A stretch of DNA of 64,000 bases, taken from contig JALTZZ010000011.1 of assembly GCA_027051165.1 (NCBI GenBank), positions 5,556 through 69,555 of the forward strand, written 5' to 3'. The notes beneath the pieces are model-generated. The model did not search any database. It was not told the DNA's origin and worked only from the letters and a program-made list of their open reading frames with translations. A program made the translations under genes and the position numbers. Of the stretch, positions 1 through 64,000 are shown in pieces; position 1 is the first letter of the stretch, and each line of letters begins with the position of its first letter. The DNA comes from an archaeon (GTDB taxonomy: Archaea; Hydrothermarchaeota; Hydrothermarchaeia; JALTZZ01).

Positions 1-629
1 GCAAAAGAAACGGATAAAACCCATACAGTTTTAGTAGAAAAATCTCTAAAGCCGATTTTAATCTTTTTCTTTTTAATTTTTAAATTAATAGATTTAAATA
101 AATAAAACGCAAGGAAAAAGGATAAAAAATAGAGTATGGAGCCGACAAGAATTATTTCATTATTATTAAGTGGAAGTATTCCATATAAAAAGTATCCTAA
201 ACTTGAACCAATGCCAGAAACAGCAAAATATAGACCCATATATGCACCCCTCCTTCTCTCTGATGCAGAAAATCCAAAGATAACCTGAACCGTTGGCCAT
301 AAAAGACCTGAAAAAAATCCATGAAATCCGCTTAACATTATAATAAGTGCTGTATTTGGTGCATAGATATAGGAGAGCACAAAAAATGATATCGGAAGTA
401 GGGAATACCTTGCAATAGTTATTCTCAGAGCTGGATTTTTATCTCCTGCAATTCCTGCAATAGAGGAAGCTATTGCCCTTGCAATCATGAAGCTTGAGGT
501 TATTGCCGTAACTTCAAGAGCTGTGGATATGTGCTCTGATCTTACCTTAAGTGCTAAAGCTGGCTTTATGAGAAAAAAAGCTATGCTTGAAACAAATATA
601 AGCAAAAAAATTAATATTCTATCCCTCAT
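1..629 (-). CDS. MFS-type transporter, start codon at 627-629, 3' end beyond window start
   Basis: Manual minus-strand translation gives MRDRILIFLLIFVSSIAFFL..., multi-TM and coding-like to the window edge. TAATG overlap with the downstream ORF. Confidence 0.45.
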   Translation of the reverse strand, partial: MRDRILIFLLIFVSSIAFFLIKPALALKVRSEHISTALEVTAITSSFMIARAIASSIAGIAGDKNPALRITIARYSLLPISFFVLSYIYAPNTALIIMLSGFHGFFSGLLWPTVQVIFGFSASERRRGAYMGLYFAVSGIGSSLGYFLYGILPLNNNEIILVGSILYFLSFFLAFYLFKSINLKIKKKKIKIGFRDFSTKTVWVLSVSF

Positions 630-1324
630 TATCTAACCCTTGCAGAAATCTCACGTGCAATTTCTTCCAAAAACTCCCTCGGATATGGATTTAGCCTCTT
701 ATATTCATCTTTTAAAGTTTTTTCATTCCTAAACTGCTGAAGATAGTAAGGACTCGGTTTAACAATCTCTGCAATTTTTAAAATATCCTCTTTTTTTAGA
801 GTTGGTATAACGGTTGTCCTGAACTCGTGCTCTATTCCGCTGTTTTTTATAATCTCTATACTTCTGATAATCTTTTCAATGTCAACGTCTACACCAACTA
901 TTTCACTGTATCTATCCAGAGGAGCCTTTACATCCATTGCAATGTAGTCAACCAATTTTTTTTCTATCAATTCTTCTATAACCTTAGGATTTGATCCGTT
1001 TGTGTCGAGCTTTATATCGTAACCTATTTTCTTTACCTTCTCGGCAAATTCTACAATATCATCTTGGATAGTTGGCTCACCTCCGAGCAAAACAACTCCA
1101 TTAAGCCACTTCTTCCTCTCCTTTAAAAACATAAGCAAATTATCCTCTTCCAAAATACCTTCGCGAAAATCAACAAGCTCTGGATTATGGCAGAAGCCAC
1201 AGCGGAAGTTGCAGCCCTGAAAGAATATGCTACAGGCTCTGTGCTTTGGGTAGTCTATTAGTGTAAACTTTACTATACCACCTATATGAACCATATTATA
1301 GAACCTCATCTTTAACGATTTCAT
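629..1324 (-). CDS. Radical SAM protein, glycyl-radical/NrdG/PflA-activase-like
   Basis: CNFRCGFCHN (CxxxCxxC) cluster near the N-terminus; 231 aa. Confidence 0.65.
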   Translation of the reverse strand: MKSLKMRFYNMVHIGGIVKFTLIDYPKHRACSIFFQGCNFRCGFCHNPELVDFREGILEEDNLLMFLKERKKWLNGVVLLGGEPTIQDDIVEFAEKVKKIGYDIKLDTNGSNPKVIEELIEKKLVDYIAMDVKAPLDRYSEIVGVDVDIEKIIRSIEIIKNSGIEHEFRTTVIPTLKKEDILKIAEIVKPSPYYLQQFRNEKTLKDEYKRLNPYPREFLEEIAREISARVR

Positions 1325-2255
1325 GCAAGCCTATACAGGGTAGGTTTTCAGCTATTTTTTTGTCGAGCACGTAATAATCTAAGCCAGATTCTTCGCATAT
1401 CTCTCTTAGGAACTCTGCACCTATGCCAGCTAAATAAGCCTTGTTGATTTTATAATTTTTCGATATTTTCTTTAGAGGCTCTGAAATTGATCTTATAATT
1501 TCCTCTTTTATTTGCGTGCATATGTTTACAATCTCCTCTTCTTTGACCTCGTAAACGTCGCTGCAGAGAAGTCTCGCAACCCTTCTCAGGCAAGATCTCC
1601 TATCCTTACCCATCCTATCTGGAGTTTCGCATATATATTTAAGCTTATATCCGAGTATTCTGAAGAGATCTGCGGTTATTGCAAAATATTCGCCAGCAAG
1701 CCTTATATCTCTATTTCTAAACCTTATTGTATTCTTTATCGTGTTCAGAGGTGTTCTTAAAAAACCAATGTAAACAAGCTGACCGTTCATTAGCCTCTCA
1801 AGGTCCGTTTTAAAATATAGGATTTTTCCCCTTTTAAATGGAACTATATCGGTTGTCGTTGATCCCATGTCAAGAAGGATTCCTTCATTAAACTTCTTTT
1901 CTAAATAGTATACACTCGCAACGAAGTTTGCGGCTGCAAGCTTTCTCGGCTCGGTAATACTCTCGACAAGCTCTTTATCAACACTCAGAAAATAGACTTT
2001 TTTAAATATTTTTTTGCATGCATCTACTAATTTAACCACACCCTTCTCTTTATCCTCAAAAACATCGCTAAGTTCAGCGGTAAACGTTGCTGCGATAATA
2101 TTTGGTCTTGTTTCTTTCTTTATTTTTCTTAATACACTTATAACACCCTTTTTCCATACAGGATTGTATATTATTCTGCTTTTTTTAAATTTGTTGTTCA
2201 AGAAAAGAGCGTATTTTGTGTTTGCTCCACCTATATCAAGTGTTAAAACTCTCAT
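1296..2255 (-). CDS. ASKHA-superfamily ATPase (hydantoinase/BadF-BcrA-like fold)
   Basis: N-terminal MRVLTLDIGGANTKYALF phosphate-1 motif and a later LLDMGSTTTD motif; 319 aa. Confidence 0.45.
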   Translation of the reverse strand: MRVLTLDIGGANTKYALFLNNKFKKSRIIYNPVWKKGVISVLRKIKKETRPNIIAATFTAELSDVFEDKEKGVVKLVDACKKIFKKVYFLSVDKELVESITEPRKLAAANFVASVYYLEKKFNEGILLDMGSTTTDIVPFKRGKILYFKTDLERLMNGQLVYIGFLRTPLNTIKNTIRFRNRDIRLAGEYFAITADLFRILGYKLKYICETPDRMGKDRRSCLRRVARLLCSDVYEVKEEEIVNICTQIKEEIIRSISEPLKKISKNYKINKAYLAGIGAEFLREICEESGLDYYVLDKKIAENLPCIGLHEIVKDEVL

Positions 2256-2854
2256 TCACCCACCATTTTCAAAAACTTCTTTAGATCTTCTTCCGTATTT
2301 ATATTAAAAAATGTTATAAGATCTTTATCGAATTTTTTAAAGAATTCTACATCTATAAATTGAACGTTCATCTCCTTTAAAATCTCTCTAACCGTTCTTG
2401 AATTTCTTAATACCTTCTTACACGCTTCTAAGAGGGGCTTCCTCCTATATATTGCATGAAGTGCATAGTATCCCTTCTCAGACTTTGGAACAACGGCATC
2501 AAAATTTCCGCTAACTATAACCTTCTTCATATACTCAAAGATATCTTTGTTCATTTTCGGAGAATCGCATGGAAGAACAACTACAAATTCGTTGCTAATC
2601 TCCTCTGCAGAGCTGCAGATCCCTATTAAAGGAGTTTTTATTTTAAGCTTATCAAAAACAAATTTTGCCCTTAGGTGTTTTAATTTCTCGTAATCCTCCT
2701 TTTTTGCAATAGATATTATAACTTCATCACATATCTCACATGCAAACTCGTATATATGCTCTATAAAGGTCTTACCGTTGTATTTGATGAATTTCTTATC
2801 TCTGCCCATCCTCTTGCTTTCACCACCACCGAGTATTATACATGTAAATTTCAT
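2252..2854 (-). CDS. mobA: Molybdenum cofactor guanylyltransferase MobA-like
   Basis: N-terminus ILGGGESKRMGRDKKF matches the MobA LAGGxSxRMGxDK signature; 200 aa. Confidence 0.7.
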   Translation of the reverse strand: MKFTCIILGGGESKRMGRDKKFIKYNGKTFIEHIYEFACEICDEVIISIAKKEDYEKLKHLRAKFVFDKLKIKTPLIGICSSAEEISNEFVVVLPCDSPKMNKDIFEYMKKVIVSGNFDAVVPKSEKGYYALHAIYRRKPLLEACKKVLRNSRTVREILKEMNVQFIDVEFFKKFDKDLITFFNINTEEDLKKFLKMVGE

Positions 2855-2857
2855 TTA

Positions 2858-3329
2858 ACCCAACTCCGCAACTATTGTATATCTGTTGTTTAATTCTCCG
2901 ATCTTTAATATATTGAATCCTTTCTTCCTCAGATATTTAACAACCTCTTCCTTACTTAATCTACGCTCCAACTATTCTACTCTTCGCTTTCCTCTTTTTT
3001 CCATTCAGATATTATAATTATGGCTTTATCTATTTTATCTAAGGCTTTTAGTTCAATTTCGTGAAGAGTTTATATAGAGACAATAACTTCGACATCTCTA
3101 TCCTATCTTTTGAGATATCAATAGCATAAACCTTCTTTGCATGCTCTGCTATTATATCGGTTATAACACCGGTTCCACATCCAACATCCATAACGACCTT
3201 ATTTTCCAGAAAATACATTATTTCATCAAAAAATTTCTTATACATTAGTATTCTTTCTTTATTTTCAAGAACATGAACTTTGCTCGGATCAAACCTATGT
3301 ATCATGCTGGATATAGCAAAGGTTAACAA
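2858..3329 (-). pseudogene. Class I SAM methyltransferase disrupted by at least two frameshifts
   Basis: Motif I VMDVGCGTGVITD in the 3329..3048 frame. Coding-like continuations HEIELKALDKIDKAIIIISEWKK... and LSKEEVVKYLRKKGFNILKIGELNNRYTIVAELG in two other frames down to 2858. Confidence 0.4.
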
Positions 3330-3365
3330 TAGTATTTGTTGTTAGCTAAAAGATGTGAAGCAAAG

Positions 3366-3406
3366 TATAGCCCGGGGCGGATTCGAACCGCCGTCTCGGG
3401 ATCCAG
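3366..3406. repeat. 41-nt direct repeat identical to the 3' portion of tRNA-Gln (18751-18791); putative att site of an integrated island
   Basis: tatagcccggggcggattcgaaccgccgtctcgggatccag occurs at both sites; the sequences diverge immediately after. Confidence 0.7.
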
Positions 3407-3720
3407 TACTTAGGACAATTGCTAAAAATTTCGGTATTAAGGTTAAGCTTTTTGATGAACGTAACACTTACTGAGAATCAGAGGAACTTGTTAGAATAGA
3501 CGGGCTACTTAAATGTTCCAGTTGCTGTATAAAAGCTCATGGAAACGCTGACGATTACTTTGAATATGGCACTCATCTCTTTATGTTAAAGAGATTCTTT
3601 GCTAAGCTGATGTAGCCAGAATATCATTGGTACCCTTAGAAGCACGAACATCCTCTTAAGCACTTTAGTGCAGGGGGGTGTCAATGGTCTCTTCTACATC
3701 TTCATGTGGTGTTTCCATTT

Positions 3721-3904
3721 TCAATTTTTCTTCTTTTCTTTAACATTTCTTCTTACATTTTCAAGTTCAATTTCTGCTTCAACCTCTTTAATAATTCTTT
3801 TATACTCTCCCACTATTTTTCCAATCTCTTGCAATTTCTGGAAGCTTTTTAGGACCAAATATTAAAAGTGCAAGCACCAGTATAATTATAATTTCTTCCA
3901 ACAT
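3721..3904 (-). pseudogene. tatA: Second TatA-like gene with a +1 frameshift
   Basis: MLEEIIIILVLALLIFGPKKLPEIAR then a stop. The +1 frame continues IGKIVGEYKRIIKEVEAEIELENVRRNVKEKKKN, a typical TatA amphipathic helix. Confidence 0.45.
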
Positions 3905-3909
3905 TTTCC

Positions 3910-4068
3910 TTACTCTTTCTTTTCTTTCTCTTCCTCTTTTAAACCTTTCTTGAATTCTCTTTTTGTCTTTCCTAAAGCACGTGCAAGTTCAGGTATTTTA
4001 TTTGCACCAAACAGTATAATTACTACAAGCAATATAAGCAGCCATTCTCCGGCTCCTATGTTAAACAT
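3910..4068 (-). CDS. tatA: Sec-independent (Tat) translocase subunit TatA/E
   Basis: [42 protein letters not shown], the canonical TatA TM plus hinge FG plus amphipathic helix. Not in the ORF track because it is under 60 aa. Confidence 0.75.
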
Positions 4069-4118
4069 CACCTTAACCTCCTTTTGTTTTTAAATTTTTT
4101 TAATAATTATTTAATAAT

Positions 4119-4700
4119 TTAGCTAATAACTTCGAAATATTTTTCATTGAGGCACATTTTGCATACAAGGTTGTTATCAACAATCTTCATGTAGTTTTTT
4201 GGCTGAAGCTCTCCACAAATACTGCACTCGACTATTTCATCTTTTTTAAACTCTAAATTGGCTGTAATTTTCACTTTTTCCACATTGAAATACCTTTCAT
4301 CTAAATTGAGGAAGATTTTAACAAGCTTTTCTCTATCCTCTTTTGAAAGCTTTCCATTTCTATATATAAACTTTTCAACCTCCTTTGAAACCTTGCTTGC
4401 ATCTTTTTTTAGAGAAACTCTATAACCTATTTTAGTATCGTAGTTTGCAAGAGTTAGTGCAAGCTTTCCGTAATCCTTAACAATAAGGTTTAGATTACCG
4501 GGGGTAGTTCCAGCAAATGCTTGCATGGCATCTGGTATGCATACCCTTGTTTCTGCGATTCCTGTTATTCCTCTACCTCTTTTATTTGTTTTTAAATGCT
4601 TATATGCAATTTCGCACATTCTTATCCCAAGTGCTACACCGGGGCTAAGATGCCCATGGATTTTTTCAGCAAGCTTTATAGCTTCTTCTTTGCTTATCAA
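4119..4700 (-). CDS. FmdE/FwdE-family protein with C-terminal zinc ribbon
   Basis: HGHLSPGVALGIRM FwdE-like motif; C-terminal CSICG...CKMC. Confidence 0.65.
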   Translation of the reverse strand: MISKEEAIKLAEKIHGHLSPGVALGIRMCEIAYKHLKTNKRGRGITGIAETRVCIPDAMQAFAGTTPGNLNLIVKDYGKLALTLANYDTKIGYRVSLKKDASKVSKEVEKFIYRNGKLSKEDREKLVKIFLNLDERYFNVEKVKITANLEFKKDEIVECSICGELQPKNYMKIVDNNLVCKMCLNEKYFEVIS

Positions 4701-5911
4701 TACAGGTTCACCTCCACCTCTTCACCTTCTTCTAAATCTCTTTCTGTTAACATGAAGCCATCGGCTAAAACTGTTCTCGTCATTTGAGATATAAGGCTTA
4801 CTGCATATTTATCTCCCTTAGGCAATAAACGAACAGGAGAATCTACATAGCCTACTGGAAAAGCTTTTCCATCGGCAATCTTAACAAAGACTATATATGT
4901 AAATCCCTTTGTTGGTATTCTTACTTCGTGTGCTATTTTTGCTCGAATTTTTGGAAATGGAATATCTCCGTAGAAGAACGCTCTCAAAGCAAACATCATA
5001 GATATAAAAGCTCCTGCTGGCTTTCCTGGAAGGGCAAAAACAGGCTTGTTGTTAACTATACCTATAGCTAATGGTTTTCCCGGTCTCTGCTTAACCCTAT
5101 AAAGCAAAAGATCACCTTCTTCTTTTAAAACCTTTATTACATAATCCTTTCTTCCAACGCTTACACCGCCGCTTGTAACGACTGCATCGTATTCCTTTGT
5201 TCCCTCTATTATCATCTCCCTTATCTCCTCGTAGCTGTCATCGGTTATACCTAAAAAGGCTGGCTCGTGCCCCCATTTCCTCAAAAAGCTCATTATCATT
5301 GGACCATTTGTATCGTTTCTCATTCCCCTCTTTATCTCATCTCCGTTGGAAAACACTGCAACCCTCATCTTCCTATAAACCTTAACCTTCTTGATTCCTA
5401 AGCTGTGAAGAACAGCTATTTCTTGAGGTCCAATACGTCTCTTTGCCTCTATTACAACTTCACCTTCCTTTACCTCACTTCCCCTTTTTAGCACGTATGT
5501 TCCGCTCTTTATTTTTTTACCGTAGAGCAAGCTACCTTTTACTTCAGCAAGCTCAACCTTTAAAACAGCATCCGCACCTCTCGGTAGAGCGGCACCAGTT
5601 GTTATGTAGAACGCTTCTCCTTTATTAAGCTTTGTATCACTCTCATTTCCCGCATATATACTGCCAACTATCTTTAAAGGATAACTGTCAGAGCTCCTTA
5701 TTGCATAGCCATCCATCGTTGCTAAGTCGTGCTTAGGCAATGTTACTGGTGAAACTATGTCTTCTGCAAGCTCTCTATCGAGGGCTTCATCCACATTTAT
5801 CTCCTCAACTCCTCTATTGTAGTAAAATTTTTCCCTAAGTTTTTTCATAAAGCTTATTGAATCATCTATGCTAACCATCTCGTGCATGAAGCTCACCGAT
5901 AATTTCTTCAA
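4697..5911 (-). CDS. moeA: Molybdopterin molybdotransferase MoeA
   Basis: ATMDGYAIRS N-domain motif and a GGVSVG MoCF-binding domain; 404 aa. Confidence 0.8.
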   Translation of the reverse strand: MKKLSVSFMHEMVSIDDSISFMKKLREKFYYNRGVEEINVDEALDRELAEDIVSPVTLPKHDLATMDGYAIRSSDSYPLKIVGSIYAGNESDTKLNKGEAFYITTGAALPRGADAVLKVELAEVKGSLLYGKKIKSGTYVLKRGSEVKEGEVVIEAKRRIGPQEIAVLHSLGIKKVKVYRKMRVAVFSNGDEIKRGMRNDTNGPMIMSFLRKWGHEPAFLGITDDSYEEIREMIIEGTKEYDAVVTSGGVSVGRKDYVIKVLKEEGDLLLYRVKQRPGKPLAIGIVNNKPVFALPGKPAGAFISMMFALRAFFYGDIPFPKIRAKIAHEVRIPTKGFTYIVFVKIADGKAFPVGYVDSPVRLLPKGDKYAVSLISQMTRTVLADGFMLTERDLEEGEEVEVNLY

Positions 5912-6530
5912 TTATGCTCCTCTCAAGCAATATAAAACCTCGTGTAATTTTTGCAACCCCCTTATAAAAATTTACCCTCGATTCTTTCTCCATGACATCG
6001 CAGAACGTTGGTATCCATGATAGTATGTGTTCTTCTAAGAACTCCCTTTCAAAATTTAAATATTTCTTAGCTTCATTTATATTTCCTTTTATATGGGCTT
6101 CCATCTCTCTATAGCAGAGGAGTGACATGAACCTAAGTTCTGTTCCTATATAATCCTGAGGCCCTGGGTATTCATCTATTATTCCAAATCCAGCTTTAAT
6201 AAACTTTTTGAGAACTTCTATTGTAGATTTTCCCATTACTATACCTTCTCCCTTATAAACAGATTCATAAGGCGGAGGCGGACTGTAACCTTCTTTTATA
6301 CCTCTGAAGAGTCTTGTAAACTCTACCAAGAGATTATCTTCTTTCTCTTTTTCTAAAGATTTTTTTAAAATATCAATGCCTTCTTTGATTTCTCTCTCCA
6401 TTCCATTTGTATTTATCTCTTTTAGATTTTCTTTAAGTTTCTTTATAAATTCTTTATCTGGTTTTCTTAAATAGAACTCGCTCAAAAACCAATAAAATTT
6501 GCTCCTTGCTTCTGCTATCTTTTCGAACAA
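5871..6530 (-). CDS. TorD/DmsD-family redox enzyme maturation chaperone
   Basis: TRLFRGIKEGYSPPPPYESVY matches the TorD family signature; 219 aa. Confidence 0.65.
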   Translation of the reverse strand: MFEKIAEARSKFYWFLSEFYLRKPDKEFIKKLKENLKEINTNGMEREIKEGIDILKKSLEKEKEDNLLVEFTRLFRGIKEGYSPPPPYESVYKGEGIVMGKSTIEVLKKFIKAGFGIIDEYPGPQDYIGTELRFMSLLCYREMEAHIKGNINEAKKYLNFEREFLEEHILSWIPTFCDVMEKESRVNFYKGVAKITRGFILLERSIIEEIIGELHARDG

Positions 6531-6556
6531 CTACATCACCACAAAAATAAAGAGAA

Positions 6557-6976
6557 TTATTGTGCAGCGGTTCCATAGAGCTCCTTAGCTATACCTCCCT
6601 TCTTGTGGCAGCCCAAGCAGACTCCTCTGTCAACTACTCCCGGTGCTCCTCTTACTGGAACCTTATACTTGCGCTGGTATATGTAGTCTGGAGCATACTC
6701 CTTAGCTACATGGCACGTTTGACACGTTAAGCCGAGTGCATTTGCATGAATGTTGTGGTATCTCTTGCCTATATCCATGCCGTATTCCTTGCCAACGTCT
6801 ATCTCACCTTTTCTTATCTTTTCAGCAGTTTCTGCAAAAGTGAGCACCTTTATCTTTTCCACAACTTTTGGTTTTTCCTCCGGCTTTGCAGCAGCTGGCT
6901 TTTCCTCTGGCTTTTCGCATGCAGAGAAGACAAATAGAATTCCTACAAAGACAATCAACAACAGGATCTTCCTCAT
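6557..6976 (-). CDS. Membrane-anchored (lipoprotein-like) dihaem cytochrome c, NapB-like size
   Basis: Two CxxCH motifs (CQTCH, CLGCH). N-terminal signal peptide ending VFSAC with a lipobox-like cysteine. KPEEKP linker repeats. Likely real start is the ATG at 6976 with a GAGGTGA RBS; the ORF track starts at a TTG. Confidence 0.7.
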   Translation of the reverse strand: MRKILLLIVFVGILFVFSACEKPEEKPAAAKPEEKPKVVEKIKVLTFAETAEKIRKGEIDVGKEYGMDIGKRYHNIHANALGLTCQTCHVAKEYAPDYIYQRKYKVPVRGAPGVVDRGVCLGCHKKGGIAKELYGTAAQ

Positions 6977-6986
6977 CTCAATCACC

Positions 6987-7646
6987 TCATAGAAGGTAGT
7001 AAACCTGCGGTCTTGTTCCAAACTCCTTCTTTAGCTGTATAGCTCTTCTCTTTGCAATCAGCTTTGAAACTTCGCTGTTGGGATCGTCTAAGTCGCCAAA
7101 ATGTCTTGCTCTTACTGGACAAACCACTACGCAAGCTGGTGTTGATTCCTGATCGCTCCCCGGCTTTTTGCCTTCTTTAATAGCCTTCTCTATCCTGTGC
7201 CAGCAGAGTGTGCACTTCTCAGCCACTCCCGGCTTCTTTCTATGAGTCCAGTGCCTCTTTTCGTATGGTATGTTTTCATAGGGAGTTTTTTCTCTGTTTG
7301 GATACAAAGGCTTGATCTCATCTATAAAGTGAATTACGCCATAGGGACATGCTGCGATGCAGTATCTAGCCCCTTTGCACTTATCATAGTTTATTAGAAC
7401 AACTCCGTATTCGTTTTTGCTTATCGCCTTTGCTGGACAAGCTTTTACGCAAGGCGGATTTTCACAGTGCATGCAGCTTACCGGAACAAAAACCCTTCTA
7501 ACGCTTGGATACCTCCCCTGCTCATACTCGTTAACATACAACCAGTAGTTTCCCGGCTGAACGAAGTTCTCTATTTTGCAAGCAGCTACGCATGCTCTAC
7601 AACCAATGCACCTCTTTAAGTCAACAACAAGACCATATTTAACCAT
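6987..7646 (-). CDS. 4Fe-4S ferredoxin-type electron-transfer subunit of the molybdoenzyme
   Basis: Four Cys clusters (CIGCRACVAAC, CMHCENPPCVKAC, CKGARYCIAACP, CTLC...CVVVCP); 219 aa. Confidence 0.85.
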   Translation of the reverse strand: MVKYGLVVDLKRCIGCRACVAACKIENFVQPGNYWLYVNEYEQGRYPSVRRVFVPVSCMHCENPPCVKACPAKAISKNEYGVVLINYDKCKGARYCIAACPYGVIHFIDEIKPLYPNREKTPYENIPYEKRHWTHRKKPGVAEKCTLCWHRIEKAIKEGKKPGSDQESTPACVVVCPVRARHFGDLDDPNSEVSKLIAKRRAIQLKKEFGTRPQVYYLL

Positions 7647-7656
7647 TTAAACCACC

Positions 7657-10338
7657 TCACGCCTTATAAACCTTTACCTTTGTGTCGTTGAACGAGTTCA
7701 TTCCTGATATCATGTCTGGATGAAGCTCGAGAACCCAGTTTATAGCGGTGCCCTTCTTCGCATATTCTGGAAAGGCTCTCGCAAACCTTCCGTAGTGGTA
7801 GCTTACTGCAACCGTATCAGGTCTTATACCTTCTGTAAGCTTTGCAATCGCCTTTACTTTTCCAATCCTCGACTCTATCCAAACTTCATCGTTATCCTTT
7901 ATTTCGAGCTCCCTTGCGGTTTTAGTGTTTATTAGAACGTAGTTGTAGTTTGAGTCGTGCGCGACCTCTCTAAGCACTGGATAAAGTGCATCTTGGCTTG
8001 CTTGATTTCTATACATTCTTTTGTATGTTATAAGATAGAATGGATAGTCCTTAGCTTTTTTATGAGGGGTCGGGAAAGCATGCTCCTTTATCGGTATTGG
8101 TGAAAGCTTTATATCTAAGAGCCTATCCATGTTGTCTTCTTCATACCACTCTTTAAAAACTGCAGCTACTTTTGGATTCTTCTTTATAATTTCCTTAACC
8201 TTTTCCTTTGATACAACAAGATTTTCAGCGTAGAAATTCATCTTCGGCTTTCCTTTTCCTTTGAACTTCTTCTCAACACCGCTAAGATATCTTTTCTCGA
8301 CATTGAGCTTCTTTCCAACAAATGCATGCTTTATTGCATATTCAAATGGCTTTCCAGTCTTATCTTCCCATATAACCCTTACATAGTCCTTAGCTTTATA
8401 TTCTCTTCCTTTTTCAAACTTAACCTTTTTAAGACCCCACTTCTTGTTCAAGTTTTCTATATACTTCTCCATGAACCCGTTTCCAAGCCTCTTTGCAATC
8501 TCCCAAAGTATGTCCCAGTCCTGATACTTTAGGTTGTAGGGGTTTGCTACTGGCTGTCTTATAGCAGTGTGCTTTGTTCCGGGTGTCCACCTCGTTGGGC
8601 TGAAGTGCCAGCTCTCCAAGTAGCTCTTGTTTGGCAGAACTATGTCGCACATCTGTGCAACTTCGTCAAGGGCGATGCTTATAGAAACGTTGAACGTCTT
8701 CTTTAAACCTTCAAACTGCTTCTTTATGTCTGATGTTGACATAGGTCTGTTTGTTGCATAGAACATCTGCATTTCAGGCTTGTATTCTAAGCCGTATTTT
8801 TCCGGCTCAAGTGCTGTTAGCATTGGTTGCTGTGCAACGTTGTGTGTAGCGTGCGGGAAGAAAACGCTCTCAGCAAGATCAATCCTCTGTGGAGGATACT
8901 CGCACTTGCTTGGTCCCATATATTTAGGCTTCTTGTATACTCCGTGCAGTATTAAGCCGCCTACAGCATCTAAGCATCCTACGAGCATTTGAACGAGCAG
9001 AGCCGCTCTCCAGTTCTGAACGCCATACTCCTTCGCAGACAGTCCTCTGAAGCTGTGTATCGCTACTGGTCTGTATCTGAGCTCCTTTCCTTCGATGTTT
9101 ATTGTAGAGCCTATCCTTGCATTCTCTCCAAACTCTATCGCAATCTTTCTTATAGTTTCTGCTGGAACACCAGTTATTTCCTCAGCTTCCTTTAGATCTA
9201 TCTCAAATACTTCTTCCTTCCATATCCTAAAAGCAGTTTTATACTTTTTGCCATCTACAGTTACCTCTGCATCAAGCTCTATTTCCTCAGCTTCATCGTA
9301 AGTAACTGCTCTGTTTTTCTTCTTGTCCCATACCAATGGAACCTTCTTAGCTTCCTTTCCAAAGCCTACCTTCTTCTTTAAGAACTTTCCATCCTCTCCA
9401 ACCAAAAAAGGCGCATTTGTATACGTTATGAGGAAGTCTTTATCAACATAGCCGTTTTCTATTAGAACTCTCGCCATCGCTAATAAGAATACAACATCAG
9501 TCCCCGGCTTTATTGGGATCCATTCATCAGCCTTTGCTCCTAAGTTGCTCAATCTCGGCTCTACAACGACGAGCTTCATTCCCCTCTCCATAGCATCTAA
9601 GCATGCATGATCGAGCCACCTTGCCCACTGCTCCGCTTCAAAGTAGTTAGCTCCCATGTTTATAAGGTAGTTGCAGTATTCTAAGTCCGGAAGAATTCCA
9701 TGGTATCCCCAGGTTATCTCATCTGCGATGTGCCTTGCTGCCTCACATGTTGTAGTTCTATGAACGTTGTTTGGCGAACCCACAGCCTTTAGAAAAGCCT
9801 TTGTTACCTTATCCCCCATTAAATACTTTCCATGCCCCCACTGGAAAACAAACTTCCTTGGATCTTCTTCCATTATTTTCTTTAATCTTTTTGCTATTTC
9901 ATCAAAAGCTTCTTCCCAGCTTATTTCAACAAACTTTGGATCAGCATCTGGACTTTTGTCCGGATTCGTTCTCTTTAGAGGTGCCTTTATTCTGTATGGG
10001 TTATACATGTCAAATATTCCGCTTAGACCTTTTGGACAGTTGCCCCAGTTGAAGTATTCGGCTCTATTCTCATCTGGATATATTGCTCTTGCAACTCCAT
10101 CCACAACCTTAACCTTTATTCCGCAGAAGTTTACGCAAACGCAGCATGTTGTTGGAATATACCTCTCTCCTTTTAGGCTCTGCTCAAGTGCATATGCTAA
10201 ACCACTCGATTTTTCCGCTTCAGCTTTTATCTTAGCTAAATTTGCCAGAGAATTTCCCAAAGCAGCAAATGCAAGAAGTGCACCAGTTTTCTTTAGAAAC
10301 TCCCTTCGATTCATTAAAATACCATCTTTCATGCACAT
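7657..10338 (-). CDS. Tat-exported molybdopterin oxidoreductase catalytic subunit (DMSO reductase family; Psr/Phs/Ttr/Arr-type)
   Basis: Twin-arginine NRREFLKK with an A-rich h-region; CCVCVNFCG...C (C-x2-C-x3-C-x28-C) FeS motif; 893 aa. Probable true start at 10332 or 10314. Confidence 0.85.
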   Translation of the reverse strand: MCMKDGILMNRREFLKKTGALLAFAALGNSLANLAKIKAEAEKSSGLAYALEQSLKGERYIPTTCCVCVNFCGIKVKVVDGVARAIYPDENRAEYFNWGNCPKGLSGIFDMYNPYRIKAPLKRTNPDKSPDADPKFVEISWEEAFDEIAKRLKKIMEEDPRKFVFQWGHGKYLMGDKVTKAFLKAVGSPNNVHRTTTCEAARHIADEITWGYHGILPDLEYCNYLINMGANYFEAEQWARWLDHACLDAMERGMKLVVVEPRLSNLGAKADEWIPIKPGTDVVFLLAMARVLIENGYVDKDFLITYTNAPFLVGEDGKFLKKKVGFGKEAKKVPLVWDKKKNRAVTYDEAEEIELDAEVTVDGKKYKTAFRIWKEEVFEIDLKEAEEITGVPAETIRKIAIEFGENARIGSTINIEGKELRYRPVAIHSFRGLSAKEYGVQNWRAALLVQMLVGCLDAVGGLILHGVYKKPKYMGPSKCEYPPQRIDLAESVFFPHATHNVAQQPMLTALEPEKYGLEYKPEMQMFYATNRPMSTSDIKKQFEGLKKTFNVSISIALDEVAQMCDIVLPNKSYLESWHFSPTRWTPGTKHTAIRQPVANPYNLKYQDWDILWEIAKRLGNGFMEKYIENLNKKWGLKKVKFEKGREYKAKDYVRVIWEDKTGKPFEYAIKHAFVGKKLNVEKRYLSGVEKKFKGKGKPKMNFYAENLVVSKEKVKEIIKKNPKVAAVFKEWYEEDNMDRLLDIKLSPIPIKEHAFPTPHKKAKDYPFYLITYKRMYRNQASQDALYPVLREVAHDSNYNYVLINTKTARELEIKDNDEVWIESRIGKVKAIAKLTEGIRPDTVAVSYHYGRFARAFPEYAKKGTAINWVLELHPDMISGMNSFNDTKVKVYKA

Positions 10339-10960
10339 GCCCCCTTCAACAAGTGTTTATATGAAGAAACATATATATAAAATTTACTCTAAAACATGTT
10401 GAGAAATCATTATTATGACACAAACATGCACATAGATATTGTGTCAGCTTGTAGAGCAGCGAGCTGGAAAAATTTTAACTACCATTAAGTTATAGGCAAC
10501 GAAGAAATCATTTTAAAAGCCGTTGAAATCATCAACGATTTTGCTTCGCGATTGCCTAAAATATTTGTGATGGACAGATGTTTAGAGATGGAACTGTTGC
10601 ATTTTTCTGTTCTTTCTCGAGCAATTAACTTCTTCTGCACATGCTGTGAAAGCATGATCAAGCTCGTAGCCTCTCGCTATGTATTCCCTTTTAATCCTCT
10701 TATCACAATCTTTGGAGATGTCTTCAGCTTTCTTCCCTTCTTCTGCTCAAATCTTATTGTGATCCTCTGCGATCCTTTCGCTTCTTCAAATGCGAAAGTT
10801 ATTTATCCTATTAAGCTATACCTGCCAGCAGCTCAGTATATACTGGTCTTCTCTGCCCGTATATTTGTTCATAGTTGTTCCATCTTTCACGTGCATGTTC
10901 TTTCAACAATCGTTCATATGAACAAAGTTTATATATAAAACCTACTAAAAACATATATGT

Positions 10961-11653
10961 ATGGAAGTTGATATTCAAGAAGAACTTAACAAAGAAATAA
11001 TCAAAAATTATAGCAGCAACTGCAAGAAGGTGCTAATAGTGGATTACGATGGAGATTTAAAAAACAAACTAAAAAAGAAGCTTTCTTCTTATGGATTTAT
11101 CGTGAAAACCGTAGAAAACGGTGAGGAGGCTCTAAAAATAATAAAAAACGAAGATTTTGATCTTATAGTGGCAAATGAAATCTTACCAGTAGTTAACGGG
11201 ATTGAACTCCTTAGAACCATTAGAAAGATGAGCTTGCGAACAAAATTTATAGTTTTAGCCGAGTATCCAACAGTAGAAAGTGCTGTAGAAGCTATGAAAC
11301 TCGGTGCAAGCGAGTATATACCGAAACATGTAAAAATAAATGAAATTTTTTCAAAAATATTAAAAACGCTTGAAGAAGTTGAATTCAAAGAAATTTTTAT
11401 GAACGATCATTTAGTTAAATGCATGTTGAATCCAACAAGAAGATCCATTATATTATATCTCTTTAAAAACGACAGAGCAAAGTTTATAGATATTATGCAT
11501 GCTGTTAATATAGAAAATTCAGCAAAATTAAGTTTTCATATAAATTACCTAAAAAAACACGATGTAATTAAAAGAGATAAAGAAAACTCCTATTATCTAA
11601 CAAAAAAAGGAAAAATCATGGCAAATATTATCCTATCTTACCTCATACCATAA
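10961..11653 (+). CDS. Receiver-like domain fused to ArsR-like wHTH; phospho-acceptor Asp replaced by Asn (pseudo-receiver)
   Basis: DFDLIVANEILPVVNG where the canonical D of the receiver is N. C-terminal LNPTRRSIILYL...HINYLKKHDVIKR wHTH. Confidence 0.55.
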   Translation: MEVDIQEELNKEIIKNYSSNCKKVLIVDYDGDLKNKLKKKLSSYGFIVKTVENGEEALKIIKNEDFDLIVANEILPVVNGIELLRTIRKMSLRTKFIVLAEYPTVESAVEAMKLGASEYIPKHVKINEIFSKILKTLEEVEFKEIFMNDHLVKCMLNPTRRSIILYLFKNDRAKFIDIMHAVNIENSAKLSFHINYLKKHDVIKRDKENSYYLTKKGKIMANIILSYLIP

Positions 11654-11699
11654 AGTGATGTCTCTTAAGTTTTTATAGACATAAAACCTCATTATAATT

Positions 11700-12557
11700 A
11701 TGTATGGTATTCCAGTAATGACCAAAATAAGAAATAAGAGTCTTACGTTTATCATTCTTATTATAATACTCCTTCTATCTTATAATGTCCTAAAGCTTGG
11801 GTTTAAGGAATTAAAATTTGTGGATGGAAAAATAGCGTTTCAATGGGACATACACTACGGTCTTCTCGAAACTTACACTCACCTCTACTCTGGGACTTTT
11901 CACATTATTGCAAGTATTATAGGAATATTCTTCTTTTACAGAAGTTTTAGGGGAGCTAAATACATGTGGAATCTTATAATGCTAAGCTTTCTTACCCTTG
12001 GTCTTGTTGCTGCTGGAGAAGTCTTTGAGCACTACTTTTTAAACTACAAGGGATACAACTTCATGCACTATTTGCACATGTTAAATGCACCTTTAGGAAT
12101 GTTCTTTATCTACATGGCTATAAGGGAGTTTTATGAGGGAAAAAGAATATTTCATCCGAATTTAGGATTGTTCATCGTAATACTAACTTTTTTAGTGTCT
12201 TACATTCTTGCAGAAAATTCAAAATATATATACGACATTCGTATAGAAAAGCCGATTGTATATTTAACACTACCCCCAACGATAGTTTTTACAATACTCT
12301 TGCTATTTATAGAAGCTAAAAAAATATTTAGGGAATATGGGCTGCTCGTTATGAACATATCTGCACTTGCACTCTCCCATTCCCTTCTTGCAATCTTCAT
12401 CGTTTTTGGAAGGTATGCACATATACATCACGATGCTTGGCTGTATGTAGTAACGCATTCAATACAAAACATACTTCATGTAGCATGCGGATGTGTTATA
12501 TTAACGTTTGCAGCATGTATAAAGATCGTTCACGAAAAATTTAGAAAAATTTGCTAA
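11700..12557 (+). CDS. His-rich polytopic membrane protein of unknown function
   Basis: Roughly 7 predicted TM segments and many His (HYGLLETYTHLYSGTFH, HYFLNYKGYNFMHYLHM, HIHHDAWLY). Confidence 0.35.
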   Translation: MYGIPVMTKIRNKSLTFIILIIILLLSYNVLKLGFKELKFVDGKIAFQWDIHYGLLETYTHLYSGTFHIIASIIGIFFFYRSFRGAKYMWNLIMLSFLTLGLVAAGEVFEHYFLNYKGYNFMHYLHMLNAPLGMFFIYMAIREFYEGKRIFHPNLGLFIVILTFLVSYILAENSKYIYDIRIEKPIVYLTLPPTIVFTILLLFIEAKKIFREYGLLVMNISALALSHSLLAIFIVFGRYAHIHHDAWLYVVTHSIQNILHVACGCVILTFAACIKIVHEKFRKIC

Positions 12558-12558
12558 A

Positions 12559-12999
12559 TTAACGGTTGTTTAATATCATTCTTATATCATCTACAAATCT
12601 CTTTGCAAATCTTTCACCAAACAGTATTGAGAACTCCCTTTCTATATTTTTAAGCCTCTCCTCAACATCTCTTGAAGCTGCAATGTTTTCCCTTATAATT
12701 TTTTCTTTTCCTATTTCTCCAAGAGACTCTTTAGCAATTTCCATTAAAAGATTTTCGATTTCAACAATTTTATCGTAGATCCTCCTATCTGTTAAGCTGT
12801 ATATTCTTTTTTGTCCCCTAACTTCGCTTTTAACTATGTTGTGTTCTCTGAGCTTCTTTAGATGATGCGAGACAAGAGACTGGTTGGAATTTAGAATCTC
12901 TGAAAGCTCACCAACACTCTTTTCCCCTGATCCAAGTATTTTTACTATCTCAAGTCTGTTCTTATCGCTCATCAGTTTGAAGAATGTATGAACATTCAT
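12559..12999 (-). CDS. ArsR-family HTH regulator with C-terminal coiled-coil extension
   Basis: NRLEIVKILGSGEKSVGELSEILNSNQSLVSHHLKKLREHNIV. Confidence 0.6.
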   Translation of the reverse strand: MNVHTFFKLMSDKNRLEIVKILGSGEKSVGELSEILNSNQSLVSHHLKKLREHNIVKSEVRGQKRIYSLTDRRIYDKIVEIENLLMEIAKESLGEIGKEKIIRENIAASRDVEERLKNIEREFSILFGERFAKRFVDDIRMILNNR

Positions 13000-13259
13000 A
13001 TAAATAGCTATAAAGATTTAACTATTAAAAGAATATAGTAAAGCGAACTACTTTTAGTGAATGTGGGAGCTTTCGTGGAATTTGACCCATTTACAGTGCA
13101 ACACCTTACAATGCCTTTGCTCTTGCTCACTGGACGACGACAAACCACCCTTAAGGTTGTTAAAACAGAGCTTAAACTCCGCTATAGCTAAACTATCATA
13201 TTTGCCAGCGTTAACGTTAGGCGGAGATTTTCACCAAGCTCTTTCTTTCGCAAAGAGTC

Positions 13260-14270
13260 TTATAAAGATAGATAATTTTCGAAAATTAAGGAATAAATAT
13301 AAGCTGAGAAAGATGAGAAGAAGATTACAAGAAAAATGTATGTCAAGGAGATCTTAATGCCAGCAATTCTTGATATTGCTATGAAGTTTGGAAGACTAAC
13401 TGCAGGACCGGCTAAGAGAAGTGCAACTGCAGCACTTTTACTCATTCCAAGATCTATTAAAGATTCTGTTATGGGAACCTCCGTTAGCGTTGCAAAGTAG
13501 AAAAGAGCACCTAAAGAACCTGCTATAAGATAGCTAATAAAGTTTTCTTTCCCCAAAAATTCTTTTATAATTTCTTCTGAAGCAAAAGCCTTTATAACTC
13601 CTGCAAAAAATATTCCTATCAGTATTAGGGGGAAAATCATCCTAAAAAGGATATACGTTTCTCTTATCCAGTATATCGTTTCATCTCTTTCAAACTTCTT
13701 AAACAAAAATAAAAATATAAGGGCTAAGATTGCAAGGGAGTAGATACCCTTACCAAATATTAAAAGAAGGAAGAGAAGAAAAATTAAATAAAGATGTTTC
13801 CTCTCATAAACCTTTCCAGAAGCAGCATGGATAAATTCTCCTTTACTTTTAAAGAAAATAGATATTAAAGCTCCTATAATTATTGACATAGTTACTGCAA
13901 AGAATGCCCTGAAAAATCCTATATCTAACCCTATAACTCTTGCTGTATAAACTATTGCTAATATATTTATTGCGGGTGCTGAATATAGAAATGTAAACAA
14001 CGGGCCTATTTTTGCACCTACCCTATAGAGACCTGCAAAAAGTGGTATTACCGTGCAAGAGCAAACTGCTAAAACGGTTCCAGCTGATGCTGAGAATACA
14101 TAAGAAACATATTTTCTCCCAAAATATTTTAGCAAAACCTCTTTCCTGAAAAAAGCAGAAATTGCACCAGCAATAAAGAAAGCTGGTAGAAGGCATGTTA
14201 GAACGTGAAAAGATAAATATTCTTTGAGAGCTTCATATCCGCTTATTAAAACCTTCTCTAAAATATTCAT
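13260..14270 (-). CDS. Permease (two-cysteine predicted-permease family often found in ars operons)
   Basis: 336 aa, about 8 TM, VCSCTVIP motif. Confidence 0.45.
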   Translation of the reverse strand: MNILEKVLISGYEALKEYLSFHVLTCLLPAFFIAGAISAFFRKEVLLKYFGRKYVSYVFSASAGTVLAVCSCTVIPLFAGLYRVGAKIGPLFTFLYSAPAINILAIVYTARVIGLDIGFFRAFFAVTMSIIIGALISIFFKSKGEFIHAASGKVYERKHLYLIFLLFLLLIFGKGIYSLAILALIFLFLFKKFERDETIYWIRETYILFRMIFPLILIGIFFAGVIKAFASEEIIKEFLGKENFISYLIAGSLGALFYFATLTEVPITESLIDLGMSKSAAVALLLAGPAVSLPNFIAISRIAGIKISLTYIFLVIFFSSFSAYIYSLIFENYLSL

Positions 14271-15328
14271 ACAGCAATCACCCTTCTATTTTGAAGAAAC
14301 ATAGAAACATTTACAAGGCTTAAAAGTATGGGAACTTCAAGCAGCGGTCCTATAACAGTTGCAAAGGCTTGCATGCTGTTTATACCAAACATTCCTATAG
14401 CCACAGCAATTGCAAGCTCAAAGTCGTTGCTTGCCGCAGAGAATGCTAAGGCTGTCGCCTTTTCATGATCCGTCCTTATTATATTTGTTGCAACGAAATA
14501 AGTTATAAACCACATGATGAAGAAATAAGCAGTTAGAGGAACAGCAATTCTAAAAACATGGTATGGAAGCTCTACGATATTCCCACCTTTTAAAGAAAAC
14601 ATTATGAATATTGTGTAAAGTAACGCTACAGGTGTTATAATACTTATCCTTCTTGAAAATTCATTCTCATACCAAAAATCTCCTTTTTTTGATCTAAGAA
14701 TTTTTCTTGTTAAGAATCCAGCAATAAATGGTATTCCAAGGAATATAAAAACTGTTTTTGCAACCTCGTATATTGAGATATCAATGTAAACACTTCTAAA
14801 TATTTCAAGCTTGCTTGGAATAACGTTTAGGAAAATATAGATGTAGAAACTGTATGTTAAGATTTGAAATATGGCATTTAAGGCTACGAGACCAACTGCA
14901 AGCTCTCTATCTCCTCTTGCAAGGTCGTTCCACACAATTACCATAGCTATACATCTTGCAAGCCCAACCATGATTACACCCATAGCATATTCAGGATAAT
15001 CCCTTAGAAGCAAAGCTGCAAGGAAAAACATTAAAAAAGGACCAAATATCCAGTTTTGGAACATTGAAAATAAGAGAATCTTCTTGTTAAATAAAACGCT
15101 TCCTATTTTCTCATATTTAACCTTTGCAAGTGGAGGATACATCATAAGTATTAAACCGAGAGCTATGGGCAGTGAAGTTGTTCCTATGCTTAAAGAGCTT
15201 AGGAATTTTGAAAAGCTGGGAAAAGAATATCCAACAAATATTCCTAAAGCCATTGCACTAAAAATTTCAAGAGTGAGATACTTTTCAAACAATCTTAGTT
15301 TTGACAAAATTCTCCACCTCTCTTTCAA
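14267..15328 (-). CDS. ACR3-family arsenite efflux transporter (bile acid:Na+ symporter superfamily)
   Basis: 353 aa, about 10 TM, VIGPLLEVPILL segment typical of ACR3; adjacent to ArsR/ArsD-like genes. Confidence 0.55.
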   Translation of the reverse strand: MKERWRILSKLRLFEKYLTLEIFSAMALGIFVGYSFPSFSKFLSSLSIGTTSLPIALGLILMMYPPLAKVKYEKIGSVLFNKKILLFSMFQNWIFGPFLMFFLAALLLRDYPEYAMGVIMVGLARCIAMVIVWNDLARGDRELAVGLVALNAIFQILTYSFYIYIFLNVIPSKLEIFRSVYIDISIYEVAKTVFIFLGIPFIAGFLTRKILRSKKGDFWYENEFSRRISIITPVALLYTIFIMFSLKGGNIVELPYHVFRIAVPLTAYFFIMWFITYFVATNIIRTDHEKATALAFSAASNDFELAIAVAIGMFGINSMQAFATVIGPLLEVPILLSLVNVSMFLQNRRVIAV

Positions 15329-15584
15329 CAGCCTTTAAAACTTGATCGTATGTAGAAAATCCTTCTAAAATGATTTTATCGTTTAAAACAACGGTATTTA
15401 CCATTGTTACACCTAAGTCGAAGGCTCTTTTTGTGTTTACCTGCATTATAAACCAATCAACCTCAACGTTATACTTTTCCTCTATATACTTGCAAATTTT
15501 TTCAAGGCTTTTTCTTAAAAGCTCGTAGCTGCAAGAGCAAGAGGCAGGTTCAACGAAAACCTCTAAATAAACTCTTTTATCCAT
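15285..15584 (-). CDS. ArsD-like arsenic metallochaperone homolog
   Basis: VFVEPASCSCSYELL resembles the ArsD N-terminus FDPAMCCSTGVCG (vicinal cysteines in a thioredoxin-like fold). Confidence 0.45.
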   Translation of the reverse strand: MDKRVYLEVFVEPASCSCSYELLRKSLEKICKYIEEKYNVEVDWFIMQVNTKRAFDLGVTMVNTVVLNDKIILEGFSTYDQVLKAVEREVENFVKTKIV

Positions 15585-15829
15585 TTTTCTACTTCCTCCT
15601 CCCTTGGAACCCTGCCGCTTGTGACAACCTTTTCGTTTATAACAATTCCAGGTGTCATCATAACTCCATATTTTGCTATTTCGCTTATATCTTTTACCAT
15701 CTCAATTTTTGCATTTAATTTAAGCTTATTAACAACCTTCTCAACAATCTTCTTTGTCATGTTGCACTTTGGACAGCCTGTGCCAAGAACCTTTATCACG
15801 ATCATGTTTATACTTGAAATTTTTATCAA
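15563..15829 (-). CDS. Thioredoxin-fold redox-active disulfide protein (CPKC)
   Basis: GTGCPKCN active site; 88 aa. Confidence 0.6.
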   Translation of the reverse strand: MIKISSINMIVIKVLGTGCPKCNMTKKIVEKVVNKLKLNAKIEMVKDISEIAKYGVMMTPGIVINEKVVTSGRVPREEEVEKWIKEFI

Positions 15830-15859
15830 CTGAAATTTTTTTCAAATGTTATTTTTTTA

Positions 15860-16192
15860 ATGCTTTATGTGGAGTGCAGATTGATAGTGTTAGATGTTGA
15901 TGAAGAGGTGTTTGAAGAGAAGTGCAAAATTGTTAAGCTCTTAGCTAATCCTATAAGGCTAAAAATGGCTTATATAATGTCAAAAAGAGAAGTATGTAAC
16001 TGCGAGCTTGAAAAGCTTTTTAAAGTTGATCCAACGCTCATATCTCACCATTTAAAAAGATTTAAAGAAGCTGGTGTTTTAAAAGAGAGAAGAGAAGGTA
16101 AATGGAGAAAGTATAGAATAGATGATGAAAAAGTTAAAAAAATAATCGAAGTTTTATTTGAAGAAAATACTTCAGGAAGATTTAAACTATAA
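15860..16192 (+). CDS. arsR: ArsR/SmtB-family metalloid-responsive repressor
   Basis: EVCNCEL resembles the As(III)-binding ELCVCDL motif, followed by HTH LISHHLKRFKEAGVL. Confidence 0.7.
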   Translation: MLYVECRLIVLDVDEEVFEEKCKIVKLLANPIRLKMAYIMSKREVCNCELEKLFKVDPTLISHHLKRFKEAGVLKERREGKWRKYRIDDEKVKKIIEVLFEENTSGRFKL

Positions 16193-16202
16193 ACAACCAA
16201 CA

Positions 16203-16958
16203 TTACTTTGACGAAATGGAGACCAAAATTCCACTTACAGAATGAACTTGAACATCTTTAAATCCTACTTTCTCAAGTATCTCTCTGAATTCATCTTTTG
16301 TCATCCCAGGATGTTCCTTGAAACCCATTATCTCTACAAAGTATTTTTCGGCCCATATATTATCTGTTCTTTCAATTTCTAAGGCAACAAGAGTCCCGCC
16401 CTTCCTTAGAGCTTTTTTAAGTCGTGAAAGATAATAGATTGTGCTTGTCTCTTTCCGTTCCATTATAGTACCCACTCCTATCATAGAAATTATCTTGTCG
16501 TAAAAATTTTGCTTCAGGTTTTTTAGATCAAACTGGTAAGTTACATTAGCATCTTTCAACCATTCTTTTGTCAGTTTTGCATCTAAGGTGCAGAGGATCT
16601 TTTCACCCTTTTTGATACTAATATATCTATTTATCACATTAATGAAACGCTTTATGTAAGCGCTCCAATCACAGCAAGTAAGTTTTGTCCAGCTGGAGAG
16701 TAGCCGGCTAAGTTCCTGCACACCTTTCGGTGTTATCTTGTAAATCTTTTTCTTAGCAGCTTCCGTTCTAACGATCTCGTGGAATATAAGTCCTTTCCTC
16801 TCTAAGGAGTGAAGTGTTGGATATATGGTTCCTGGACTCTTTATATTAAGTTTTTTCATGAGTTCTACACCGCACATAGGATTTTCTCTTAAAAGAAGCA
16901 TAATTTTTGCCTGCAAACTTCCCTTGATTTCTGTATCAGCAAATATCATATCGATCAC
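16203..16958 (-). CDS. wHTH (PadR/ArsR-like) fused to a small SAM-methyltransferase-like domain
   Basis: N-terminal GVELMKKLNIKSPGTIYPTLHSLERKGLI; C-terminal MIGVGT...GGTLVALEIE Rossmann-like. Confidence 0.4.
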   Translation of the reverse strand: MIDMIFADTEIKGSLQAKIMLLLRENPMCGVELMKKLNIKSPGTIYPTLHSLERKGLIFHEIVRTEAAKKKIYKITPKGVQELSRLLSSWTKLTCCDWSAYIKRFINVINRYISIKKGEKILCTLDAKLTKEWLKDANVTYQFDLKNLKQNFYDKIISMIGVGTIMERKETSTIYYLSRLKKALRKGGTLVALEIERTDNIWAEKYFVEIMGFKEHPGMTKDEFREILEKVGFKDVQVHSVSGILVSISSK

Positions 16959-17076
16959 CGATAAATTGGGTAAATTTTATATAGCATTTTATCGACAATA
17001 ACGATATCGGTAGTATCGATAATATTACGTTCAGAAAGAACGAGAAGCCAAGTAGCAAACAAAACAGGTGTAAACG

Positions 17077-17430
17077 ATGGAAGAGTTTCATTGTAACTGT
17101 GCATCTTGTGGTAGATTACCTGAGCAGAAAAAAGGAGTACTTAACCTATGGGTAGAGTCTAAAGATGGCATGCTATGCGAGAATTGCTGGAAAAGAGGGA
17201 TTGATATGTTGAAAGCTTCGGCTATACCGGTGAAAAGAAAATATGAGGTGAAGGAAGCTTTCTGTTGCTTCTGTGTGCTCTGCGGCAGAGCACCTCCCGA
17301 TCCAAAGGTTAAGATATGGGTCGAAACAGAGTTCGGTTGTCTTTGTGAGATCTGCATGAAAAGAATAATGAGAAAAGGTATTGAACGGGAGATAAAGAAA
17401 ATGTTAGGGGGTGCTGAAAATGGTTGTTAA
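17077..17430 (+). CDS. Tandemly duplicated C4 zinc-ribbon protein
   Basis: Two repeats CxxCG(R)xP...W(V)E(T/S)xxGxLCExC... Confidence 0.5.
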   Translation: MEEFHCNCASCGRLPEQKKGVLNLWVESKDGMLCENCWKRGIDMLKASAIPVKRKYEVKEAFCCFCVLCGRAPPDPKVKIWVETEFGCLCEICMKRIMRKGIEREIKKMLGGAENGC

Positions 17431-17701
17431 GGTGCAGATCTTTGTAACCCCAACCTGTCCAAGTTGCGAACCTGTTTTTGAGGAAACTTTCAGAGTGGTT
17501 GAAGAGGTCAGAAGAAAATTAGATATAGAAATTGATGTGGAAAAGATTGATGTAACTAAGAAAGAAAACTTGAAGCTGGCTCTAAAGTATGGGGTTAAAT
17601 CCGTGCCTACAATTGTAGTGTGTGGAAAGGAAGTAATAAGAGGTGTTCCAAATAAAGACACCCTTATAAAGATTATTAGAAAATGTTCAGGTTTTGTGTA
17701 A
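17420..17701 (+). CDS. Glutaredoxin/thioredoxin-like small redox protein (CPSC)
   Basis: VTPTCPSCEP active site; GGGGGTG RBS 7 nt upstream of the ATG at 17420. Confidence 0.65.
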   Translation: MVVKVQIFVTPTCPSCEPVFEETFRVVEEVRRKLDIEIDVEKIDVTKKENLKLALKYGVKSVPTIVVCGKEVIRGVPNKDTLIKIIRKCSGFV

Positions 17702-17840
17702 ATTTTTTTATTGGTTGAAATTTTTCAGATAAGCAAAAAATTGCTTTTTATTTAGAATAAATTAATAAACTAACAGATAACCCTCCTGCATCACCCATTT
17801 AGGGTTGCTATAAAATTTACAAGAGTTCCACCAAAGTTTT

Positions 17841-17852
17841 TCACAGCTGTGA
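17841..17852. promoter_or_regulatory. Perfect 12-nt palindrome TCACAGCTGTGA (operator-like), copy 1 of 3
   Basis: Self-complementary; near-copies at 17929-17940 and 18639-18650. Confidence 0.4.
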
Positions 17853-17928
17853 GAATCAGGAACTTATAAGAATTTTATAGAATTGCTATAAGCATGCACA
17901 ACCAAGTTGGCAATCAATTGACAATTTC

Positions 17929-17940
17929 TCACAACTGTGA
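17929..17940. promoter_or_regulatory. Near-palindrome TCACAACTGTGA, copy 2
   Basis: One mismatch to copy 1; sits just 3' of vapC. Confidence 0.35.
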
Positions 17941-17946
17941 AGACAT

Positions 17947-18421
17947 CTAAATCTGATATCTTTTCCTCAATTCTTTTTTAATCTCATCTAAGCTTTTACC
18001 CTTAAGTAATTCCTCAACAGCCTTTGTATCCAAAGCTAAAAACTTCTCAGACTTAAGACCATATATTATAAAATCCCTATCGTTAGTCCATATCGGTATA
18101 TTAAGCTTCAAAGCCAATGCAATAAAAGGAGAATCCTTAACATCGAAATTCTTCGCAATTTCATAAGCTTCATTTAATTTATCTTTATAGTAGAACTCTG
18201 GTATCACCTTCAAAACCTTTGGGAACTTCTGTGTCAGGATATAAAGTATCTGATCTTCCGATAAAGAAATTTTGTCTTATTTCGTAAAATATATAAGCAG
18301 GAACATATAGGGATAATCTTCTGCCAAATATAAACCTCTTAATCTTTAAACTCTTTATTAAAGCAGAAACGATAATATTCGTATCAACTACAAGTCTAAC
18401 ATTTTCTCGATTTTTTTCCAT
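17947..18421 (-). pseudogene. vapC: PIN-domain toxin VapC with a single-nt frameshift
   Basis: N-terminal VVDTNIIVSAL (ORF 18185..18421) and C-terminal SPFIALALKLNIPIWTNDRDF (ORF 17947..18213). Upstream of ORF2 the same frame reads coding-like SEDQILYILTQKFPKVLKV, placing the shift near 18285. Confidence 0.55.
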
Positions 18422-18609
18422 GCTCTCTCCTTTATATTTTCACTTATTTTCTCAACTTCATCATCTGATATTCTGGATTCCTCTAAAGACCTTTCCCAGA
18501 TAGCATCTATAATTAGGTCGTGTAAAATTTCATTTATTTTTTCTTTCAACAAGTTTTCTGACTTTTCATCTATCCACTCAGGAACCTCTATTGTAATCGT
18601 CTTAGGCAT
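18388..18609 (-). CDS. Putative antitoxin-like small protein upstream of vapC
   Basis: 73 aa acidic protein overlapping the vapC start; no recognisable domain by eye. Confidence 0.3.
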   Translation of the reverse strand: MPKTITIEVPEWIDEKSENLLKEKINEILHDLIIDAIWERSLEESRISDDEVEKISENIKERAWKKIEKMLDL

Positions 18610-18638
18610 ATCCTTTCACCTATTCTTAACGTCGTTTC

Positions 18639-18650
18639 TCACAGCTGCGA
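18639..18650. promoter_or_regulatory. Near-palindrome TCACAGCTGCGA about 30 nt upstream of the putative antitoxin start, copy 3
   Basis: One mismatch to copy 1; promoter-proximal, consistent with an autoregulatory operator. Confidence 0.35.
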
Positions 18651-18750
18651 AAAGTTGTTCAGAACATTCCTCAGCAAGAACTTAAATGCTTTGAACCTTC
18701 TATCAGAAATAAAGCTCAAGGAATATTTAGATATGGAAAAAAAGGAAAAA

Positions 18751-18791
18751 TATAGCCCGGGGCGGATTCGAACCGCCGTCTCGGGATCCAG
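18751..18791. repeat. Direct repeat partner (attL/attR) within and adjacent to tRNA-Gln
   Basis: Identical 41 nt to 3366-3406. Confidence 0.7.
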
Positions 18792-18826
18792 AGTCCCGAA
18801 TGATTGACCAGCTACACCACCGGGCT
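18753..18826 (-). tRNA. tRNA-Gln (anticodon CUG)
   Basis: Reverse complement AGCCCGGTGGTGTAGCTGGTCAATCATTCGGGACTCTGGATCCCGAGACGGCGGTTCGAATCCGCCCCGGGCTA folds as a cloverleaf: 7-bp acceptor stem, anticodon loop CTCTGGA, T-loop GGTTCGAATCC. No encoded CCA. Confidence 0.85.
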
Positions 18827-18859
18827 GTTGCAGATCAACAATCCTCTAAAACATTAACA

Positions 18860-18870
18860 TTATAAAAATA
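18860..18870 (-). promoter_or_regulatory. TATA-box-like element upstream of tRNA-Gln
   Basis: Minus-strand TTATTTTTATAA about 35 nt upstream of the tRNA 5' end. Confidence 0.35.
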
Positions 18871-19010
18871 ACAAAAAATTAAAAATAAAAAGAATTAAGA
18901 AGTTTTCTTTAGCTTCCAGTAGAAGTCAGTCGTATATAATGGGTCCCCAAATCTTGGATACTTTTTATAGTTAACCTTTCTCAGCTTATCAAAGATCTCA
19001 AAGAAGTTTT

Positions 19011-19853
19011 TCAACGTATCACCCCGGCAAGCTTTTCAAGTCTCCTTATTCTCTCCTCAGTTGGAGGATGCGTGCTGAACAATTTAATAATCGTTCTCCC
19101 GCTTAAAGGATTTACTATGAACATATGCGATGTTGCAGGGTTCGCATCCATGGGTATTTGCCTCACCGCATACTCAAGCTTCCTTAATGCACTCGCAAGT
19201 GCAAGTGGTTTATGAGTGATCTTTGCTCCGGTTTCGTCTGCCATAAATTCTCTTGTTCTTGAAATTGCCAGCTGAATTATTGTGGCAATTATAGGTGCTA
19301 TTATCGCCATTAAGAGTGCACCAACTACTTCAGCCTTATCTCTATCCCTTGCAGAGAAGAGAACAGCCCACTGAGCCATATAGGCAAGCATTGAAATTGC
19401 ACCAGCTATTGTGGCTGCAACCGTGCTTACAAGGGTATCTCTGTTCTTTATATGTGCTATTTCATGCCCAATTACCCCTTCAAGTTCATCATCATCAAGC
19501 AGCCTTAATATTCCCTGAGTAACGGCTACTGCTGCATGATTTGGATCTCTACCAGTTGCAAAGGCGTTTGGAGTTTCAGTTGGTATTATATAGACCTTTG
19601 GCTTTGGTATGCCAGCACTCATTGCAACCCTATCAACGATTCTGTGAAGCCTCGGTGCCTCTGCTGGACTAACTTCTTTAGCACCATACATTGCAAGAAC
19701 GATTTTATCACTATACCAGTATGCGGTGAAGTTCATCAATGCAGCAAAGAGAAAGGCAACGATAACACCTGCAGGACCACCTATAATCGCTCCTATTGCA
19801 AGCAGTATTCCTGTAAGTGCTCCAAGCAGCAAGGCTGTTCTTAACATTCCCAT
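19011..19853 (-). CDS. htpX: HtpX-type M48 zinc metalloprotease
   Basis: [10 protein letters not shown] HExxH motif; TM segments; 280 aa. Confidence 0.85.
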
Positions 19854-19859
19854 AATTCA

Positions 19860-20252
19860 TCACCTCATATCTAGTTCTTCTTCAGCAAGAGGCTTTATAT
19901 CAACCACCGGAGTTCCGTCAATAGCATCTAAATATTTTACTCTTATAATATTTTTTTCGATACTTAGAACTTTAACAATTGCAAATCCTATTGGATTGGG
20001 TCTATCCGGACTTCTTGTTGCAAAGATACCTCTGTTTTTAATCTCAGAAAACAGAACATCTCTTTTTGCTTTATGCATCCAGTATAGTATTATCAGGTAT
20101 TTATAATTATCTAAACCAATCAATCCTCTTTTAAATTCATCGTATATCACAATTTCAGATACTTCTTCCGTTAAAAAGCCTTGCTTTGGAGCTTCATCCC
20201 TACTTTTAAATTTCGACTTTATATATCCTATTGGAACTATTTTATAATGCAT
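19860..20252 (-). CDS. TsaA/TrmO (YaeB) family protein
   Basis: FATRSPDRPNPIG and GTPVVDIKP motifs. Confidence 0.65.
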   Translation of the reverse strand: MHYKIVPIGYIKSKFKSRDEAPKQGFLTEEVSEIVIYDEFKRGLIGLDNYKYLIILYWMHKAKRDVLFSEIKNRGIFATRSPDRPNPIGFAIVKVLSIEKNIIRVKYLDAIDGTPVVDIKPLAEEELDMR

Positions 20253-20805
20253 TAAAAAACTCCTCCAGCCAGCTTATTTTACCCGGCATGTATTTTTCTA
20301 TTGGTTTTCCATTTTTAAAAGTTTTTATAATTTCTAATACTTCCTCCGCAACATCTTTAGGACTTTTTCCTGTAGTGTCTATTTCAAACACGTTTTTATG
20401 GTTTTCAACGCTTTCTATTAGACACACATCCAAAGCTTCTGCCTCAACATTCTCTCTTACCTTTTTACTGTTATATCCTCTTTTTTCAAGCCTTTTCTTT
20501 AGCTCGTTTGGGTGCAATCTGAGAACAATAACAACATCACCATCAAGAAAGTGAGATAAATGACCCTCTATTATAACATTGTTTTCATTTTTTAATTTTT
20601 CTTTAAGTTTCTCAATATCAACAACATTTGTTTCACGCTCTTCATCATATTCAAGAATTAAATCCCTATTATTTTCAACGAACTTGCCTATATCAATAAC
20701 TTTATATTTAAGCTCTTTACCAACTATCTTCGCCACGGTGCTTTTGCCAACACCAGGGGTTCCAGTTATTAAAATTCTCATAAAAATTATTAAAATTGTT
20801 GACAA
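20242..20805 (-). CDS. AK6/Fap7-like nucleoside-triphosphatase (archaeal adenylate-kinase-like)
   Basis: P-loop ITGTPGVGKSTVAK; 187 aa. Confidence 0.65.
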   Translation of the reverse strand: MSTILIIFMRILITGTPGVGKSTVAKIVGKELKYKVIDIGKFVENNRDLILEYDEERETNVVDIEKLKEKLKNENNVIIEGHLSHFLDGDVVIVLRLHPNELKKRLEKRGYNSKKVRENVEAEALDVCLIESVENHKNVFEIDTTGKSPKDVAEEVLEIIKTFKNGKPIEKYMPGKISWLEEFFNAL

Positions 20806-20974
20806 CTATTTTTCTTTTTGGAATCGTTAGTTTTAAGATCCATTGCTTTTTTAAAGGTTTCTGATAATAAGGAAAAGTCTTCTCGAATTCATCAACAATA
20901 AAATAGGGAAAAAATGCTCAAACAAGGGATATATCAAAGAAAATGCAAAACGATAAAAAGAAAAATAAAACACT

Positions 20975-22045
20975 TCAGTTACGAGAGTGATCTTTAATAA
21001 AAAGAGATATCAAAAAGGCGGAGAATGAAATTATACTGGCGAGTATTAATGTTGCACGATAACCGAAGAACTCTGCTGAAAATCCTCCAAGAATAGGACC
21101 TAAAGCTAAACAAAAACCTTGAATACTGTGTAGAATTCCTACAGCAGTTGTTTTTTCAATATTTTTTTTAGTTAAGTAGTTTAAAGTTCCTAAATAGAGG
21201 AATGCCCACCCAGAGCCAAGAACAGCATTTGAAAAGATACCATGGTATATATTTTTAGTTTGAGAAAAAAGAAACATTCCTAAGGATGTGAGAAGGATCC
21301 CAATTCTCATTGATTTAATAGGATCAACGTTTTCTATTCTTCTGAAAACGAAGAACTGGGTTATATGGTTTGTAATGTATATTATGCTGATCCCAATCTT
21401 TGGTATGCCTACTGTAATATATAAATAAACGGGAAGAATAGCCCATGCCATGTGAGCACCGATGTGCCTAAGCATGAACGGCAAATAAACGGAAAAGTTT
21501 TTCCTTATAATTCTAACCGGCATCTTTTCTACATAGACTTTGTTTTTATCTCTCTGAATAAATAAACTGAAAAAGAAAGCTGCTAAAAAACATAAACCAC
21601 CAAAAAGGAAGACATTTTTCTGAACTGCAAGAACACCAGCAACAGCTTGACCAAATATCCAGCTTAAGCTTGATAGAGAAATAAAACCGCCGAGCTTTCT
21701 CCTAAGCTCGTATGCGTAGACAACAACCGCAGAGAAGAACATTCCGGTTGAAAATCCGTTTAAAAATCTTAAAATTGAGAATAAAAAAGGAGTATTGGCA
21801 AATGCAAGAAGAAACGATGTAACAGCAGCAAAAAACAGCCCTATATTTATAACAATCTTTTTTCCGTGGACATCGGCAAACCTTCCAAAAATAAAGGAAG
21901 AAAGAAAGGAAGCTAAGCCGTATGATGCAACTATTATTCCAATCTGCCAGTCCTTTGATCCTATTTCTTTGGCAAATATTGGAACGAAGAGCATTGCAGA
22001 AGCTATTGACGTGCTTGCAAGAATCTGTATTCCCTCTATCCGCAT
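20975..22045 (-). CDS. MFS transporter
   Basis: 356 aa, 12 TM pattern. Confidence 0.6.
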   Translation of the reverse strand: MRIEGIQILASTSIASAMLFVPIFAKEIGSKDWQIGIIVASYGLASFLSSFIFGRFADVHGKKIVINIGLFFAAVTSFLLAFANTPFLFSILRFLNGFSTGMFFSAVVVYAYELRRKLGGFISLSSLSWIFGQAVAGVLAVQKNVFLFGGLCFLAAFFFSLFIQRDKNKVYVEKMPVRIIRKNFSVYLPFMLRHIGAHMAWAILPVYLYITVGIPKIGISIIYITNHITQFFVFRRIENVDPIKSMRIGILLTSLGMFLFSQTKNIYHGIFSNAVLGSGWAFLYLGTLNYLTKKNIEKTTAVGILHSIQGFCLALGPILGGFSAEFFGYRATLILASIISFSAFLISLFIKDHSRN

Positions 22046-22089
22046 GGTTTAGAATATCGTTGTGCGTTTATTAAGTAGTTTTCGACTAC

Positions 22090-23259
22090 TTAGCAAATTG
22101 CAAAGAGAAGAGAAAGCAAGTATGTAAGTGCACTTGAAATGATAATATAGATATAAACACGATTTATATTAGCTCTATAAAGTTTTGCGGTAAGGACGAG
22201 GCAGAGATGTAGCGGAGATACCATTACACCTATGTATCCAGATAGAAACGCTAAAAAAAGATTTCTTTCTTCTTCAACAAAGTTTATAAGAACGGGCATT
22301 GCTATAGACCCAAAAGAAAGCTCTATGCCAGTTGCAAGTCCTACAACGAAAGAGAGAAGAAGCGAGGAGAGATATACATTTAAAAAAGAGGTATCCCTAA
22401 GAAACTTTTCTGCAGCATTTATTTCAACTATAATATTTTTGTAGAGCATTATTCCAAAGACGAGAACAAATACTGTATAGTCGAAGCTCTTTACTATTGC
22501 TTTTATCTGATCCAAATTTGGTTTCCTGAGAATAAAAGTTAGAAGCAATGAAAAAACGAGTGCAGAAAGAAGGTTCCATATAATAGCCGTTAAAATTAAA
22601 ACAATTATTGGAGAAAATGCGACAAAAAACCTAAAAATAGGCTTTTTGCATGGTGCATTGTAAGCTCTTTTTTCATTGACATCTTTAATTCCAAGTGCAA
22701 GAATAACAAGAATGCCTGAGATAAAAGAAGCTATAGCTATTGGATACGTTGTCTTTATTATGTCAAAGACGTTTTTATCAAGAACAGCTGCAGAAATTAT
22801 TATTGCTGGATAGAGAGGCCAAGAGGAGACCCAAACATGCCTCAACCAGTAGTTTATAAATGTAGCCTTAGAGGGCTCTATACCGTATCTTTTCACAAGG
22901 TCTTTTATCATCATAGCTGAAATTAGAGCTCCGCCCGGCATTGGAATAAGCCCTATTAAAAGAGGTATAAGGATTATTGAGTATTTTTTAGCAACTGAAT
23001 CTACAGAACATGTTATTTCTTTCATAAAACCGAGGACGTTCATCGAAAAGCTTAGCAGCAGTGCTAAAGATACTACTGCAAGGAGATTTAATGTAGATGA
23101 GCTTGCGGCAGTTTCAACAGACACTTTAACAAGGTTTTCTGGTTCAGTAATAATTCCGAGGAAAAATGCACCTATAAGTATAGAATAGGCTATATCTACT
23201 TTTCTTATAAGGATCATTACAAGGAATATTGATAAAATTAGTGCAAGGGTTTCGTTCAT
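22090..23259 (-). CDS. Polytopic membrane protein, probable transporter
   Basis: 389 aa, at least 10 hydrophobic segments. Confidence 0.35.
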   Translation of the reverse strand: MNETLALILSIFLVMILIRKVDIAYSILIGAFFLGIITEPENLVKVSVETAASSSTLNLLAVVSLALLLSFSMNVLGFMKEITCSVDSVAKKYSIILIPLLIGLIPMPGGALISAMMIKDLVKRYGIEPSKATFINYWLRHVWVSSWPLYPAIIISAAVLDKNVFDIIKTTYPIAIASFISGILVILALGIKDVNEKRAYNAPCKKPIFRFFVAFSPIIVLILTAIIWNLLSALVFSLLLTFILRKPNLDQIKAIVKSFDYTVFVLVFGIMLYKNIIVEINAAEKFLRDTSFLNVYLSSLLLSFVVGLATGIELSFGSIAMPVLINFVEEERNLFLAFLSGYIGVMVSPLHLCLVLTAKLYRANINRVYIYIIISSALTYLLSLLFAIC

Positions 23260-23334
23260 GATGATACTGTTTAGAAATTATTTATCCACGTAAAAATTTT
23301 TAGAAATAAATAAAAAATAGGGAGGTGAAGTTGT

Positions 23335-24153
23335 TTGCTAAAAATAACTGTTCTTGTTGACAACACCGTTATAAAGCCGATGGGATTAAAAGGGGAGCAC
23401 GGACTAAGCATGCTTATAGAGAAAGATGGGAAAAAAGTTCTCTTTGATACCGGACAAAGTGATATCTTATTAAAAAACTTAATGAAGCTTGATATAGATG
23501 TAGATTTTGATGCTGTAGTCGTTAGCCATGGACACTACGACCATGCTGGGGGCTTAAAGGCTGTATTGGAAAATACAAGCACAAAGGTTTTCATACACAG
23601 AGAGGCGTTTAAAACCAGATATGCGGAAGAACCTTTTAAAGGGTTTATAGGAATTCCGTTTAAAAAAGAGGTTATAGAGGATCTTGGAGATGTTATATAT
23701 ATAGACAGAGCAAGAGAGATCATAAAAGACGTTTGGGTGAGCGGATATGTTGAGAGAATAACTCCTTTTGAAAAAGGAGATTCAAGACTCTATTTTATAG
23801 AAAATGGAAAAAAAGTAGCCGACATCGTAGAAGATGACATGAGCCTTTATATAAAGACAAAAAAAGGCTTAATAATTGTTCTCGGATGTGCACATGCTGG
23901 CTTAGTAAATATTATAGAGCATGCAAGAAGAACAACGGGAGTCGAGAAGATTTGCGGAATAATCGGTGGCACACATCTCGGACTCGTAGGCAAGGAGCAG
24001 AGAAGAAAAACAATAAAATTTCTCAAGAGCTTAGATTTTGAATTTATAGCACCAAACCACTGCACAACGCAAAGCGTAATAGCCGAGCTCAAGGGCATTT
24101 TTGGAGACAGGCTTCTATTCGCTGGAGTAGGATTTGAGCATGAATTTAGCTAA
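23335..24153 (+). CDS. MBL-fold metallo-hydrolase
   Basis: VSHGHYDHAGG motif; GGAGGTGA RBS before a TTG start. Confidence 0.7.
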   Translation: MLKITVLVDNTVIKPMGLKGEHGLSMLIEKDGKKVLFDTGQSDILLKNLMKLDIDVDFDAVVVSHGHYDHAGGLKAVLENTSTKVFIHREAFKTRYAEEPFKGFIGIPFKKEVIEDLGDVIYIDRAREIIKDVWVSGYVERITPFEKGDSRLYFIENGKKVADIVEDDMSLYIKTKKGLIIVLGCAHAGLVNIIEHARRTTGVEKICGIIGGTHLGLVGKEQRRKTIKFLKSLDFEFIAPNHCTTQSVIAELKGIFGDRLLFAGVGFEHEFS

Positions 24154-24979
24154 ACTTTTAGTTTTAGTAATATTATTAATGTCTGCATGCATAGGTGAAG
24201 AAAAAGAGGAAAAAAATGTTGTTGTGGTTACTATATATCCGCTATATGAAATTACGAAAGAGATAGCTGGAGATAGGTTGGAGGTTGTATCTGTTATGCC
24301 ACCTAATGCCGATATGCACACCTTTGAGCCTGATCCAAAAACCCTTGCATACATCGAAAAGGCAAAGGCTGTTGTTTTTACTGGAACTCTCTCCGAGACT
24401 TGGGAGAAAAGGATATACAAAAGGGCTAAAAATTTAAACAAAAAGATTATAAATGCATCTGAGGGAGTAAAAATAATAGAAGGGGACCCTCACTTTTGGA
24501 TATCTATAAAAAATGCTATCATTATTGTAGAAAATATCAAAAATCGTCTTAAGGAGATAGATCCAGAAAATGCTGAATATTATGAAAAAAATGCAGAAAA
24601 TTTTATTAAAAAACTCAAAGAACTTGATATAGAGTATAAAAATGCATTAAACACTTGTAGTAAAAAAATTATTATTGTTACACATCCAGCGTATACTTAT
24701 TTAGCAGAAGAATACGGTTTTGAGCAGATACCGATATATGAGGTTCATGAAGTTGAACCTTCTCCGAAAAGAATAAAAGAAATTATAGAAAAAGCGAAAA
24801 AAGAGAAAATAAAATTTATTCTATACGAAAAAGGTTTTGACAAAAAAATTGCGGAAACCTTAGCGAGAGAGATAAATGCGGAGCTTCTTGAGGTAAATCC
24901 AATTATTTCTGGGAATTATATAGAAACTATGAAGAGGAATCTTGAAGCTTTTAAGGTGGCGATGGAATGTTCGCAGTAG
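24134..24979 (+). CDS. Metal (Zn/Mn) ABC transporter substrate-binding lipoprotein, ZnuA-like
   Basis: Signal peptide with lipobox LMSAC; cluster 9 SBP-like; followed by ABC ATPase and permease. Confidence 0.65.
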   Translation: MSMNLAKLLVLVILLMSACIGEEKEEKNVVVVTIYPLYEITKEIAGDRLEVVSVMPPNADMHTFEPDPKTLAYIEKAKAVVFTGTLSETWEKRIYKRAKNLNKKIINASEGVKIIEGDPHFWISIKNAIIIVENIKNRLKEIDPENAEYYEKNAENFIKKLKELDIEYKNALNTCSKKIIIVTHPAYTYLAEEYGFEQIPIYEVHEVEPSPKRIKEIIEKAKKEKIKFILYEKGFDKKIAETLAREINAELLEVNPIISGNYIETMKRNLEAFKVAMECSQ

Positions 24980-25647
24980 AAATGGAAGATGTATCGTTTT
25001 CCTATGCAAAGCAAGAGGTTCTCAAGGATGTAAATCTCAAAATAAGCATTGGAGATTTTGTGGGAATTATAGGTCCAAACGGCTCTGGAAAAACAACATT
25101 AATAAAATTAATGCTTGGCATTATAAAACCAAAAAGGGGAAAAATAAGGATTTTTGGAAAAGAGATAGAAGAATTCAGAAAATGGGATTTAATAGGGTAT
25201 GTTCCACAGAAATTTGTAATTTCAAGTAGCTTTCCAGCAACCGTTGAAGAGATACTCTTATCAAGCGGAAGCGTTGATCATGACATCTTAGAAAGATTTG
25301 ATATAGATAAAATCTTGAAGAAGAAATTTGTTGAGCTCAGCGGTGGAGAGCAGCAGAGAGTTTTACTTGCTGTAGCTCTATTAAAAGATCCACAGCTGCT
25401 TATCCTTGATGAGCCAACGGTAAGCATAGACTTTGAAACACAGACAGAGTTTTATAGCATCCTCAGAGAAGAAAACAAAAAAGGGAAAACAATAATTCTC
25501 GTTTCTCACGATGTTGGAATGGTTTATGAGCACGTAAAGACTGTTATCTTTGTAAATAGAGGTATATGCTGCATAACAAAAACAAAAGAGGAAATTTATA
25601 GTGTATATGGGAAATCGTTTAGAAGATTTAACCACAGGCATGATTAG
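24967..25647 (+). CDS. ABC transporter ATP-binding protein (ZnuC-like)
   Basis: Walker A GPNGSGKTT, signature LSGGEQQR, Walker B LLILDEP. Confidence 0.8.
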   Translation: MFAVEMEDVSFSYAKQEVLKDVNLKISIGDFVGIIGPNGSGKTTLIKLMLGIIKPKRGKIRIFGKEIEEFRKWDLIGYVPQKFVISSSFPATVEEILLSSGSVDHDILERFDIDKILKKKFVELSGGEQQRVLLAVALLKDPQLLILDEPTVSIDFETQTEFYSILREENKKGKTIILVSHDVGMVYEHVKTVIFVNRGICCITKTKEEIYSVYGKSFRRFNHRHD

Positions 25648-25655
25648 GTGTTTCC

Positions 25656-26450
25656 ATGGTGTTTGAATATGTGTTCATGAAAAATGCATTGCTCGCTGGC
25701 GTTGCCATTGCTGGAGCATGCTCACTCTTAGGAGTCTTTTTAATACTGAGAAATTTAGCAATGCTTGGCGATGGCTTGGCTCATGCTTCCTTCGGCGGTA
25801 TAGCGGCTGGTATACTTTTTAAGATAAATCCGATAGTATCAGCATTTTTATTTGCCTTGGCAAATGCAGTTGCTGTTAAAAAGCTTATGAAGAACAGGGT
25901 TTATGGTGATGCAGCAATAGCGGTAATATTTTCTTTTGGAATGGCACTGGCGGTTATGCTAATAGGTATAGCAAAGGCATTTAAATCTGATATATTTTCA
26001 TACCTCTTTGGAAGCATACTTACTGCATCGAAGATTGATGTTGCTTTAGGCTTTATAGTTTTTGCTATAGTCCTCTCTACGATCACGATATTCTATAGAG
26101 AACTCTTTCTTATAAGCTTTAATGAAGAAATAGCTCATGTGAACGGAATAAACGTAGATAGATTCAATACTGTCGTAATACTGCTCGCTTCAGCTGTTGT
26201 AGTGGTTGCCATAAAAGTTGCCGGCGTTTTGCTCGCATCTTCCTTTTTAGTAATTCCCGCACTAACAGCACTGCAGATTTCTGCTTCTTTTAAAAAATCC
26301 TTGATATTTTCTTTATTATTCAGCGAGATCTCAACGATTCTTGGAATATTCATGTCATTTTATTTAAACGTGCCTACAAGCGGAATCATAGTAATGATAA
26401 TGATATTTATATTTTTAACACTCTTTTTGGCAAAAATTCTAAGAAAATAA
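25656..26450 (+). CDS. ABC transporter permease (ZnuB-like)
   Basis: 264 aa, about 8 TM, immediately after the ATPase. Confidence 0.7.
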   Translation: MVFEYVFMKNALLAGVAIAGACSLLGVFLILRNLAMLGDGLAHASFGGIAAGILFKINPIVSAFLFALANAVAVKKLMKNRVYGDAAIAVIFSFGMALAVMLIGIAKAFKSDIFSYLFGSILTASKIDVALGFIVFAIVLSTITIFYRELFLISFNEEIAHVNGINVDRFNTVVILLASAVVVVAIKVAGVLLASSFLVIPALTALQISASFKKSLIFSLLFSEISTILGIFMSFYLNVPTSGIIVMIMIFIFLTLFLAKILRK

Positions 26451-26467
26451 AAAAATAAAATGGATAA

Positions 26468-26881
26468 TTAACCTACAATTTTTCTGTGAATTTCCTCAAG
26501 CTTTTCTTTATATTCTTCAATAACATCTGGAAACTCAAATTTTATGTTGTCGTTTTCGAACCTTGGAAGTATGTGTATATGCACATGCATTACCTCCTGT
26601 CCACTTGCTCTGCCGTTGTTGCTAACGATGTTATATCCCTCTGCATTCAACTTCTCTTTCAGCAATTTTGCAACATTCTTCACAGATTTTATCAAAGCTG
26701 CTAAATATTCTTCATCCATCTCATCTATTGTTTCAAAGTGCTTCTTTGGAACAACCAACGTATGTGCATAAGCTCTCGGAAATATATCAAGAAAGGCTAC
26801 TGTTTTCTCATCTTCATAAACTTTATATGCGGGAACCTCACCGTTAACTATCTTGCAGAATATGCACATTTTAATCACCAC
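26468..26881 (-). CDS. HIT-family hydrolase
   Basis: HVHIHILPR histidine triad. Confidence 0.75.
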   Translation of the reverse strand: MVIKMCIFCKIVNGEVPAYKVYEDEKTVAFLDIFPRAYAHTLVVPKKHFETIDEMDEEYLAALIKSVKNVAKLLKEKLNAEGYNIVSNNGRASGQEVMHVHIHILPRFENDNIKFEFPDVIEEYKEKLEEIHRKIVG

Positions 26882-26984
26882 TCAAGAGTCTATGTTATTA
26901 ACAAACAAAAATTTTATATATTCAAAGATTATAATCTAATGTAGTATTTCTAAAATTGCTCGAAGTCTAAATAAAGGTGATAAC

Positions 26985-28259
26985 ATGAACGGTATTGGTA
27001 GGTTCAAGCGAGAGCTTACTTCATTGCTGATAACAATGCTTATAGTGTTCCTGTTGATTTCCTCAGCACCGGCGGGAGCTGTAAACCTCAGAGTAACAAT
27101 TCCCAGCACGGTAGAACAAGGAAAATCGCTTGATTTTAATTTAGAAATAGAAATTGCAGCAAATGAAAGAATAAAAATCTCCAATATAACATTTGTTCTA
27201 AACTGTGGTGGAAACGTTTACAATTATACAGTTGATGCTGGTGGTAACTATATAGCTGGCGATGCAGGAATCTTCAGCGTTAATAAAATTGTTGCAGCTC
27301 CACAAGCTACTTATGGCTACGGTTACCTTATCGGATATGGCTATATCTATGGATACGGCTACGGCTACGTGAATTATGGTTATGGCTACGGCTATGGAGC
27401 ACCGTTCACATCATATCTAAACTACAGTGTATCTATAAATACAAGTTCTCTTCCGGTGGGCTCCTGCAATATAGAAATATTTGTGTGGACGGATGGAAAA
27501 GCTTTTTATACTCAAAAGAGCTTTGAAGTGAAAAAGCCAGCAGTTGTAGCACCGCCGGTAGGAGAAATTACACCCGGATCTATAGCAGTAGACAACACCG
27601 TTGATATAGGTATAACATATATACCGAAGGGTGTGGAGGAAGAACTTGCAATACCTGAGGAAAGCACACTATATAGATATATAGAGAAGATAACTTTGAT
27701 TGCGGAGAAATCTTTAGCAGGATTTATAATAAAAGTGAAGCTAATTGAAGAACCGCCAAAAGAGATACCAAAGATAGAGAATGCATACAGATTCTTTGAA
27801 ATAACCTCACCAATAAAAGAAGGATTTAAAGCCAAAATTAAATTCAAAGTAGAAAAGAAGTGGATAGAAGAAAATGATATTGACAAGAACAAAGTTTATA
27901 TGTATAGATACAGAGAAGCATGGGAAAAGCTCGATACGAGGAAAATTGATGAAGATGACGGGTATGTCTATTACGAAGCAGTTACTACAGGATTCAGCTA
28001 CTATGCAATAGCTGGAGAGAAGGTTGTTGCTAAGCCGCCAGAGATTAAGCCACCGGAAGTTAAGCCACCTAAACCGCCAGAAGTCAAGCCTCCGAAACCA
28101 CCGGAAGTTAAGCCACCTAAACCGCCAGAGGAGGTTAAACCACCCGCACCTACACCAGTTCCACCAAAGCCAACATGGGTTAAGTATGCAGTGATAGCAA
28201 TAATAATCGTTGCAATAATAGCAATAATAGCAGTGCTTTATCTTAGAAAGAAAGAGTAA
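26985..28259 (+). CDS. Secreted cell-surface protein with Gly-Tyr repeat and PEVKPPKP tandem repeats, C-terminal TM anchor and basic tail
   Basis: Signal peptide; GYGYLIGYGYIYGYGYGYVNYGYGYGYG; (PEVKPPKP)x4; IAIIIVAIIAIIAVLYLRKKE. Confidence 0.6.
   Translation: MNGIGRFKRELTSLLITMLIVFLLISSAPAGAVNLRVTIPSTVEQGKSLDFNLEIEIAANERIKISNITFVLNCGGNVYNYTVDAGGNYIAGDAGIFSVNKIVAAPQATYGYGYLIGYGYIYGYGYGYVNYGYGYGYGAPFTSYLNYSVSINTSSLPVGSCNIEIFVWTDGKAFYTQKSFEVKKPAVVAPPVGEITPGSIAVDNTVDIGITYIPKGVEEELAIPEESTLYRYIEKITLIAEKSLAGFIIKVKLIEEPPKEIPKIENAYRFFEITSPIKEGFKAKIKFKVEKKWIEENDIDKNKVYMYRYREAWEKLDTRKIDEDDGYVYYEAVTTGFSYYAIAGEKVVAKPPEIKPPEVKPPKPPEVKPPKPPEVKPPKPPEEVKPPAPTPVPPKPTWVKYAVIAIIIVAIIAIIAVLYLRKKE
28039..28140 (+). 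repeat. 24-nt tandem repeats encoding PEVKPPKP
   Basis: Repeated gaagttaagccacctaaaccgcca-like units visible in the DNA. Confidence 0.6.
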
Positions 28260-28298
28260 TTAAATTTTAATTTTTTATTTTTTTAATGTATTAAATTT

Positions 28299-28574
28299 TT
28301 AATCTAATTCTAAAAGTTCGTTGATTATTTCAACCAATTTTCTCCCTTTTTCTGTTAAAAAATAAAATTCACCATCCTTGCTTATAAGATTAATTTTGGT
28401 GAGTATCTTTAAATGGCGATTGAGAATTCCAGGATTCAGCTGCGTTGAAAACATAAGCTCAGAAAACCTACTCGGTTTTTTATCTAATTCATTAAGAATT
28501 TCTTTAACACCGCTACGTGCAATTATCTTAAGGAACTCTGTGGTGTATTTTTCATCAACATCGTTGCTGATCAT
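28299..28574 (-). CDS. Small winged-helix transcriptional regulator
   Basis: 91 aa; wHTH-like KPSRFSELMFSTQLNPGILNRHLKIL. Confidence 0.35.
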   Translation of the reverse strand: MISNDVDEKYTTEFLKIIARSGVKEILNELDKKPSRFSELMFSTQLNPGILNRHLKILTKINLISKDGEFYFLTEKGRKLVEIINELLELD

Positions 28575-28646
28575 ATCTTTTTTAATTAAATATATACCCT
28601 TTAAAAATTTTATTTTACGATTTTCAAATCAAAAAATGTAACAAAT

Positions 28647-28952
28647 TTATAGGTCGTCAAGTATTACCTTTTCCATTCTTATCTTAGAAGAAGCTTTATA
28701 TGAGTTTATTTCAACATCAATATCCTCACCCATCAGCTTTTTTTCTATTAAAAGCTCTAAAAATTTTCCATCTTTAACAAGGTTGCACGCTTTTTCGAAG
28801 AGCTTGTGAGCATTGTCTGCGTTTTCTGTTGTGCAGCTAAAGTAGTAGGAGTAGGGTGTAATGATTATAATTTCAAACGTATTCGGATATCTGTGAAGCT
28901 CAACTTCCCAACGATCACCAGCGAACTCTATATCACATCTTTTAACTATCAT
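28647..28952 (-). CDS. Hypothetical protein co-transcribed with the YHS-domain gene
   Basis: ATGA start/stop overlap with the upstream small ORF. Confidence 0.3.
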   Translation of the reverse strand: MIVKRCDIEFAGDRWEVELHRYPNTFEIIIITPYSYYFSCTTENADNAHKLFEKACNLVKDGKFLELLIEKKLMGEDIDVEINSYKASSKIRMEKVILDDL

Positions 28953-29113
28953 ACAGGCATGCCCTTTGGTCCTTCTTTTAAATATTTTTCAGCATCTCTC
29001 TTAAACTCCTCTAAGCAGTGCTTACAGCAAAAGTAATAAACCTTTCCTTTATAATAATATTTAAAATTTGTATTTTCATCAACTTCCATGCCACACACAG
29101 GGTCTTTAGCCAT
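28949..29113 (-). CDS. YHS/TRASH-domain metal-binding small protein (54 aa; not in ORF track)
   Basis: MAKDPVCGMEVDENTNFKYYYKGKVYYFCCKHCLEEF matches the DPVCGM...FCxxxC YHS/TRASH signature. Confidence 0.6.
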   Translation of the reverse strand: MAKDPVCGMEVDENTNFKYYYKGKVYYFCCKHCLEEFKRDAEKYLKEGPKGMPV

Positions 29114-29435
29114 GATTTTCACCACCTAAGAGAATTTTAAGAGAATTAACCACATCATCTTTTCTTATATATCCAGAAAGTCTTGATACCTCTCTACCCT
29201 TCTTAAAGAAGATTATCGTGGGAACGGATGTAATGCCATACTTTTCTGCAACGTCTGGATTTTTATCAACGTCTATTTTAAAGAATTTTATATTTTTATA
29301 TTTTACTGATACATTTATCATCGTTGGCTTAATTTTTTTGCATGGTGCACACTTAGGGTTTGAAAACCATAAAACATAGTTTTCTATCTTGTTCAAATCA
29401 TTTATGTTTCTTAATTCTTCAATCATAAGAATCAC
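29106..29435 (-). CDS. trx: Thioredoxin
   Basis: WFSNPKCAPCK (CAPC active site). Confidence 0.75.
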   Translation of the reverse strand: MILMIEELRNINDLNKIENYVLWFSNPKCAPCKKIKPTMINVSVKYKNIKFFKIDVDKNPDVAEKYGITSVPTIIFFKKGREVSRLSGYIRKDDVVNSLKILLGGENHG

Positions 29436-30206
29436 CTACCTTAAGCCAGCAAACAGCTTTAAATATTCTTTTTCCATAAAGTGGAGATTTCCCGGTATAA
29501 TCAGGCAGTGCGGCGGTTTTCCGAAATCTTCATTAACAAGTTCTCCAACAGCTCCAGCCCTAACAACCTCGTCATCATAGCCTATTCTTGCAAGAACAAT
29601 ACACAGCGTATCTTCCGTAAATATTCTCTCTTTTCTCTTTTTTTCTATTTTTAAAAGGATTTCCATTGCTTCATTAGCGGTCATCATTCTTTTTTCATTT
29701 TTATCGATTTTCAAATCGAGAAATAAGAGTGTATGCAACCCCCTTGATATATTCTCCTTTAAAACGTTATATGGGGTTTCTGGAATAACATCTTTATAAG
29801 GAAAGGCTACTGTTGCGCTTGCACCAAATTTGTAGTTGTGCAAACCGCTTTTTCCTATTGCAGCTGACAATATGCTTGCATTGTGAACCACAACAGTTTT
29901 TATACCATTTTTTTGTGCTTCCATCCTTAAAACTGCATGGGTTGTTGCAATAAGCGGATCTCCACCAACAAGAATTGAAACAACTTTCTTTTTAGCTTCT
30001 TCTATAATTTTAGATAAGTTTTCTTCTAAATCCTTTCTTTCAAGAAAAATAATCTTTTTTCCAATAAGCTTTTCGAGTTCTTGAGATTCAACATCAACAA
30101 CGCTTGTATAAAGCTCTGCATAAACAACATCACTGTTCTTAGCTTCTTTAAGTCCCCTCAGTGTTATATAGTCCTTACCTAAGCCGAGCCCTATAAGCTT
30201 GAGCAT
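29436..30206 (-). CDS. dph5: Diphthine synthase (Dph5)
   Basis: MLKLIGLGLG...DVVYAELYTS N-terminus typical of archaeal Dph5 (tetrapyrrole-methylase fold). The ORF track extends 18 codons further upstream. Confidence 0.7.
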   Translation of the reverse strand: MLKLIGLGLGKDYITLRGLKEAKNSDVVYAELYTSVVDVESQELEKLIGKKIIFLERKDLEENLSKIIEEAKKKVVSILVGGDPLIATTHAVLRMEAQKNGIKTVVVHNASILSAAIGKSGLHNYKFGASATVAFPYKDVIPETPYNVLKENISRGLHTLLFLDLKIDKNEKRMMTANEAMEILLKIEKKRKERIFTEDTLCIVLARIGYDDEVVRAGAVGELVNEDFGKPPHCLIIPGNLHFMEKEYLKLFAGLR

Positions 30207-30247
30207 AATAGAAGGGTTTATATTCTTCTTAATAAAAATAATTTTCA

Positions 30248-31132
30248 ATGAGCGTAACAAGGGAAGTTATAAAAACTGCAGTATCTCTTTCAAAAAAACT
30301 TAAAGCAAAGGCATTGATTATTTTAACTGAGACTGGAGAATCTTATGAAATATTAAAGAAATTAAAGCCAAATATAAAGGTAATTGTCGCAACTCCAAAT
30401 ATGGAGATATACGAAAGCATAAGCAAGATAAAGGATAAAAATACGCATTTAATAAAGCTTTTCAATAGATCTTTTTCTATTCAAAAAGAACTCAAGGAAA
30501 TAATTTCAATTGCTCTTGACCACGAAATATTGAATGAAAACGATATTGTTGTAGCCGTTGGCTCAACGCTCTCAAAAGAGGCAAATTCTTTGTTTGTTTT
30601 TAAAGTAAAAAGAGAAGACACAGATTTTTCTTTCTACAGAATTATAAAAAGCAGTAATATCAAGTCTGGTGTTTTAGAAAAGGTGCTGGAAATAGCACTT
30701 GAAATAGGGATGGAGGGTAGAGAAGGCAAGCATATAGGAACTGCCTTTATTGTTGGTGATTCTGAAAATGTCCTAAAAAGAACAAAACAGCTTATACTTA
30801 ATCCATTTGCTGGGCACGAAAAAGAAAAAAGGCTTATAACGAATCCTGATATAAAAGAAACAGTAAAATCTCTTGCACAGCTTGACGGTGTATTTATAAT
30901 AAGTGAAGAGGGAGAAATACTTACCGCTGGTGCATATTTAAATGTTGATACGAGCAGGGTAGATATTCCTCATGGCTTGGGAGCAAGGCATGCGGCAGTT
31001 GCCGCAATAACTAAGGAGACAAATGCAATAGGCGTTTGCGTTTCTCAGAGCGGCGGCATAGTTAGAGTATTTAAAGATGGAAAAATCGTTCTCGCCATAG
31101 AACCTCAGAAGAGGTATAGACTTCTCGGCTAA
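30248..31132 (+). CDS. dacZ: DacZ-type diadenylate cyclase (pyruvate-kinase-C-like N-domain plus DAC domain)
   Basis: DGVFIISEEG...GARHAAVAAITKETNAIGVCVSQSGGIVRVF matches DAC DGA/RHR motifs. Confidence 0.65.
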   Translation: MSVTREVIKTAVSLSKKLKAKALIILTETGESYEILKKLKPNIKVIVATPNMEIYESISKIKDKNTHLIKLFNRSFSIQKELKEIISIALDHEILNENDIVVAVGSTLSKEANSLFVFKVKREDTDFSFYRIIKSSNIKSGVLEKVLEIALEIGMEGREGKHIGTAFIVGDSENVLKRTKQLILNPFAGHEKEKRLITNPDIKETVKSLAQLDGVFIISEEGEILTAGAYLNVDTSRVDIPHGLGARHAAVAAITKETNAIGVCVSQSGGIVRVFKDGKIVLAIEPQKRYRLLG

Positions 31133-31157
31133 GTTTTAATAAAAAATAATTAAAGAA

Positions 31158-31811
31158 TTAAGCCATAGCTCTTCCCCTCTTCTCTATCATTGACTTAATC
31201 CTCTTAAGCCTGAAGAAGCTTTCTCTCTCCATTTCGTCGAGCCTCATCTTTATATATTTAACTGTAGCCCTAAGTCTTGGAAGGATTATATTCTCTAAGG
31301 AGTTTACTCTCCTTTTTGTTTTCTCAATTTCTTCCGCAAGAAGATATATTGCTCTTTCAATTTCTGCGAGCTTAACAACAGCATCAAGGGCTTTTTCAAA
31401 TTTCCTGCATGCATCATCGAGGAGTATTGAGGTATCGCTCAATCCATATCCCCTATCTAAAATTGTTGTTTCTGGGTCTTCAACCTCAAGAACCGGGACT
31501 CTAACCCCCATAATGCTTCTTGAGAAGAATTCAAGCTTAGCTTCTTTTCTTATTGAATAGCTTGCCTCAACAACCTTCTGAGTGCCTACATAGGCTTCGG
31601 CAGTTATAAGGGCTTTGTAAGCTTCCATAAGCTTTTCTTCAGCAACCTTTCTTGCATTTTTTGCCTCTTCGAGGATGTTGAAGAATTCCATAATGAGAGC
31701 ATCTCTCTTTTCTTTAAGGAGCTTGTGTCCTTTTTCAGCTAATTTAACACGCTTCTTTAATCTGAGAAGTTCCATTCTTGTCGGATTTATTCCTTCAATT
31801 CTTTCTACCAT
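31158..31811 (-). CDS. atpD: A-type ATP synthase subunit D
   Basis: Position and coiled-coil composition at the end of the HIKECFABD operon. Confidence 0.8.
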   Translation of the reverse strand: MVERIEGINPTRMELLRLKKRVKLAEKGHKLLKEKRDALIMEFFNILEEAKNARKVAEEKLMEAYKALITAEAYVGTQKVVEASYSIRKEAKLEFFSRSIMGVRVPVLEVEDPETTILDRGYGLSDTSILLDDACRKFEKALDAVVKLAEIERAIYLLAEEIEKTKRRVNSLENIILPRLRATVKYIKMRLDEMERESFFRLKRIKSMIEKRGRAMA

Positions 31812-31838
31812 GAAATCACCTCAAAAATAAAAATAGAA

Positions 31839-33227
31839 TTATTTTTGCTTGTATTTTGGATGATACTTCTCAATGAACTCCCTTTTAACCTTCTTAAGCT
31901 CTGTTTCGGGAAGCATGCTTAGGAGATCCCATCCTATATCCAAGGTTTGCTCAACGCTCCTCTCCTCATACTCACCCTGTGCAATGAACTTCCTTTCGAA
32001 CTCGTCGGCAAACTTTAGATAGAGCTTATCTCTATCCGTCAACGCTTCCTCACCGACTACAGCTACTAAATCTCTTAAATCTCTTCCCTCAGCGTATGCT
32101 GCATAGAGCTGGTCGCTAACGTTTGCATGGTCTTCTCTTGTTCTTCCCTTCCCTATACCGCTCTTCATGAGTCTACTTAAGCTTGGAAGCGGGTCTATAG
32201 GCGGATATATACCCTTTCTGTGAAGCTCCCTGCTGAGAACTATCTGCCCCTCGGTTATGTAGCCCGTAAGGTCTGGTATCGGATGCGTTATGTCGTCATC
32301 TGGCATTGTAAGTATTGGCATCTGAGTTATGCTTCCTTTTTTGCCCCTAACCCTGCCAGCACGCTCGTATATTGTTGCAAGGTCTGTATACATGTAACCA
32401 GGGTAGCCTCTTCTTCCCGGAACCTCGCCGCGAGCAGCACTTATCTCTCTAAGAGCTTCACAGTAGTTCGTTAGGTCTGTTGTTATAACGAGAACGTGCA
32501 TATTGTGCTCAAAGGCAAGGTATTCCGCTGTAGTTAGTGCAAGCCTCGGTGTCATTATTCTCTCTATAGCAGGGTCGTTTGCAAGATTTATGAACGCAAC
32601 GACCCTTTCTAAGGCTCCAGTTCTCTCGAAATCTTTTATAAAGAAGCTTGCTTCCTCGTATGTAATACCCATTGCTGCAAAGACTACTGCAAACTCCTCT
32701 TCTTCACCGAGAACCTTAGCCTGTCTCGCTATCTGTGCAGCAATCTTGTTGTGCGGCAAACCGCTACCGCTGAATATCGGCAGCTTCTGCCCCCTAACAA
32801 GGGTGTTCATTCCGTCTATAACGCTTATACCGGTTTGTATGAAGTCCCTCGGATACTCTCTTATAGCTGGGTTTAGAGGTGCACCGTGAATGTCCCTCTT
32901 CTCCTCTGGAATTATTTTTGGACCCTTATCTATGGGCTCGCCTCTTCCGTTGAATATCCTTCCAAGCATGTCTATGCTCACACCAAGCTTAACAGTTTCC
33001 CCGGTAAACCTTACCTTAGTGCTCTTGTTGTCCAAACCTCTCGTTCCTTCAAAGACCTGAACTACAGCCCTATTACCGGTAACCTCTAAAACCTGACCTC
33101 TTCTTTTCTCTCCGTAAGCTGTTTCTATTTCTACTACCTCGCCATAGGCTACTCCTTCTATTCCTTCAACGATCATTAAGGGTCCAGATATCTCGCTTAT
33201 TGTTGTGTATTCTTTAATAGCCTGCAT
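31839..33227 (-). CDS. atpB: A-type ATP synthase subunit B
   Basis: 462 aa, ...[19 protein letters not shown]... Confidence 0.9.
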
Positions 33228-33233
33228 GATAGA

Positions 33234-34991
33234 TCACCCTAAAACACTCTTAAATTCTTCATCCATTACTTCCATAATCTTCTTTATTGCATCATCAAGC
33301 TCCTCATCCTTAACTTCTTTTAACCTCGCTATGAGCTCTCTAACCTTAAACTGAATTATCTTTTTAACGCTTACACCCTTGCTTACTGCATGCATTCCCC
33401 TTCTATAGAATTCCATTATAACCTTGAGCATCTTATACTGCTTCTGGGGTGAGCAGTATGTATCAATCTCGTGGAATGCATTCTGCTGCAGGAAATCTTC
33501 TCTTATCATTCTTGCACCTTCGAGGATCATCCTCTCCCTTTCCGGCAAGGCATCTGGACCTACAAGCTGAACTATTTCCTGAAGCTCAGCCTCCTTTTGC
33601 AGGAGCTCCATAGCCTCTCTTCTAAGCTCATACCAATCGCTTGCTATGTTTCTGTGCCACCAGTCTTTAACATCCTCTACGTAAAGGCTATAGCTTCTAA
33701 GCCAGTTTACAGCTGGGAAGTGCCTTCTGTGAGCAAGCTTTGCATCCAACCCCCAGAACACCTTAACAATCCTCAACGTATTCTGGGTAACGGGCTCGCT
33801 GAAATCTCCACCCGGTGGAGAGACTGCTCCTACAACCGTTACTGTTCCTATCCTTCCGTTTTTACCGAGCGTTACCACTTTTCCAGCCCTCTCATAGAAC
33901 TCAGCTAATCTGCTTGCTAAGTATGCTGGATAACCTTCTTCACCTGGCATCTCCTCAAGCCTACCGCTTATTTCTCTCATCGCTTCCGCCCATCTACTCG
34001 TAGAGTCTGCCATTAGTGCAACGTTGTAGCCCATATCTCTATAATACTCCGCCAACGTAATGCCGGTGTATATGCTTGCTTCTCTCGCAGCTACAGGCAT
34101 GTTGCTCGTGTTAGCTATCAGTATCGTTCTCTCCATAAGGGGCTTGCCGGTGTATGGGTCTTTTAGGTGAGGGAACTCCTCAAGAACCTCTGTCATCTCG
34201 TTTCCTCTTTCACCGCAGCCTATGTAGATGAACACCTGAGCATCACTCCACTTTGCAAGCTGATGACCAAGAACAGTCTTTCCTCCTCCAAAAGGCCCGG
34301 GTATGCTTGCAGTTCCTCCTTTTGCAACTGGGAAGAACGTATCTAAAACGCGCTGCCCTGTTATTAACGGCTCGTTTACATCTATCTTCTCTTTATATGG
34401 TCTCGGCTTTCTTACAGGCCAGCGCTGAAGCATTTTTATTTCTTTTTCTCCTTCCTTAGTTTTTATAACTGCTACCGGCTCTTCCACAGTATATTTTCCT
34501 TCGTTTATTTCAACTACTTCGCCATTTATTCCGGGAGGAACCATTATCTTATGAACAACAAGCTCTGTTTCTTGCACCTCACCAATTATATCTCCTTCAA
34601 CAACCTCATCTCCCTTCTTCACAGTTGGTTTAAACTCCCACTTCTTCTTTTTATCTATGGCATCTGCCTCTATACCTCTTCTTATAAAAATACCGCTCTT
34701 TTCCTTGATCACTTCAAGGGGTCTCTGTATTCCGTCATACATCTGCTTCAGTATTCCCGGACCAAGTTCAACGCTGAGCGGCATTCCAGTTCCTATAACA
34801 TCCTCTCCCGGCTTTAAGCCGGCTGTTTCTTCGTAAACCTGAATTGTAGCTCTATCTCCCGTTATTCTTATTATCTCACCGATGAGCCTTTCTTCACCAA
34901 CCCTAACTACCTCATACATCTGCGAACCTTTCATCCCATCTGCTACAACTACTGGTCCTGCGATTTTAACGATTTTTCCTTTTGATACCAT
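33234..34991 (-). CDS. atpA: A-type ATP synthase catalytic subunit A (no intein)
   Basis: P-loop GPFGGGKT; 585 aa. Confidence 0.9.
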
Positions 34992-35315
34992 TTATTCACC
35001 CCCAAGCTTTATTTCTATACCAACTGCCTTTCTTGTAAGCTCTTTGATAACATCAACGCGCTCTATTGCGCCTTTCTTGTCTGGGATATCTACTATTAGG
35101 GGTTTTTCTCTACCCTCAAGCAGTGCTTCTACATCTTTTCTTATATCCATCATGAACCTCTCGTTTATTATTATAAGACCTATTTCATTATTTTTTATAA
35201 GCTCCTCTATTTTTTTCAGGGCTTCTTTCGAGTTTTCTACAACATATCCTTCTTTAACACCAGCGAGTCTGAAGCCTACAACGGTCTCCAAATCACCTAT
35301 TGTTACAATCCTCAT
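34992..35315 (-). CDS. atpF: A-type ATP synthase subunit F
   Basis: 107 aa, MRIVTIGDLETVVGFRLAGV. Confidence 0.8.
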   Translation of the reverse strand: MRIVTIGDLETVVGFRLAGVKEGYVVENSKEALKKIEELIKNNEIGLIIINERFMMDIRKDVEALLEGREKPLIVDIPDKKGAIERVDVIKELTRKAVGIEIKLGGE

Positions 35316-36301
35316 GCTATCCCTCTCAGATGTTCTTTGATTTCCTCCACACTAAAGTTCTCTTGCTTAAGTTTTACAATCGTCCTTAAATTCGAAACCT
35401 CAAACTCTTTAAGATACATGTAGGCAACTATAGGAGCCAAGCCAAATGGAACTTTTATTATTATTTCATAAGCCTTTTCGTAAAGAAAGTCATCAAGTTT
35501 TATTTCAAAAGGAATCATGCTTCTTTTTTCATTATACTTAGAGATTGCATCAACAACATACGTATAGTAGGATGTCCCCTCTAAGCTTGTAACCATTCTA
35601 TCTAAAGTTCCACCACTTACAATTTCCTCAAATACCCACGGAGAAAGCTCATAACCGTTTGGAAGAGGCTTAAATCCTTCTCTTATACCGTCTAATACAT
35701 ATCTTATTGCCATTTTTATATTTTTTATGTCAACCTCCCTACCTAAAATTTCTCTAAGATCATTTTCATCCTTAGGTATAGACATGAAGAGGTTTTTATA
35801 ATAAATATTGTCGAGGGAATGTTCTATAACATAGAGATTCTTTGTTCTCTTGAATTCTTCATATTCTGGCGATAAATTGAACATTGTTACTACATCTTCA
35901 ATCCCGTCTACATCATCAAAAAAGCGGTGATGCTGCCTCGGTATCATTTCCAAGATTTCATCTTTTCTTAAACCAAAGTATATTCCTCTAATAAAAGTCT
36001 TTATACTTTCTATTTCATACCTTTTTATAAAATTATTAAAGAAGTTTATTCCTACACTCGGCATGCTTAGCCTTATTTTTTCTGCAGCGGAAATAATATT
36101 TTCTCTAAGCCTTTTTTCAAATTCTATAAGATCATTTCCAAGAATCCTACTGTACTCCGTATCTTCAAGCATGTTTGCTATTGCAACTAAGCTTGTCTGC
36201 TCTAAGAGCTCCATAAGCTTCTTTTTACCTAAAAGCTTGCTCTGCATTGCTCGAACCTTAGCATTTATATATGCATATCTGATCGCTCGTAGGGCACTCA
36301 T
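35312..36301 (-). CDS. atpC: A-type ATP synthase subunit C
   Basis: 329 aa, operon position. Confidence 0.75.
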   Translation of the reverse strand: MSALRAIRYAYINAKVRAMQSKLLGKKKLMELLEQTSLVAIANMLEDTEYSRILGNDLIEFEKRLRENIISAAEKIRLSMPSVGINFFNNFIKRYEIESIKTFIRGIYFGLRKDEILEMIPRQHHRFFDDVDGIEDVVTMFNLSPEYEEFKRTKNLYVIEHSLDNIYYKNLFMSIPKDENDLREILGREVDIKNIKMAIRYVLDGIREGFKPLPNGYELSPWVFEEIVSGGTLDRMVTSLEGTSYYTYVVDAISKYNEKRSMIPFEIKLDDFLYEKAYEIIIKVPFGLAPIVAYMYLKEFEVSNLRTIVKLKQENFSVEEIKEHLRGIA

Positions 36302-36305
36302 ACAA

Positions 36306-36887
36306 TCACCCGAAGAGCTCCTTAGCCACCTTTATCCTTAATTCATCCATCTTTCTTTCCAATATTCTTTCGAATCTATTGTCAATTATAAGGCTTTCAT
36401 CGGGACTCTCTACAACAACACCCATAGAATCGAGCTCTTCAGAGATCTCTGCCTTTATATCAAGCTCTTTTATGATATCTTCCACAAGACCCCTATCTTC
36501 TTTTCTTACTTTGATTCTTACATCTTTACTACCGAGGACTTCTACACTTGATTTTATAAGCCTTTTAAGTGTGTTTTTATAGTTATCGGCTTCTACATTT
36601 TTTATTTTTTCAAGTGCTTTATCAAAAACCTCTTTTATAATACCTTCCTTAGTTTCCTCTATTTTTCTTTTTGCACTGAGCTTAGCACTTGCTAAAATTC
36701 TCTGTTTCTCAGCCTTGGCACTGTCCCTCCCCCTTGCAAGTATCCTCTCCCTTAGAAGTTCAGCCTCTCTTTTTGCGTTATCTATAATTTTCTTTGCCTC
36801 TTCTTCTGCTTCTCTAATTATTTTATTAGCTTCTTCTTCCGCCTCACTTTTTATCTTTGATATTATTGAATTTAATTTTTCTTCCAT
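36306..36887 (-). CDS. atpE: A-type ATP synthase subunit E
   Basis: 193 aa, coiled-coil N-terminus. Confidence 0.75.
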   Translation of the reverse strand: MEEKLNSIISKIKSEAEEEANKIIREAEEEAKKIIDNAKREAELLRERILARGRDSAKAEKQRILASAKLSAKRKIEETKEGIIKEVFDKALEKIKNVEADNYKNTLKRLIKSSVEVLGSKDVRIKVRKEDRGLVEDIIKELDIKAEISEELDSMGVVVESPDESLIIDNRFERILERKMDELRIKVAKELFG

Positions 36888-36921
36888 TTTACCACCCTAA
36901 AACTTAAAAAATAAACTAAAT

Positions 36922-37641
36922 TTATCCGAGCATTTTTACACCCAATAGTATTAACACTGCCCCCAGCAAGCCGAATATAGCGAAGGTTTCGCTCATTACG
37001 CTGAATACCATGTTCTTACCCATGGTCTCCGGTCTTCTTGCAATACTCGCAACACCACCGGCAGCTGTTATACCCTGCCCTATGGCGCTAAATCCAGCAA
37101 ATCCCACACTAAATCCGGCACCAACAGCAGCTAATCCCATAGTCATTGTTATTTCCTTGGGAACTCCTCCAAAAAGTCCTGCACCAGCCATTATGAGTAT
37201 AGCCACAAGTAAGCCATATATAGCCTGTGTTTCTGGAAGAACGCTAAACACCATACCTCTGCCAAACATTTCCGGCTTTTCGCTTGTAACACCTATTCCG
37301 CTTGAAGTGACGATCCCCTGACCTACTGCGCTCAATCCAGCCAATCCCGTAGCTAAACCTGCTCCAAGAGCTGCCCAACCCAGAGGTTCGCTGAGCTCCT
37401 TAGCTCCTCCGCCAAGCATTCCAGCACCGAGCATTATAAGAATTCCTATAAGCAAGCCGTATATTGCTTGTGTCTGTGGAAGAGCCTGAAACACAAGTGC
37501 AGTTCCGAACTTTTCTGGTCTTTCGCTTATAACACCCGCTCCAGCTGCTCCAGCAATACCCACACCTATACCAGAGCCTATACCGCTAAGCCCTATAGCT
37601 AATCCAGCACCTATTGCCGCTAATGCTAAAGGATCAACCAA
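36922..37641 (-). CDS. atpK: A-type ATP synthase proteolipid subunit K/c, triplicated hairpin
   Basis: Three about 75-aa repeats. Helix-2 motifs are QTQAIYGLL (no carboxylate), PETQAIYGLL and SETFAIFGLL. Gln residues in helices 1 of hairpins 2 and 3 give a Q...ET Na+-type signature. Confidence 0.85.
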   Translation of the reverse strand: MVDPLALAAIGAGLAIGLSGIGSGIGVGIAGAAGAGVISERPEKFGTALVFQALPQTQAIYGLLIGILIMLGAGMLGGGAKELSEPLGWAALGAGLATGLAGLSAVGQGIVTSSGIGVTSEKPEMFGRGMVFSVLPETQAIYGLLVAILIMAGAGLFGGVPKEITMTMGLAAVGAGFSVGFAGFSAIGQGITAAGGVASIARRPETMGKNMVFSVMSETFAIFGLLGAVLILLGVKMLG

Positions 37642-37644
37642 ATT

Positions 37645-39543
37645 TTACACCTCCTCTGTATATTCTCTTTTTATTTTAAACGGATTGTATTTTTTACCCC
37701 CACCTTCATAAAATTTGCTGAAGAACTCAACGTAATGAAGCCTTAAGCTGTGTATAAATGCTCCCAAGGTCTGTATAACAGTGTTAGCTAAGTGCCCCAC
37801 GATAAATATTATAGGTGCCAGTATATAACCCAAGATCGGTATTCCTTTTACAAGATTTACGAGTATGTTTATAGCCATCGCTATACCGCTTGTTGCTAAG
37901 GATAGAGCCAAGAGTCTTGCATAGCTGAGAATATCACCGAGAAGACCTGTTAAACTGAATATTCCTAGTGCTCCATAAAGGTAGAACACCGTTATAAGCC
38001 CTGCAGCAAGGAAAATAAAACTTGCTGGATTTACTCCCAAGATATACAATATTATGCCTATTTCTAACAAGAAGAACCATGCTTTTGATAGTTTTTCTTT
38101 GCCGTTTTTTGCTTTAAGGAACCCAAGCAGAAAACCTATGTTTATGTGTAAAACACCTATAGCTAATGCCATAACCAATATAAACATTATCGGCACAAGC
38201 TCCTTTCCAAATAAAACTACAGGCTCTGCTCCAAATGGATCTATTATACCTTGAACGTTGCCTATCTTTTTCAGGAAGTCTCCAAGATAGCTACCAAAGA
38301 TAGCTCCGAAAAACATTGCACTTATTCCACTTGCAGTTAAAATTATTCCTAAGTCTCTATATGTGCTCTTAAATCCGAGCCTTTTATACAGGAAGTATCC
38401 AACAAGTGCTACAATCGCTCCGTAGACGAAATCCGTAAGCATAATTCCAAAGAACAATATGAAGCCTATTGCTAATAGAGGTGTGGGATCAAATTCGTTG
38501 TACCTCGGAGGAGCGAAAGTCTCGGTTAATATCTCAAAAGGTCTAAATATCTTCGGATTGTCGAGCATCACGGGAATATCTTCGTTGGGATTCGGATCTT
38601 TAAGCTCAGCTATACAGTCAAACTTCCCAACCTCTTTAAGCACGTTGCTTGCATACTTCTCTGGCACGTAACCCTCGATTAAGTAAGTTCTTTTTGTCCT
38701 TCCAAAAAGATTAAATGCTTCCATCCTCTCCTTTTCTATATCGAGAAGCTCTAAAAATGCTAAAATTTGCTTTTCATATTTATCCTTATATTTTCCTACT
38801 TTGGCTATTATATCCTCGTTTTCTTTTTCAAGAGCCCTTATCTTCTCCTTAAGCTCGGATAAAACTTCAACCGGTTTTCCTTTAAATTCGGCTCTTATTT
38901 CTATGAAGCGATGTTTTCTTAAAGAATCTTCACATTTATCTATATCTTCCATTAAACCGATTATTATCAGAAATGCCTCATCTTCATACTCCTTAGAAAA
39001 GACGACAAAGTTTTCTTCAAGCTCTTTTTTTATTTTGTTTATACTTTCAAGATCAACGTATCCGGCTTTTATAAAAACTCTTTTACCTTTTCCCAAATAT
39101 CTAAGATCGAAGTCCAAATCTTTTATTTTTTCAACAAGCTTTAGGTTTTCCCTATATTCCGAGATTTTTTCGTTGTTTTCATTAAACTTCCTTCCCAAAG
39201 ATCTCAAATCATTCTCGAATTCCGATAAAAATTTTCTTACATCGTCGATGAGTTCACGTGTATTACTATACTTTTTAACCTTTACTTTCTCAGGTGGTTT
39301 TGGCAAGCTGAAACCTTTTTTCTTCTCTTCTGCAAGCTTTAATATATCTTTAAGGGAGTTAAGAGACATCTGAAGAGAAATCACATCTCTAAGTTCTTCT
39401 TTAGCGGTAGCTTTTTCCACATTTGGATCGTTTATTTCCCTAAGCTCTAAAACACCAATTTCATGCAGTTTTTTGACGAGTTCGTCCTTATCATTATCGT
39501 AAACGAGCAAGCTTATTTTTTTCATTCTCGCAGGTTTTAGCAT
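37645..39543 (-). CDS. atpI: A-type ATP synthase subunit I (a-subunit)
   Basis: 632 aa, soluble N-domain plus C-terminal TM domain. Confidence 0.85.
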   Translation of the reverse strand: MLKPARMKKISLLVYDNDKDELVKKLHEIGVLELREINDPNVEKATAKEELRDVISLQMSLNSLKDILKLAEEKKKGFSLPKPPEKVKVKKYSNTRELIDDVRKFLSEFENDLRSLGRKFNENNEKISEYRENLKLVEKIKDLDFDLRYLGKGKRVFIKAGYVDLESINKIKKELEENFVVFSKEYEDEAFLIIIGLMEDIDKCEDSLRKHRFIEIRAEFKGKPVEVLSELKEKIRALEKENEDIIAKVGKYKDKYEKQILAFLELLDIEKERMEAFNLFGRTKRTYLIEGYVPEKYASNVLKEVGKFDCIAELKDPNPNEDIPVMLDNPKIFRPFEILTETFAPPRYNEFDPTPLLAIGFILFFGIMLTDFVYGAIVALVGYFLYKRLGFKSTYRDLGIILTASGISAMFFGAIFGSYLGDFLKKIGNVQGIIDPFGAEPVVLFGKELVPIMFILVMALAIGVLHINIGFLLGFLKAKNGKEKLSKAWFFLLEIGIILYILGVNPASFIFLAAGLITVFYLYGALGIFSLTGLLGDILSYARLLALSLATSGIAMAINILVNLVKGIPILGYILAPIIFIVGHLANTVIQTLGAFIHSLRLHYVEFFSKFYEGGGKKYNPFKIKREYTEEV

Positions 39544-39547
39544 GGAC

Positions 39548-39862
39548 TCACCCTTTTAATATTTCATTTACAATTATTTCACTTGCTTTTTCTATTTTTG
39601 ACTTTGTTTTCTCAATTATTTCTTTTTTATTTTTTTCAGCTTCCTCTTTTATTTTTTCTGCTTCCTTTTCAGCTTCTTTTCTTGCTTTTTCCACCATTTT
39701 ATTTACTTCGTCTTTTGCCTCCTTTTCAGCTTTTGAAATAATTTCCCTTGCTTCTTCCTCAGCTTTTTTTATAATCTCCTTTGCCTTTTCCCTTGCTTCT
39801 GCAACAATTTTTTCTGCCTCTTCTTCTGCTTCTCTAACCCTTATTAACGCCTCTGCGATCAT
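39548..39862 (-). CDS. atpH: A-type ATP synthase subunit H
   Basis: 104 aa, E/K/A-rich coiled-coil. Confidence 0.7.
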   Translation of the reverse strand: MIAEALIRVREAEEEAEKIVAEAREKAKEIIKKAEEEAREIISKAEKEAKDEVNKMVEKARKEAEKEAEKIKEEAEKNKKEIIEKTKSKIEKASEIIVNEILKG

Positions 39863-40311
39863 TCAACCACCTCTTGCTTTCTGCATGGTGTGATAACAAG
39901 AGGGATAAATATATCTATTCCAACCCGTCTAACGAGCCTCTCAGTTACGCTACCGATCATCTTTCTCGTAAGGAAGTCTTTTCCATAAGATCCGAGGAAT
40001 AGGACTGCCACATCTTTATCTTCTTTTATCTCCTTTAAAATTTCCTCGGGAACCCAGCCTTCCCTTAGCTTTGTCTCAACTTCTATACCTTCTGCTTCTA
40101 AAACCTTTTTTCCCTCTTCAAGAATTTTTTCACCCTTCTTCTTTAAATCTCCGTAGAGCTCCTTAATTCTAATACCGAGCAGAGAGGATATTCTCTTAGT
40201 TTCAACAACATGAAGAAGTTTTACCTTAAGATTAAGCTTCTTTGCAAGCTTTGCAACGCTTGTAAGCAATAAAGGACATGCCCCATCTGTAGCTACAAGT
40301 ATTTTTTTCAT
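39859..40311 (-). CDS. Universal stress protein (UspA family)
   Basis: MKKILVATDG... 150 aa. Confidence 0.65.
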   Translation of the reverse strand: MKKILVATDGACPLLLTSVAKLAKKLNLKVKLLHVVETKRISSLLGIRIKELYGDLKKKGEKILEEGKKVLEAEGIEVETKLREGWVPEEILKEIKEDKDVAVLFLGSYGKDFLTRKMIGSVTERLVRRVGIDIFIPLVITPCRKQEVVE

Positions 40312-40514
40312 TCTTCAACCTCCCAAGTGGATAACCAAAACCAATGTTGACCTCATCGCTATTTATAAACTTTTCGCCCATCTACATGTCCACGTGAATA
40401 TATAAAAGTTTTTTGTATATAGAATATATAAAGTATAGATTGAATATAGATTTATGCAACAAAGGAGACCAACAATATTAACCAAACGTTACAACTTGAG
40501 CTTACTAAGAAAGG

Positions 40515-40871
40515 GTGTTGACATTGATAGACGAAGAATTCAGAAGAAGATACCCCAATCTTGCAAGAGAGATTGAGGAAAATCTTATGAGTTTAAAAAT
40601 AGATGGTATTAGGAGTAGCATTGAAGAGGCAGAAAAAGCTGCAAATATAGAGCACTACGAGCCTACAGTTATAGATTTTCTCAGAAGGTGCGAAACCGAA
40701 GAGGAGGGTCTTGAGGTTATTGAATATCTTGAAAAGAGGGGAGAGATAAGCAGAGAGTATGCAGCAAAACTGAAAATACAGCTACTAACAAAAGGGATCA
40801 GAAGTTTTGGTCCAAAAAAAGAACCCGGATACTACTACAGGTTTTTTGGATATAAAGATGAAGAAGATTAG
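40515..40871 (+). CDS. Hypothetical protein
   Basis: 118 aa; no motif recognised. Confidence 0.3.
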   Translation: MLTLIDEEFRRRYPNLAREIEENLMSLKIDGIRSSIEEAEKAANIEHYEPTVIDFLRRCETEEEGLEVIEYLEKRGEISREYAAKLKIQLLTKGIRSFGPKKEPGYYYRFFGYKDEED

Positions 40872-42181
40872 CTCCAGAAGAGCACCAAGAATATATATCC
40901 TAAGAATGTTGAGTAGATCATGTATGGTAAGCCATACTTCATGAAATCTATGGATCTTATAGGATAACCGACTCTTTCGGATATCCCAGCCACGACTATG
41001 TTTGCAGATGCACCTATGAGGGTTCCGTTTCCGCCGAAACATGCTCCTAAGGACAACGCCCATATAAGAGGTGTCGCATCTATTCCTACGGTTCTTGATA
41101 TTGTATCTATGAGAGGTAGCATAGTAGCTGTTAAGGGTATGTTATTTATAAATGCCGAAAGGAATGCCATAAACCAGACTATAACCGTTATTGCCAATAA
41201 AGTATTTTCTCCAATAAGATTAGATATTGAATAAGCAAGCTTATCAATTAATCCAACATTTTCAGCTCCTCTAATAACTACAAACAAAAATGCAAAAAAG
41301 AGTAAAGTGGGCCATTCTACATACTCTAACACTTCCTCTATAGTAAATTTCCTTCTTCCAACTAAAATTAAAAGTAAAGATGCACTTGTAAGTGCTATTA
41401 TTGCTATATTTAGTCCAAGCTTTTTTTGAAGCAAAAACATTAGAATTAATATAAACAAAACAAATAATGATTTTATAAGCAACATCTTATCTTTTATTAA
41501 ATTTTTTTCTGAAATGCTTCTTAGCACGGCTTCGTTAATCTTATTTTTTTTAATATAATCTTTTGTGATAAGGTAGAAGTATGGTATTGATAAGGTTAGG
41601 ACAAAGACTACTAAGGGGAGCATTGTGGGCTTATTTTCATATATTATAAAATCTGAAAAACTTAGGTCCGCATAAGCAGCGATTAAGATGTTCGGTGGAT
41701 CTCCCACAAGTGTTCCAGTTCCTCCTACATTTGATGCTAAAGCGATGATTATTAGTATGGGCACAGGATTTATTTTTAGTAGGTAAGCAACTTCTATAAG
41801 CGGAGGTGTTGTTAATAGAACTGTTGTTACATTATCAAGGATCATTGAAGAAAATGCTGTTAGCATTGCAAATGATATCATTATCAGAAATAAATTTCCC
41901 TTAGATTTCTTTAAAATTTTTACCCCCAACCACTGAAAAACTCCCGTATGCGCTATAATTGATACAATTATCATCATTCCTAAAAGCAATCCTATTACCT
42001 CAAAATCTATTGCAAGAATAGCCTCTTCCCACGTTAAAAAGCCGAAATACGTTCCGGCGAGAACCATTGCAACCGCACCTATGAGTGCAGCAACGGTTTG
42101 ATGAAAAACGTCGAATATTATGAGAAGATATGTTACCAAGAATATTGCTGTTGCTACATAGAAAGACATGTCCGCCTCCAT
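40868..42181 (-). CDS. ArsB/NhaD-superfamily anion permease
   Basis: 437 aa, 10-12 TM. Confidence 0.55.
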   Translation of the reverse strand: MEADMSFYVATAIFLVTYLLIIFDVFHQTVAALIGAVAMVLAGTYFGFLTWEEAILAIDFEVIGLLLGMMIIVSIIAHTGVFQWLGVKILKKSKGNLFLIMISFAMLTAFSSMILDNVTTVLLTTPPLIEVAYLLKINPVPILIIIALASNVGGTGTLVGDPPNILIAAYADLSFSDFIIYENKPTMLPLVVFVLTLSIPYFYLITKDYIKKNKINEAVLRSISEKNLIKDKMLLIKSLFVLFILILMFLLQKKLGLNIAIIALTSASLLLILVGRRKFTIEEVLEYVEWPTLLFFAFLFVVIRGAENVGLIDKLAYSISNLIGENTLLAITVIVWFMAFLSAFINNIPLTATMLPLIDTISRTVGIDATPLIWALSLGACFGGNGTLIGASANIVVAGISERVGYPIRSIDFMKYGLPYMIYSTFLGYIFLVLFWS

Positions 42182-42481
42182 ACAACAATCTTCTCCAAAA
42201 GCTGACGTTCTAATTTATAATTATAAATCATTAAAATTTGTGATGCACCTTAACAGGGTGGTGGTGCTTTAACTGCATGTTTAAAGTTTTCTTTAATAAA
42301 TCTTTTTTAAATTTTTCAAATATACAATAAATTCTAAAAAACAACAAGCTTTTTTATTGTTCAAAATAATTTTTTAAGTTTCCTGCCTAAAAAGTTCAAT
42401 TTGAAACATGCACCATGTTCGAAAGGTTTAAAAATGTGAAGGTATCATTTATTTGGGGTTTCAACATAAGGAGGAATAAGC

Positions 42482-43852
42482 TTGAGGTTCGATGTCGTCA
42501 TAATAGGCGCTGGACCCGCTGGTCTCTTTGCCGCTTATGAACTCTCCACAAAAAGCAATCTCAAAGTCCTCATCATAGAAATGGGTAAGGACGTTGAAAA
42601 AAGAGTGTGTCCAATGGAAAAAACTGGTGAGTGCATAAACTGCAAGCCGTGCAATGTTATGAGCGGTGTTGGCGGTAGCGGAGGCTTAAGCGATGGAACG
42701 CTGAATTTAAGACCCGACATAGGAGGAAATCTATACGAATACATGAGCGAGGAAGAAGCTTGGGAGCTTGTAAACTACGTTGATTCCATATGGATAAGGT
42801 TCGGTGCTCCAAAAAAGCTATATAAGGCGACAAGCAGAGAGGAAGAGGAGCTTTCAAGAAGAGCTGCAAGTGCCGGGATAGAGTTCATCCAAATACCTCA
42901 GAGACACATTGGAAGCGACTACACGCCGAAGGTAATAGCTAATATAAGAGATTTCTTAAGAGAGAAAGGAGTTCAGTTTATGCTTGAAACAGAGGTCGTT
43001 AAAATCGAAAAAGATGGGGTCATCCTTAAAGATGGAAGAAAAATAGAATCTAAGTATATAATCTCAGCCCCGGGAAGAGCTGGTGCAAACTTCATGCTTA
43101 ATCAGGCAAAGAGGCTCGGAATAAAGTTTAGACATGGACCTATAGACGTCGGTGTCAGAGTGGAGGTTCCAGCGATAGTTATGGAGGAAGTATGCTCTAT
43201 AAACAGGGATCCAAAGTTTCACATAATTACAAGAACATATGACGACTTCGTTAGAACATTCTGTGTAAATCATAGAGGTTTCGTTGTAAAAGAAACATAT
43301 AAAGGATATGTTGGTGTAAATGGTCACAGCCTAAGAGATAAGCAGACAAACAATACAAATTTTGCTTTTCTGGTTAGAATAGAGCTTACGGAGCCTATAG
43401 AAAACTCGACGGTTTACGGAGAGAGCATTGCAAAAACAGCCACAGTTCTCGGTGGCGGGAATCCTCTGATACAGAGGCTTGGAGATTTAAGAAGGGGTAG
43501 GAGAAGCACTTGGAATAGGATAAACAGAGGACTCGTAAAGCCTACGCTGAAGAGCGTTACGCCCGGGGATATAAGCATGGTGATGCCGCACAGAATTGTT
43601 ACAGACATACTTGAAGGATTGGAAAAATTGGATAGGGTTATCCCAGGAGTCGCAAGCGATTCAACGCTGCTGTATGCACCAGAAATAAAATACTACGCAA
43701 TGAAGGTTGAAGTTAACAAATATATGCAGACAAACATTCCAAATATATTCGTCGCTGGAGACGGCGTAGGCGTTTCAAGAGGACTTATAATCGCAAGTGC
43801 AACCGGCGTTTTAGCTGCAAGAGGCGTTTTAAAAGAATTAGGTATCTTGTAA
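42482..43852 (+). CDS. FAD-dependent oxidoreductase (uncharacterized FAD-dehydrogenase family)
   Basis: VVIIGAGPAGLFAA dinucleotide-binding motif; 456 aa. Confidence 0.7.
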   Translation: MRFDVVIIGAGPAGLFAAYELSTKSNLKVLIIEMGKDVEKRVCPMEKTGECINCKPCNVMSGVGGSGGLSDGTLNLRPDIGGNLYEYMSEEEAWELVNYVDSIWIRFGAPKKLYKATSREEEELSRRAASAGIEFIQIPQRHIGSDYTPKVIANIRDFLREKGVQFMLETEVVKIEKDGVILKDGRKIESKYIISAPGRAGANFMLNQAKRLGIKFRHGPIDVGVRVEVPAIVMEEVCSINRDPKFHIITRTYDDFVRTFCVNHRGFVVKETYKGYVGVNGHSLRDKQTNNTNFAFLVRIELTEPIENSTVYGESIAKTATVLGGGNPLIQRLGDLRRGRRSTWNRINRGLVKPTLKSVTPGDISMVMPHRIVTDILEGLEKLDRVIPGVASDSTLLYAPEIKYYAMKVEVNKYMQTNIPNIFVAGDGVGVSRGLIIASATGVLAARGVLKELGIL

Positions 43853-43982
43853 TTTTTAAATCGCTCTTATATCTTTTCTGGTTGGTAGCTGAACAAATGC
43901 AACATGATTTTAAGCTTAAAAGCGAGAAGTTTCAACTAAAAGGGTTATAAGGCGTTTTTAAATTAATGCGGGTATTTCATCT

Positions 43983-45056
43983 TTGAAGGCTTTTCCCAAC
44001 GTTATTTCAGAGATCTCAGAGACTTCCGCTGTGCCAACTAATTCTACGAAAATTAACATTCAGGGGTCAAAATTGAATGAAGCAGTAGAAGAGCTTAATA
44101 AAATGGTAAAGTTTAGTTTAAACGGAAAATACTTCTATACTACTAAGGGAAGCAGACTTTTAAGGATTTTACCAATAATAAGGAAGAGAAAAGTATTTAC
44201 CACGAGAGACATAGCCAAAGAGCTTGGAGAAGATGTAAGGAGAATATCAGACGTCTTAACATTATTATACAAGAGAGGAGCAATTGAGAGAACACCTGTA
44301 ATATCCTTAGACAGGAACGTAAGGGAAAGAATTTACTACCTGAAAGGCTATGAATACTTAGTTCCAGAGTATTTACTAAACAAATTAGATCCAGATGACA
44401 GGAAGTTTATTGAAGAGCTTATTTTTTCAAAGACTTTGAAGAGTAGCATAAGGCTAGAAAAAGAAGGATTCAGAAACTTCAAAGTCTTAAACAACTTTGT
44501 AAAAGTAGGCTTAGTAAAGAAGAAGACTATACATCTTTGGCACGAAAACGATAGATCCCTAGTAAACGTATTCTATTCACCAAGGCTAAAAGAAAAAGAA
44601 ATTGAGAGACTTATAGAGAAAGAAAAGGAAATACTAAGGGAATACGTTAAAAATGCTGTAAGGAACGGTAGAACACTTGAAAAAGAGGTAGAAGAGTTAG
44701 CATGGAAAATAACCTTTAAGCCTGTTGACGTAAAGAGAAACCAAAGGATAAAGCTTAGAAATGGCATTGAAGTAGAGTTCGATGTTATAGCTATTTTTAA
44801 GCCATTCATTAAAGATAAACCAATAGGCTACTGCTATGGCAAGTGTTTAGTTGTAGCGTTTAGCTGCAAGGAGCTCGCAAGCGGTAACTCAGTTCTCGAG
44901 ATAGTAGCGAATGCAAGGGACATATTCCCTAATGCTATAGTTGTCTTGGTTGCAGAGAATATAACAGAAAGCGTTCTAAGAGAAGCAGAAAAGAGGGAAA
45001 TATTACTTATAGCAAGTAAAAAGCTCAAAGAGTTAAGAGAATTAGCAAAGGACTAA
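43983..45056 (+). CDS. Element protein: winged-helix N-region plus C-terminal restriction-endonuclease-like region
   Basis: KEVFTTRDIAKELGEDVRRISDVLTLLYKRGAIERT wHTH-like; C-terminal DVIAIFKP...CLVVAFSCKE. True start may be M41 (44103). Confidence 0.4.
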   Translation: MKAFPNVISEISETSAVPTNSTKINIQGSKLNEAVEELNKMVKFSLNGKYFYTTKGSRLLRILPIIRKRKVFTTRDIAKELGEDVRRISDVLTLLYKRGAIERTPVISLDRNVRERIYYLKGYEYLVPEYLLNKLDPDDRKFIEELIFSKTLKSSIRLEKEGFRNFKVLNNFVKVGLVKKKTIHLWHENDRSLVNVFYSPRLKEKEIERLIEKEKEILREYVKNAVRNGRTLEKEVEELAWKITFKPVDVKRNQRIKLRNGIEVEFDVIAIFKPFIKDKPIGYCYGKCLVVAFSCKELASGNSVLEIVANARDIFPNAIVVLVAENITESVLREAEKREILLIASKKLKELRELAKD

Positions 45057-45080
45057 CTAACAACGATTTTCCATAGTTCC

Positions 45081-46475
45081 ATGGATAAAGAAGAAAAAAT
45101 AAAAGTATTGGAACTATTGTATCAATCTGGCATTGTCTCAATACCATATATTTTTTCAGTGCTATACGAGAAAAAAGATGCATGCTTAGACATTAGATTT
45201 AAGAGAAGAAAAATAAAACAGCTTCAGCGGTTTTTCAATGAGCTACATGACTTAGGAATCGTGAAAAAAGAGAGATATGGGAAGATTGTTTTTTACAAAT
45301 TAAACGAAGTCCGCAAGGACATAATTAGCTCGGTAATTAAGACAAAGTATTATTCAAAAAAATCAAAAAGGTCAAATTCGCTTCAAAAGCTTTTTTACAT
45401 CGTAAATTCGTTAGATAATAAGGAAAATTTAACGGGAAGAATGAAAAATATAGATATTTTAAGCAATACAATAATGCTAAATAACGATGTCAAAGCGAAA
45501 ATAATAAACGAATTTTTGTATTATATCATGAACATAAACAATAAAATCGTTATTTTCAAAAAAACGGAAGATAAACATGAAATAACAGAGGACGGCTCAG
45601 TTATTCTATATGACCAACCAGAGTATTTAGCATATGACTACAGGGTAAGGTTTAATTCGGCAAGATGGTTCAAAAATGTAAACAGATTTATAAGAAATGC
45701 ATTTGAGGAAGCAGGAAAGAGATTTAAATGGGCAGTTCACATAACTTTAACGGTAAATCCTAAGAAGTTTAACAACCACGTAGAAACAGTAATAAAAGCA
45801 AAAAAGCAATTAAACAGTTTTTTAACAACATTACGTTATCAGCAAAAGAAATTATATGAAAAGGGCTTAAGCAAACATAAAAAACTATATTATTTATGCT
45901 TTACAGAATTCGGGGAAGAAAACGGGTTAATACATTTTCATCTTATAGTTTTTGGAAGAAGAAGGATAGCAGATATTAAAAACTTAGAAGAAAAGAAATG
46001 GAAAATAGGCTATGTAAAAGCGAAACAATTAGTTTATAAGCGTGGAATTGGATGGACTTACCCCAAATGGAAGAACCGACCAAAAGATTTTGACAAAAGA
46101 GTTAAAAAAATTTTAGGCAACAAATATAGCTTTAAATTCCCAATTAAGCTATATTTCTACTTCTCATTACCTAAGATGAAGAAGAAGGATGATAAATTAG
46201 AGAAAGATGATTACGATGGCTTAGATCCTTACTTTTTATTAAATTATGCTTTATTGTTTACATACAATCTAAAGTATATCACTTACAGCAGAAACATTTT
46301 AAAGTGGAACGTAGAACCTTATGGAATAAGATATATTGACCTTCCAAATGATAACTATGAATTTTTTGCTGTATGCTATGAATGGGATCTAAAAACAACT
46401 TTTATTGGAAAGTATAGCTTATATGATTTGCTGTTTTATTCGGATGCTTTTATCATAAAATCGAAAGGAGGTTGA
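45081..46475 (+). CDS. rep: HUH-superfamily rolling-circle replication initiator (Rep)-like protein with N-terminal wHTH
   Basis: Motif I HITLTV, motif II (HUH) HFHLIVF and Tyr/Lys motif GYVKAKQLVYK, all in canonical order. Confidence 0.6.
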   Translation: MDKEEKIKVLELLYQSGIVSIPYIFSVLYEKKDACLDIRFKRRKIKQLQRFFNELHDLGIVKKERYGKIVFYKLNEVRKDIISSVIKTKYYSKKSKRSNSLQKLFYIVNSLDNKENLTGRMKNIDILSNTIMLNNDVKAKIINEFLYYIMNINNKIVIFKKTEDKHEITEDGSVILYDQPEYLAYDYRVRFNSARWFKNVNRFIRNAFEEAGKRFKWAVHITLTVNPKKFNNHVETVIKAKKQLNSFLTTLRYQQKKLYEKGLSKHKKLYYLCFTEFGEENGLIHFHLIVFGRRRIADIKNLEEKKWKIGYVKAKQLVYKRGIGWTYPKWKNRPKDFDKRVKKILGNKYSFKFPIKLYFYFSLPKMKKKDDKLEKDDYDGLDPYFLLNYALLFTYNLKYITYSRNILKWNVEPYGIRYIDLPNDNYEFFAVCYEWDLKTTFIGKYSLYDLLFYSDAFIIKSKGG

Positions 46476-46939
46476 GAACAATGACAGAAACGTATGGATA
46501 TTTTTGCCCAAAATGCGAAATAAGGTGGGTAAGATATCTAAATAAGGGAGAATTTTTAGCTTGTGGTTGTGGGGTAAAAAAGGAAGATGCTCCATATATA
46601 TACAGAAAGCACTATGGAAACGATAGAACGCAAATCTACATAAAATTCAAAGACATAATAATAGAAAGAACCTTTAAAACAGAGGAAACGAAGAAAATAG
46701 AAGAAGAATTAAAGAAGCTAGTAAAAGGAAACAAATACGAAGATTTACTAAAGAAAGCGATAGAAAACGCTTTGTATGGAATGAGTCACTACGACCACTA
46801 TTGGGTAAGGTGCAGAAAATGCAAACACTATCTAGGAAGACTTAGAAAAAGAAAATGTAAGCTCCACAGATGGCTTAGTATTGGTTGCAAAGATTTTATA
46901 AAAAGAAAAAAGCCATTAAATGATATAATAGCAATATAG
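46472..46939 (+). CDS. Multi-zinc-ribbon protein
   Basis: CPKCEIRW...CGC and CRKCKHYLG...CKLHRW...C. Confidence 0.45.
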   Translation: MRTMTETYGYFCPKCEIRWVRYLNKGEFLACGCGVKKEDAPYIYRKHYGNDRTQIYIKFKDIIIERTFKTEETKKIEEELKKLVKGNKYEDLLKKAIENALYGMSHYDHYWVRCRKCKHYLGRLRKRKCKLHRWLSIGCKDFIKRKKPLNDIIAI

Positions 46940-46941
46940 AG

Positions 46942-47178
46942 GTGAATAAGATGCCATTCAGTAGAAAAGAAAGAAAATTTCTGGAAGAACTACTTAAGCT
47001 TAATAAACCAAGTGCAGATGATGTAGTAAGAGCATTTTACAAAGTTTATGGAGAGAACAATCATGCAAACTATCCTTACGTAGTAAAGCATAGAATAAAA
47101 AAGAAAGTAGAACAAATGGAAGAAGATTTAGAATTATACTACAAAGTTCAGCATATTTTACAGCTATTAGGCTACTGA
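46942..47178 (+). CDS. Small hypothetical protein of the element
   Basis: 78 aa; 2-nt gap to the previous gene. Confidence 0.35.
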   Translation: MNKMPFSRKERKFLEELLKLNKPSADDVVRAFYKVYGENNHANYPYVVKHRIKKKVEQMEEDLELYYKVQHILQLLGY

Positions 47179-47636
47179 CAGCAATTATAAGCAGAATACC
47201 TATAAACTAACGGTCTTAATTTATCCTTATTTTATATATTTTAAGAATGAAATAGGATTTTTGATATCTGCTGCCTGCTGAGCTCCTGCAGGATCTTGCT
47301 ATGGTCCTATGCACATTAATTAATATTTTATAATGTAGTTTATTATAGATCATAAGTTTGTAAGCGCTTCTGGAACTTCCGGAAACCTAATCAGAGCCTA
47401 TAAGCTCTAAGCTGCAGATGTCTAACAACAATCTGTAAGAATGGACCATTATGACAACTATATGTAAGATATGCAACTGTTACATGATTATGCACAACCA
47501 TATAAATAAGCATAAATTAAGCTTAATATTCAAAAATAAGGAAATTAAACAAAAATTGTAAAAAGTAACTCACGCCAAACCGTTGGTAACAAACCTCAGT
47601 TACTTTTATTAATATTAAAAAGATGTATTATAAAGC

Positions 47637-48149
47637 ATGGGAAAGAAGATCACGATCACAGGCTCTAAGATATTTGATATAGGTTATAGATACTTCTTAG
47701 TAGAGCAAGCTTTAGGCTTTGGAATAGAAAGGTTTAGAGCTGTTAATTTAAGAAAAGAAAATAAATTATTAGTTTTTGTTGAAGGAAATGAAGAAGCTTT
47801 AAACGAGTTCGTAGAATTTGCTAAAAATAATTTTCCTAAGGATGCTCAAGTAGATAACATTGAAGTTGAAGACTACAAAGGCTATGTTCCAAAAGTAGAT
47901 CAGTTTTTGCTTTTGTTTAATGTCCAACAGTCAAGAAAGTTTATAGAAATTGGTAAAGAGGTAAGAGACGAAGTTAAACAAACAAGAGAAGAGCTTGGCA
48001 AAAAGATAGAAGATGTAGGGAAGAAGGTTGATAAAGTAGCAGACAAAATAGATGAGCTAAGAACAGATCTAAAGAGCTATATGGATGAAAGATTCAGAAT
48101 AATAGAAGAGGACATAAGAAAAATAAAAGCAAAATTAGGGATGATTTAA
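47637..48149 (+). CDS. Acylphosphatase-like N-domain plus coiled-coil protein
   Basis: ITGSKIFDIGYRYFLVEQALGFGIERFRAVNL...LLVFVEG resembles the acylphosphatase VxGxVQGVxFR...G..G.V.N...G.V pattern. Confidence 0.35.
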   Translation: MGKKITITGSKIFDIGYRYFLVEQALGFGIERFRAVNLRKENKLLVFVEGNEEALNEFVEFAKNNFPKDAQVDNIEVEDYKGYVPKVDQFLLLFNVQQSRKFIEIGKEVRDEVKQTREELGKKIEDVGKKVDKVADKIDELRTDLKSYMDERFRIIEEDIRKIKAKLGMI

Positions 48150-48374
48150 ATGCAACAAAAGAAAACTAAACCAAAAAAGCAACAGAAAAGATTTTTCTCA
48201 TTTTTAGATGATCTTAAAGGGGAAGATGTAGAAGTAATAATGCATAGCGGCATGAAGTTTGAAGGCAAAATATTAGATGTAAGCGATTTTGAGCTAAAAT
48301 TTAAGCCTAAAGATAAAGAAGAAGTTTGGTATATACATAAAAGCCATATAGCAATTTTAAAGCTTAAATTTTAG
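48150..48374 (+). CDS. Small basic protein (possible nucleic-acid binding)
   Basis: KKTKPKKQQKRF basic N-terminus followed by a beta-rich segment. Confidence 0.3.
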   Translation: MQQKKTKPKKQQKRFFSFLDDLKGEDVEVIMHSGMKFEGKILDVSDFELKFKPKDKEEVWYIHKSHIAILKLKF

Positions 48375-48507
48375 CTATACGTCTCAAAGTTCTTAGCTCG
48401 GTAACTAATTGTAAAATCAAAGCTGAAATATTTTCAGTATTATATTCCTTTTTTAGTTCTTCAAGCTTCTTCATAGCTTCATCGTTGAGATATACACTTA
48501 CGCCCAT
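48364..48507 (-). CDS. Ribbon-helix-helix (CopG-like) small DNA-binding protein (47 aa; not in ORF track)
   Basis: MGVSVYLNDEAMKKLEELKKEY..., an RHH beta-strand followed by a helix; divergent from the structural operon. Confidence 0.5.
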   Translation of the reverse strand: MGVSVYLNDEAMKKLEELKKEYNTENISALILQLVTELRTLRRIAKI

Positions 48508-48654
48508 AGTCGTTTATATATACGGCAATTGTATAAAAATCTTTCGTCATCTAAGATTATCTTAGAAAATCTTAGAAAGTCTAATATTATCTTTAAATTC
48601 CAAAAGAAAGGTATTTATAAGGTATTTTTCAGAAATTATGTTGGAGGTGATAGC

Positions 48655-49632
48655 ATGAAATTTAAACATATTTTATTAACTTTTGTCTTGGTTTTGGTAG
48701 CGATTTCAAGCGTTTCAGCAAGCATATATGACTTTGAGAATACCAACGAAATTCAGTTGTTCGAACAGCTAATGATAGACAGCAACAACACTATCTCCAC
48801 ATTAAATACCAGCTATGCAACTATAACCGTTACTAATGGCTTAGTAATGCTCAAAAGTTTGGACAATATACACATGCCGGCAATAGCAATACCCTATCAG
48901 CAGGGGCAAGTCTATGCCGTTGAAGGTAAAAACCTAAAAATCGGAGTTATAGCGAACAATACACTACAAGGAGCAATAGACATAATTGACAGAGGATATA
49001 TATACTTTGATAGTCAAACAGCAGCAGTATTAACCGATGGAGCTTTCAGCATAAAGGTATTTTCAACAACACCAATAGAGAAAGTTGTTATATACTCAAA
49101 AGATGGTTTAATAGATAAATTAGCCATTGATACACCAAAAACAGAGCTAAGCAGCGGTAGCCATCTATATCAATGGTCAGGAACTACAAGCGTAACAAAA
49201 AGAATAACACTAACTGCTGGAGCAAGATATAAATTCTATCTGGTGCAAAGCGGAGATACTGATGCTTTTCTGTTTAAACCAAGCAATCCAAATTATGGAA
49301 GTGCATCTGAATACCAAAGCTATCATTGGCTAGTTAATAATGCAGACTTTAAGCACTACATAGGAACAAAATACTACACAGCACCAGAAAGCGGAACATA
49401 TAAGCTCGTAATTAAGATTTTATCAGGAGACAGCTGGAGCTACACTATTGATTGCATATCAGGATGTAGCAGCAATACTCCACCTCCGGATAATAATCCA
49501 CCGCCAAGCCAAGATAATCCAGCAGGAATAGTAAAGAACATGGATGATAAAAAGAAAATGCTGCTAATTGGTATCGGAGCTTTTGCAGTAACGCTATTTA
49601 TAGTGTTCTTGGCTGGAGGGAGAAGAAAATGA
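48655..49632 (+). CDS. Secreted protein with signal peptide, Pro-rich stalk, C-terminal TM anchor and basic tail (spike/adhesin-like)
   Basis: GGAGGTGA RBS; MKFKHILLTFVLVLVAISSVSA signal peptide; PPPDNNPPPSQDNP; LLIGIGAFAVTLFIVFLAGGRRK. Confidence 0.6.
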   Translation: MKFKHILLTFVLVLVAISSVSASIYDFENTNEIQLFEQLMIDSNNTISTLNTSYATITVTNGLVMLKSLDNIHMPAIAIPYQQGQVYAVEGKNLKIGVIANNTLQGAIDIIDRGYIYFDSQTAAVLTDGAFSIKVFSTTPIEKVVIYSKDGLIDKLAIDTPKTELSSGSHLYQWSGTTSVTKRITLTAGARYKFYLVQSGDTDAFLFKPSNPNYGSASEYQSYHWLVNNADFKHYIGTKYYTAPESGTYKLVIKILSGDSWSYTIDCISGCSSNTPPPDNNPPPSQDNPAGIVKNMDDKKKMLLIGIGAFAVTLFIVFLAGGRRK

Positions 49633-50195
49633 TGCATATATTCATATTACTAATTTTATTGGCTATCCCTACTGCTGTTGCACAGGAATTACCCATACAG
49701 CAGTTTAATAATGAAATAGAAGCTTATCAACTGCAACAGGCACAGCTTGCACAGCTTGCAGCTCAATATGATCTAACCAAAGCCATAACAGTTTATAGCG
49801 GAGTATTGTTTAATGGATGGAAAAGCTATGGAACTATAGAGATCCCCAAGGATTGGAAAAAGGTCTACCTAATAATAATACCCACAGAAGCCCCAAGAGC
49901 TGATGTAAGAATATATGCAATGATTAATGGTCAGGAAGTATTAGCAAATGCTCCCTTAGGAGCAACAGTAAGCGTTGATATAACTGATGCTCTATCTTCT
50001 ACAAGAACAGCAAGCATAAATATATATGCTTCAGGATCAGTCAGAGCAAAAGTTCTCGTAGCTCCACCAAATCCAGCAGTAATGCAGGCTGAAGAGCTAA
50101 ACAGCAACATCAAAAATACAAAATATATACTAATAGGTTTAGCAGGCATAATTTTAGCAGCAATAGTTGTAACAGCAGGAAGAAAGAGGAGATAA
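49629..50195 (+). CDS. Secreted protein with signal peptide and C-terminal TM anchor plus basic tail
   Basis: ILLILLAIPTAVAQ signal; C-terminus YILIGLAGIILAAIVVTAGRKRR. Confidence 0.55.
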   Translation: MMHIFILLILLAIPTAVAQELPIQQFNNEIEAYQLQQAQLAQLAAQYDLTKAITVYSGVLFNGWKSYGTIEIPKDWKKVYLIIIPTEAPRADVRIYAMINGQEVLANAPLGATVSVDITDALSSTRTASINIYASGSVRAKVLVAPPNPAVMQAEELNSNIKNTKYILIGLAGIILAAIVVTAGRKRR

Positions 50196-50197
50196 AA

Positions 50198-50350
50198 ATG
50201 ATTGCCTTAATTTTTATTTTATTATTATTTCTAATGGCAGCAGTAACGGTAGTTGTCATAGATCCAATCAAGCTTGCAATAATAATGCTGTTTTTCCTTG
50301 GAGTATTTTGGGTATATCTTGCCCATGCCCATGGAGGGCAGAAAAAATGA
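50198..50350 (+). CDS. Small (50 aa) two-helix membrane protein (not in ORF track)
   Basis: MIALIFILLLFLMAAVTVVVIDPIKLAIIMLFFLGVFWVYLAHAHGGQKK; ATGA overlap with the next gene. Confidence 0.45.
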   Translation: MIALIFILLLFLMAAVTVVVIDPIKLAIIMLFFLGVFWVYLAHAHGGQKK

Positions 50351-50976
50351 AATTACTAATAATTCTACTGTTACTATTGCCAATAGTGTATGCTCAGGAT
50401 GTAGAAGAGATAGAACTTGGAAAACCACCAGAACTAAGTAGCACAGGCTACACAATAAAAAAGGGAGAATATGTTACCTGTTGGATAAAGATGCCAGATA
50501 ATCCATTAATAGGAGAAAAATATGGCGGAGCAGTAGGACTATATTCAACAAATCAGGACATCAGGATATACGCTGTTGCAAAGGGATTTATAAGACATAC
50601 ACCAAGGCTTGAAGTATATGAAAATTCTCAGCTAAAGACCCATGCAGAGTTCGAAGAAAATCAGTTTAACGAGGAATTTCAAGTGAGATTGGCATATTTA
50701 AACGATGGAACAATAAAAATAGGATACAGGTATGCAACAGTCACTGAATGGCAGATTTTGTATAGTGTTTTAGCAAAGTCTTCAATGTATTCTGTTAAAG
50801 GATTAAAAGCCTATAAATGCGAGAAAAGACAAATTGCACCACCAAGTCCACCAAGTAACGGAAACAATCCTTTTGATGACAGTGAACCTTTTGACAAATC
50901 AGATAACAAGAAATACCTACTTGCTGCAGGAGCTTTGATAATAATAGCATTAATACTGCTGGTGACAAGAAAATGA
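50347..50976 (+). CDS. Secreted protein with signal peptide, Pro/Ser-rich linker, C-terminal TM anchor and basic tail
   Basis: MKLLIILLLLLPIVYAQ; PPSPPSNGNNP; LLAAGALIIIALILLVTRK. Confidence 0.55.
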   Translation: MKLLIILLLLLPIVYAQDVEEIELGKPPELSSTGYTIKKGEYVTCWIKMPDNPLIGEKYGGAVGLYSTNQDIRIYAVAKGFIRHTPRLEVYENSQLKTHAEFEENQFNEEFQVRLAYLNDGTIKIGYRYATVTEWQILYSVLAKSSMYSVKGLKAYKCEKRQIAPPSPPSNGNNPFDDSEPFDKSDNKKYLLAAGALIIIALILLVTRK

Positions 50977-52073
50977 ACGAAGTTTTGTTTTATATTTTAT
51001 TTAGCATTCCATTTGGCTTAACTCTATATTTAACTTTAGTAAGACACATAAAAGCTCATGTTATTGACAATAGAGACCATGCAAGATTCTTTTTATATCC
51101 ATATCCTCCAAGAAGGATGCTTATTCTTCATAAGCTCGATGGAAAATTTAGCATATACTATGATGATCAAATAAAAGAAATAAAAGGAGATGAAAAAAGT
51201 GAAGTATCATGTAAAAATCATGATGAAGTAGATCATTTTGTTTTAGATGGAAATCTAAGCGATTACAGCTTAAAAGTAAGCATGTATGATGCAAGAGGAG
51301 CAAAAGGTTATGATAGTCCTTTCAGCTTGGCATGGCGATGGATCGTAGCAGCAAGCTTTACCGTATATATAAACTACATTGCAATGATAGAAGGCTGGTT
51401 CCCAAGAAATGGCGAACCCGACATGTTTTGGGCAATGCTTGGAACTATGGCTTTTTTCCTAAGTTTAATGTGGTTCCTAACGAACATTATTAGATTTCGA
51501 GATGAAACAATAGAATACATATATCTGCTCCCTAAATCAATAAATCAGGGGTTAACAGAATACGTTCATGCTCCGGAGCCTCTTAGCAACCTAAGCCTAC
51601 CAAACTTTCTCAAAAGACTCGGTAAAGAAATTAAGGTAGAGGTTCCAAATGAGCTTAAAGAAGTATTTGAAAATCTAAAAAAGGGAAAAAAGGACGTTTT
51701 AGTATCAGCATTAAGCCTTACCAAGTTTTATGAAGCTGAAGCTTGGAGAAAAGCACTAAGCCAAAGCTTAGAGGACATGATGAAGCTAAGAAAAGCTGGA
51801 GAAACAATTGCTCTCATAAAGATGAAGGGGCTTATATATAGACCTGTAATGGTCTATGTTGTCATCTTTATATTGGGCTTAATTATTGGCTACATATTTG
51901 GTAACATATTTTCAATTGGCTTTGAAGAACCAACGGAGCATGCAAGGAACTTAACTCAAGTTCCCATCATATCACAGATACCACAGAACATAACACTACC
52001 TCAGCCTCAGCTACCGGAGCTCCCAGAGGCTCCTCTTAAACCTGCTCCTCCACCACCTCCACCAACGAGGTGA
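50973..52073 (+). CDS. Polytopic membrane protein with Pro-rich C-terminal tail
   Basis: N-terminal TM, central TM pairs, C-terminal TM, PELPEAPLKPAPPPPPPTR. Confidence 0.45.
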   Translation: MNEVLFYILFSIPFGLTLYLTLVRHIKAHVIDNRDHARFFLYPYPPRRMLILHKLDGKFSIYYDDQIKEIKGDEKSEVSCKNHDEVDHFVLDGNLSDYSLKVSMYDARGAKGYDSPFSLAWRWIVAASFTVYINYIAMIEGWFPRNGEPDMFWAMLGTMAFFLSLMWFLTNIIRFRDETIEYIYLLPKSINQGLTEYVHAPEPLSNLSLPNFLKRLGKEIKVEVPNELKEVFENLKKGKKDVLVSALSLTKFYEAEAWRKALSQSLEDMMKLRKAGETIALIKMKGLIYRPVMVYVVIFILGLIIGYIFGNIFSIGFEEPTEHARNLTQVPIISQIPQNITLPQPQLPELPEAPLKPAPPPPPPTR

Positions 52074-52423
52074 GACCCATGATTGAGCTTATAGCAAGCA
52101 TAATTCTCATTGTTTTAATGGTTCAGGTCTTCATTATAATATATTTAAAGACAAAGAGCTTGTTTAAGGCATGGATATTTGCTTTAATAATAGGCAAAGC
52201 AATAGTTGTTGTCTTTTGGGCATTTGGTATTGAACACTCATTAGGAACTTTATACATATACAACAAAAGGAGTAATGAAGTAATATCCTTTGAGATTACT
52301 TCAAGTCATGTCATATTTTTAGCTTTTTTAAGCTCATTGATTATAAGTTTGTTTTGGTATGACATAATAAGATATGCTCCACCTTCATTGAGAAAAAGAA
52401 TAAAAGATAAGAGGGGGATATAA
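52070..52423 (+). CDS. Small membrane protein (3-4 TM)
   Basis: 117 aa hydrophobic. Confidence 0.4.
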   Translation: MRPMIELIASIILIVLMVQVFIIIYLKTKSLFKAWIFALIIGKAIVVVFWAFGIEHSLGTLYIYNKRSNEVISFEITSSHVIFLAFLSSLIISLFWYDIIRYAPPSLRKRIKDKRGI

Positions 52424-52735
52424 ATGGAGTTCTACGATGCACCAAAAATGATAGAATTCGGAATAAAGCTTGGAAAAGACAGCGTAGATAGAATTTTAGA
52501 AGTTCTCAGAAAAGGAGATCTAAAGGAGATATTAGCATACATAGATGAAGAAGCTGCAAGAGGATTATTTTTTGCTTTTGCTGATTTGGAAATTCACAAG
52601 AATATTGAGTATATTGCAAGTAGCAGCAAGAAACCTGAATATCTTGAAGTAGAGTTCCTAAGAGCATTTTCTCTAAGCGAGAAGATAATAAAATTCTCTA
52701 CACCTAAGTTTGATCTTCAGGTGGAAAGAGGATGA
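52424..52735 (+). CDS. Hypothetical soluble protein of the element
   Basis: 103 aa; start/stop overlap with the following NTPase gene. Confidence 0.35.
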   Translation: MEFYDAPKMIEFGIKLGKDSVDRILEVLRKGDLKEILAYIDEEAARGLFFAFADLEIHKNIEYIASSSKKPEYLEVEFLRAFSLSEKIIKFSTPKFDLQVERG

Positions 52736-53601
52736 ACATACTAAACGTAATTGCTGGAGAAAAGAGAGTTGATGGAGTAGAACTTAGAACAATAACTATA
52801 ATAGGAACTATGGGAAGCGGTAAAACAACATTAGCGAGACATTTAGCTTCAAGGGGCTACAGAGAGTTAACACAAAGAGGAGTTGATGACAGCAGAATAT
52901 TAATAGTTCACTTTTATAGATCAAGCATAACCGCTATTCTCAATTATTTAACCGAAAATTTTGATTTAGAAGATATAGAATTTCTCTATCTTATAAATGA
53001 CGATGCTGCTTATATGAACATGAGCAGAAGAGCAATGAATGATATAAACATAAATGATGCAAGGCAGTATATTGTTATTAGGCATAAGCTTGCGGAGAAT
53101 AATTTTAAAGGCGTTTTGATTGCTGTTCACTTAACACAACTTTATTATTTGCTGGACAAAGTGTTAAGGGATTCTCAAGTTTTAATGTTTAAAAGCATGA
53201 GTAGGGATAATAATGAGAGGAAATATTTAGCTACACTTTTAGGTAGGCATTATTTTAGAGTTCTAAGAAAGATAAGCGATGATATAGCGTATGGGAACAA
53301 AGATAGGTATATAGAAGCATTAAGCAGAGCAGTTGCAGTTGTTGGTTCAAGAAGACTTATTTACGAGTTTAAAAAAGAAGATCCACCAAGAAATATCTAT
53401 TATGAAGTATCTCCAGAGGAAATAAATATAGAACCTAAGATTACTTTGAACACTTTAAGGGATTTTGTAAGAGGTTGTGGGATACAGGCTAAAGATACAA
53501 AAATTTACAGGCTATATAAGCTGATTAATGCTTATTTAAATGGCTTGGATGTAGATATGCTACTTCAGGAGATCCAAGAGGAGGTGGAAGCTCATGCTTA
53601 A
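52732..53601 (+). CDS. P-loop NTPase with N-terminal Walker A
   Basis: IIGTMGSGKTTLARHL; 289 aa; last-but-one gene of the operon. Confidence 0.6.
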   Translation: MNILNVIAGEKRVDGVELRTITIIGTMGSGKTTLARHLASRGYRELTQRGVDDSRILIVHFYRSSITAILNYLTENFDLEDIEFLYLINDDAAYMNMSRRAMNDININDARQYIVIRHKLAENNFKGVLIAVHLTQLYYLLDKVLRDSQVLMFKSMSRDNNERKYLATLLGRHYFRVLRKISDDIAYGNKDRYIEALSRAVAVVGSRRLIYEFKKEDPPRNIYYEVSPEEINIEPKITLNTLRDFVRGCGIQAKDTKIYRLYKLINAYLNGLDVDMLLQEIQEEVEAHA

Positions 53602-54349
53602 GTATGTAGTTATATGTATTATTCTCTGTTCCTTATTCCCTGTTGCAGCATCTGAACAAGAGCAGCTAATAAAAATGATGGTGGACAAAGGCTGGGACAA
53701 AGGAGTAGCAATTGTTACTGCTGATGGATACTATGGAACAGGCTGGTGGATTGATAGGAATACCATGGTAACAGCAGCACATGTAGTTGAATATAAGTAT
53801 AAGACTGTTAGAGTAATTCATGGATATTTCGAAACTACAGGAAGAGTTGTCTCAATAGACCAAAAAAGAGACATAGCAATAATAAAAACCCAAAGCATGC
53901 CTAAGGATGCCTATATTTTTGTGATTGATAAAAGAGTTGAAAAAACGGAAACCGTATATGCAATAGGCTACCCTTATGAACTTATGCAGCTTGAGAGAGA
54001 CGTTTACAGCCTAAGTGCAAATCCAAGAATAGCAAAGGGAACTATTAGCTGGATATCTCCAGATATTGGCATTGCTGAGATAACAGTTAGCGTGGATGCA
54101 GGTAACAGCGGTGGTCCGGTAGTAAATGAAAATGGTGAGGTAGTAGGCTTGGTAACTTTTGCTTTAAAAGGTAGGGCTGCTACCCTTTATTTTATAACAT
54201 TAAGCAAGGAGCTTGAGGGAAATGTTAACTATAGAGTAGGATTAGGATTGTCTCATGAACAAAGAGAAATGCTTAAATCTATCGCATTAGGGATATTTAT
54301 CTCTGTATTCACTACATTCTTAGTGCTTTATGGGTTCAGAAAGAGGTAA
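53594..54349 (+). CDS. Membrane-anchored trypsin-like (S1/HtrA-like) serine protease
   Basis: Signal peptide; TAAHVV (His), DIAIIK (Asp), GNSGGPVV (Ser); C-terminal TM plus FRKR. Confidence 0.65.
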   Translation: MLKYVVICIILCSLFPVAASEQEQLIKMMVDKGWDKGVAIVTADGYYGTGWWIDRNTMVTAAHVVEYKYKTVRVIHGYFETTGRVVSIDQKRDIAIIKTQSMPKDAYIFVIDKRVEKTETVYAIGYPYELMQLERDVYSLSANPRIAKGTISWISPDIGIAEITVSVDAGNSGGPVVNENGEVVGLVTFALKGRAATLYFITLSKELEGNVNYRVGLGLSHEQREMLKSIALGIFISVFTTFLVLYGFRKR

Positions 54350-54816
54350 TTTTTCAATTAAAAAATTATAAAGGACCTTAGCATTCTCTCTGGAGCTTTT
54401 AATAGTCCACTTTATACTACCCAAAATTTCTACAACACCTTTCTTCCTAACTATGCCTACTTCCTTAAATTTTATACCGTCTATCTGTCTTAAGTTCATA
54501 CTCAGCATGTTATCCTTTTTTAAAATCAATCCAGAACGTTTATAGCAAATAAGCCTTTTATTTGTAATAACTAATTCACTATATTTTTCATCATTTACCA
54601 CAAACTTCTTTAAATCAAACTTATATTGAATCTCCTCATTAGGCAATAAAAAATCTTGCAAACCTATAGTAAGATCACCATTAACCTTTATATATCAGTT
54701 ATGACAATATATAACACAAAAATGGGAACGGAGGTGGAAGACAACATGGAAACACCAACAACCACCTGTAAGGATAAGTATGTACTTTTCTTATATATAA
54801 AAGTTACGGTCGTTTA

Positions 54817-54902
54817 TGCGGGGGGAGGGATTTGAACCCTCGCAGGCTCTACGCCAACGGATCCTGAGCCCGTCCCCTTTGACCAGACTCGGGCACCCCC
54901 GC
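54817..54902 (-). tRNA. tRNA-Leu (anticodon CAG) with long variable arm
   Basis: Reverse complement GCGGGGGTGCCCGAGTCTGGTCAAAGGGGACGGGCTCAGGATCCGTTGGCGTAGAGCCTGCGAGGGTTCAAATCCCTCCCCCCGCA; anticodon loop CTCAGGA. Confidence 0.8.
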
Positions 54903-55769
54903 ATATTCAAGCAGAGCTTTACCAAATCCATAGCCGAAGTATGTGCTCGTTATTCCAAGTATCTCCTGAAGGAAAGTTTTTTCACGATAATATACAATCT
55001 CAGGTTTTTTTGTTATATTTGCAAGCTTTTTCGCAATCTCTATGGCATCCTCCTTGGTTCCGACCTCATCCACAAGTCCCACTTCCTTTGCCTGAAGTCC
55101 AGTATACAACCTACCTTCGGCAATCTTTCTTACATAGTCTTTGCTCAAGTTTCTGTTATCAGCCACCTCCTCGATAAACATATCGTATATTTGATAGCTT
55201 ATATTTTCGAGCATCTCTATTTCCTCCTGCGTTAGCGGTCTGTATCCGCTTCCCATGTCCTTATATTTCCCAGCCTTAATTACGGTTACATTTATTCCAA
55301 GCTTCTTTAAAAGTCCAGAATAATCGGTAAATATTGATATAACCCCTATACTACCGGTTAAGCTCCCCTTACTTGCAACTATATAGTCACATGCGCTTGC
55401 AATATAGTATGCACCGCTTGTGCCTATCTCGCCAATCCAAGCAACAACTGGCTTGTTTGACTTCTTTATAATGTTTGCTATCTCATCACTCGCCACCACG
55501 CTACCGCCGGGACTGTTTATTTCTATCAGTATTGCCTTAACACTGTTATCGGATAACGCCCTCTCAAAGAACCTTTTAAACTTCTCAGGTGTAGTTGCAC
55601 TCGTGCTAAAGAACCCCTCTTGTTCGTCGAGGGATATAACCCCTTTAACCTCTATTATTGCTATTTTTTCTCCACCAACCTTTTCCCTTGGAGAAATCAT
55701 ATATACAAATACTATTGAAATTATAAGAAGGCTGAATATCATGAGTAGAAATAAAAATATTAAACGCAT
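54849..55769 (-). CDS. sppA: Signal peptide peptidase SppA (S49 family)
   Basis: N-terminal TM; GSVVASDEI; catalytic Ser in SLTGSIGVIS and Lys in VIKAGKYKDMGSG. The last about 18 codons overlap the tRNA-Leu gene. Confidence 0.7.
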   Translation of the reverse strand: MRLIFLFLLMIFSLLIISIVFVYMISPREKVGGEKIAIIEVKGVISLDEQEGFFSTSATTPEKFKRFFERALSDNSVKAILIEINSPGGSVVASDEIANIIKKSNKPVVAWIGEIGTSGAYYIASACDYIVASKGSLTGSIGVISIFTDYSGLLKKLGINVTVIKAGKYKDMGSGYRPLTQEEIEMLENISYQIYDMFIEEVADNRNLSKDYVRKIAEGRLYTGLQAKEVGLVDEVGTKEDAIEIAKKLANITKKPEIVYYREKTFLQEILGITSTYFGYGFGKALLEYAGVPESGQRGRAQDPLA

Positions 55770-55826
55770 GTTAACACCACCATTAGGAGATACCATATTA
55801 ACATAGTAAAAGCTGGAGGTGATTGG

Positions 55827-56018
55827 TTGGGAAGAATAAAGACAACGCTTATAAAGAGGGTAGCAAGAGAACTTGTTGAAAGGTATAGGCACATGCTTAC
55901 AACAGATTTCGAAAAAAATAAGGAAATTTTAAAGGAAATTTTAGTAACACACGACAAAACAATGAGAAATAAAATAGCCGGATACGTTACGAGACTCATG
56001 AAGAGGCAAAGCTCATAG
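55827..56018 (+). CDS. rps17e: Ribosomal protein S17e
   Basis: MGRIKTTLIKRVARELVERY... 63 aa. Confidence 0.8.
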   Translation: MGRIKTTLIKRVARELVERYRHMLTTDFEKNKEILKEILVTHDKTMRNKIAGYVTRLMKRQSS

Positions 56019-56020
56019 AT

Positions 56021-56932
56021 ATGAATCTTGGTATTGATATTGGCGGAACAAACATAAAATTTGGATTTGTAGAAGGAAAAAAAGTTAAAAAAAAGAAAAT
56101 TATAAGAGCTAAAAAAGGAGAAATACTTTCCACAGTTAAAGATTTTATCCTAAAAAATAAGGATAGATTTGATAAAGTTGGATTGGCTGTTGCTGGCTTT
56201 CTTAAAAAGAATGGTGAAGTTGTATTTTCTCCAAACGTTAGAGAGCTTGACGGAACAAACTTTAAAGAGGAGCTTGGTGATGTTGGAAAAGAAATTCACG
56301 TTATAAACGATGTCAATGCAATGGCACTCTGCGAGCTTAAGTATGGATACGGAAAAAAATTTAGGAATTTCGTTGTCATAGCAATAGGAACCGGCGTTGG
56401 TGGTGCCATAGTTCTCGATCGCAAGCTGTATCTTGGCAGCATGGGATTTGCGGGTGAAATAGGGCATGCAGTTGTTGATATTAATGGGAGAACATGCAAA
56501 TGCGGGAGAAAAGGATGTTTAGAAACTTTCTTAGGAAGAAAATATATCCTCGAACTTTCAAAGAATATTATAGACAGAAGCTCCTCACTCTATGGAAAAG
56601 ATTATGATGTTGTCGATATATATCGAGAGGCAAAGAAAGGGGATAAATGTGCCTTGAAGGTATTCGATATTGTCGCAAGATATCTCGCAGTTGGAATAGT
56701 AAATGTTTTAAACATTTTGGACATAGATGGTGTCGTTCTTTCTGGCGGGATCTCAAACGAGATCTTATTGAGATGCCTCAGAATGCACTTGAAGGATGAA
56801 AAAATCGTTCCTAAAAACTTGGAAGTCAGAATAAGCAGATTTAGGAACAATGCTGGCATAATAGGGGCTTCAATATATGCAGATATGAGGAACAAGTCTT
56901 TAAAGTCATTAGATAATCTATCATTTTTATAA
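56021..56932 (+). CDS. ROK-family sugar kinase/regulator
   Basis: LGIDIGGTNIKFG; zinc motif CKCGRKGCLE. Confidence 0.75.
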   Translation: MNLGIDIGGTNIKFGFVEGKKVKKKKIIRAKKGEILSTVKDFILKNKDRFDKVGLAVAGFLKKNGEVVFSPNVRELDGTNFKEELGDVGKEIHVINDVNAMALCELKYGYGKKFRNFVVIAIGTGVGGAIVLDRKLYLGSMGFAGEIGHAVVDINGRTCKCGRKGCLETFLGRKYILELSKNIIDRSSSLYGKDYDVVDIYREAKKGDKCALKVFDIVARYLAVGIVNVLNILDIDGVVLSGGISNEILLRCLRMHLKDEKIVPKNLEVRISRFRNNAGIIGASIYADMRNKSLKSLDNLSFL

Positions 56933-57044
56933 ATTATGTTTCTTAACTTTTACTCATGACTTCCGAAAATTATTTATATTTCATAAGGTCATTCTTATAA
57001 AAGTAAACTCATATCTCCCACCCCGCAGCATATAAAATATTTGG

Positions 57045-57638
57045 GTGTTGTCTATGAACAGAAGGTTTAAGCTTGATGATAAGGATAGGATGATAATATC
57101 TCTTTTATCTAAAAATCCAGAAATGAGTCAGAGTGATATAGCGAGAGTTGTTGGTATAAGTCAGCCTTCCGTTGGCATAAGACTCAAGAGGCTTCAAAAA
57201 GAGGGAACGATATCTATTGTCGCAGGAATAGATTTTAAAAAAATAAAGCTATATTTAGCTAAGGTTGAAATGGAGGCTAAAAATACTGTAGAAATAATAG
57301 AGAAATTTAAAAACTGTCCATACTTCGTTAATGCCTTTATAACATCTGGAAAGAAAAATCTGTGCATATTCTTCATGAGCGAAGATATAGCAACATTAGA
57401 TGCTCTTGTTGATAGAAATCTGAGAGGAAATCCGAATATAAAGAACGTTGAGATGAATCTCGTTGTTACACCGATATCAAGCTTCGTTCTGCCGATTAAA
57501 ATGAAGATAGAGAAGAGGGACGTTGCACCTTGTAATTTAGGCGTTGACTGCAGAGAATGCATATACTATAAGGAGCATAGATGCTTAGGTTGCCCCGCAC
57601 TTGGGCATTATAGGGGAAACTTCTGGAAGGTTGAATAG
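57045..57638 (+). CDS. Lrp/AsnC-type HTH regulator with Cys-rich C-terminal domain
   Basis: MIISLLSKNPEMSQSDIARVVGISQPSVGIRLKRL; C-terminal CNLGVDCRECIYYKEHRCLGC. Confidence 0.55.
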   Translation: MLSMNRRFKLDDKDRMIISLLSKNPEMSQSDIARVVGISQPSVGIRLKRLQKEGTISIVAGIDFKKIKLYLAKVEMEAKNTVEIIEKFKNCPYFVNAFITSGKKNLCIFFMSEDIATLDALVDRNLRGNPNIKNVEMNLVVTPISSFVLPIKMKIEKRDVAPCNLGVDCRECIYYKEHRCLGCPALGHYRGNFWKVE

Positions 57639-58391
57639 CTAATCTGAAGATAGATCCTCGCCAGCGTAGAACGTCTGCTGAACAGCGTTATATAGGTCTT
57701 CCATGCCAAAGTTTTCCTGTGCGGAAACTGGGGTAATATTTCTATAAAGCTCCATTGATTCAAGAACTCTAAATATTTCCATATCAACCTGCTTATTCTC
57801 CATATTAAGATCATCGTAAAGTGAAAATGGATCGCTGCTCCATGAGATTATTTTTTCAAGCTCCTCTTCACTCAAAAGATCAACCTTGCTAAGTATATTT
57901 ACCTGTGGCAATCCAAGCCTAAAGTATGTAGAGGCTGAGAGAAAAAGCATGCTCACATATCCGCTTGGCGTCTTAGAAATTATGGGGTCAAACAAAAAAG
58001 CTACTAATGAATTTTCTCTTCCAAGAACGTCAATTATTATCTTTCCAGATTCCCTTAGGGTAAAGAGCTCCATCTGTCCGGGGGTATCTATTAAAACGTA
58101 TTCAACGGGATACTCTTCAATAGCCTTTTTTATTTCATCAGCTTTTGTTGCTATAAGGTCTGCACATATAATCTGCGCACCGTTGGGTCCAACGTTATAC
58201 ATATCCATGACTCTGCTTATGTCTATCCATTCCCTAACATCAACTTCGCATGTATACGGTATCCTCTCCGCACCGGGATCAAGGTTCACGGTTATACAGT
58301 CCAAACCCTGCTGATTTAACCAAAGCTGGAACGCATAGGTTAGCGTTGTTTTTCCAGAACCAGCACTTCCTATGAAGTATATATTCACCAT
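57639..58391 (-). CDS. GPN-loop GTPase
   Basis: IGSAGSGKTT and VNLDPGAE (GPN motif). Confidence 0.8.
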   Translation of the reverse strand: MVNIYFIGSAGSGKTTLTYAFQLWLNQQGLDCITVNLDPGAERIPYTCEVDVREWIDISRVMDMYNVGPNGAQIICADLIATKADEIKKAIEEYPVEYVLIDTPGQMELFTLRESGKIIIDVLGRENSLVAFLFDPIISKTPSGYVSMLFLSASTYFRLGLPQVNILSKVDLLSEEELEKIISWSSDPFSLYDDLNMENKQVDMEIFRVLESMELYRNITPVSAQENFGMEDLYNAVQQTFYAGEDLSSD

Positions 58392-58425
58392 AGTTTTTTA
58401 ATAAGTAGATTTAACTTTAAAAATT

Positions 58426-59013
58426 ATGAACATATACTTTGGAGAATATGAGTTTAAAGTCTTTGCAAAAGTATATAAGCCAGCGGAAGATTCCTTCATG
58501 CTTGCTGAAAACTTAGAGATAAAAGCCAACGATAAAGTTCTTGACATGGGAACGGGATGCGGAATACAGGCAATAGTGGCAAGCAAAAGTGCAAAAGAGG
58601 TTCATGCATGCGACATAAATATACAAGCAGTGAGATGTGCGAGATTCAATGCAGAGAAATATGGTAGAGATATCGAGGTTTTCTGGAGCGATCTCTTCTC
58701 AAACATCCTCGAAAGCTACGATGTCATAATATTTAACCCCCCATATTTGCCGAGAGAAAGAGATGAAAAGAAGGATATCGAAACAAGAGCATGGAACGGC
58801 GGAAAAAGTGGTAGAGAGGTCTTAGATAGGTTCCTTGAAGAGGTTCCAGAGTATTTAAATAAAAATGGCAGACTATTCCTTGTTCAATCTTCATTGACAG
58901 ATTTAAATAAAACCATAGAAAAACTTAAAAATTTAAATTTTAAAATAGAAATAAAGGAAAGAAAAAGGTTTTTCTTTGAAGAACTCTATGTTATAAAAGC
59001 TGTAAAACGCTGA
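58426..59013 (+). CDS. HemK/Mtq2-like N5-glutamine (NPPY) methyltransferase
   Basis: VLDMGTGCGIQAI motif I; IIFNPPYLP motif IV. Confidence 0.7.
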   Translation: MNIYFGEYEFKVFAKVYKPAEDSFMLAENLEIKANDKVLDMGTGCGIQAIVASKSAKEVHACDINIQAVRCARFNAEKYGRDIEVFWSDLFSNILESYDVIIFNPPYLPRERDEKKDIETRAWNGGKSGREVLDRFLEEVPEYLNKNGRLFLVQSSLTDLNKTIEKLKNLNFKIEIKERKRFFFEELYVIKAVKR

Positions 59014-59062
59014 TACTTGATAAAAAAATAATATAAAAGATTAAGATATATAAACAGACAGC

Positions 59063-59701
59063 ATGCCAAAGTTCATTACAATAGTAAGGAAGGATATAAT
59101 TCAGGAGTTTAGAGATAAGCAGACATTAAATACAATGTTCCTGTTCTCATTTTTAACCGTAGTTATTTTTAGCTATTCTCTTTTCGAAGTATCTTTTGTT
59201 CCTCATCTTTTATGGATCATAATACTTTTTGCAAGCCTGCTCGGTCTTTCGAGAGCATTTTTTAAAGAAAAGGAAGTAGGAACTCTTGAAGGTCTGCTAA
59301 TTTCACCAATATCCCCTACAAGCATTCTAATAGCAAAGATAATCTACAACTTTATACTCATCCTTATAATTGAATTTTCGCTGTTCATTCTCTTTTTAAT
59401 CTTCTTTGAAGTGAATTTTGGAATCTATGGTTTTTTATTTACACTTTATGCAACTCTCGGCTTTGTTGTTGTTATTTCAGTTTTTTCATCTTTCCTTTTA
59501 AATTCAAAGGCAAAAAGCATGATGCTCCCAGTAATATCAATGCCTATAATTTTCCCACTTCTTTTAGCAAGTATTTCCGGATTGAGAAAGATTATGGACG
59601 GCAATCTTGATATCCTAAGCGAAATAAAATTAATCACATCATATATAGGTATCGTATCTGTTATTTCTATGTTAACGTTTGAGTATGTAATTGAGGATTG
59701 A
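59063..59701 (+). CDS. ccmB: Haem exporter permease CcmB
   Basis: 212 aa, 6 TM, precedes CcmC/D/E/F. Confidence 0.6.
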   Translation: MPKFITIVRKDIIQEFRDKQTLNTMFLFSFLTVVIFSYSLFEVSFVPHLLWIIILFASLLGLSRAFFKEKEVGTLEGLLISPISPTSILIAKIIYNFILILIIEFSLFILFLIFFEVNFGIYGFLFTLYATLGFVVVISVFSSFLLNSKAKSMMLPVISMPIIFPLLLASISGLRKIMDGNLDILSEIKLITSYIGIVSVISMLTFEYVIED

Positions 59702-59784
59702 CCTCCTCCGCCCTCTAAAGGGCGAGGCTTTCTTAGCGATGTTTTGTAATTTTTTTTAATTGGTTAAATTTATCTACGTATGCG

Positions 59785-60438
59785 ATGCTGCCGCTTGTAA
59801 TCCTTGTATACTTACTGGTAATCTATGGAATGTATAATGCTCTGCTTGTATTTGGACCAATAGACTTCTATGGAAAGCCTTGGGACAGCTACAGAATCGT
59901 CTTCTTCCACGTTCCCGCTGCTGTTACAAGCTATGTTGCGTTTACTGTAACCCTCATCTTCAGCATTGGATATCTTGCAAAAAGAAAGGTTACATACGAT
60001 ATTATAGCAAGTAAATCGGCAAAACTTGGGCTTATTTTTGCCACGCTTACGCTGGTAAGCGGAATAATATTCTCTAAGGAAGGCTGGGGTGCTTATTGGA
60101 ACTGGGATCCAAGGCAGACAACGATGCTCATTCTCTGGTTCGTGTATGCTGGTTATCTCGTTCTCAGAAGTGCAATTGAGAATGAGGAACAGAAGGCAAA
60201 GGTTAGTGCAGCCTATGGAATATTCGGATACGTTACTATACCGCTGACATATCTATCAACGAAGCTCTGGTTTTCCTTACATCCGACAGCAAGCAAGTTT
60301 GGATTATCTCCAGCAATGAAACCTGTTCTCGTGATAATGATAATTTCGATGATAGCTCTATATGCATACATGTTAAGGATTGAGGTTAAGTTGGAGAAGC
60401 TGGAAAGATACATAAAGGTGAGGGTATATGGGCTATGA
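59785..60438 (+). CDS. ccmC: Haem exporter CcmC
   Basis: WWD domain WGAYWNWDPRQTT. Confidence 0.75.
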   Translation: MLPLVILVYLLVIYGMYNALLVFGPIDFYGKPWDSYRIVFFHVPAAVTSYVAFTVTLIFSIGYLAKRKVTYDIIASKSAKLGLIFATLTLVSGIIFSKEGWGAYWNWDPRQTTMLILWFVYAGYLVLRSAIENEEQKAKVSAAYGIFGYVTIPLTYLSTKLWFSLHPTASKFGLSPAMKPVLVIMIISMIALYAYMLRIEVKLEKLERYIKVRVYGL

Positions 60439-60562
60439 ACCCGTGTTTGCTGTAGCCGTTCTGCTCTGGACGGGGCTTATAGTATATCTCATTACGCTCG
60501 ATATTAAATTAAGGAAACTTTCAAAACTCATAAAAGAGGTTGAAGAATATGAAAATAAGTAA
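60428..60562 (+). CDS. ccmD: CcmD-like small single-TM protein (not in ORF track)
   Basis: MGYEPVFAVAVLLWTGLIVYLITLDIKLRKLSKLIKEVEEYENK; overlaps the ccmC end and the ccmE start. Confidence 0.45.
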   Translation: MGYEPVFAVAVLLWTGLIVYLITLDIKLRKLSKLIKEVEEYENK

Positions 60563-60977
60563 GAAAAATTTTAAAATATACGTGGGAGTTGTGGTTGTAG
60601 CTCTCTTCATGCTTATAGGGTTTAGTGCACTCTTCGGATTCTTAAGCCCCACTCTAAGCGTTAGTGAAGTTTCCGAAAAATATCTTGGTAAGGTTGTTCA
60701 AGTTCATGGTTACGTTGTAAAGGAGAGTATTTCTTGGGTTCCGGGAAACTTAAACTTTACTATGACGGATGGAAAAGCGTATATAAATGTTGTATACTAT
60801 GGAACCTTGCCAGCAAACTTTCCTGTTGGGAGTGAGATAAACGAAAAGTCGAAAATTGAGGTTCTTGTTACTGGAAAGCTTGTTGATAAAAATACTATTT
60901 TAGCCAAAGGTAGTAAATCTCTGCTCGTTAAGTGTCCAAGTAAATATCAAGAAATTGAAAAAGAGGTGAAAAAGTGA
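60540..60977 (+). CDS. ccmE: Haem chaperone CcmE, archaeal CxxxY variant
   Basis: N-terminal TM, OB-fold-like, C-terminal LVKCPSKYQE (CxxxY in place of HxxxY). Confidence 0.6.
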   Translation: MKNMKISKKNFKIYVGVVVVALFMLIGFSALFGFLSPTLSVSEVSEKYLGKVVQVHGYVVKESISWVPGNLNFTMTDGKAYINVVYYGTLPANFPVGSEINEKSKIEVLVTGKLVDKNTILAKGSKSLLVKCPSKYQEIEKEVKK

Positions 60978-63076
60978 TAGGTAGTGTATTGCTCTACAGC
61001 ACATTCTTAGTGAACGTTCTTGCAATAATCTTAGTAATCTTAAACAAAAATAAAATTGCAAAATATCTCGTAAGAATTTCCTTCTTTCTCCTTGTTGCTA
61101 CAACGCTTTTGTTGGCATACTACTTCGTAACCTCCGACTTCAGATTTTTATACGTCTGGCAGTATAGCGAAAAAAACCTAAGCTTCTGGTATAAGCTCTC
61201 CGGACTATGGGCTGGGCAAGAGGGAACATACCTAATATGGGCAATTGTAGTCCTTGCCTCAGCCCTCTGGTATGCTGAAAAGTTCAACCTTGAAGATAGG
61301 GTGGCATCAACAATAGTTCTGCTCACCTCAGCTCTTTTAATAGGACTTGCTCTTCTTACAAACCCATTTAAAACGTTTCTTCAGTTCTTCGAGGAGCAGG
61401 CAAAAAACTTTGCAGTTCCGCTCAGCAACGTCATACACTTTTACGAGCAACAATATGGCATGCCTTTTATGGGCGATAGATTCCCAGACGGAAATGGACT
61501 TAATCCTCTACTTAAAGACCCTTGGATGGCAGTTCACCCACCGGTAGTTTTCATAGGATATGGAACTCTTGCTCTGCCATTTGCTATGGCTATCTCGTAT
61601 CTCTGGAGCAGATATCAAAGATGGCTCGATGTTTCACTTTTCTGGATAAGAATTTCATGGCTCTTTTTAACCCTCGGCATAGCTATAGGAGGATACTGGG
61701 CATACAAGGTTCTCGGCTGGGGAGGATTTTGGGCATGGGACCCTGTTGAAACTGCAAGCCTAATCCCGTGGCTAACTCTCACAGCCTTTCTGCATGCGTT
61801 TCACAGAAGATATGATAATCTTTCTCTCTTATTAATAAGCGTATCATACGCCTTTATATTCTATGCTACGTTTATAACAAGGAGCGGAATATGGGAGAGC
61901 GTCCATGCATTCGCAGAAACTGTCGCTGGCTTCTGGCTTGCACTTGCAATCCTAAATTCTGTGATTATTCCATCAATTTTAATAGGGGAAAGGATATTTA
62001 AAGGCTACAACGATGTCTCAAAGAAAGTTGCTTTCTCAATATTCCTATCTCAGGTAATCTTCATTACATACAGAATACTAATCCAAGACTTTTCCATGAT
62101 GAAGCTCTATGAATTTATAGCCTTAGCTGTTCTCTCCATAGGAATATTCTTAGGCGTATTGAGAAGTGATAAAATAAAAAGGGTTGCAGATGAGATTAAG
62201 AAAGAAGAAAAGAGAAAAGAATACGTTGAAATTAACATATTCTCAAGTGCTACAATGTTTACGATAACAATAATTCTATTATCAGTATTAGCTTTTGTCT
62301 CTTTTTGGGGGTTAACGCAACCAATAATCATTCAAGCATACTCTGGAGAAAAGATAAAAGTTACTCCAGAGTTCTTTAATACATGGAGCTATCCTTTTAC
62401 CTATATGCTAATTATAATTCTTGTTTTGTGCCTTTCCTACAGATACAACAAAAAACTTTCCAAGATTCTGACCGTATCATCATTTGCTTTTTCCATACTC
62501 TTAGCGTTTATTTTGAAGTCCTATGAGCTTTTAATTGTAGGAGCATCAATTTTCGCAGCTTTTGCAAGCGTTCTCGTAATGCCAAGAGGTTATATATATC
62601 TATCTCACTTAGGCGTTGCACTAATCCTTATAGGTGCAATACTAAGCACAACCCTCGACGAAGAAAAAAGAATATTCTTCAATTATGATTTTGAAAAAGG
62701 AATTGAAAAGTCTGTAAAGCCAATAAATGATAAATATGGGATTAAAATTGAAAGTATGAGGATATTTCCTAATGAAAAGGGGTACATGACAACAGAACTC
62801 CTCGTTACTATTTACAAGAACGGAAAAGAAATCGGGAGCGGGACCACAGGAATTGTGAATGATCTAAAATGGGGAAGGGTGTTTAAAGTGTATATAGAAA
62901 ACGATTTCCTTAGCTCTATCTATGTTGTATTTGAGGGAATAGGTGCCCATGGATATGAAAGCGAAGGAATAACAATACCGATAACGGTAATAATACACCC
63001 ATATGTTGTTCTTTTGTGGCTCGGTATAATACTTCTTTCCATAGGAATACTGCCGAGAATTCTAAATAAAGAATAA
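60974..63076 (+). CDS. ccmF: Cytochrome c-type biogenesis protein CcmF
   Basis: 700 aa polytopic; WWD motif WGGFWAWDPVETASLIPWL. Confidence 0.8.
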   Translation: MIGSVLLYSTFLVNVLAIILVILNKNKIAKYLVRISFFLLVATTLLLAYYFVTSDFRFLYVWQYSEKNLSFWYKLSGLWAGQEGTYLIWAIVVLASALWYAEKFNLEDRVASTIVLLTSALLIGLALLTNPFKTFLQFFEEQAKNFAVPLSNVIHFYEQQYGMPFMGDRFPDGNGLNPLLKDPWMAVHPPVVFIGYGTLALPFAMAISYLWSRYQRWLDVSLFWIRISWLFLTLGIAIGGYWAYKVLGWGGFWAWDPVETASLIPWLTLTAFLHAFHRRYDNLSLLLISVSYAFIFYATFITRSGIWESVHAFAETVAGFWLALAILNSVIIPSILIGERIFKGYNDVSKKVAFSIFLSQVIFITYRILIQDFSMMKLYEFIALAVLSIGIFLGVLRSDKIKRVADEIKKEEKRKEYVEINIFSSATMFTITIILLSVLAFVSFWGLTQPIIIQAYSGEKIKVTPEFFNTWSYPFTYMLIIILVLCLSYRYNKKLSKILTVSSFAFSILLAFILKSYELLIVGASIFAAFASVLVMPRGYIYLSHLGVALILIGAILSTTLDEEKRIFFNYDFEKGIEKSVKPINDKYGIKIESMRIFPNEKGYMTTELLVTIYKNGKEIGSGTTGIVNDLKWGRVFKVYIENDFLSSIYVVFEGIGAHGYESEGITIPITVIIHPYVVLLWLGIILLSIGILPRILNKE

Positions 63077-63482
63077 TATTTGAGATATTTTTGTCGAAAA
63101 ATTAAAAAAATCAAGCTTAAAATTTTAAAAAATTACTGAAACCCTATTATTGTTGAAAATGATTATATTAGCTCAAAACCGCTAAATTGGTAAAAAAATT
63201 TTGTTAACTATATAGGGTATTGTGTTGTAAGATATAATCCAAAAATGACGGAAATACTATATAACCCTCTTGTGGGATGAGTGATGCAAGGAGGTTAGTT
63301 TTTCTATAAAAACAAATTTTTCGAGAGAAACTATTCATTCTTATAAAAGGACGTTTGCATTAGAAACAAAGCAAAATTTTCCAGACGAAACGCAGAAAGA
63401 TTTATATAGGGGAAGGGGTATTAACCCCTTCTCCGGTGAAAAACATGAAACATCCTCTAATCCCAGATTTAAGACATTCAAC

Positions 63483-64000
63483 ATGGAGGAATTTCAAACA
63501 AATCTTTTTGACAGCAGGACTGTTAAGAAAGAGTTGGCTAAAGCTTGGATAAAATCGGTTAAGAGGGCAGCTCTAATGCTTAGAATAACGATAACAGCGA
63601 TATTCTTTGAGAGAAGCATAACAGATAGAGGAGCTTAAAAGTAATGGAGAGCTCAGATTAGAGCTGCAGAGATTCCATCTGCAGACGAAATATACAGCTT
63701 CCTCAGCAGATTCAGCGAGGATCAGTTCATAAAGCTTTTATCAGTTATAAACAGGTTAAGCAAGAGGAGCTCGATAAAGCTCCTCGATACTACCGATGTA
63801 AATCTGTTCAGAGAGCAAAAAATATAAATGGGGCTATGCTGTAGGCAAGGGGTTCTATAGGGGCTACAAGCTCGCTTTAGTCGTTGAATTTCCCTCTTTA
63901 AAGTCCAAGGGATTTATCTATACGAAAGCTCGCCAAACGATTCTAAACTTTTCTTAGAAATCGTCAAAGACCTTAAGAGAAGGAGAGTTCTGAGAAAGGT
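63483..64000 (+). mobile_element. Degraded IS4/IS5-superfamily transposase gene (several frameshifts/stops), running off the window edge
   Basis: Frames read ...IPSADEIYSFLSRFSEDQFIKLLSVINRL...LLDTTDVNLF / KWGYAVGKGFYRGYKLALVVEF / NDSKLFLEIVKDLKRRRVL, DDE-transposase-like segments each in a different frame. Confidence 0.5.

Follow-up and report, generated by a model that had tools for sequence, protein, structure and literature searches.

A pTP2/HRPV-1-type rolling-circle Rep on a candidate virus-like element at a tRNA-Leu gene of an uncultured archaeon

Does the open reading frame at positions 45081–46475 of the window (the whole 64,000-nt stretch of archaeal DNA analysed here) encode a rolling-circle replication initiator (Rep), and if so, what would that protein replicate? 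A preliminary description had named three motif strings in the ORF and proposed a divergent Rep family. The ORF and the strings were confirmed, at aa 218–225, 283–291 and 310–320 of a 464-aa product on the + strand. The features of the gene discussed below are as follows.

45081..46475, + strand: Rep, HUH rolling-circle replication initiator of the pTP2/HRPV-1 ORF1 type (464 aa, ATG start)
45081..45305, + strand: N-terminal winged helix-turn-helix (wHTH), presumed origin-binding domain (aa 1–75)
45732..45755, + strand: motif I, AVHITLTV (aa 218–225; strand E217–225 in the model)
45927..45953, + strand: motif II (HUH), LIHFHLIVF (aa 283–291, with H285 and H287; strand E284–291 in the model)
46008..46040, + strand: GYVKAKQLVYK (aa 310–320), a core beta-strand (E310–320 in the model) and not the tyrosine motif
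46152..46163, + strand: motif III, clade variant YFYF (Y358, Y360; short helix H357–361 in the model)

Family, fold and motifs of the Rep

The protein matched PF23343 (Pfam) at 41.1 bits over aa 220–322, above the gathering threshold of 27.8 that defines membership of the pTP2-like family, and the same entry was matched by HRPV-1 ORF1, the pTP2 Rep, M. voltae P0020 and the Reps of the circular contigs described below. Word-indexed searches covering 5.8 billion proteins yielded the Rep itself, or the Rep and M. voltae P0020, and nothing further; as relatives were missed in this way, an exhaustive HMMER search was needed, which recovered 78 family representatives, with full-length relatives at 30–40% identity. 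Against the resulting profile the pTP2 Rep scored 241 bits (241 + 34 + 25 bits for the pTP2 ORFs together) and HRPV-1 ORF1 132 bits, nearly full-length (HMM 17–396). Homology with both was collinear through the wHTH, linker, HUH core and C-terminal LALYWA..R block.

The preliminary description had also proposed a comparison with Rep_1, Rep_2, Rep_trans and Gemini/Circo Rep. At E ≤ 1 in Pfam none of these was matched (PF02486 for Rep_trans), nor were PF25227/DUF7845 (Rep-Arvir) or PF07232, the entry named for the pGRB1-like alphapleolipovirus Rep (PMC13107129), and the fold matches were HUH Reps; the pTP2 Rep itself gave a sub-threshold Rep_1 match (23 bits vs 33). The Rep sequence had no match in PDB, NCBIfam or PADLOC, and a scan of IMG/VR with the Rep alignment gave no relatives. 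The pTP2-like Reps are a published cluster of HUH Reps in which alphapleolipovirus Reps are included (PMC6668415, PMC10599561). On sequence evidence the window's Rep belongs to this known family, as a variant clade and not a new family; it adds an uncultured archaeon, a distant relative of Thermococcus, to the hosts of pTP2/alphapleolipovirus Reps, and no new category is needed.

An AF2 model of the Rep (pLDDT 81.5, pTM 0.70) gave the strand and helix order expected for a Rep-type HUH domain. When compared with BFVD by Foldseek, the model retrieved HRPV-1 ORF1 first (E 2.8e-14, 430 columns), followed by Microviridae gpA/A* initiators (E 1e-5 to 1e-4); in the PDB it retrieved winged helices, with weak matches to the AAV Rep OBD and SIRV1 ORF119 (E about 0.05). 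The model and these matches agree on an alpha/beta (RRM-like) fold. Structure modelling had been named in the preliminary description as the check that could overturn the Rep assignment; an HUH-type fold is predicted, and the assignment stands together with the Pfam match and the full-length homology with HRPV-1 ORF1 and pTP2 in profile searches.

The N-terminal domain was modelled as H3–16, E18–20, H21–29, H38–57, E61–66 and E69–74, its best PDB matches by Foldseek were the ArsR/SmtB, MecI and AspA winged helices, and it is kept across the family and in the pTP2 ORF 38–421. The N-terminal region of roughly 200 aa with wHTH character that had been proposed thus holds for aa 3–74 only, the remainder being modelled as a low-confidence linker (86–98), a helical segment (100–152) and beta-hairpins (155–186).

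In an alignment of 18 Rep relatives at 22–36% identity, the invariant residues were T224, H285, H287, G310, W325, Y358, Y360 and S403. Comparison with relatives of 450–507 aa indicated that the window's ORF is full-length and keeps all of these. T224 is invariant and T222 nearly so, as in motif I of the HUH superfamily, and both histidines of the HUH motif are invariant. The pattern HUHUUU occurs once in the Rep and in 0.3% of composition-preserving shuffles. Motif I and the HUH motif are therefore above chance, given the rarity of the pattern in shuffles, the invariance of the residues and the PF23343 match, and their earlier assignment was correct.

The third string had been taken as the Tyr-Lys motif, and this assignment failed. 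In GYVKAKQLVYK only G310 is conserved; Y311, Y319 and K320 are variable and lie in a beta-strand, and in a protein with 37 Tyr and 69 Lys the pattern Y-x(2,3)-K was seen 8 times vs about 10 expected by chance. Y358 and Y360 are the sole invariant tyrosines of the 18-sequence alignment, and they align with YLKKYL/YLGKYL of pTP2, M. voltae and HRPV-1. Measured to these residues, the span from motif I to motif III is about 145 aa, not the approximately 120 aa first given, and 73 aa separate the HUH motif from the tyrosines, a usual distance for the family (range 60–87 aa); the spacing between motifs II and III had seemed short because motif III was misassigned. Y358 and Y360 are the putative catalytic tyrosines.

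The family consensus for motif III, YxxKYxxK about 60 aa after HUH, is replaced in the window's Rep by YFYF, which has no lysine. Among the 78 representatives the canonical form was found in 54 and YFYF in 13, located 65–87 aa after HUH. The PF23343 alignment of the Rep ends at profile position 87 of 99, vs 98 in canonical members, and a match stopping short of the tyrosine end of the profile was confined to the YFYF clade. The unusual feature of this protein, as judged from the alignments, is thus a clade-specific YFYF in place of motif III within a coherent clade. With tyrosines at i and i+2 and no lysine, the clade may serve as a natural test of the tolerance of the HUH active site.

Reps of the YFYF clade were found on contigs with 123–127 nt terminal overlaps, implying circles of 2293–3135 bp on which the Rep is the sole large gene. 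Circularity was absent in the first few Rep-family contigs checked and was seen only in the JGI set. The loci of the closest Rep relatives had nothing but the Rep in common with the element in the window.

Gene content and boundaries of the element

The rep gene lies in a candidate integrated element. The element as a whole and, in addition to rep, the features of its left part (the Rep arm and the genes following it) are listed here.

43858..54815, + strand: candidate integrated virus-like element, about 11 kb (right end at tRNA-Leu, left end inferred)
43983..45056, + strand: 357-aa protein with a winged-helix region at aa ~57–105 (weak TrmB/MarR/HVO_A0114 wHTH matches)
46481..46939, + strand: 152-aa zinc-ribbon-like protein, two Cys-X2-Cys pairs at each end (gene in the source record)
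46951..47178, + strand: 75-aa protein, weak HTH-like match (PF18607 at E 0.02 only; gene in the source record)
47179..47636, no strand: non-coding gap of 458 bp separating the Rep arm from the remainder of the element (origin candidate on account of its position alone)
47637..48149, + strand: 170-aa protein, acylphosphatase-like fold and coiled coil (PF00708 at 34.4 bits)
48150..48374, + strand: 74-aa protein, weak Sm/SH3-like matches only (LSM and RimP-SH3)
48364..48507, – strand: 47-aa ORF with a possible ribbon-helix-helix-like pattern (gene in the source record)

The PDB sequence matches of the 357-aa protein were winged helices and nothing more, and no homologue was present in the related loci; its C-terminal half may resemble a PD-(D/E)XK nuclease, judging by eye from EFDVIA...FSCKE. 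The 152-aa protein gave no significant family match. The 170-aa protein was found only on contigs of the window's own sample and was absent from the relatives of the virion block. The left boundary was placed where similarity to the FAD gene of the other strain ends, at 43857; synteny was not conserved among 34 related loci with the flanking FAD gene, and gave no boundary.

The 458-bp gap had been suggested as a nicking substrate, a proposal that gained no supporting signal: its predicted fold was no better than that of shuffled sequences (z –1.3 and –0.7), and its inverted repeats were short and imperfect only (e.g. 47552–47570 with 47598–47616). No non-coding motif common to the window and the small circles was found, and no origin or nick site of the Rep was identified. 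The 11-mer TTATTCTAAAG, common to two plasmid groups, was rejected as an origin candidate, being located inside the rep coding sequence and occurring at chance frequency in the window. The promoter and terminator scan used bacterial-type models and was uninformative for the window.

The right part of the element is a block of eight genes, the putative virion block, followed by a PH-domain gene and the tRNA.

48655..50976, + strand: three secreted proteins of 325, 188 and 209 aa, each with a C-terminal membrane anchor, and a 50-aa hydrophobic ORF
50973..52423, + strand: a 366-aa membrane protein and the small membrane protein (114–117 aa), the hallmark pair of the virion block
52424..53601, + strand: 103-aa protein and P-loop ATPase (289 aa; weak AAA matches)
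53594..54349, + strand: trypsin-like serine protease with signal peptide and C-terminal anchor (PF13365 at 71.9 bits)
54320..54661, – strand: 113-aa bacterial-PH-domain protein, within the element (PF14470 at 24 bits vs a cutoff of 23)
54816..54903, – strand: tRNA-Leu(CAG), 3' end facing the element, the insertion target (ARAGORN, Rfam)

The three secreted proteins have signal-peptide-like N-termini and a C-terminal transmembrane segment with a basic tail, and are putative virion surface proteins; sec1 had no match in a phage and archaeal-virus collection. The block is syntenic in two related loci, L081 and L083, in which orthologues of the secreted proteins occur in the same order at 34–49% identity and the region of the 103-aa protein and ATPase is 53–55% identical. 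Its relatives were AGV1, SSeV and uncultured proviruses, some with an SSV-type integrase and none with a Rep; the integrase was found in L083, directly upstream of the block, and in L084. A scan of IMG/VR with the membrane protein and the ATPase gave no relatives.

Four genes are common to the element and AGV1 (LC208019) and three to the element and SSeV (MN539721), namely the membrane protein, the small membrane protein and the protease, with the ATPase shared with AGV1 only. The hallmark membrane pair matched SSeV gp33 (7e-42) and gp2 (2e-12) and the AGV1 counterparts at 8e-12 and 1e-5, the ATPase matched the AGV1 ATP-binding protein at 6e-29, and the protease matched AGV1 ORF4_262 at 1e-29 and SSeV gp9 at 2e-10. 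The local gene order of SSeV is the same as that of the element, and the shared, syntenic membrane pair, ATPase and protease place the block with the AGV1/SSeV-like viruses. Unlike the element, AGV1 and SSeV have Thermoproteota hosts, and AGV1 encodes an integrase of the SSV type but lacks a Rep. No homologue of the AGV1 major virion protein was detectable in the element. The model of the membrane protein had only two matches in BFVD (334 and 317 aa, E 1e-18 and 3e-15), neither of them a pleolipovirus protein. An affinity of the virion block to pleolipoviruses gained no support from sequence, no HRPV-1 virion protein being matched.

Insertion at the tRNA gene was examined by comparison with a second strain (L003). 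Positions 48702–54913 were 98–100% identical (sec2, 90%), the stretch 54095–54913 having 0 mismatches, and from 54914 onward identity fell to 78–86%, with 21–56 mismatches per 200 bp. The break falls between 54816 and 54913, at the tRNA-Leu, the pattern expected of a mobile element integrated at a tRNA 3' end. Within the shared segment the PH-domain protein is 100% identical between strains, and the secreted-protein region (48655..50976) is a hotspot of divergence. Because the block is 98–100% identical while the host chromosomes differ by 14–22% at the site, it must have moved recently; by this comparison two diverged hosts have received it at the same tRNA, the copy in the window having no recognisable recombinase. 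A repeat finder, a comparison of shared k-mers, local alignment and a blastn-short search using the sequence around the tRNA as query revealed no att repeat of at least 10 nt between the element ends and no second tRNA-Leu fragment. The ORFs of the element had no match to PF16795 (SSV-type) or any other Pfam integrase, and a tblastn search for remnants of the L083 and L084 integrases detected nothing beyond 13 aa aligned to the tRNA itself.

Role of the Rep on the element

The reading we favour, and consider quite probable, is that a genuine pTP2/HRPV-1-type Rep serves as the replication module of the ~11 kb virus-like element at tRNA-Leu. It draws on the family membership, domain layout and conserved residues of the Rep, its relatives on small circular replicons and the recent movement of the virion block at this site; Rep arm and virion block would then act as one unit on an element able to circularise. 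By analogy with the general behaviour of HUH Reps, the mechanism is likely to be rolling-circle replication. With the element in circular form, the winged helix would place the Rep at a double-strand origin, where the HUH histidines would hold a divalent metal; one tyrosine would cut one strand and become linked to the 5' phosphate, and the free 3' OH would be extended round the circle by the host replisome. The second tyrosine, or the same tyrosine in a second subunit, would cut the regenerated origin and reseal the displaced strand.

An alternative that seems unlikely, though with a real chance of being correct, is that two elements lie side by side, a pTP2-like plasmid (43.9–47.6 kb, ~3.7 kb) and an integrase-less AGV1/SSeV-like provirus, with the Rep serving the plasmid only. 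The closest Rep relatives reside on circles of 2.3–3.1 kb lacking virion genes and share the Rep alone with this locus, the relatives of the virion block lack a Rep, and the left (Rep) arm is lower in GC content than the virion block (31.5% vs 35.5%). In an independent assembly one unitig spanned 43902–47570, i.e. exactly the Rep arm alone, and the Rep arm and virion block were joined only in assemblies of one sample. L002, considered as a possible free plasmid form, was rejected as such, being fully collinear with the window. Against two elements, the genes from 43983 to 54349 are packed tightly on one strand apart from the 47-aa ORF, no att-like repeat was found between the two parts, and the L083 integrase occupies the place of the Rep arm, directly upstream of the virion block; exchange of Rep modules between viruses and plasmids is moreover published for pleolipoviruses and Geoglobus viruses (PMC6668415, PMC10919331).

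That the element is a decaying or domesticated remnant, in which the Rep is a relic no longer initiating replication, appears improbable. Such a remnant would account for the lack of an integrase, att site or recognisable origin among the features found, and for a motif III that is unlike the family consensus and has lost its lysine. However, the Rep is of the same full length as its relatives and retains every invariant residue, YFYF is kept across 13 diverged members of the representative set, among them Reps of circular replicons, and the near-identity of the virion block across diverged hosts indicates recent movement.

It is highly improbable that the protein acts, as a two-tyrosine HUH enzyme (cf. 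IS91/Helitron, AAV Rep), as the integrase or transposase of the element in place of an SSV-type integrase. The Rep arm stands where L083 has its integrase, in a copy with no recognisable recombinase beside a block that has recently moved site-specifically at tRNA-Leu, and the pTP2 Rep gave a weak Helitron_like_N match (E 0.003). If this were true, a Rep with a remodelled YFYF would both replicate the circle and insert and excise the element at tRNA-Leu, and an archaeal virus would be integrating by an HUH mechanism. Yet the closest relatives are plain small replicons, the M. voltae relative retains its own tyrosine recombinase, and neither terminal signals nor a target duplication was observed; an integrase acting in trans, or encoded in the unseen left arm of the L003 strain, is the simpler explanation.

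A new divergent family, as first proposed from the three strings and a short II–III spacing, is scarcely credible: the strings are present and one word-indexed search returned the Rep alone, but the tyrosines and lysine of the third string are variable and the 78 family representatives include the pTP2 and HRPV-1 Reps.

The favoured reading, of one element replicated by its own Rep, bears on a virion module so far tied to Thermoproteota viruses with integrases. Here the AGV1/SSeV-type module is found in a euryarchaeal genome beside a plasmid-type Rep, which would be another case of module exchange between viruses and plasmids. For AGV1, which is temperate and has a circular genome of 18 kb, no replication mechanism was identified (bioRxiv 10.1101/2021.04.21.440749), and a Rep beside the virion module offers a lead on the replication of viruses of this type.

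Comparison with known replicons and viruses

RepTP2 of pTP2 (Thermococcus prieurii, NC_021208; pTP2-like cluster, Kazlauskas et al. 2019, PMC6668415) shares PF23343 with the window's Rep, as well as the N-terminal winged helix and the order of motif I, HUH, W..G strand, Tyr motif and C-terminal 'LALYWA.N.RF.T.S' block. It differs in having YLKKYLRK in place of YFYF, and identity by tblastn is about 25%. pTP2 is a small rolling-circle replicon of a hydrothermal-vent archaeon, a free 2 kb plasmid whose origin functions as a replicon in T. kodakarensis (PMC5988781), whereas the window's rep is chromosomal and adjoins virion genes. HRPV-1 ORF1 (RCRE; Halorubrum pleomorphic virus 1, Alphapleolipovirus), the best structural match, is covered by the profile alignment over residues 50–408 (winged helix, linker and HUH core). 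Unlike the window's Rep it has YLGKYLSK, a C-terminal helix-hairpin-helix (PF14520) and a halophile host; both Reps are virus-borne and are thought to derive from pTP2-like plasmids (PMC10599561).

The 'Thalassapleoviridae' (AvPV1-like proviruses of vent Archaeoglobi; PMC10919331) resemble the element in being tRNA-integrated in hydrothermal-vent archaea and in their accessory repertoire of wHTH, Zn finger, PH domain and nuclease (PMC10919331). Those of Geoglobus have an HUH Rep that came from plasmids of Thermococcales (PMC10919331), reported as pGT5/pTP1 type, whereas the window's Rep is of pTP2 type; they also have integrases and VP3/VP4-like pleolipovirus proteins, to which no similarity was detectable in the element.

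Rep-Arvir proteins (SNJ2 ORF19, pRT1, pAMT11, PAV1; PMC13107129) are, like the window's Rep, initiators of archaeal viruses and plasmids with a winged helix, occurring in Thermococci, methanogens and haloarchaea, including pleolipoviruses (PMC13107129). Their fold is TBP-like and related to Rep_trans (PMC13107129), a different class from that of the window's protein, which has HUH motifs. The Microviridae gpA/A* and GPA-type initiators have two motif III tyrosines and a similar HUH core (tblastn E 2e-4 to 7e-3), the similarity being limited to this core of ~100 aa, and they have no such N-terminal winged helix; their tyrosines are placed at i and i+4 on a helix, those of the window's Rep at i and i+2.

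Family assignment and predicted fold of Rep

The ORF at 45081-46475 (+) was confirmed to start with ATG and to encode a 464-aa protein (Rep), and the three strings quoted in the preliminary description as rolling-circle motifs were located at aa 218-225, 283-291 and 310-320. Motif I and the HUH motif are meaningful; the third string, GYVKAKQLVYK, is not. Rep has a single HUH with three hydrophobic residues after it, a pattern present in only 0.3% of composition-preserving shuffles. With 37 Tyr and 69 Lys in Rep, ~10 occurrences of Y-x(2,3)-K are expected by chance, and 8 were counted.

The sole Pfam match of Rep was PF23343 (REP_ORF2-G2P, "Replication-associated protein ORF2/G2P"; aa 220-322, 41.1 bits, gathering cutoff 27.8 bits), and PHROG 713 ("DNA replication initiation") was matched at E 3e-5; no Pfam match to Rep_1, Rep_2, Rep_trans, gemini/circo or PF07232 was obtained at E<=1. 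Rep had the appearance of an orphan because a word-indexed search of 5.8 billion proteins returned no relative, only Rep itself. When 1.84 billion cluster representatives were searched exhaustively with HMMER, 78 relatives were recovered at E<=1e-3 (14 at E<=1e-10), several of them full-length (427-507 aa, 30-40% identity). In an alignment of the 18 closest relatives, R190, T224, N245, E276, G282, H285, H287, F291, G292, G310, W325, Y358, Y360 and S403 are invariant. The profile of this alignment matched ORF1 of Halorubrum pleomorphic virus 1 (HRPV-1) at 131.6 bits (HMM 17-396 on residues 50-408), and PF23343 was above threshold in HRPV-1 ORF1, the Rep of Thermococcus prieurii plasmid pTP2, the Methanococcus voltae relative and plasmid-borne relatives. 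In pTP2 (NC_021208), three consecutive ORFs in different frames (38-1549) were all matched by the family profile, the two upstream of the Rep ORF corresponding to the N-terminal winged helix and linker:

38-421, winged helix, 34 bits
418-864, linker, 25 bits
791-1549, HUH core (Rep ORF), 241 bits

The "several transcriptional regulators" of pTP2 may be N-terminal domains of one Rep that frameshifts or sequencing errors have broken up in the deposited sequence.

Rep, whose identity had been recognised correctly, is a member of the pTP2-like/alphapleolipovirus-type family, within a variant (YFYF) clade, rather than of the new divergent family that had been suspected. The grouping is already published, with alphapleolipovirus Reps assigned to two plasmid clusters, "pGRB1-like" and "pTP2-like" (PMC6668415, PMC10599561). 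Another study found that the pTP2 origin sustains replication in T. kodakarensis and that methanogen chromosomes carry RepTP2 homologues (PMC5988781). Rep does not belong to the recently described Rep-Arvir family (SNJ2 ORF19, pRT1, pAMT11, PAV1), a separate, Rep_trans-related class (PMC13107129).

Rep was modelled with AlphaFold2 using the 18-relative alignment as input (mean pLDDT 81.5, pTM 0.70). A winged helix was predicted at residues 3-74, and the top PDB matches of the model were winged helices of the ArsR/SmtB, MecI and AspA type. It is followed by a disordered linker (86-98), a helical segment (100-152), beta-hairpins (155-186) and the core.

Predicted secondary structure of the Rep core
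217-225, strand, motif I
233-260, helix
270-277, strand
284-291, strand, HUH
299-306, helix
310-320, strand, GYVKAKQLVYK
324-326, strand
337-348, helix
357-361, helix

The tyrosine motif and proposed mechanism

The string assigned as motif III is thus the beta-strand at 310-320, where the family consensus is W-K-L-G-[FYV]-V-x-x-x-x-L, with G310 as its sole invariant residue; the short II-III spacing remarked upon previously is an artefact of this misassignment. Y358 and Y360, within K-L-Y-F-Y-F-S-L-P, are the sole tyrosines that are invariant; the segment aligned with them reads Y-L-K-K-Y-L-x-K in pTP2, M. voltae P0020 and other members, and Y-L-G-K-Y-L-S-K in HRPV-1. The canonical YxxKYxxK lies ~60 aa past HUH in 54 of the 78 representatives, YFYF lies 65-87 aa past HUH in 13 (Rep and its 12 nearest relatives), and 11 fit neither search pattern. 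The PF23343 alignment ends at profile position 98/99 in canonical members versus 83-87 in YFYF proteins. The real feature is a clade whose motif III has lost its lysines, with tyrosines spaced i and i+2. Five metagenomic contigs encoding Reps of this clade terminate in direct overlaps of 123-127 nt, implying circles of 2293, 2330, 2928 and 3135 bp (two contigs giving the largest size), on which Rep is the only large gene. This setting on small circular replicons suggests that YFYF proteins still work.

By analogy with established HUH Rep biochemistry, an origin would be bound by the winged helix, the two HUH histidines would hold a metal, Y358 and/or Y360 would form the 5'-phosphotyrosine link, the 3' OH would be extended by the host replisome, and a second cleavage-joining reaction would release the circular single strand. 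These steps, catalysis by Y358 and/or Y360 among them, are inferred; what the analysis shows directly is family membership, domain layout, conserved residues, the presence of clade members on small circular replicons and the recent mobility of the virion block at this site.

Gene content and host setting

The window is part of an archaeal contig assembled from a metagenome (sample SAMN12239309), and the locus is flanked by A-type ATPase and ribosomal protein S17e genes. Judged by one flanking gene, the nearest genomes (73-77% aa identity) were MAGs of uncultured "Methanobacteriota" and Hydrothermarchaeota, with Thermococcus next (63-65%). All genes within 43983-54349 are on the + strand except one 47-aa ORF. 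The order is as follows:

Rep arm (+): wHTH protein, Rep, zinc-ribbon protein, 75-aa protein, then a 458-bp gap
After the gap (+): acylphosphatase-like/coiled-coil protein, Sm-like protein, three secreted C-terminally anchored proteins (sec1, sec2, sec3)
Next (+): two membrane proteins, 103-aa protein, P-loop ATPase, trypsin-like protease
Downstream of the protease: PH-domain gene (opposite strand), then tRNA-Leu(CAG), 54816-54903, 3' end toward the block

The 458-bp gap, put forward earlier as a region for nicking tests, is the obvious origin candidate by position, yet it folded no better than shuffles (z -1.3, -0.7) and contains only short imperfect inverted repeats. No non-coding motif common to the window and the small circles was found.

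The listed 139-aa ORF at 54816-55235 (+) is merely the antisense of tRNA-Leu and downstream sequence, and the GTG start of the S49 peptidase at 54849-55892 (-) is over-long, running through the tRNA (315 aa in the source record). Comparison with a related strain's contig places CcmB/C/E/F-like genes for cytochrome c maturation at 59063-63076.

Mobility and relatives of the element

The virion block is also present at this site in a related strain, on a contig of another sample (L003) that starts at 48702. Identity to the window was 98-100% over 48702-54913 (sec2 90%), with zero mismatches over 54095-54913, versus 78-86% in the chromosome from 54914 on (21-56 mismatches per 200 bp), and the break coincides with the tRNA-Leu. 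The virion block is thus much younger than the host divergence and has been inserted at, or transferred along with, the same tRNA in both strains. Because L003 begins at 48702, this evidence of mobility concerns the virion block and not directly the Rep arm.

The junction of Rep arm and virion block is known solely from assemblies of one sample, a unitig of an independent assembly spans 43902-47570 (Rep arm) alone, and GC content is 31.5% in the left arm (43858-48507), below the 35.5% of the virion block (48529-54349; host flanks 37.5%). These points would fit an integrated plasmid and a provirus lying side by side, an arrangement considered unlikely. More probably, Rep is carried on a chimeric virus-like element that lacks a detectable integrase and whose virion block has moved recently.

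At the other side, the FAD-protein gene of the second strain shows 83.5% identity, and homology stops at 43857, 5 bases past the stop codon; as left-side synteny is not conserved, this position serves as a bound on the left end. No direct repeat joining the two ends of the element, no second tRNA-Leu fragment in the window and no integrase remnant in the element were detected. On the two contigs with the other strain's FAD gene, the last ~80 bases, at the contig end downstream of that gene, hold an inverted repeat rich in GC (CCTCACAGAAG ... CTTCTTCTGTGGGG), to which no sequence of the window is related.

Between the strains, divergence is concentrated at 49302-50101, in the C-terminus of sec1 and across sec2 (67 mismatches in 800 bp), where non-synonymous changes are at least as numerous as synonymous ones (10 vs 2 and 23 vs 19), a pattern that would be expected of host-recognition proteins.

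Homologues of the ATPase (E 6e-29), protease (1e-29) and two membrane proteins (8e-12, 1e-5) were found in Aeropyrum globular virus 1 (AGV1), a temperate virus with a circular 18.2 kb genome and an SSV-type integrase (bioRxiv 10.1101/2021.04.21.440749). In Sulfolobus super-elliptical virus (SSeV) the membrane pair corresponds to gp33 (7e-42) and gp2 (2e-12), and the protease to gp9 (2e-10). Among predicted viral structures, the model of the 366-aa membrane protein (pLDDT 73) had only two significant matches (334 and 317 aa), of lengths that fit the SSeV and AGV1 proteins, and none in pleolipoviruses or canonical fuselloviruses. The block as a whole comprises eight genes (48529-54349), which uncultured loci L081/L082 and L083 carry in identical order at 34-64% identity; a more distant version is present in L084. 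An SSV-type integrase (PF16795) lies immediately upstream of the block in L083, adjoining host genes; L084 contains an SSV-type integrase together with AGV1-like nuclease and RHH genes. Rep is absent from all of these loci, and the 37 other Rep-family loci examined contain no other element gene of the window; no HRPV-1 virion protein matches the element. Rep is thus a portable module, here joined to a virion module of AGV1/SSeV type.

Residues 68-80 of the integrase (3747-4826) on the AGV1-like contig L084 match the translated 3' part of tRNA-Leu (54808-54846) over 13 aa, a match that is not significant (E 0.15); the stretch may represent an att site located within the integrase gene, an arrangement typical of SSV-type integrases. 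In L081 (4052-6851, 13902-19747) the genes on either side of the block encode AAA_15/AAA_21 ATPases, a DUF2357/PDDEXK_7 protein and an Mrr_cat-TrmB protein, and the surroundings look like a defence-island neighbourhood. The M. voltae relative (JAGGMU010000008.1, region 1691-3727), a canonical-motif member named "rolling circle replication-associated protein" by NCBI, adjoins a split tyrosine recombinase directly downstream (two ORFs, PF13495 then PF00589), with type III CRISPR-Cas (Cmr) genes clustered a few kb downstream.

Follow-up and report, generated by a model that had tools for sequence, protein, structure and literature searches.

Three tandem anchored proteins as likely envelope proteins of an integrated AGV1/SSeV-like virus of a vent archaeon

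Three secreted, membrane-anchored proteins of 325, 188 and 209 residues (p325, p188 and p209) are encoded almost consecutively in the 64,000-nucleotide stretch of archaeal DNA analysed here (the window). We think it likely that they are type-I envelope or receptor-binding proteins, expressed from the late operon of an integrated virus resembling Aeropyrum globular virus 1 (AGV1) and Sulfolobus super-elliptical virus (SSeV) and held in the membrane by a plain C-terminal helix. The evidence supports their being part of a mobile element, an integrated unit of ~11 kb that adjoins a tRNA-Leu gene and carries its own Rep, ribbon-helix-helix (RHH) regulator, ATPase and protease. Its host is probably a Hydrothermarchaeota archaeon, and the element itself is most likely a new integrated virus of this deep-sea vent archaeon, distantly related to AGV1 and SSeV, two little-studied viruses infecting hyperthermophiles of marine and hot-spring habitats. 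The features on which the argument draws are as follows.

26985..28259, + strand: host surface protein, for comparison only (signal peptide, PEVKPP-repeat stalk, helix, RKKE)
45081..46475, + strand: the element's rolling-circle (HUH) replication initiator (Pfam PF23343 at 2.3e-10; HFHLIVF motif in the translation)
48364..48507, − strand: CopG-type RHH regulator, 47 aa (Pfam RHH_1, 20.9 bits against a cut-off of 20.5)
48508..48654, + strand: putative promoter/operator region of the envelope operon (sequence reading and repeat finding)
48655..49632, + strand: p325, likely main spike or major virion protein (hydropathy, family, AF2 model)
49629..50195, + strand: p188 (hydropathy; alignment with four orthologues)
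50198..50350, + strand: p50, two-helix mini membrane protein ending in GGQKK (hydropathy, position conservation)
50347..50976, + strand: p209 (hydropathy; AF2 model; Foldseek)
50973..52073, + strand: p366, membrane protein containing three hydrophobic segments and ending in a poly-Pro tail (BLASTP)
52070..52423, + strand: p117, small three-helix membrane protein (BLASTP: SSeV gp2 at 3e-10, AGV1 gp11 at 2e-3)
52424..52735, + strand: p103, soluble, conserved among related elements (six-member family)
52732..53601, + strand: p289, P-loop ATPase of a DnaA-like viral group (AGV1 gp32 at 2e-29)
53594..54349, + strand: p251, trypsin-like serine protease with signal peptide, C-terminal helix and FRKR tail (Pfam Trypsin_2 at 1.2e-19)
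54816..54903, − strand: tRNA-Leu(CAG), right edge of the element

The reading frames of p325, p188, p50 and p209 were confirmed at these positions. Neighbouring genes overlap at their ends or are separated by 2 nt, which makes the four a single tight operon. The first of them begins at the ATG at 48655, a start that agrees with the gene calls of the source contig and is preceded, 4 nt upstream, by the ribosome-binding site GGAGGTGA. This site lies within the putative promoter/operator region, which also contains the palindrome TCTAAGAT/ATCTTAGA at 48550-48566, a 28-nt direct repeat with copies at 48536 and 48566, and a duplicated TATA-like AAGGTATTTAT at 48608-48629. On the far side of this region, the RHH regulator gene is transcribed away from the envelope-gene operon.

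The original prediction, made from the letters of the DNA, described a tripartite C-terminus repeated in three secreted proteins with a two-helix protein of 50 residues between them. This description was borne out, with p50 lying between p188 and p209. All three open with a signal peptide that looks cleavable, continue with a beta-rich ectodomain and a short Pro/Ser/Asn linker, and end in a single C-terminal membrane helix plus R/K tail; the signal peptides and helices were called from hydropathy and by eye rather than by a trained predictor. In hydropathy scans, the N-terminal hydrophobic segments of p325, p188 and p209 end in the AXA-type sites VSA/S, AVA/Q and VYA/Q, respectively, and a single C-terminal hydrophobic segment (aa 299-323, 163-186 and 187-209) is followed by a tail of RRK, RKRR or RK. 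A proline-rich stalk had been proposed for all three. This holds for p325 and p209, in which 7 and 6 of the 30 residues preceding the helix are Pro, but p188 has only 3 of 30 and its linker is thus reduced to a short APPNP patch; in the remainder of the three proteins Pro makes up 2.6-4.5% of residues. The protease p251 had been assigned the same architecture, and it does share the helix and tail, as well as the signal peptide, but not the linker, with no Pro among the 30 preceding residues. Of the 15 element ORFs, 4 combine a signal peptide with a C-terminal helix and basic tail, versus 1 of 64 host ORFs in the window (Fisher p=0.004). Moreover, the build is retained in the orthologues of p325, p188 and p209 in four other elements, and all seven related elements encode three to five anchored proteins of this kind. 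The ectodomains of the three proteins show no mutual relation by BLASTP or by hhalign of ectodomain profiles. A constant core combined with hypervariable exposed domains is the usual pattern of viral attachment proteins.

In p325 the signal peptide (aa 1-23) is followed by the ectodomain, a Pro/Asn/Asp linker (aa 270-298), the membrane helix (aa 299-321) and the tail GGRRK. An AF2 model with a pLDDT of 80, built, like that of p209, on 7-11 sequences, places two beta-sandwiches at approximately aa 24-158 and 172-269, the second with a PPC/jelly-roll-like fold. The match of the second domain to Pfam PPC (PF04151) is weak, 19.9 bits against a gathering cut-off of 25.9, whereas the orthologue in element L094 scores 33.2 bits, above that threshold, and in subtilisin 3afg the p325 family profile matches the jelly-roll domain (E 0.05). 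A word-index search with p325 found only the protein itself; its family, comprising 16 HMMER hits, was found through a full HMMER search. Foldseek matches to the model are limited to generic CBM/jelly-roll folds, apart from one protein of an uncultured archaeal virus (E 5.5e-11). Encoded by the operon's first gene and built with two beta-sandwiches, p325 is the most likely counterpart of the major virion protein of AGV1, a role we assign provisionally.

The second protein, p188, comprises a signal peptide (aa 1-18), a short Gln-rich helix, a conserved beta-rich ectodomain, a helix at approximately aa 166-184 and the tail RKRR. It is 35-45% identical to its four orthologues, among which the PPN of the linker is invariant, and it has no match to a Pfam, NCBIfam or PHROG family.

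The third, p209, has a signal peptide at aa 1-16, a Pro-rich linker at aa 163-187, a helix at approximately aa 190-207 and the tail RK. Its AF2 model (pLDDT 81, pTM 0.73, with pLDDT >90 across aa 31-160) shows a galectin-like beta-sandwich at aa 31-162 that includes a conserved YGG(A/G)VG loop. The best 50 Foldseek matches in the PDB are all galectin carbohydrate-recognition domains, with a probability of 1.0 and TM-scores of 0.4-0.55; at ~10% sequence identity and an rmsd of 5-6 Å, the relation is one of fold only. Galectin/ConA-like lectin domains serve in virus attachment, an example being rotavirus VP8*. On the basis of the galectin-like model, p209 is the likeliest candidate for a glycan-binding adhesin, with sugar binding as its presumed activity. 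The two modelled ectodomains of the three are therefore lectin-type beta-sandwiches rather than the enzyme or solute-binding domains that the original prediction had named as speaking against its proposal. Among the best 50 PDB fold matches listed for p325 and for p209, which are other kinds of protein, no entry is annotated as a spike or envelope protein of an archaeal virus.

Between these proteins, p50 contains a single hydrophobic stretch (aa 1-46) that is interrupted at VIDPIK and reads as two helices, and it is kept at the same position in the related elements L003, L006 and L008. AGV1 (gp02 and gp09) and SSeV (gp31 and gp32) have comparable minis. For p50 as a possible fusellovirus-type capsid protein, no family match was obtained. 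Downstream lies p366, the best-conserved protein of the lineage, with eight family members and BLASTP matches to SSeV gp33 (1e-43) and AGV1 gp07 (7e-9). The ATPase p289 has five relatives at 49-55% identity and matches phrog_5484 at 4.7e-6, the same PHROG that SSeV gp6 matches at 1.9e-24. The protease p251 matches AGV1 gp04 (1e-28) and SSeV gp9 (2e-9), and its His/Asp/Ser triad is invariant in the eight members compared.

These downstream genes connect the element to two cultured viruses. AGV1, which is unclassified and described only in a preprint, forms spherical, 60-nm particles with a single major virion protein, gp01 (ORF1_309), whose N-terminal sequence begins inside the ORF (bioRxiv 10.1101/2021.04.21.440749). 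By our analysis, gp01 has the build of p325, p188 and p209, from the signal peptide to the C-terminal helix and basic tail, and it is the one anchored protein whose presence in virions is known (bioRxiv 10.1101/2021.04.21.440749). AGV1 has homologues of the ATPase, the membrane-anchored trypsin-like protease, p366 and p117, and, as in the element, a series of anchored proteins together with two-helix minis (gp01-gp04, gp08, gp09 and gp27). It differs in having a crenarchaeal host, a G+C content of 56%, an 18 kb genome and an SSV-type integrase, in lacking a rolling-circle Rep and in carrying the ATPase gene on the opposite strand. SSeV (MN539721, placed in Fuselloviridae at NCBI), a lytic, plaque-forming virus used in bioRxiv 10.1101/778746, is the closest match to the element core (gp33/p366 at 1e-43; gp2/p117 at 3e-10); gp9 is its protease and gp6 its DnaA-like ATPase. 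The genes are collinear with those of the window: two anchored proteins, two-helix minis, a p366-like and a p117-like protein, ATPase and protease. The SSeV proteins gp29, gp30, gp9 and gp10 are anchored alike, with IGLG, IGAG or LGLG at the helix start. However, SSeV is lytic, with a 15.4 kb genome and a Sulfolobus host, and its anchored proteins, at 528, 346 and 338 aa, exceed those of the element in size and have no sequence relation to them; we found no published description of its virion proteins.

The element thus has the components of an AGV1/SSeV-like morphogenesis module (an informal group), namely a p366-type and a p117-type protein, a DnaA-like ATPase and a protease with an intact triad, together with the run of anchored proteins and two-helix minis upstream of this core. 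When the ectodomains of p325, p188 and p209 were compared by hhalign with every anchored AGV1 and SSeV protein, no credible relation emerged, the best ectodomain pair being AGV1 gp01 and L092_301 at 30% probability. The tie to a proven virion protein is therefore one of architecture and gene position. An N-terminal motif, E-x-x-D-T-G-Y-x-L-x-P, seen in a MAFFT alignment of p209 with AGV1 gp03, was set aside at an hhalign probability of only 5%. Even so qualified, the proposal that these proteins are the best candidates for receptor-binding or envelope spike proteins gains from a core homologous to that of two cultured viruses and from the matching architecture of the AGV1 major virion protein.

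A metagenome scan added a single new locus, L091. No relative turned up in IMG/VR when the ATPase alignment, the p366-family alignment or the single Rep protein served as query, nor in the GTDB species genomes when these were scanned with the ATPase alignment, and a search with the fused p188+p209 alignment returned nothing. No phage or archaeal-virus genome was matched by p325, p188 or p209 in tblastn. With Fuselloviridae the element has only the DnaA-like ATPase in common, and for a VP1-type two-helix capsid protein and the SSV core genes no PHROG match was obtained with p50, p366, p117, p103, SSeV gp31/gp32 or AGV1 gp02. Pleolipoviridae are small enveloped archaeal viruses whose spike (VP4/VP5, HRPV-type) carries a signal peptide and is anchored in the membrane by its C-terminus, and in which membrane proteins and an NTPase form one conserved block while the genes for replication (a rolling-circle Rep or others) are exchanged from one genus to another. 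Their spikes work in the same way as is proposed for p325, p188 and p209 but have no sequence link to them; tblastn of the ATPase, p366, p325, p188 and p209 against the phage and archaeal-virus collection gave no pleolipovirus match at E<=1-10.

On the evidence of gene structure, topology signals, conservation, core homology and predicted folds, we infer the following arrangement in the virion membrane. The three proteins would be exported via Sec and their signal peptides cleaved at the AXA site, with the C-terminal helix acting as a stop-transfer anchor that leaves the R/K tail in the cytoplasm and later inside the virion. The flexible Pro/Ser/Asn stalk would keep the beta-sandwich ectodomain off the membrane, and as the virion acquires a lipid envelope from the host membrane, p325, p188 and p209 would become its spikes or surface coat. 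The protease domain of p251 would face outward, where this co-anchored enzyme could act on the host surface layer or on envelope proteins, while p50, p366 and p117 would be internal membrane components of the virion, roles we propose provisionally. No sortase-type processing would be required.

In the searchable literature we found no described virus of the AGV1/SSeV-like lineage in Hydrothermarchaeota; if our reading is correct, the element supplies this group with a virus, possibly its first. It would also join AGV1 and SSeV, orphan viruses of hosts from a different phylum, to uncultured proviruses through one envelope/morphogenesis block, on which replication and integration genes are swapped: a rolling-circle Rep here, SSV-type or other integrases elsewhere. 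Among the relatives, L006 and L008 encode an SSV-type integrase; the window does not. The galectin-like p209 and the PPC-like p325 provide concrete candidates for attachment, and the system raises the question of how unrelated ectodomains are recruited to one envelope via a shared anchor.

An integrated plasmid-like or defective element might instead display these proteins on the cell surface, for superinfection exclusion, adhesion, cell-cell contact for DNA transfer or vesicle formation, rather than build them into virions. The element copy has a rolling-circle Rep but no integrase in the window, and neither repeat finding (seed 12) nor blastn-short of the tRNA region against the window detected att repeats beyond chance 12-16-mers, so that this copy may be immobile. 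No virions, free circular form or excision product were found: other element-bearing contigs have the same integrated site, and a search for a circular copy found terminal overlaps on no contig. The empty IMG/VR scans and the DnaA-like character of the ATPase, which points to replication rather than packaging, fit such a display role as well. Against it, the same module occurs in two cultured particle-forming viruses, of which SSeV also forms plaques, the AGV1 major virion protein has this very build, and the genes make up one late-type operon under a divergent RHH regulator; we consider display without virions unlikely. It would be extremely improbable, in our view, for the three to be unrelated ordinary membrane proteins that happen to lie side by side with no common role. 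Their ectodomains do lack sequence similarity, and a signal peptide with a C-terminal helix is a common build, but the enrichment of that build in the element, the operon coupling of the genes and a gene order conserved across elements of different phyla all speak against coincidence.

The envelope proteins we favour appear to be held by an ordinary membrane helix and not by a sortase-type system, and here the alternative is that the tripartite C-terminus is a dedicated sorting signal, with a host archaeosortase-like enzyme or the element's membrane-anchored protease removing the helix and the protein being re-attached or released. Substrates of PGF-CTERM/archaeosortase A likewise have a tripartite C-terminus with a Pro/Thr-rich stalk, a membrane helix and a basic cluster; unlike them, p325, p188 and p209 have no PGF or other signature motif. 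The lack of a PGF-type motif had been noted originally; no PGF-CTERM or other sorting-domain model in Pfam or NCBIfam matched the three proteins at E<=1, and the positive control, a 311-aa protein of L006, was detected (PF18204, PGF-CTERM, 22.8 bits, cut-off 18.8). A true PGF-CTERM protein is encoded in L006, L008 and L091, all of them related elements. A scan of the five smaller of the ten multi-pass host ORFs flagged in the window, the larger five being 389-700 aa, showed no archaeosortase but four transporters and one protein that matches no family. Between the two anchoring routes suggested beforehand, a plain transmembrane helix fits, while the archaeosortase-like one finds neither a sorting motif nor an enzyme in the ORFs scanned. 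The host surface protein had also been said to share the architecture, and it does have every part of it, including a linker of PEVKPP repeats (Pro makes up 30% of the last 70 residues), the helix and RKKE; it contains a PGF-pre-PGF domain (TIGR04213 at 3.5e-25). The further suggestion that the element exploits a host anchoring route is not supported: the likeness is generic type-I topology, and a profile of the AGV1, L092 and L094 anchors does not match the host protein.

The same anchor profile places the p209 anchor at the top of 323 window ORFs and the p188 anchor next, at marginal E-values of 0.07-0.09, and a small-x-small motif, L-[IA]-G-x-G, at the outer helix end occurs in 11 of 31 anchors versus none of 29 of their own signal peptides and 1 of 115 host helices. 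Anchors within one element are more alike than orthologous anchors between elements. A similarly anchored protease with its catalytic triad kept is present in 8 of 8 elements, and the AGV1 virion protein runs at 28.5 kDa, between the 30.1 kDa expected with the anchor and the 27.5 kDa expected once it is removed. These observations favour a sorting signal, but the motif is loose, an outward-facing trypsin-fold protease is no known transpeptidase, and gene conversion or amino-acid composition could account for the co-variation; with no known sorting model matched and no archaeosortase in the five ORFs, we hold a dedicated sorting signal of this kind to be very unlikely. A weak signature specific to the lineage marks the anchors, which co-vary within each element; a shared anchor partner, if there is one, is probably encoded by the element itself. 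A bolder version, quite unlikely on present evidence, is that the C-terminal cassette (juxtamembrane K-Y-x-L-[IA]-G-x-G, helix and R/K tail) is a virus-specific incorporation or sorting signal that co-evolves with a partner from the same module, either the cassette-bearing trypsin-like protease or p366/p117. It would be a virus-borne counterpart of sortase/archaeosortase that loads varied ectodomains onto one envelope, in a lineage spanning Thermoproteota and Hydrothermarchaeota. Within the window, the strict GxG form of the motif occurs only in p325.

We consider it fairly likely that p325, p188 and p209, three secreted and C-terminally anchored proteins, are type-I anchored envelope proteins of a provirus akin to Aeropyrum globular virus 1 (AGV1) and Sulfolobus super-elliptical virus (SSeV), whose ectodomains are of lectin type and whose anchors are plain helices. 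The element is a block of ~11 kb, at about 43.9-54.8 kb, with a host oxidoreductase gene on one side and tRNA-Leu(CAG) on the other. It lies on a metagenome scaffold whose V-type ATPase A subunit has its best match, at 75% identity, in a Candidatus Hydrothermarchaeota MAG (next best ≤68%). Its gene order is as follows.

Winged-helix protein, first in the order
Within 43983-46475, + strand, rolling-circle HUH Rep (PF23343 at 2.3e-10; motif HFHLIVF)
Small proteins, between Rep and the RHH regulator
Within 48364-48654, - strand, 47-aa RHH regulator, divergent from the envelope operon
48655-49632, + strand, p325, 325 aa
49629-50195, + strand, p188, 188 aa
50198-50350, + strand, p50, a two-helix mini-protein, 50 aa
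50347-50976, + strand, p209, 209 aa
After p209, p366, with three hydrophobic segments and a poly-Pro tail
After p366, p117, with three helices
At the right end, p103, then the P-loop ATPase p289, then the trypsin-like serine protease p251
54816-54903, - strand, tRNA-Leu(CAG), abutting the element

The four ORFs from p325 to p209 lie where the original prediction placed them, in agreement with the ORF list. In that mechanical list p325 begins further upstream, at a TTG, but its start is the ATG at 48655, which is preceded by GGAGGTGA and is also used in the source-contig gene calls. Because 4-nt overlaps or 2-nt gaps separate these genes, and likewise the five downstream, all form one operon. 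Between it and the RHH regulator (within 48364-48654) is a repeat-rich, TATA-containing intergenic region with a palindrome (TCTAAGAT/ATCTTAGA), a 28-nt direct repeat and a duplicated TATA-like AAGGTATTTAT; regulator and repeats together are probably a lysogeny/late-gene switch. Neither an integrase nor an att duplication of the element was found in the window, despite the abutting tRNA-Leu(CAG), and the element was not observed in a free or excised state. One gene unusual for a small virus lies at 47637-48149; its 170-aa product combines an N-terminal domain resembling acylphosphatase (PF00708 at 2.8e-8) with a C-terminal coiled coil.

In hydropathy scans p325, p188 and p209 each have an N-terminal hydrophobic segment with an AXA-type cleavage site at its end and a single C-terminal hydrophobic segment, with no internal one, and they end in RRK, RKRR and RK, respectively. 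The Pro-rich linker that had been ascribed to all three is present in p325 and p209, where 7 and 6 of the 30 residues ahead of the helix are proline, and is weaker in p188 (3/30); elsewhere in these proteins proline makes up 2.6-4.5%. Two further proteins had been said to share this architecture. The host surface protein at 26985-28259 does so in full, whereas in the protease p251 (53594-54349) signal peptide, helix and a basic end (FRKR) are present but the 30-residue stretch ahead of the helix contains no proline. Over a non-overlapping ORF set of the window, the combination of signal peptide, C-terminal helix and basic tail occurs in 4/15 element ORFs versus 1/64 host ORFs (Fisher p=0.004).

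Despite this common build, sequence comparison indicates that p325, p188 and p209 are not paralogues and that all three are genuine, conserved genes. Pairwise BLASTP matches among them are confined to the anchors, and profile-profile comparison detected no kinship of the ectodomains. A word-index search returned no p325 homologues; a full HMMER scan gave a p325 family of 16 proteins. Its full-length members share the motif F-[IL]-F-x-P-S-N-P-x-Y-S and are without exception built of signal peptide, Pro/Thr/Ser linker, helix and basic tail. For p188 as well as for p209, four other elements encode orthologues at 33-45% identity. At locus L008 the p325 orthologue (1250-2053) ends at 267 aa, ahead of the linker and anchor, and in the near-identical element at L091 it is full-length (5601-6662, 353 aa); the short form may stem from a frameshift or a misassembly, or be a natural variant lacking the anchor.

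The ectodomain folds predicted for p325 and p209 are those of beta-sandwiches. The p325 model (11 sequences, pLDDT 80) has two, at about aa 24-158 and 172-269, followed by a disordered linker (273-298) and the helix, and the p209 model (7 sequences, pLDDT 81, pTM 0.73) has one of eleven strands (aa 31-162), then linker and helix. Neither resembles an ordinary enzyme or solute-binding domain; such a resemblance would have argued against a virion role. With Foldseek, the best 50 PDB matches of p209 are all galectin carbohydrate-recognition domains (probability 1.0, TM-score up to 0.55). For p325, PDB matches were limited to generic folds of the jelly-roll, CBM, cupin and Vip3 C-terminal types, at TM-scores of about 0.2; the best BFVD match (E 5.5e-11) belongs to an uncultured archaeal virus and is itself uncharacterised. 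The second p325 domain appears to be PPC-like: the window protein is sub-threshold for Pfam PPC, the L094 orthologue is above threshold, and the family profile has a weak match in the jelly-roll domain of a Thermococcus subtilisin. p188 has no family in Pfam, NCBIfam or PHROG, and its profile marginally matches ConA-like DUF1080 proteins (E 0.005, 44 residues). A Gly/aromatic-rich loop of p209 (aa 57-68; window 50515-50550), conserved in its orthologues (YGGAVG in p209, WWSADDYYGGGVGV in L006 and L008), is reminiscent of fusion loops.

The ATPase p289 has five relatives at 49-55% identity, and the same block is found on their contigs and on further contigs reached through the p325 family. Besides a p325-like protein it includes more proteins with signal peptide and anchor, a ~52-aa two-helix protein, p366-like, p117-like and p103-like proteins, the ATPase and the anchored protease. 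BLASTP clustering gave families of 8 (p366, protease), 7 (p325), 6 (p117, p103, ATPase) and 5 (p188, p209). Replication and integration genes vary: L006, L008 and L091 have an integrase of SSV type, L092 has a different tyrosine integrase and the window element has Rep. No relatives were found in IMG/VR (ATPase, Rep and p366-family queries) or in GTDB species genomes (ATPase alignment), and the lineage appears to be rare. p366 (50973-52073), the lineage's most conserved protein, reverses the usual order, with its poly-Pro tail (PAPPPPPPTR) after the last membrane helix; in the orthologues at L003, L006, L008, L092 and L094 the tail is PPTPPLGG. The L003 element is flanked by AAA_15/AAA_21 ATPase genes (1457-4936) and by DUF2357/PDDEXK_7, Mrr_cat and resolvase genes (11987-17832), a setting that looks like a defence island.

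Two cultured viruses share the core of this block. In a tblastn search of deposited phage and archaeal-virus genomes, p289 matched AGV1 at 4e-23, and BLASTP against all AGV1 proteins linked the protease (1e-28), p366 with gp07 (7e-9) and p117 with gp11 (2e-3). AGV1 particles are spherical, 60 nm across, with one major virion protein, ORF1_309, whose Edman sequence begins within the ORF (bioRxiv 10.1101/2021.04.21.440749). In ORF1_309 (gp01) the signal peptide ends in ASA and the C-terminal helix leads into the tail ARAR; next to its gene come those of a two-helix protein of 61 aa, a further anchored protein and then the anchored protease. AGV1 proteins gp03, gp08 and gp27 are anchored as well. 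p366 matches SSeV, a lytic, plaque-forming virus (bioRxiv 10.1101/778746), at 2e-35 (tblastn) and 1e-43 (BLASTP). The SSeV gene order is that of the window: anchored gp29, gp30, two-helix minis gp31 and gp32, p366-like gp33, gp2 (p117-like, 3e-10), gp6, the anchored protease gp9 and another anchored protein, gp10. Of these, gp6 is a DnaA-like ATPase matching phrog_5484 at 1.9e-24, a PHROG that p289 also matches (4.7e-6), and the protease catalytic triad is invariant in 8/8 members. These homologies and the shared gene order mark the block as the putative virion and morphogenesis module of one virus lineage, which would span crenarchaeal hyperthermophiles to the host of the window; no published description of the lineage as a group was found in the searchable literature. 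Homology of the p325, p188 and p209 ectodomains to gp01 was not detected, and we infer their probable presence in the virion from gp01 architecture and gene position, not from homology. NCBI files SSeV (MN539721) under Fuselloviridae. PHROGs gave no fusellovirus-type capsid match for gp31, gp32, gp29, gp30, gp2, gp6 or gp10, only gp6 among the scanned proteins had any family match, and in its core SSeV resembles AGV1 and these proviruses; its place in that family may have to be reconsidered.

The anchors could serve an archaeosortase-like route or simple membrane insertion. As predicted, p325, p188 and p209 lack a PGF-type motif, matching neither PGF-CTERM nor other sorting-domain models. This is a meaningful negative because the last gene of L006 (12275-13210) was detected as a true PGF-CTERM protein, above the Pfam PF18204 threshold. 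Its homologues in L008 (7708-8646) and L091 (12251-13168) carry the same QTPGFE motif, and all three products (~310 aa, ending QTPGFE...RRK) thus point to one presumptive archaeosortase substrate per element, beside plainly anchored proteins. The suggested search for an archaeosortase came up empty among the five smaller of the 10 multi-pass host ORFs in the window, each of which is a transporter or lacks a family match. The host surface protein (26985-28259) has a PGF-pre-PGF domain (TIGR04213 at 3.5e-25), yet ends in a plain helix and RKKE without a PGF motif.

Plain anchoring is our preferred reading, and the anchors themselves show some likeness. Across seven elements many begin L-[IA]-G-x-G, often after K-Y or I-K-Y; in a fixed 12-residue window at the helix start, G-x-G occurs in 11/31 anchors, 0/29 signal peptides of the same proteins and 1/115 host helices. 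When a profile was made from the anchors of AGV1, L092 and L094 alone, those of p209 and p188 ranked first and second among 323 window ORFs, at weak E-values (0.07-0.09), and the host surface protein was not matched. Mean BLOSUM62 scores per position for anchors, with signal peptides as control, are 1.32 (control 0.70) for non-orthologous proteins within an element, 0.95 (0.59) for orthologous proteins between elements and 0.84 (0.60) for unrelated pairs between elements, the pairs being non-independent with a strong contribution from L094; within the window element the effect is small (0.97 vs 0.81). These values hint weakly that the anchors of each genome share descent or have adapted to an element-encoded partner. 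The AGV1 virion protein runs as a 28.5-kDa band, against 30.1 kDa expected with the anchor and 27.5 kDa without it, and may be processed at its C-terminus.
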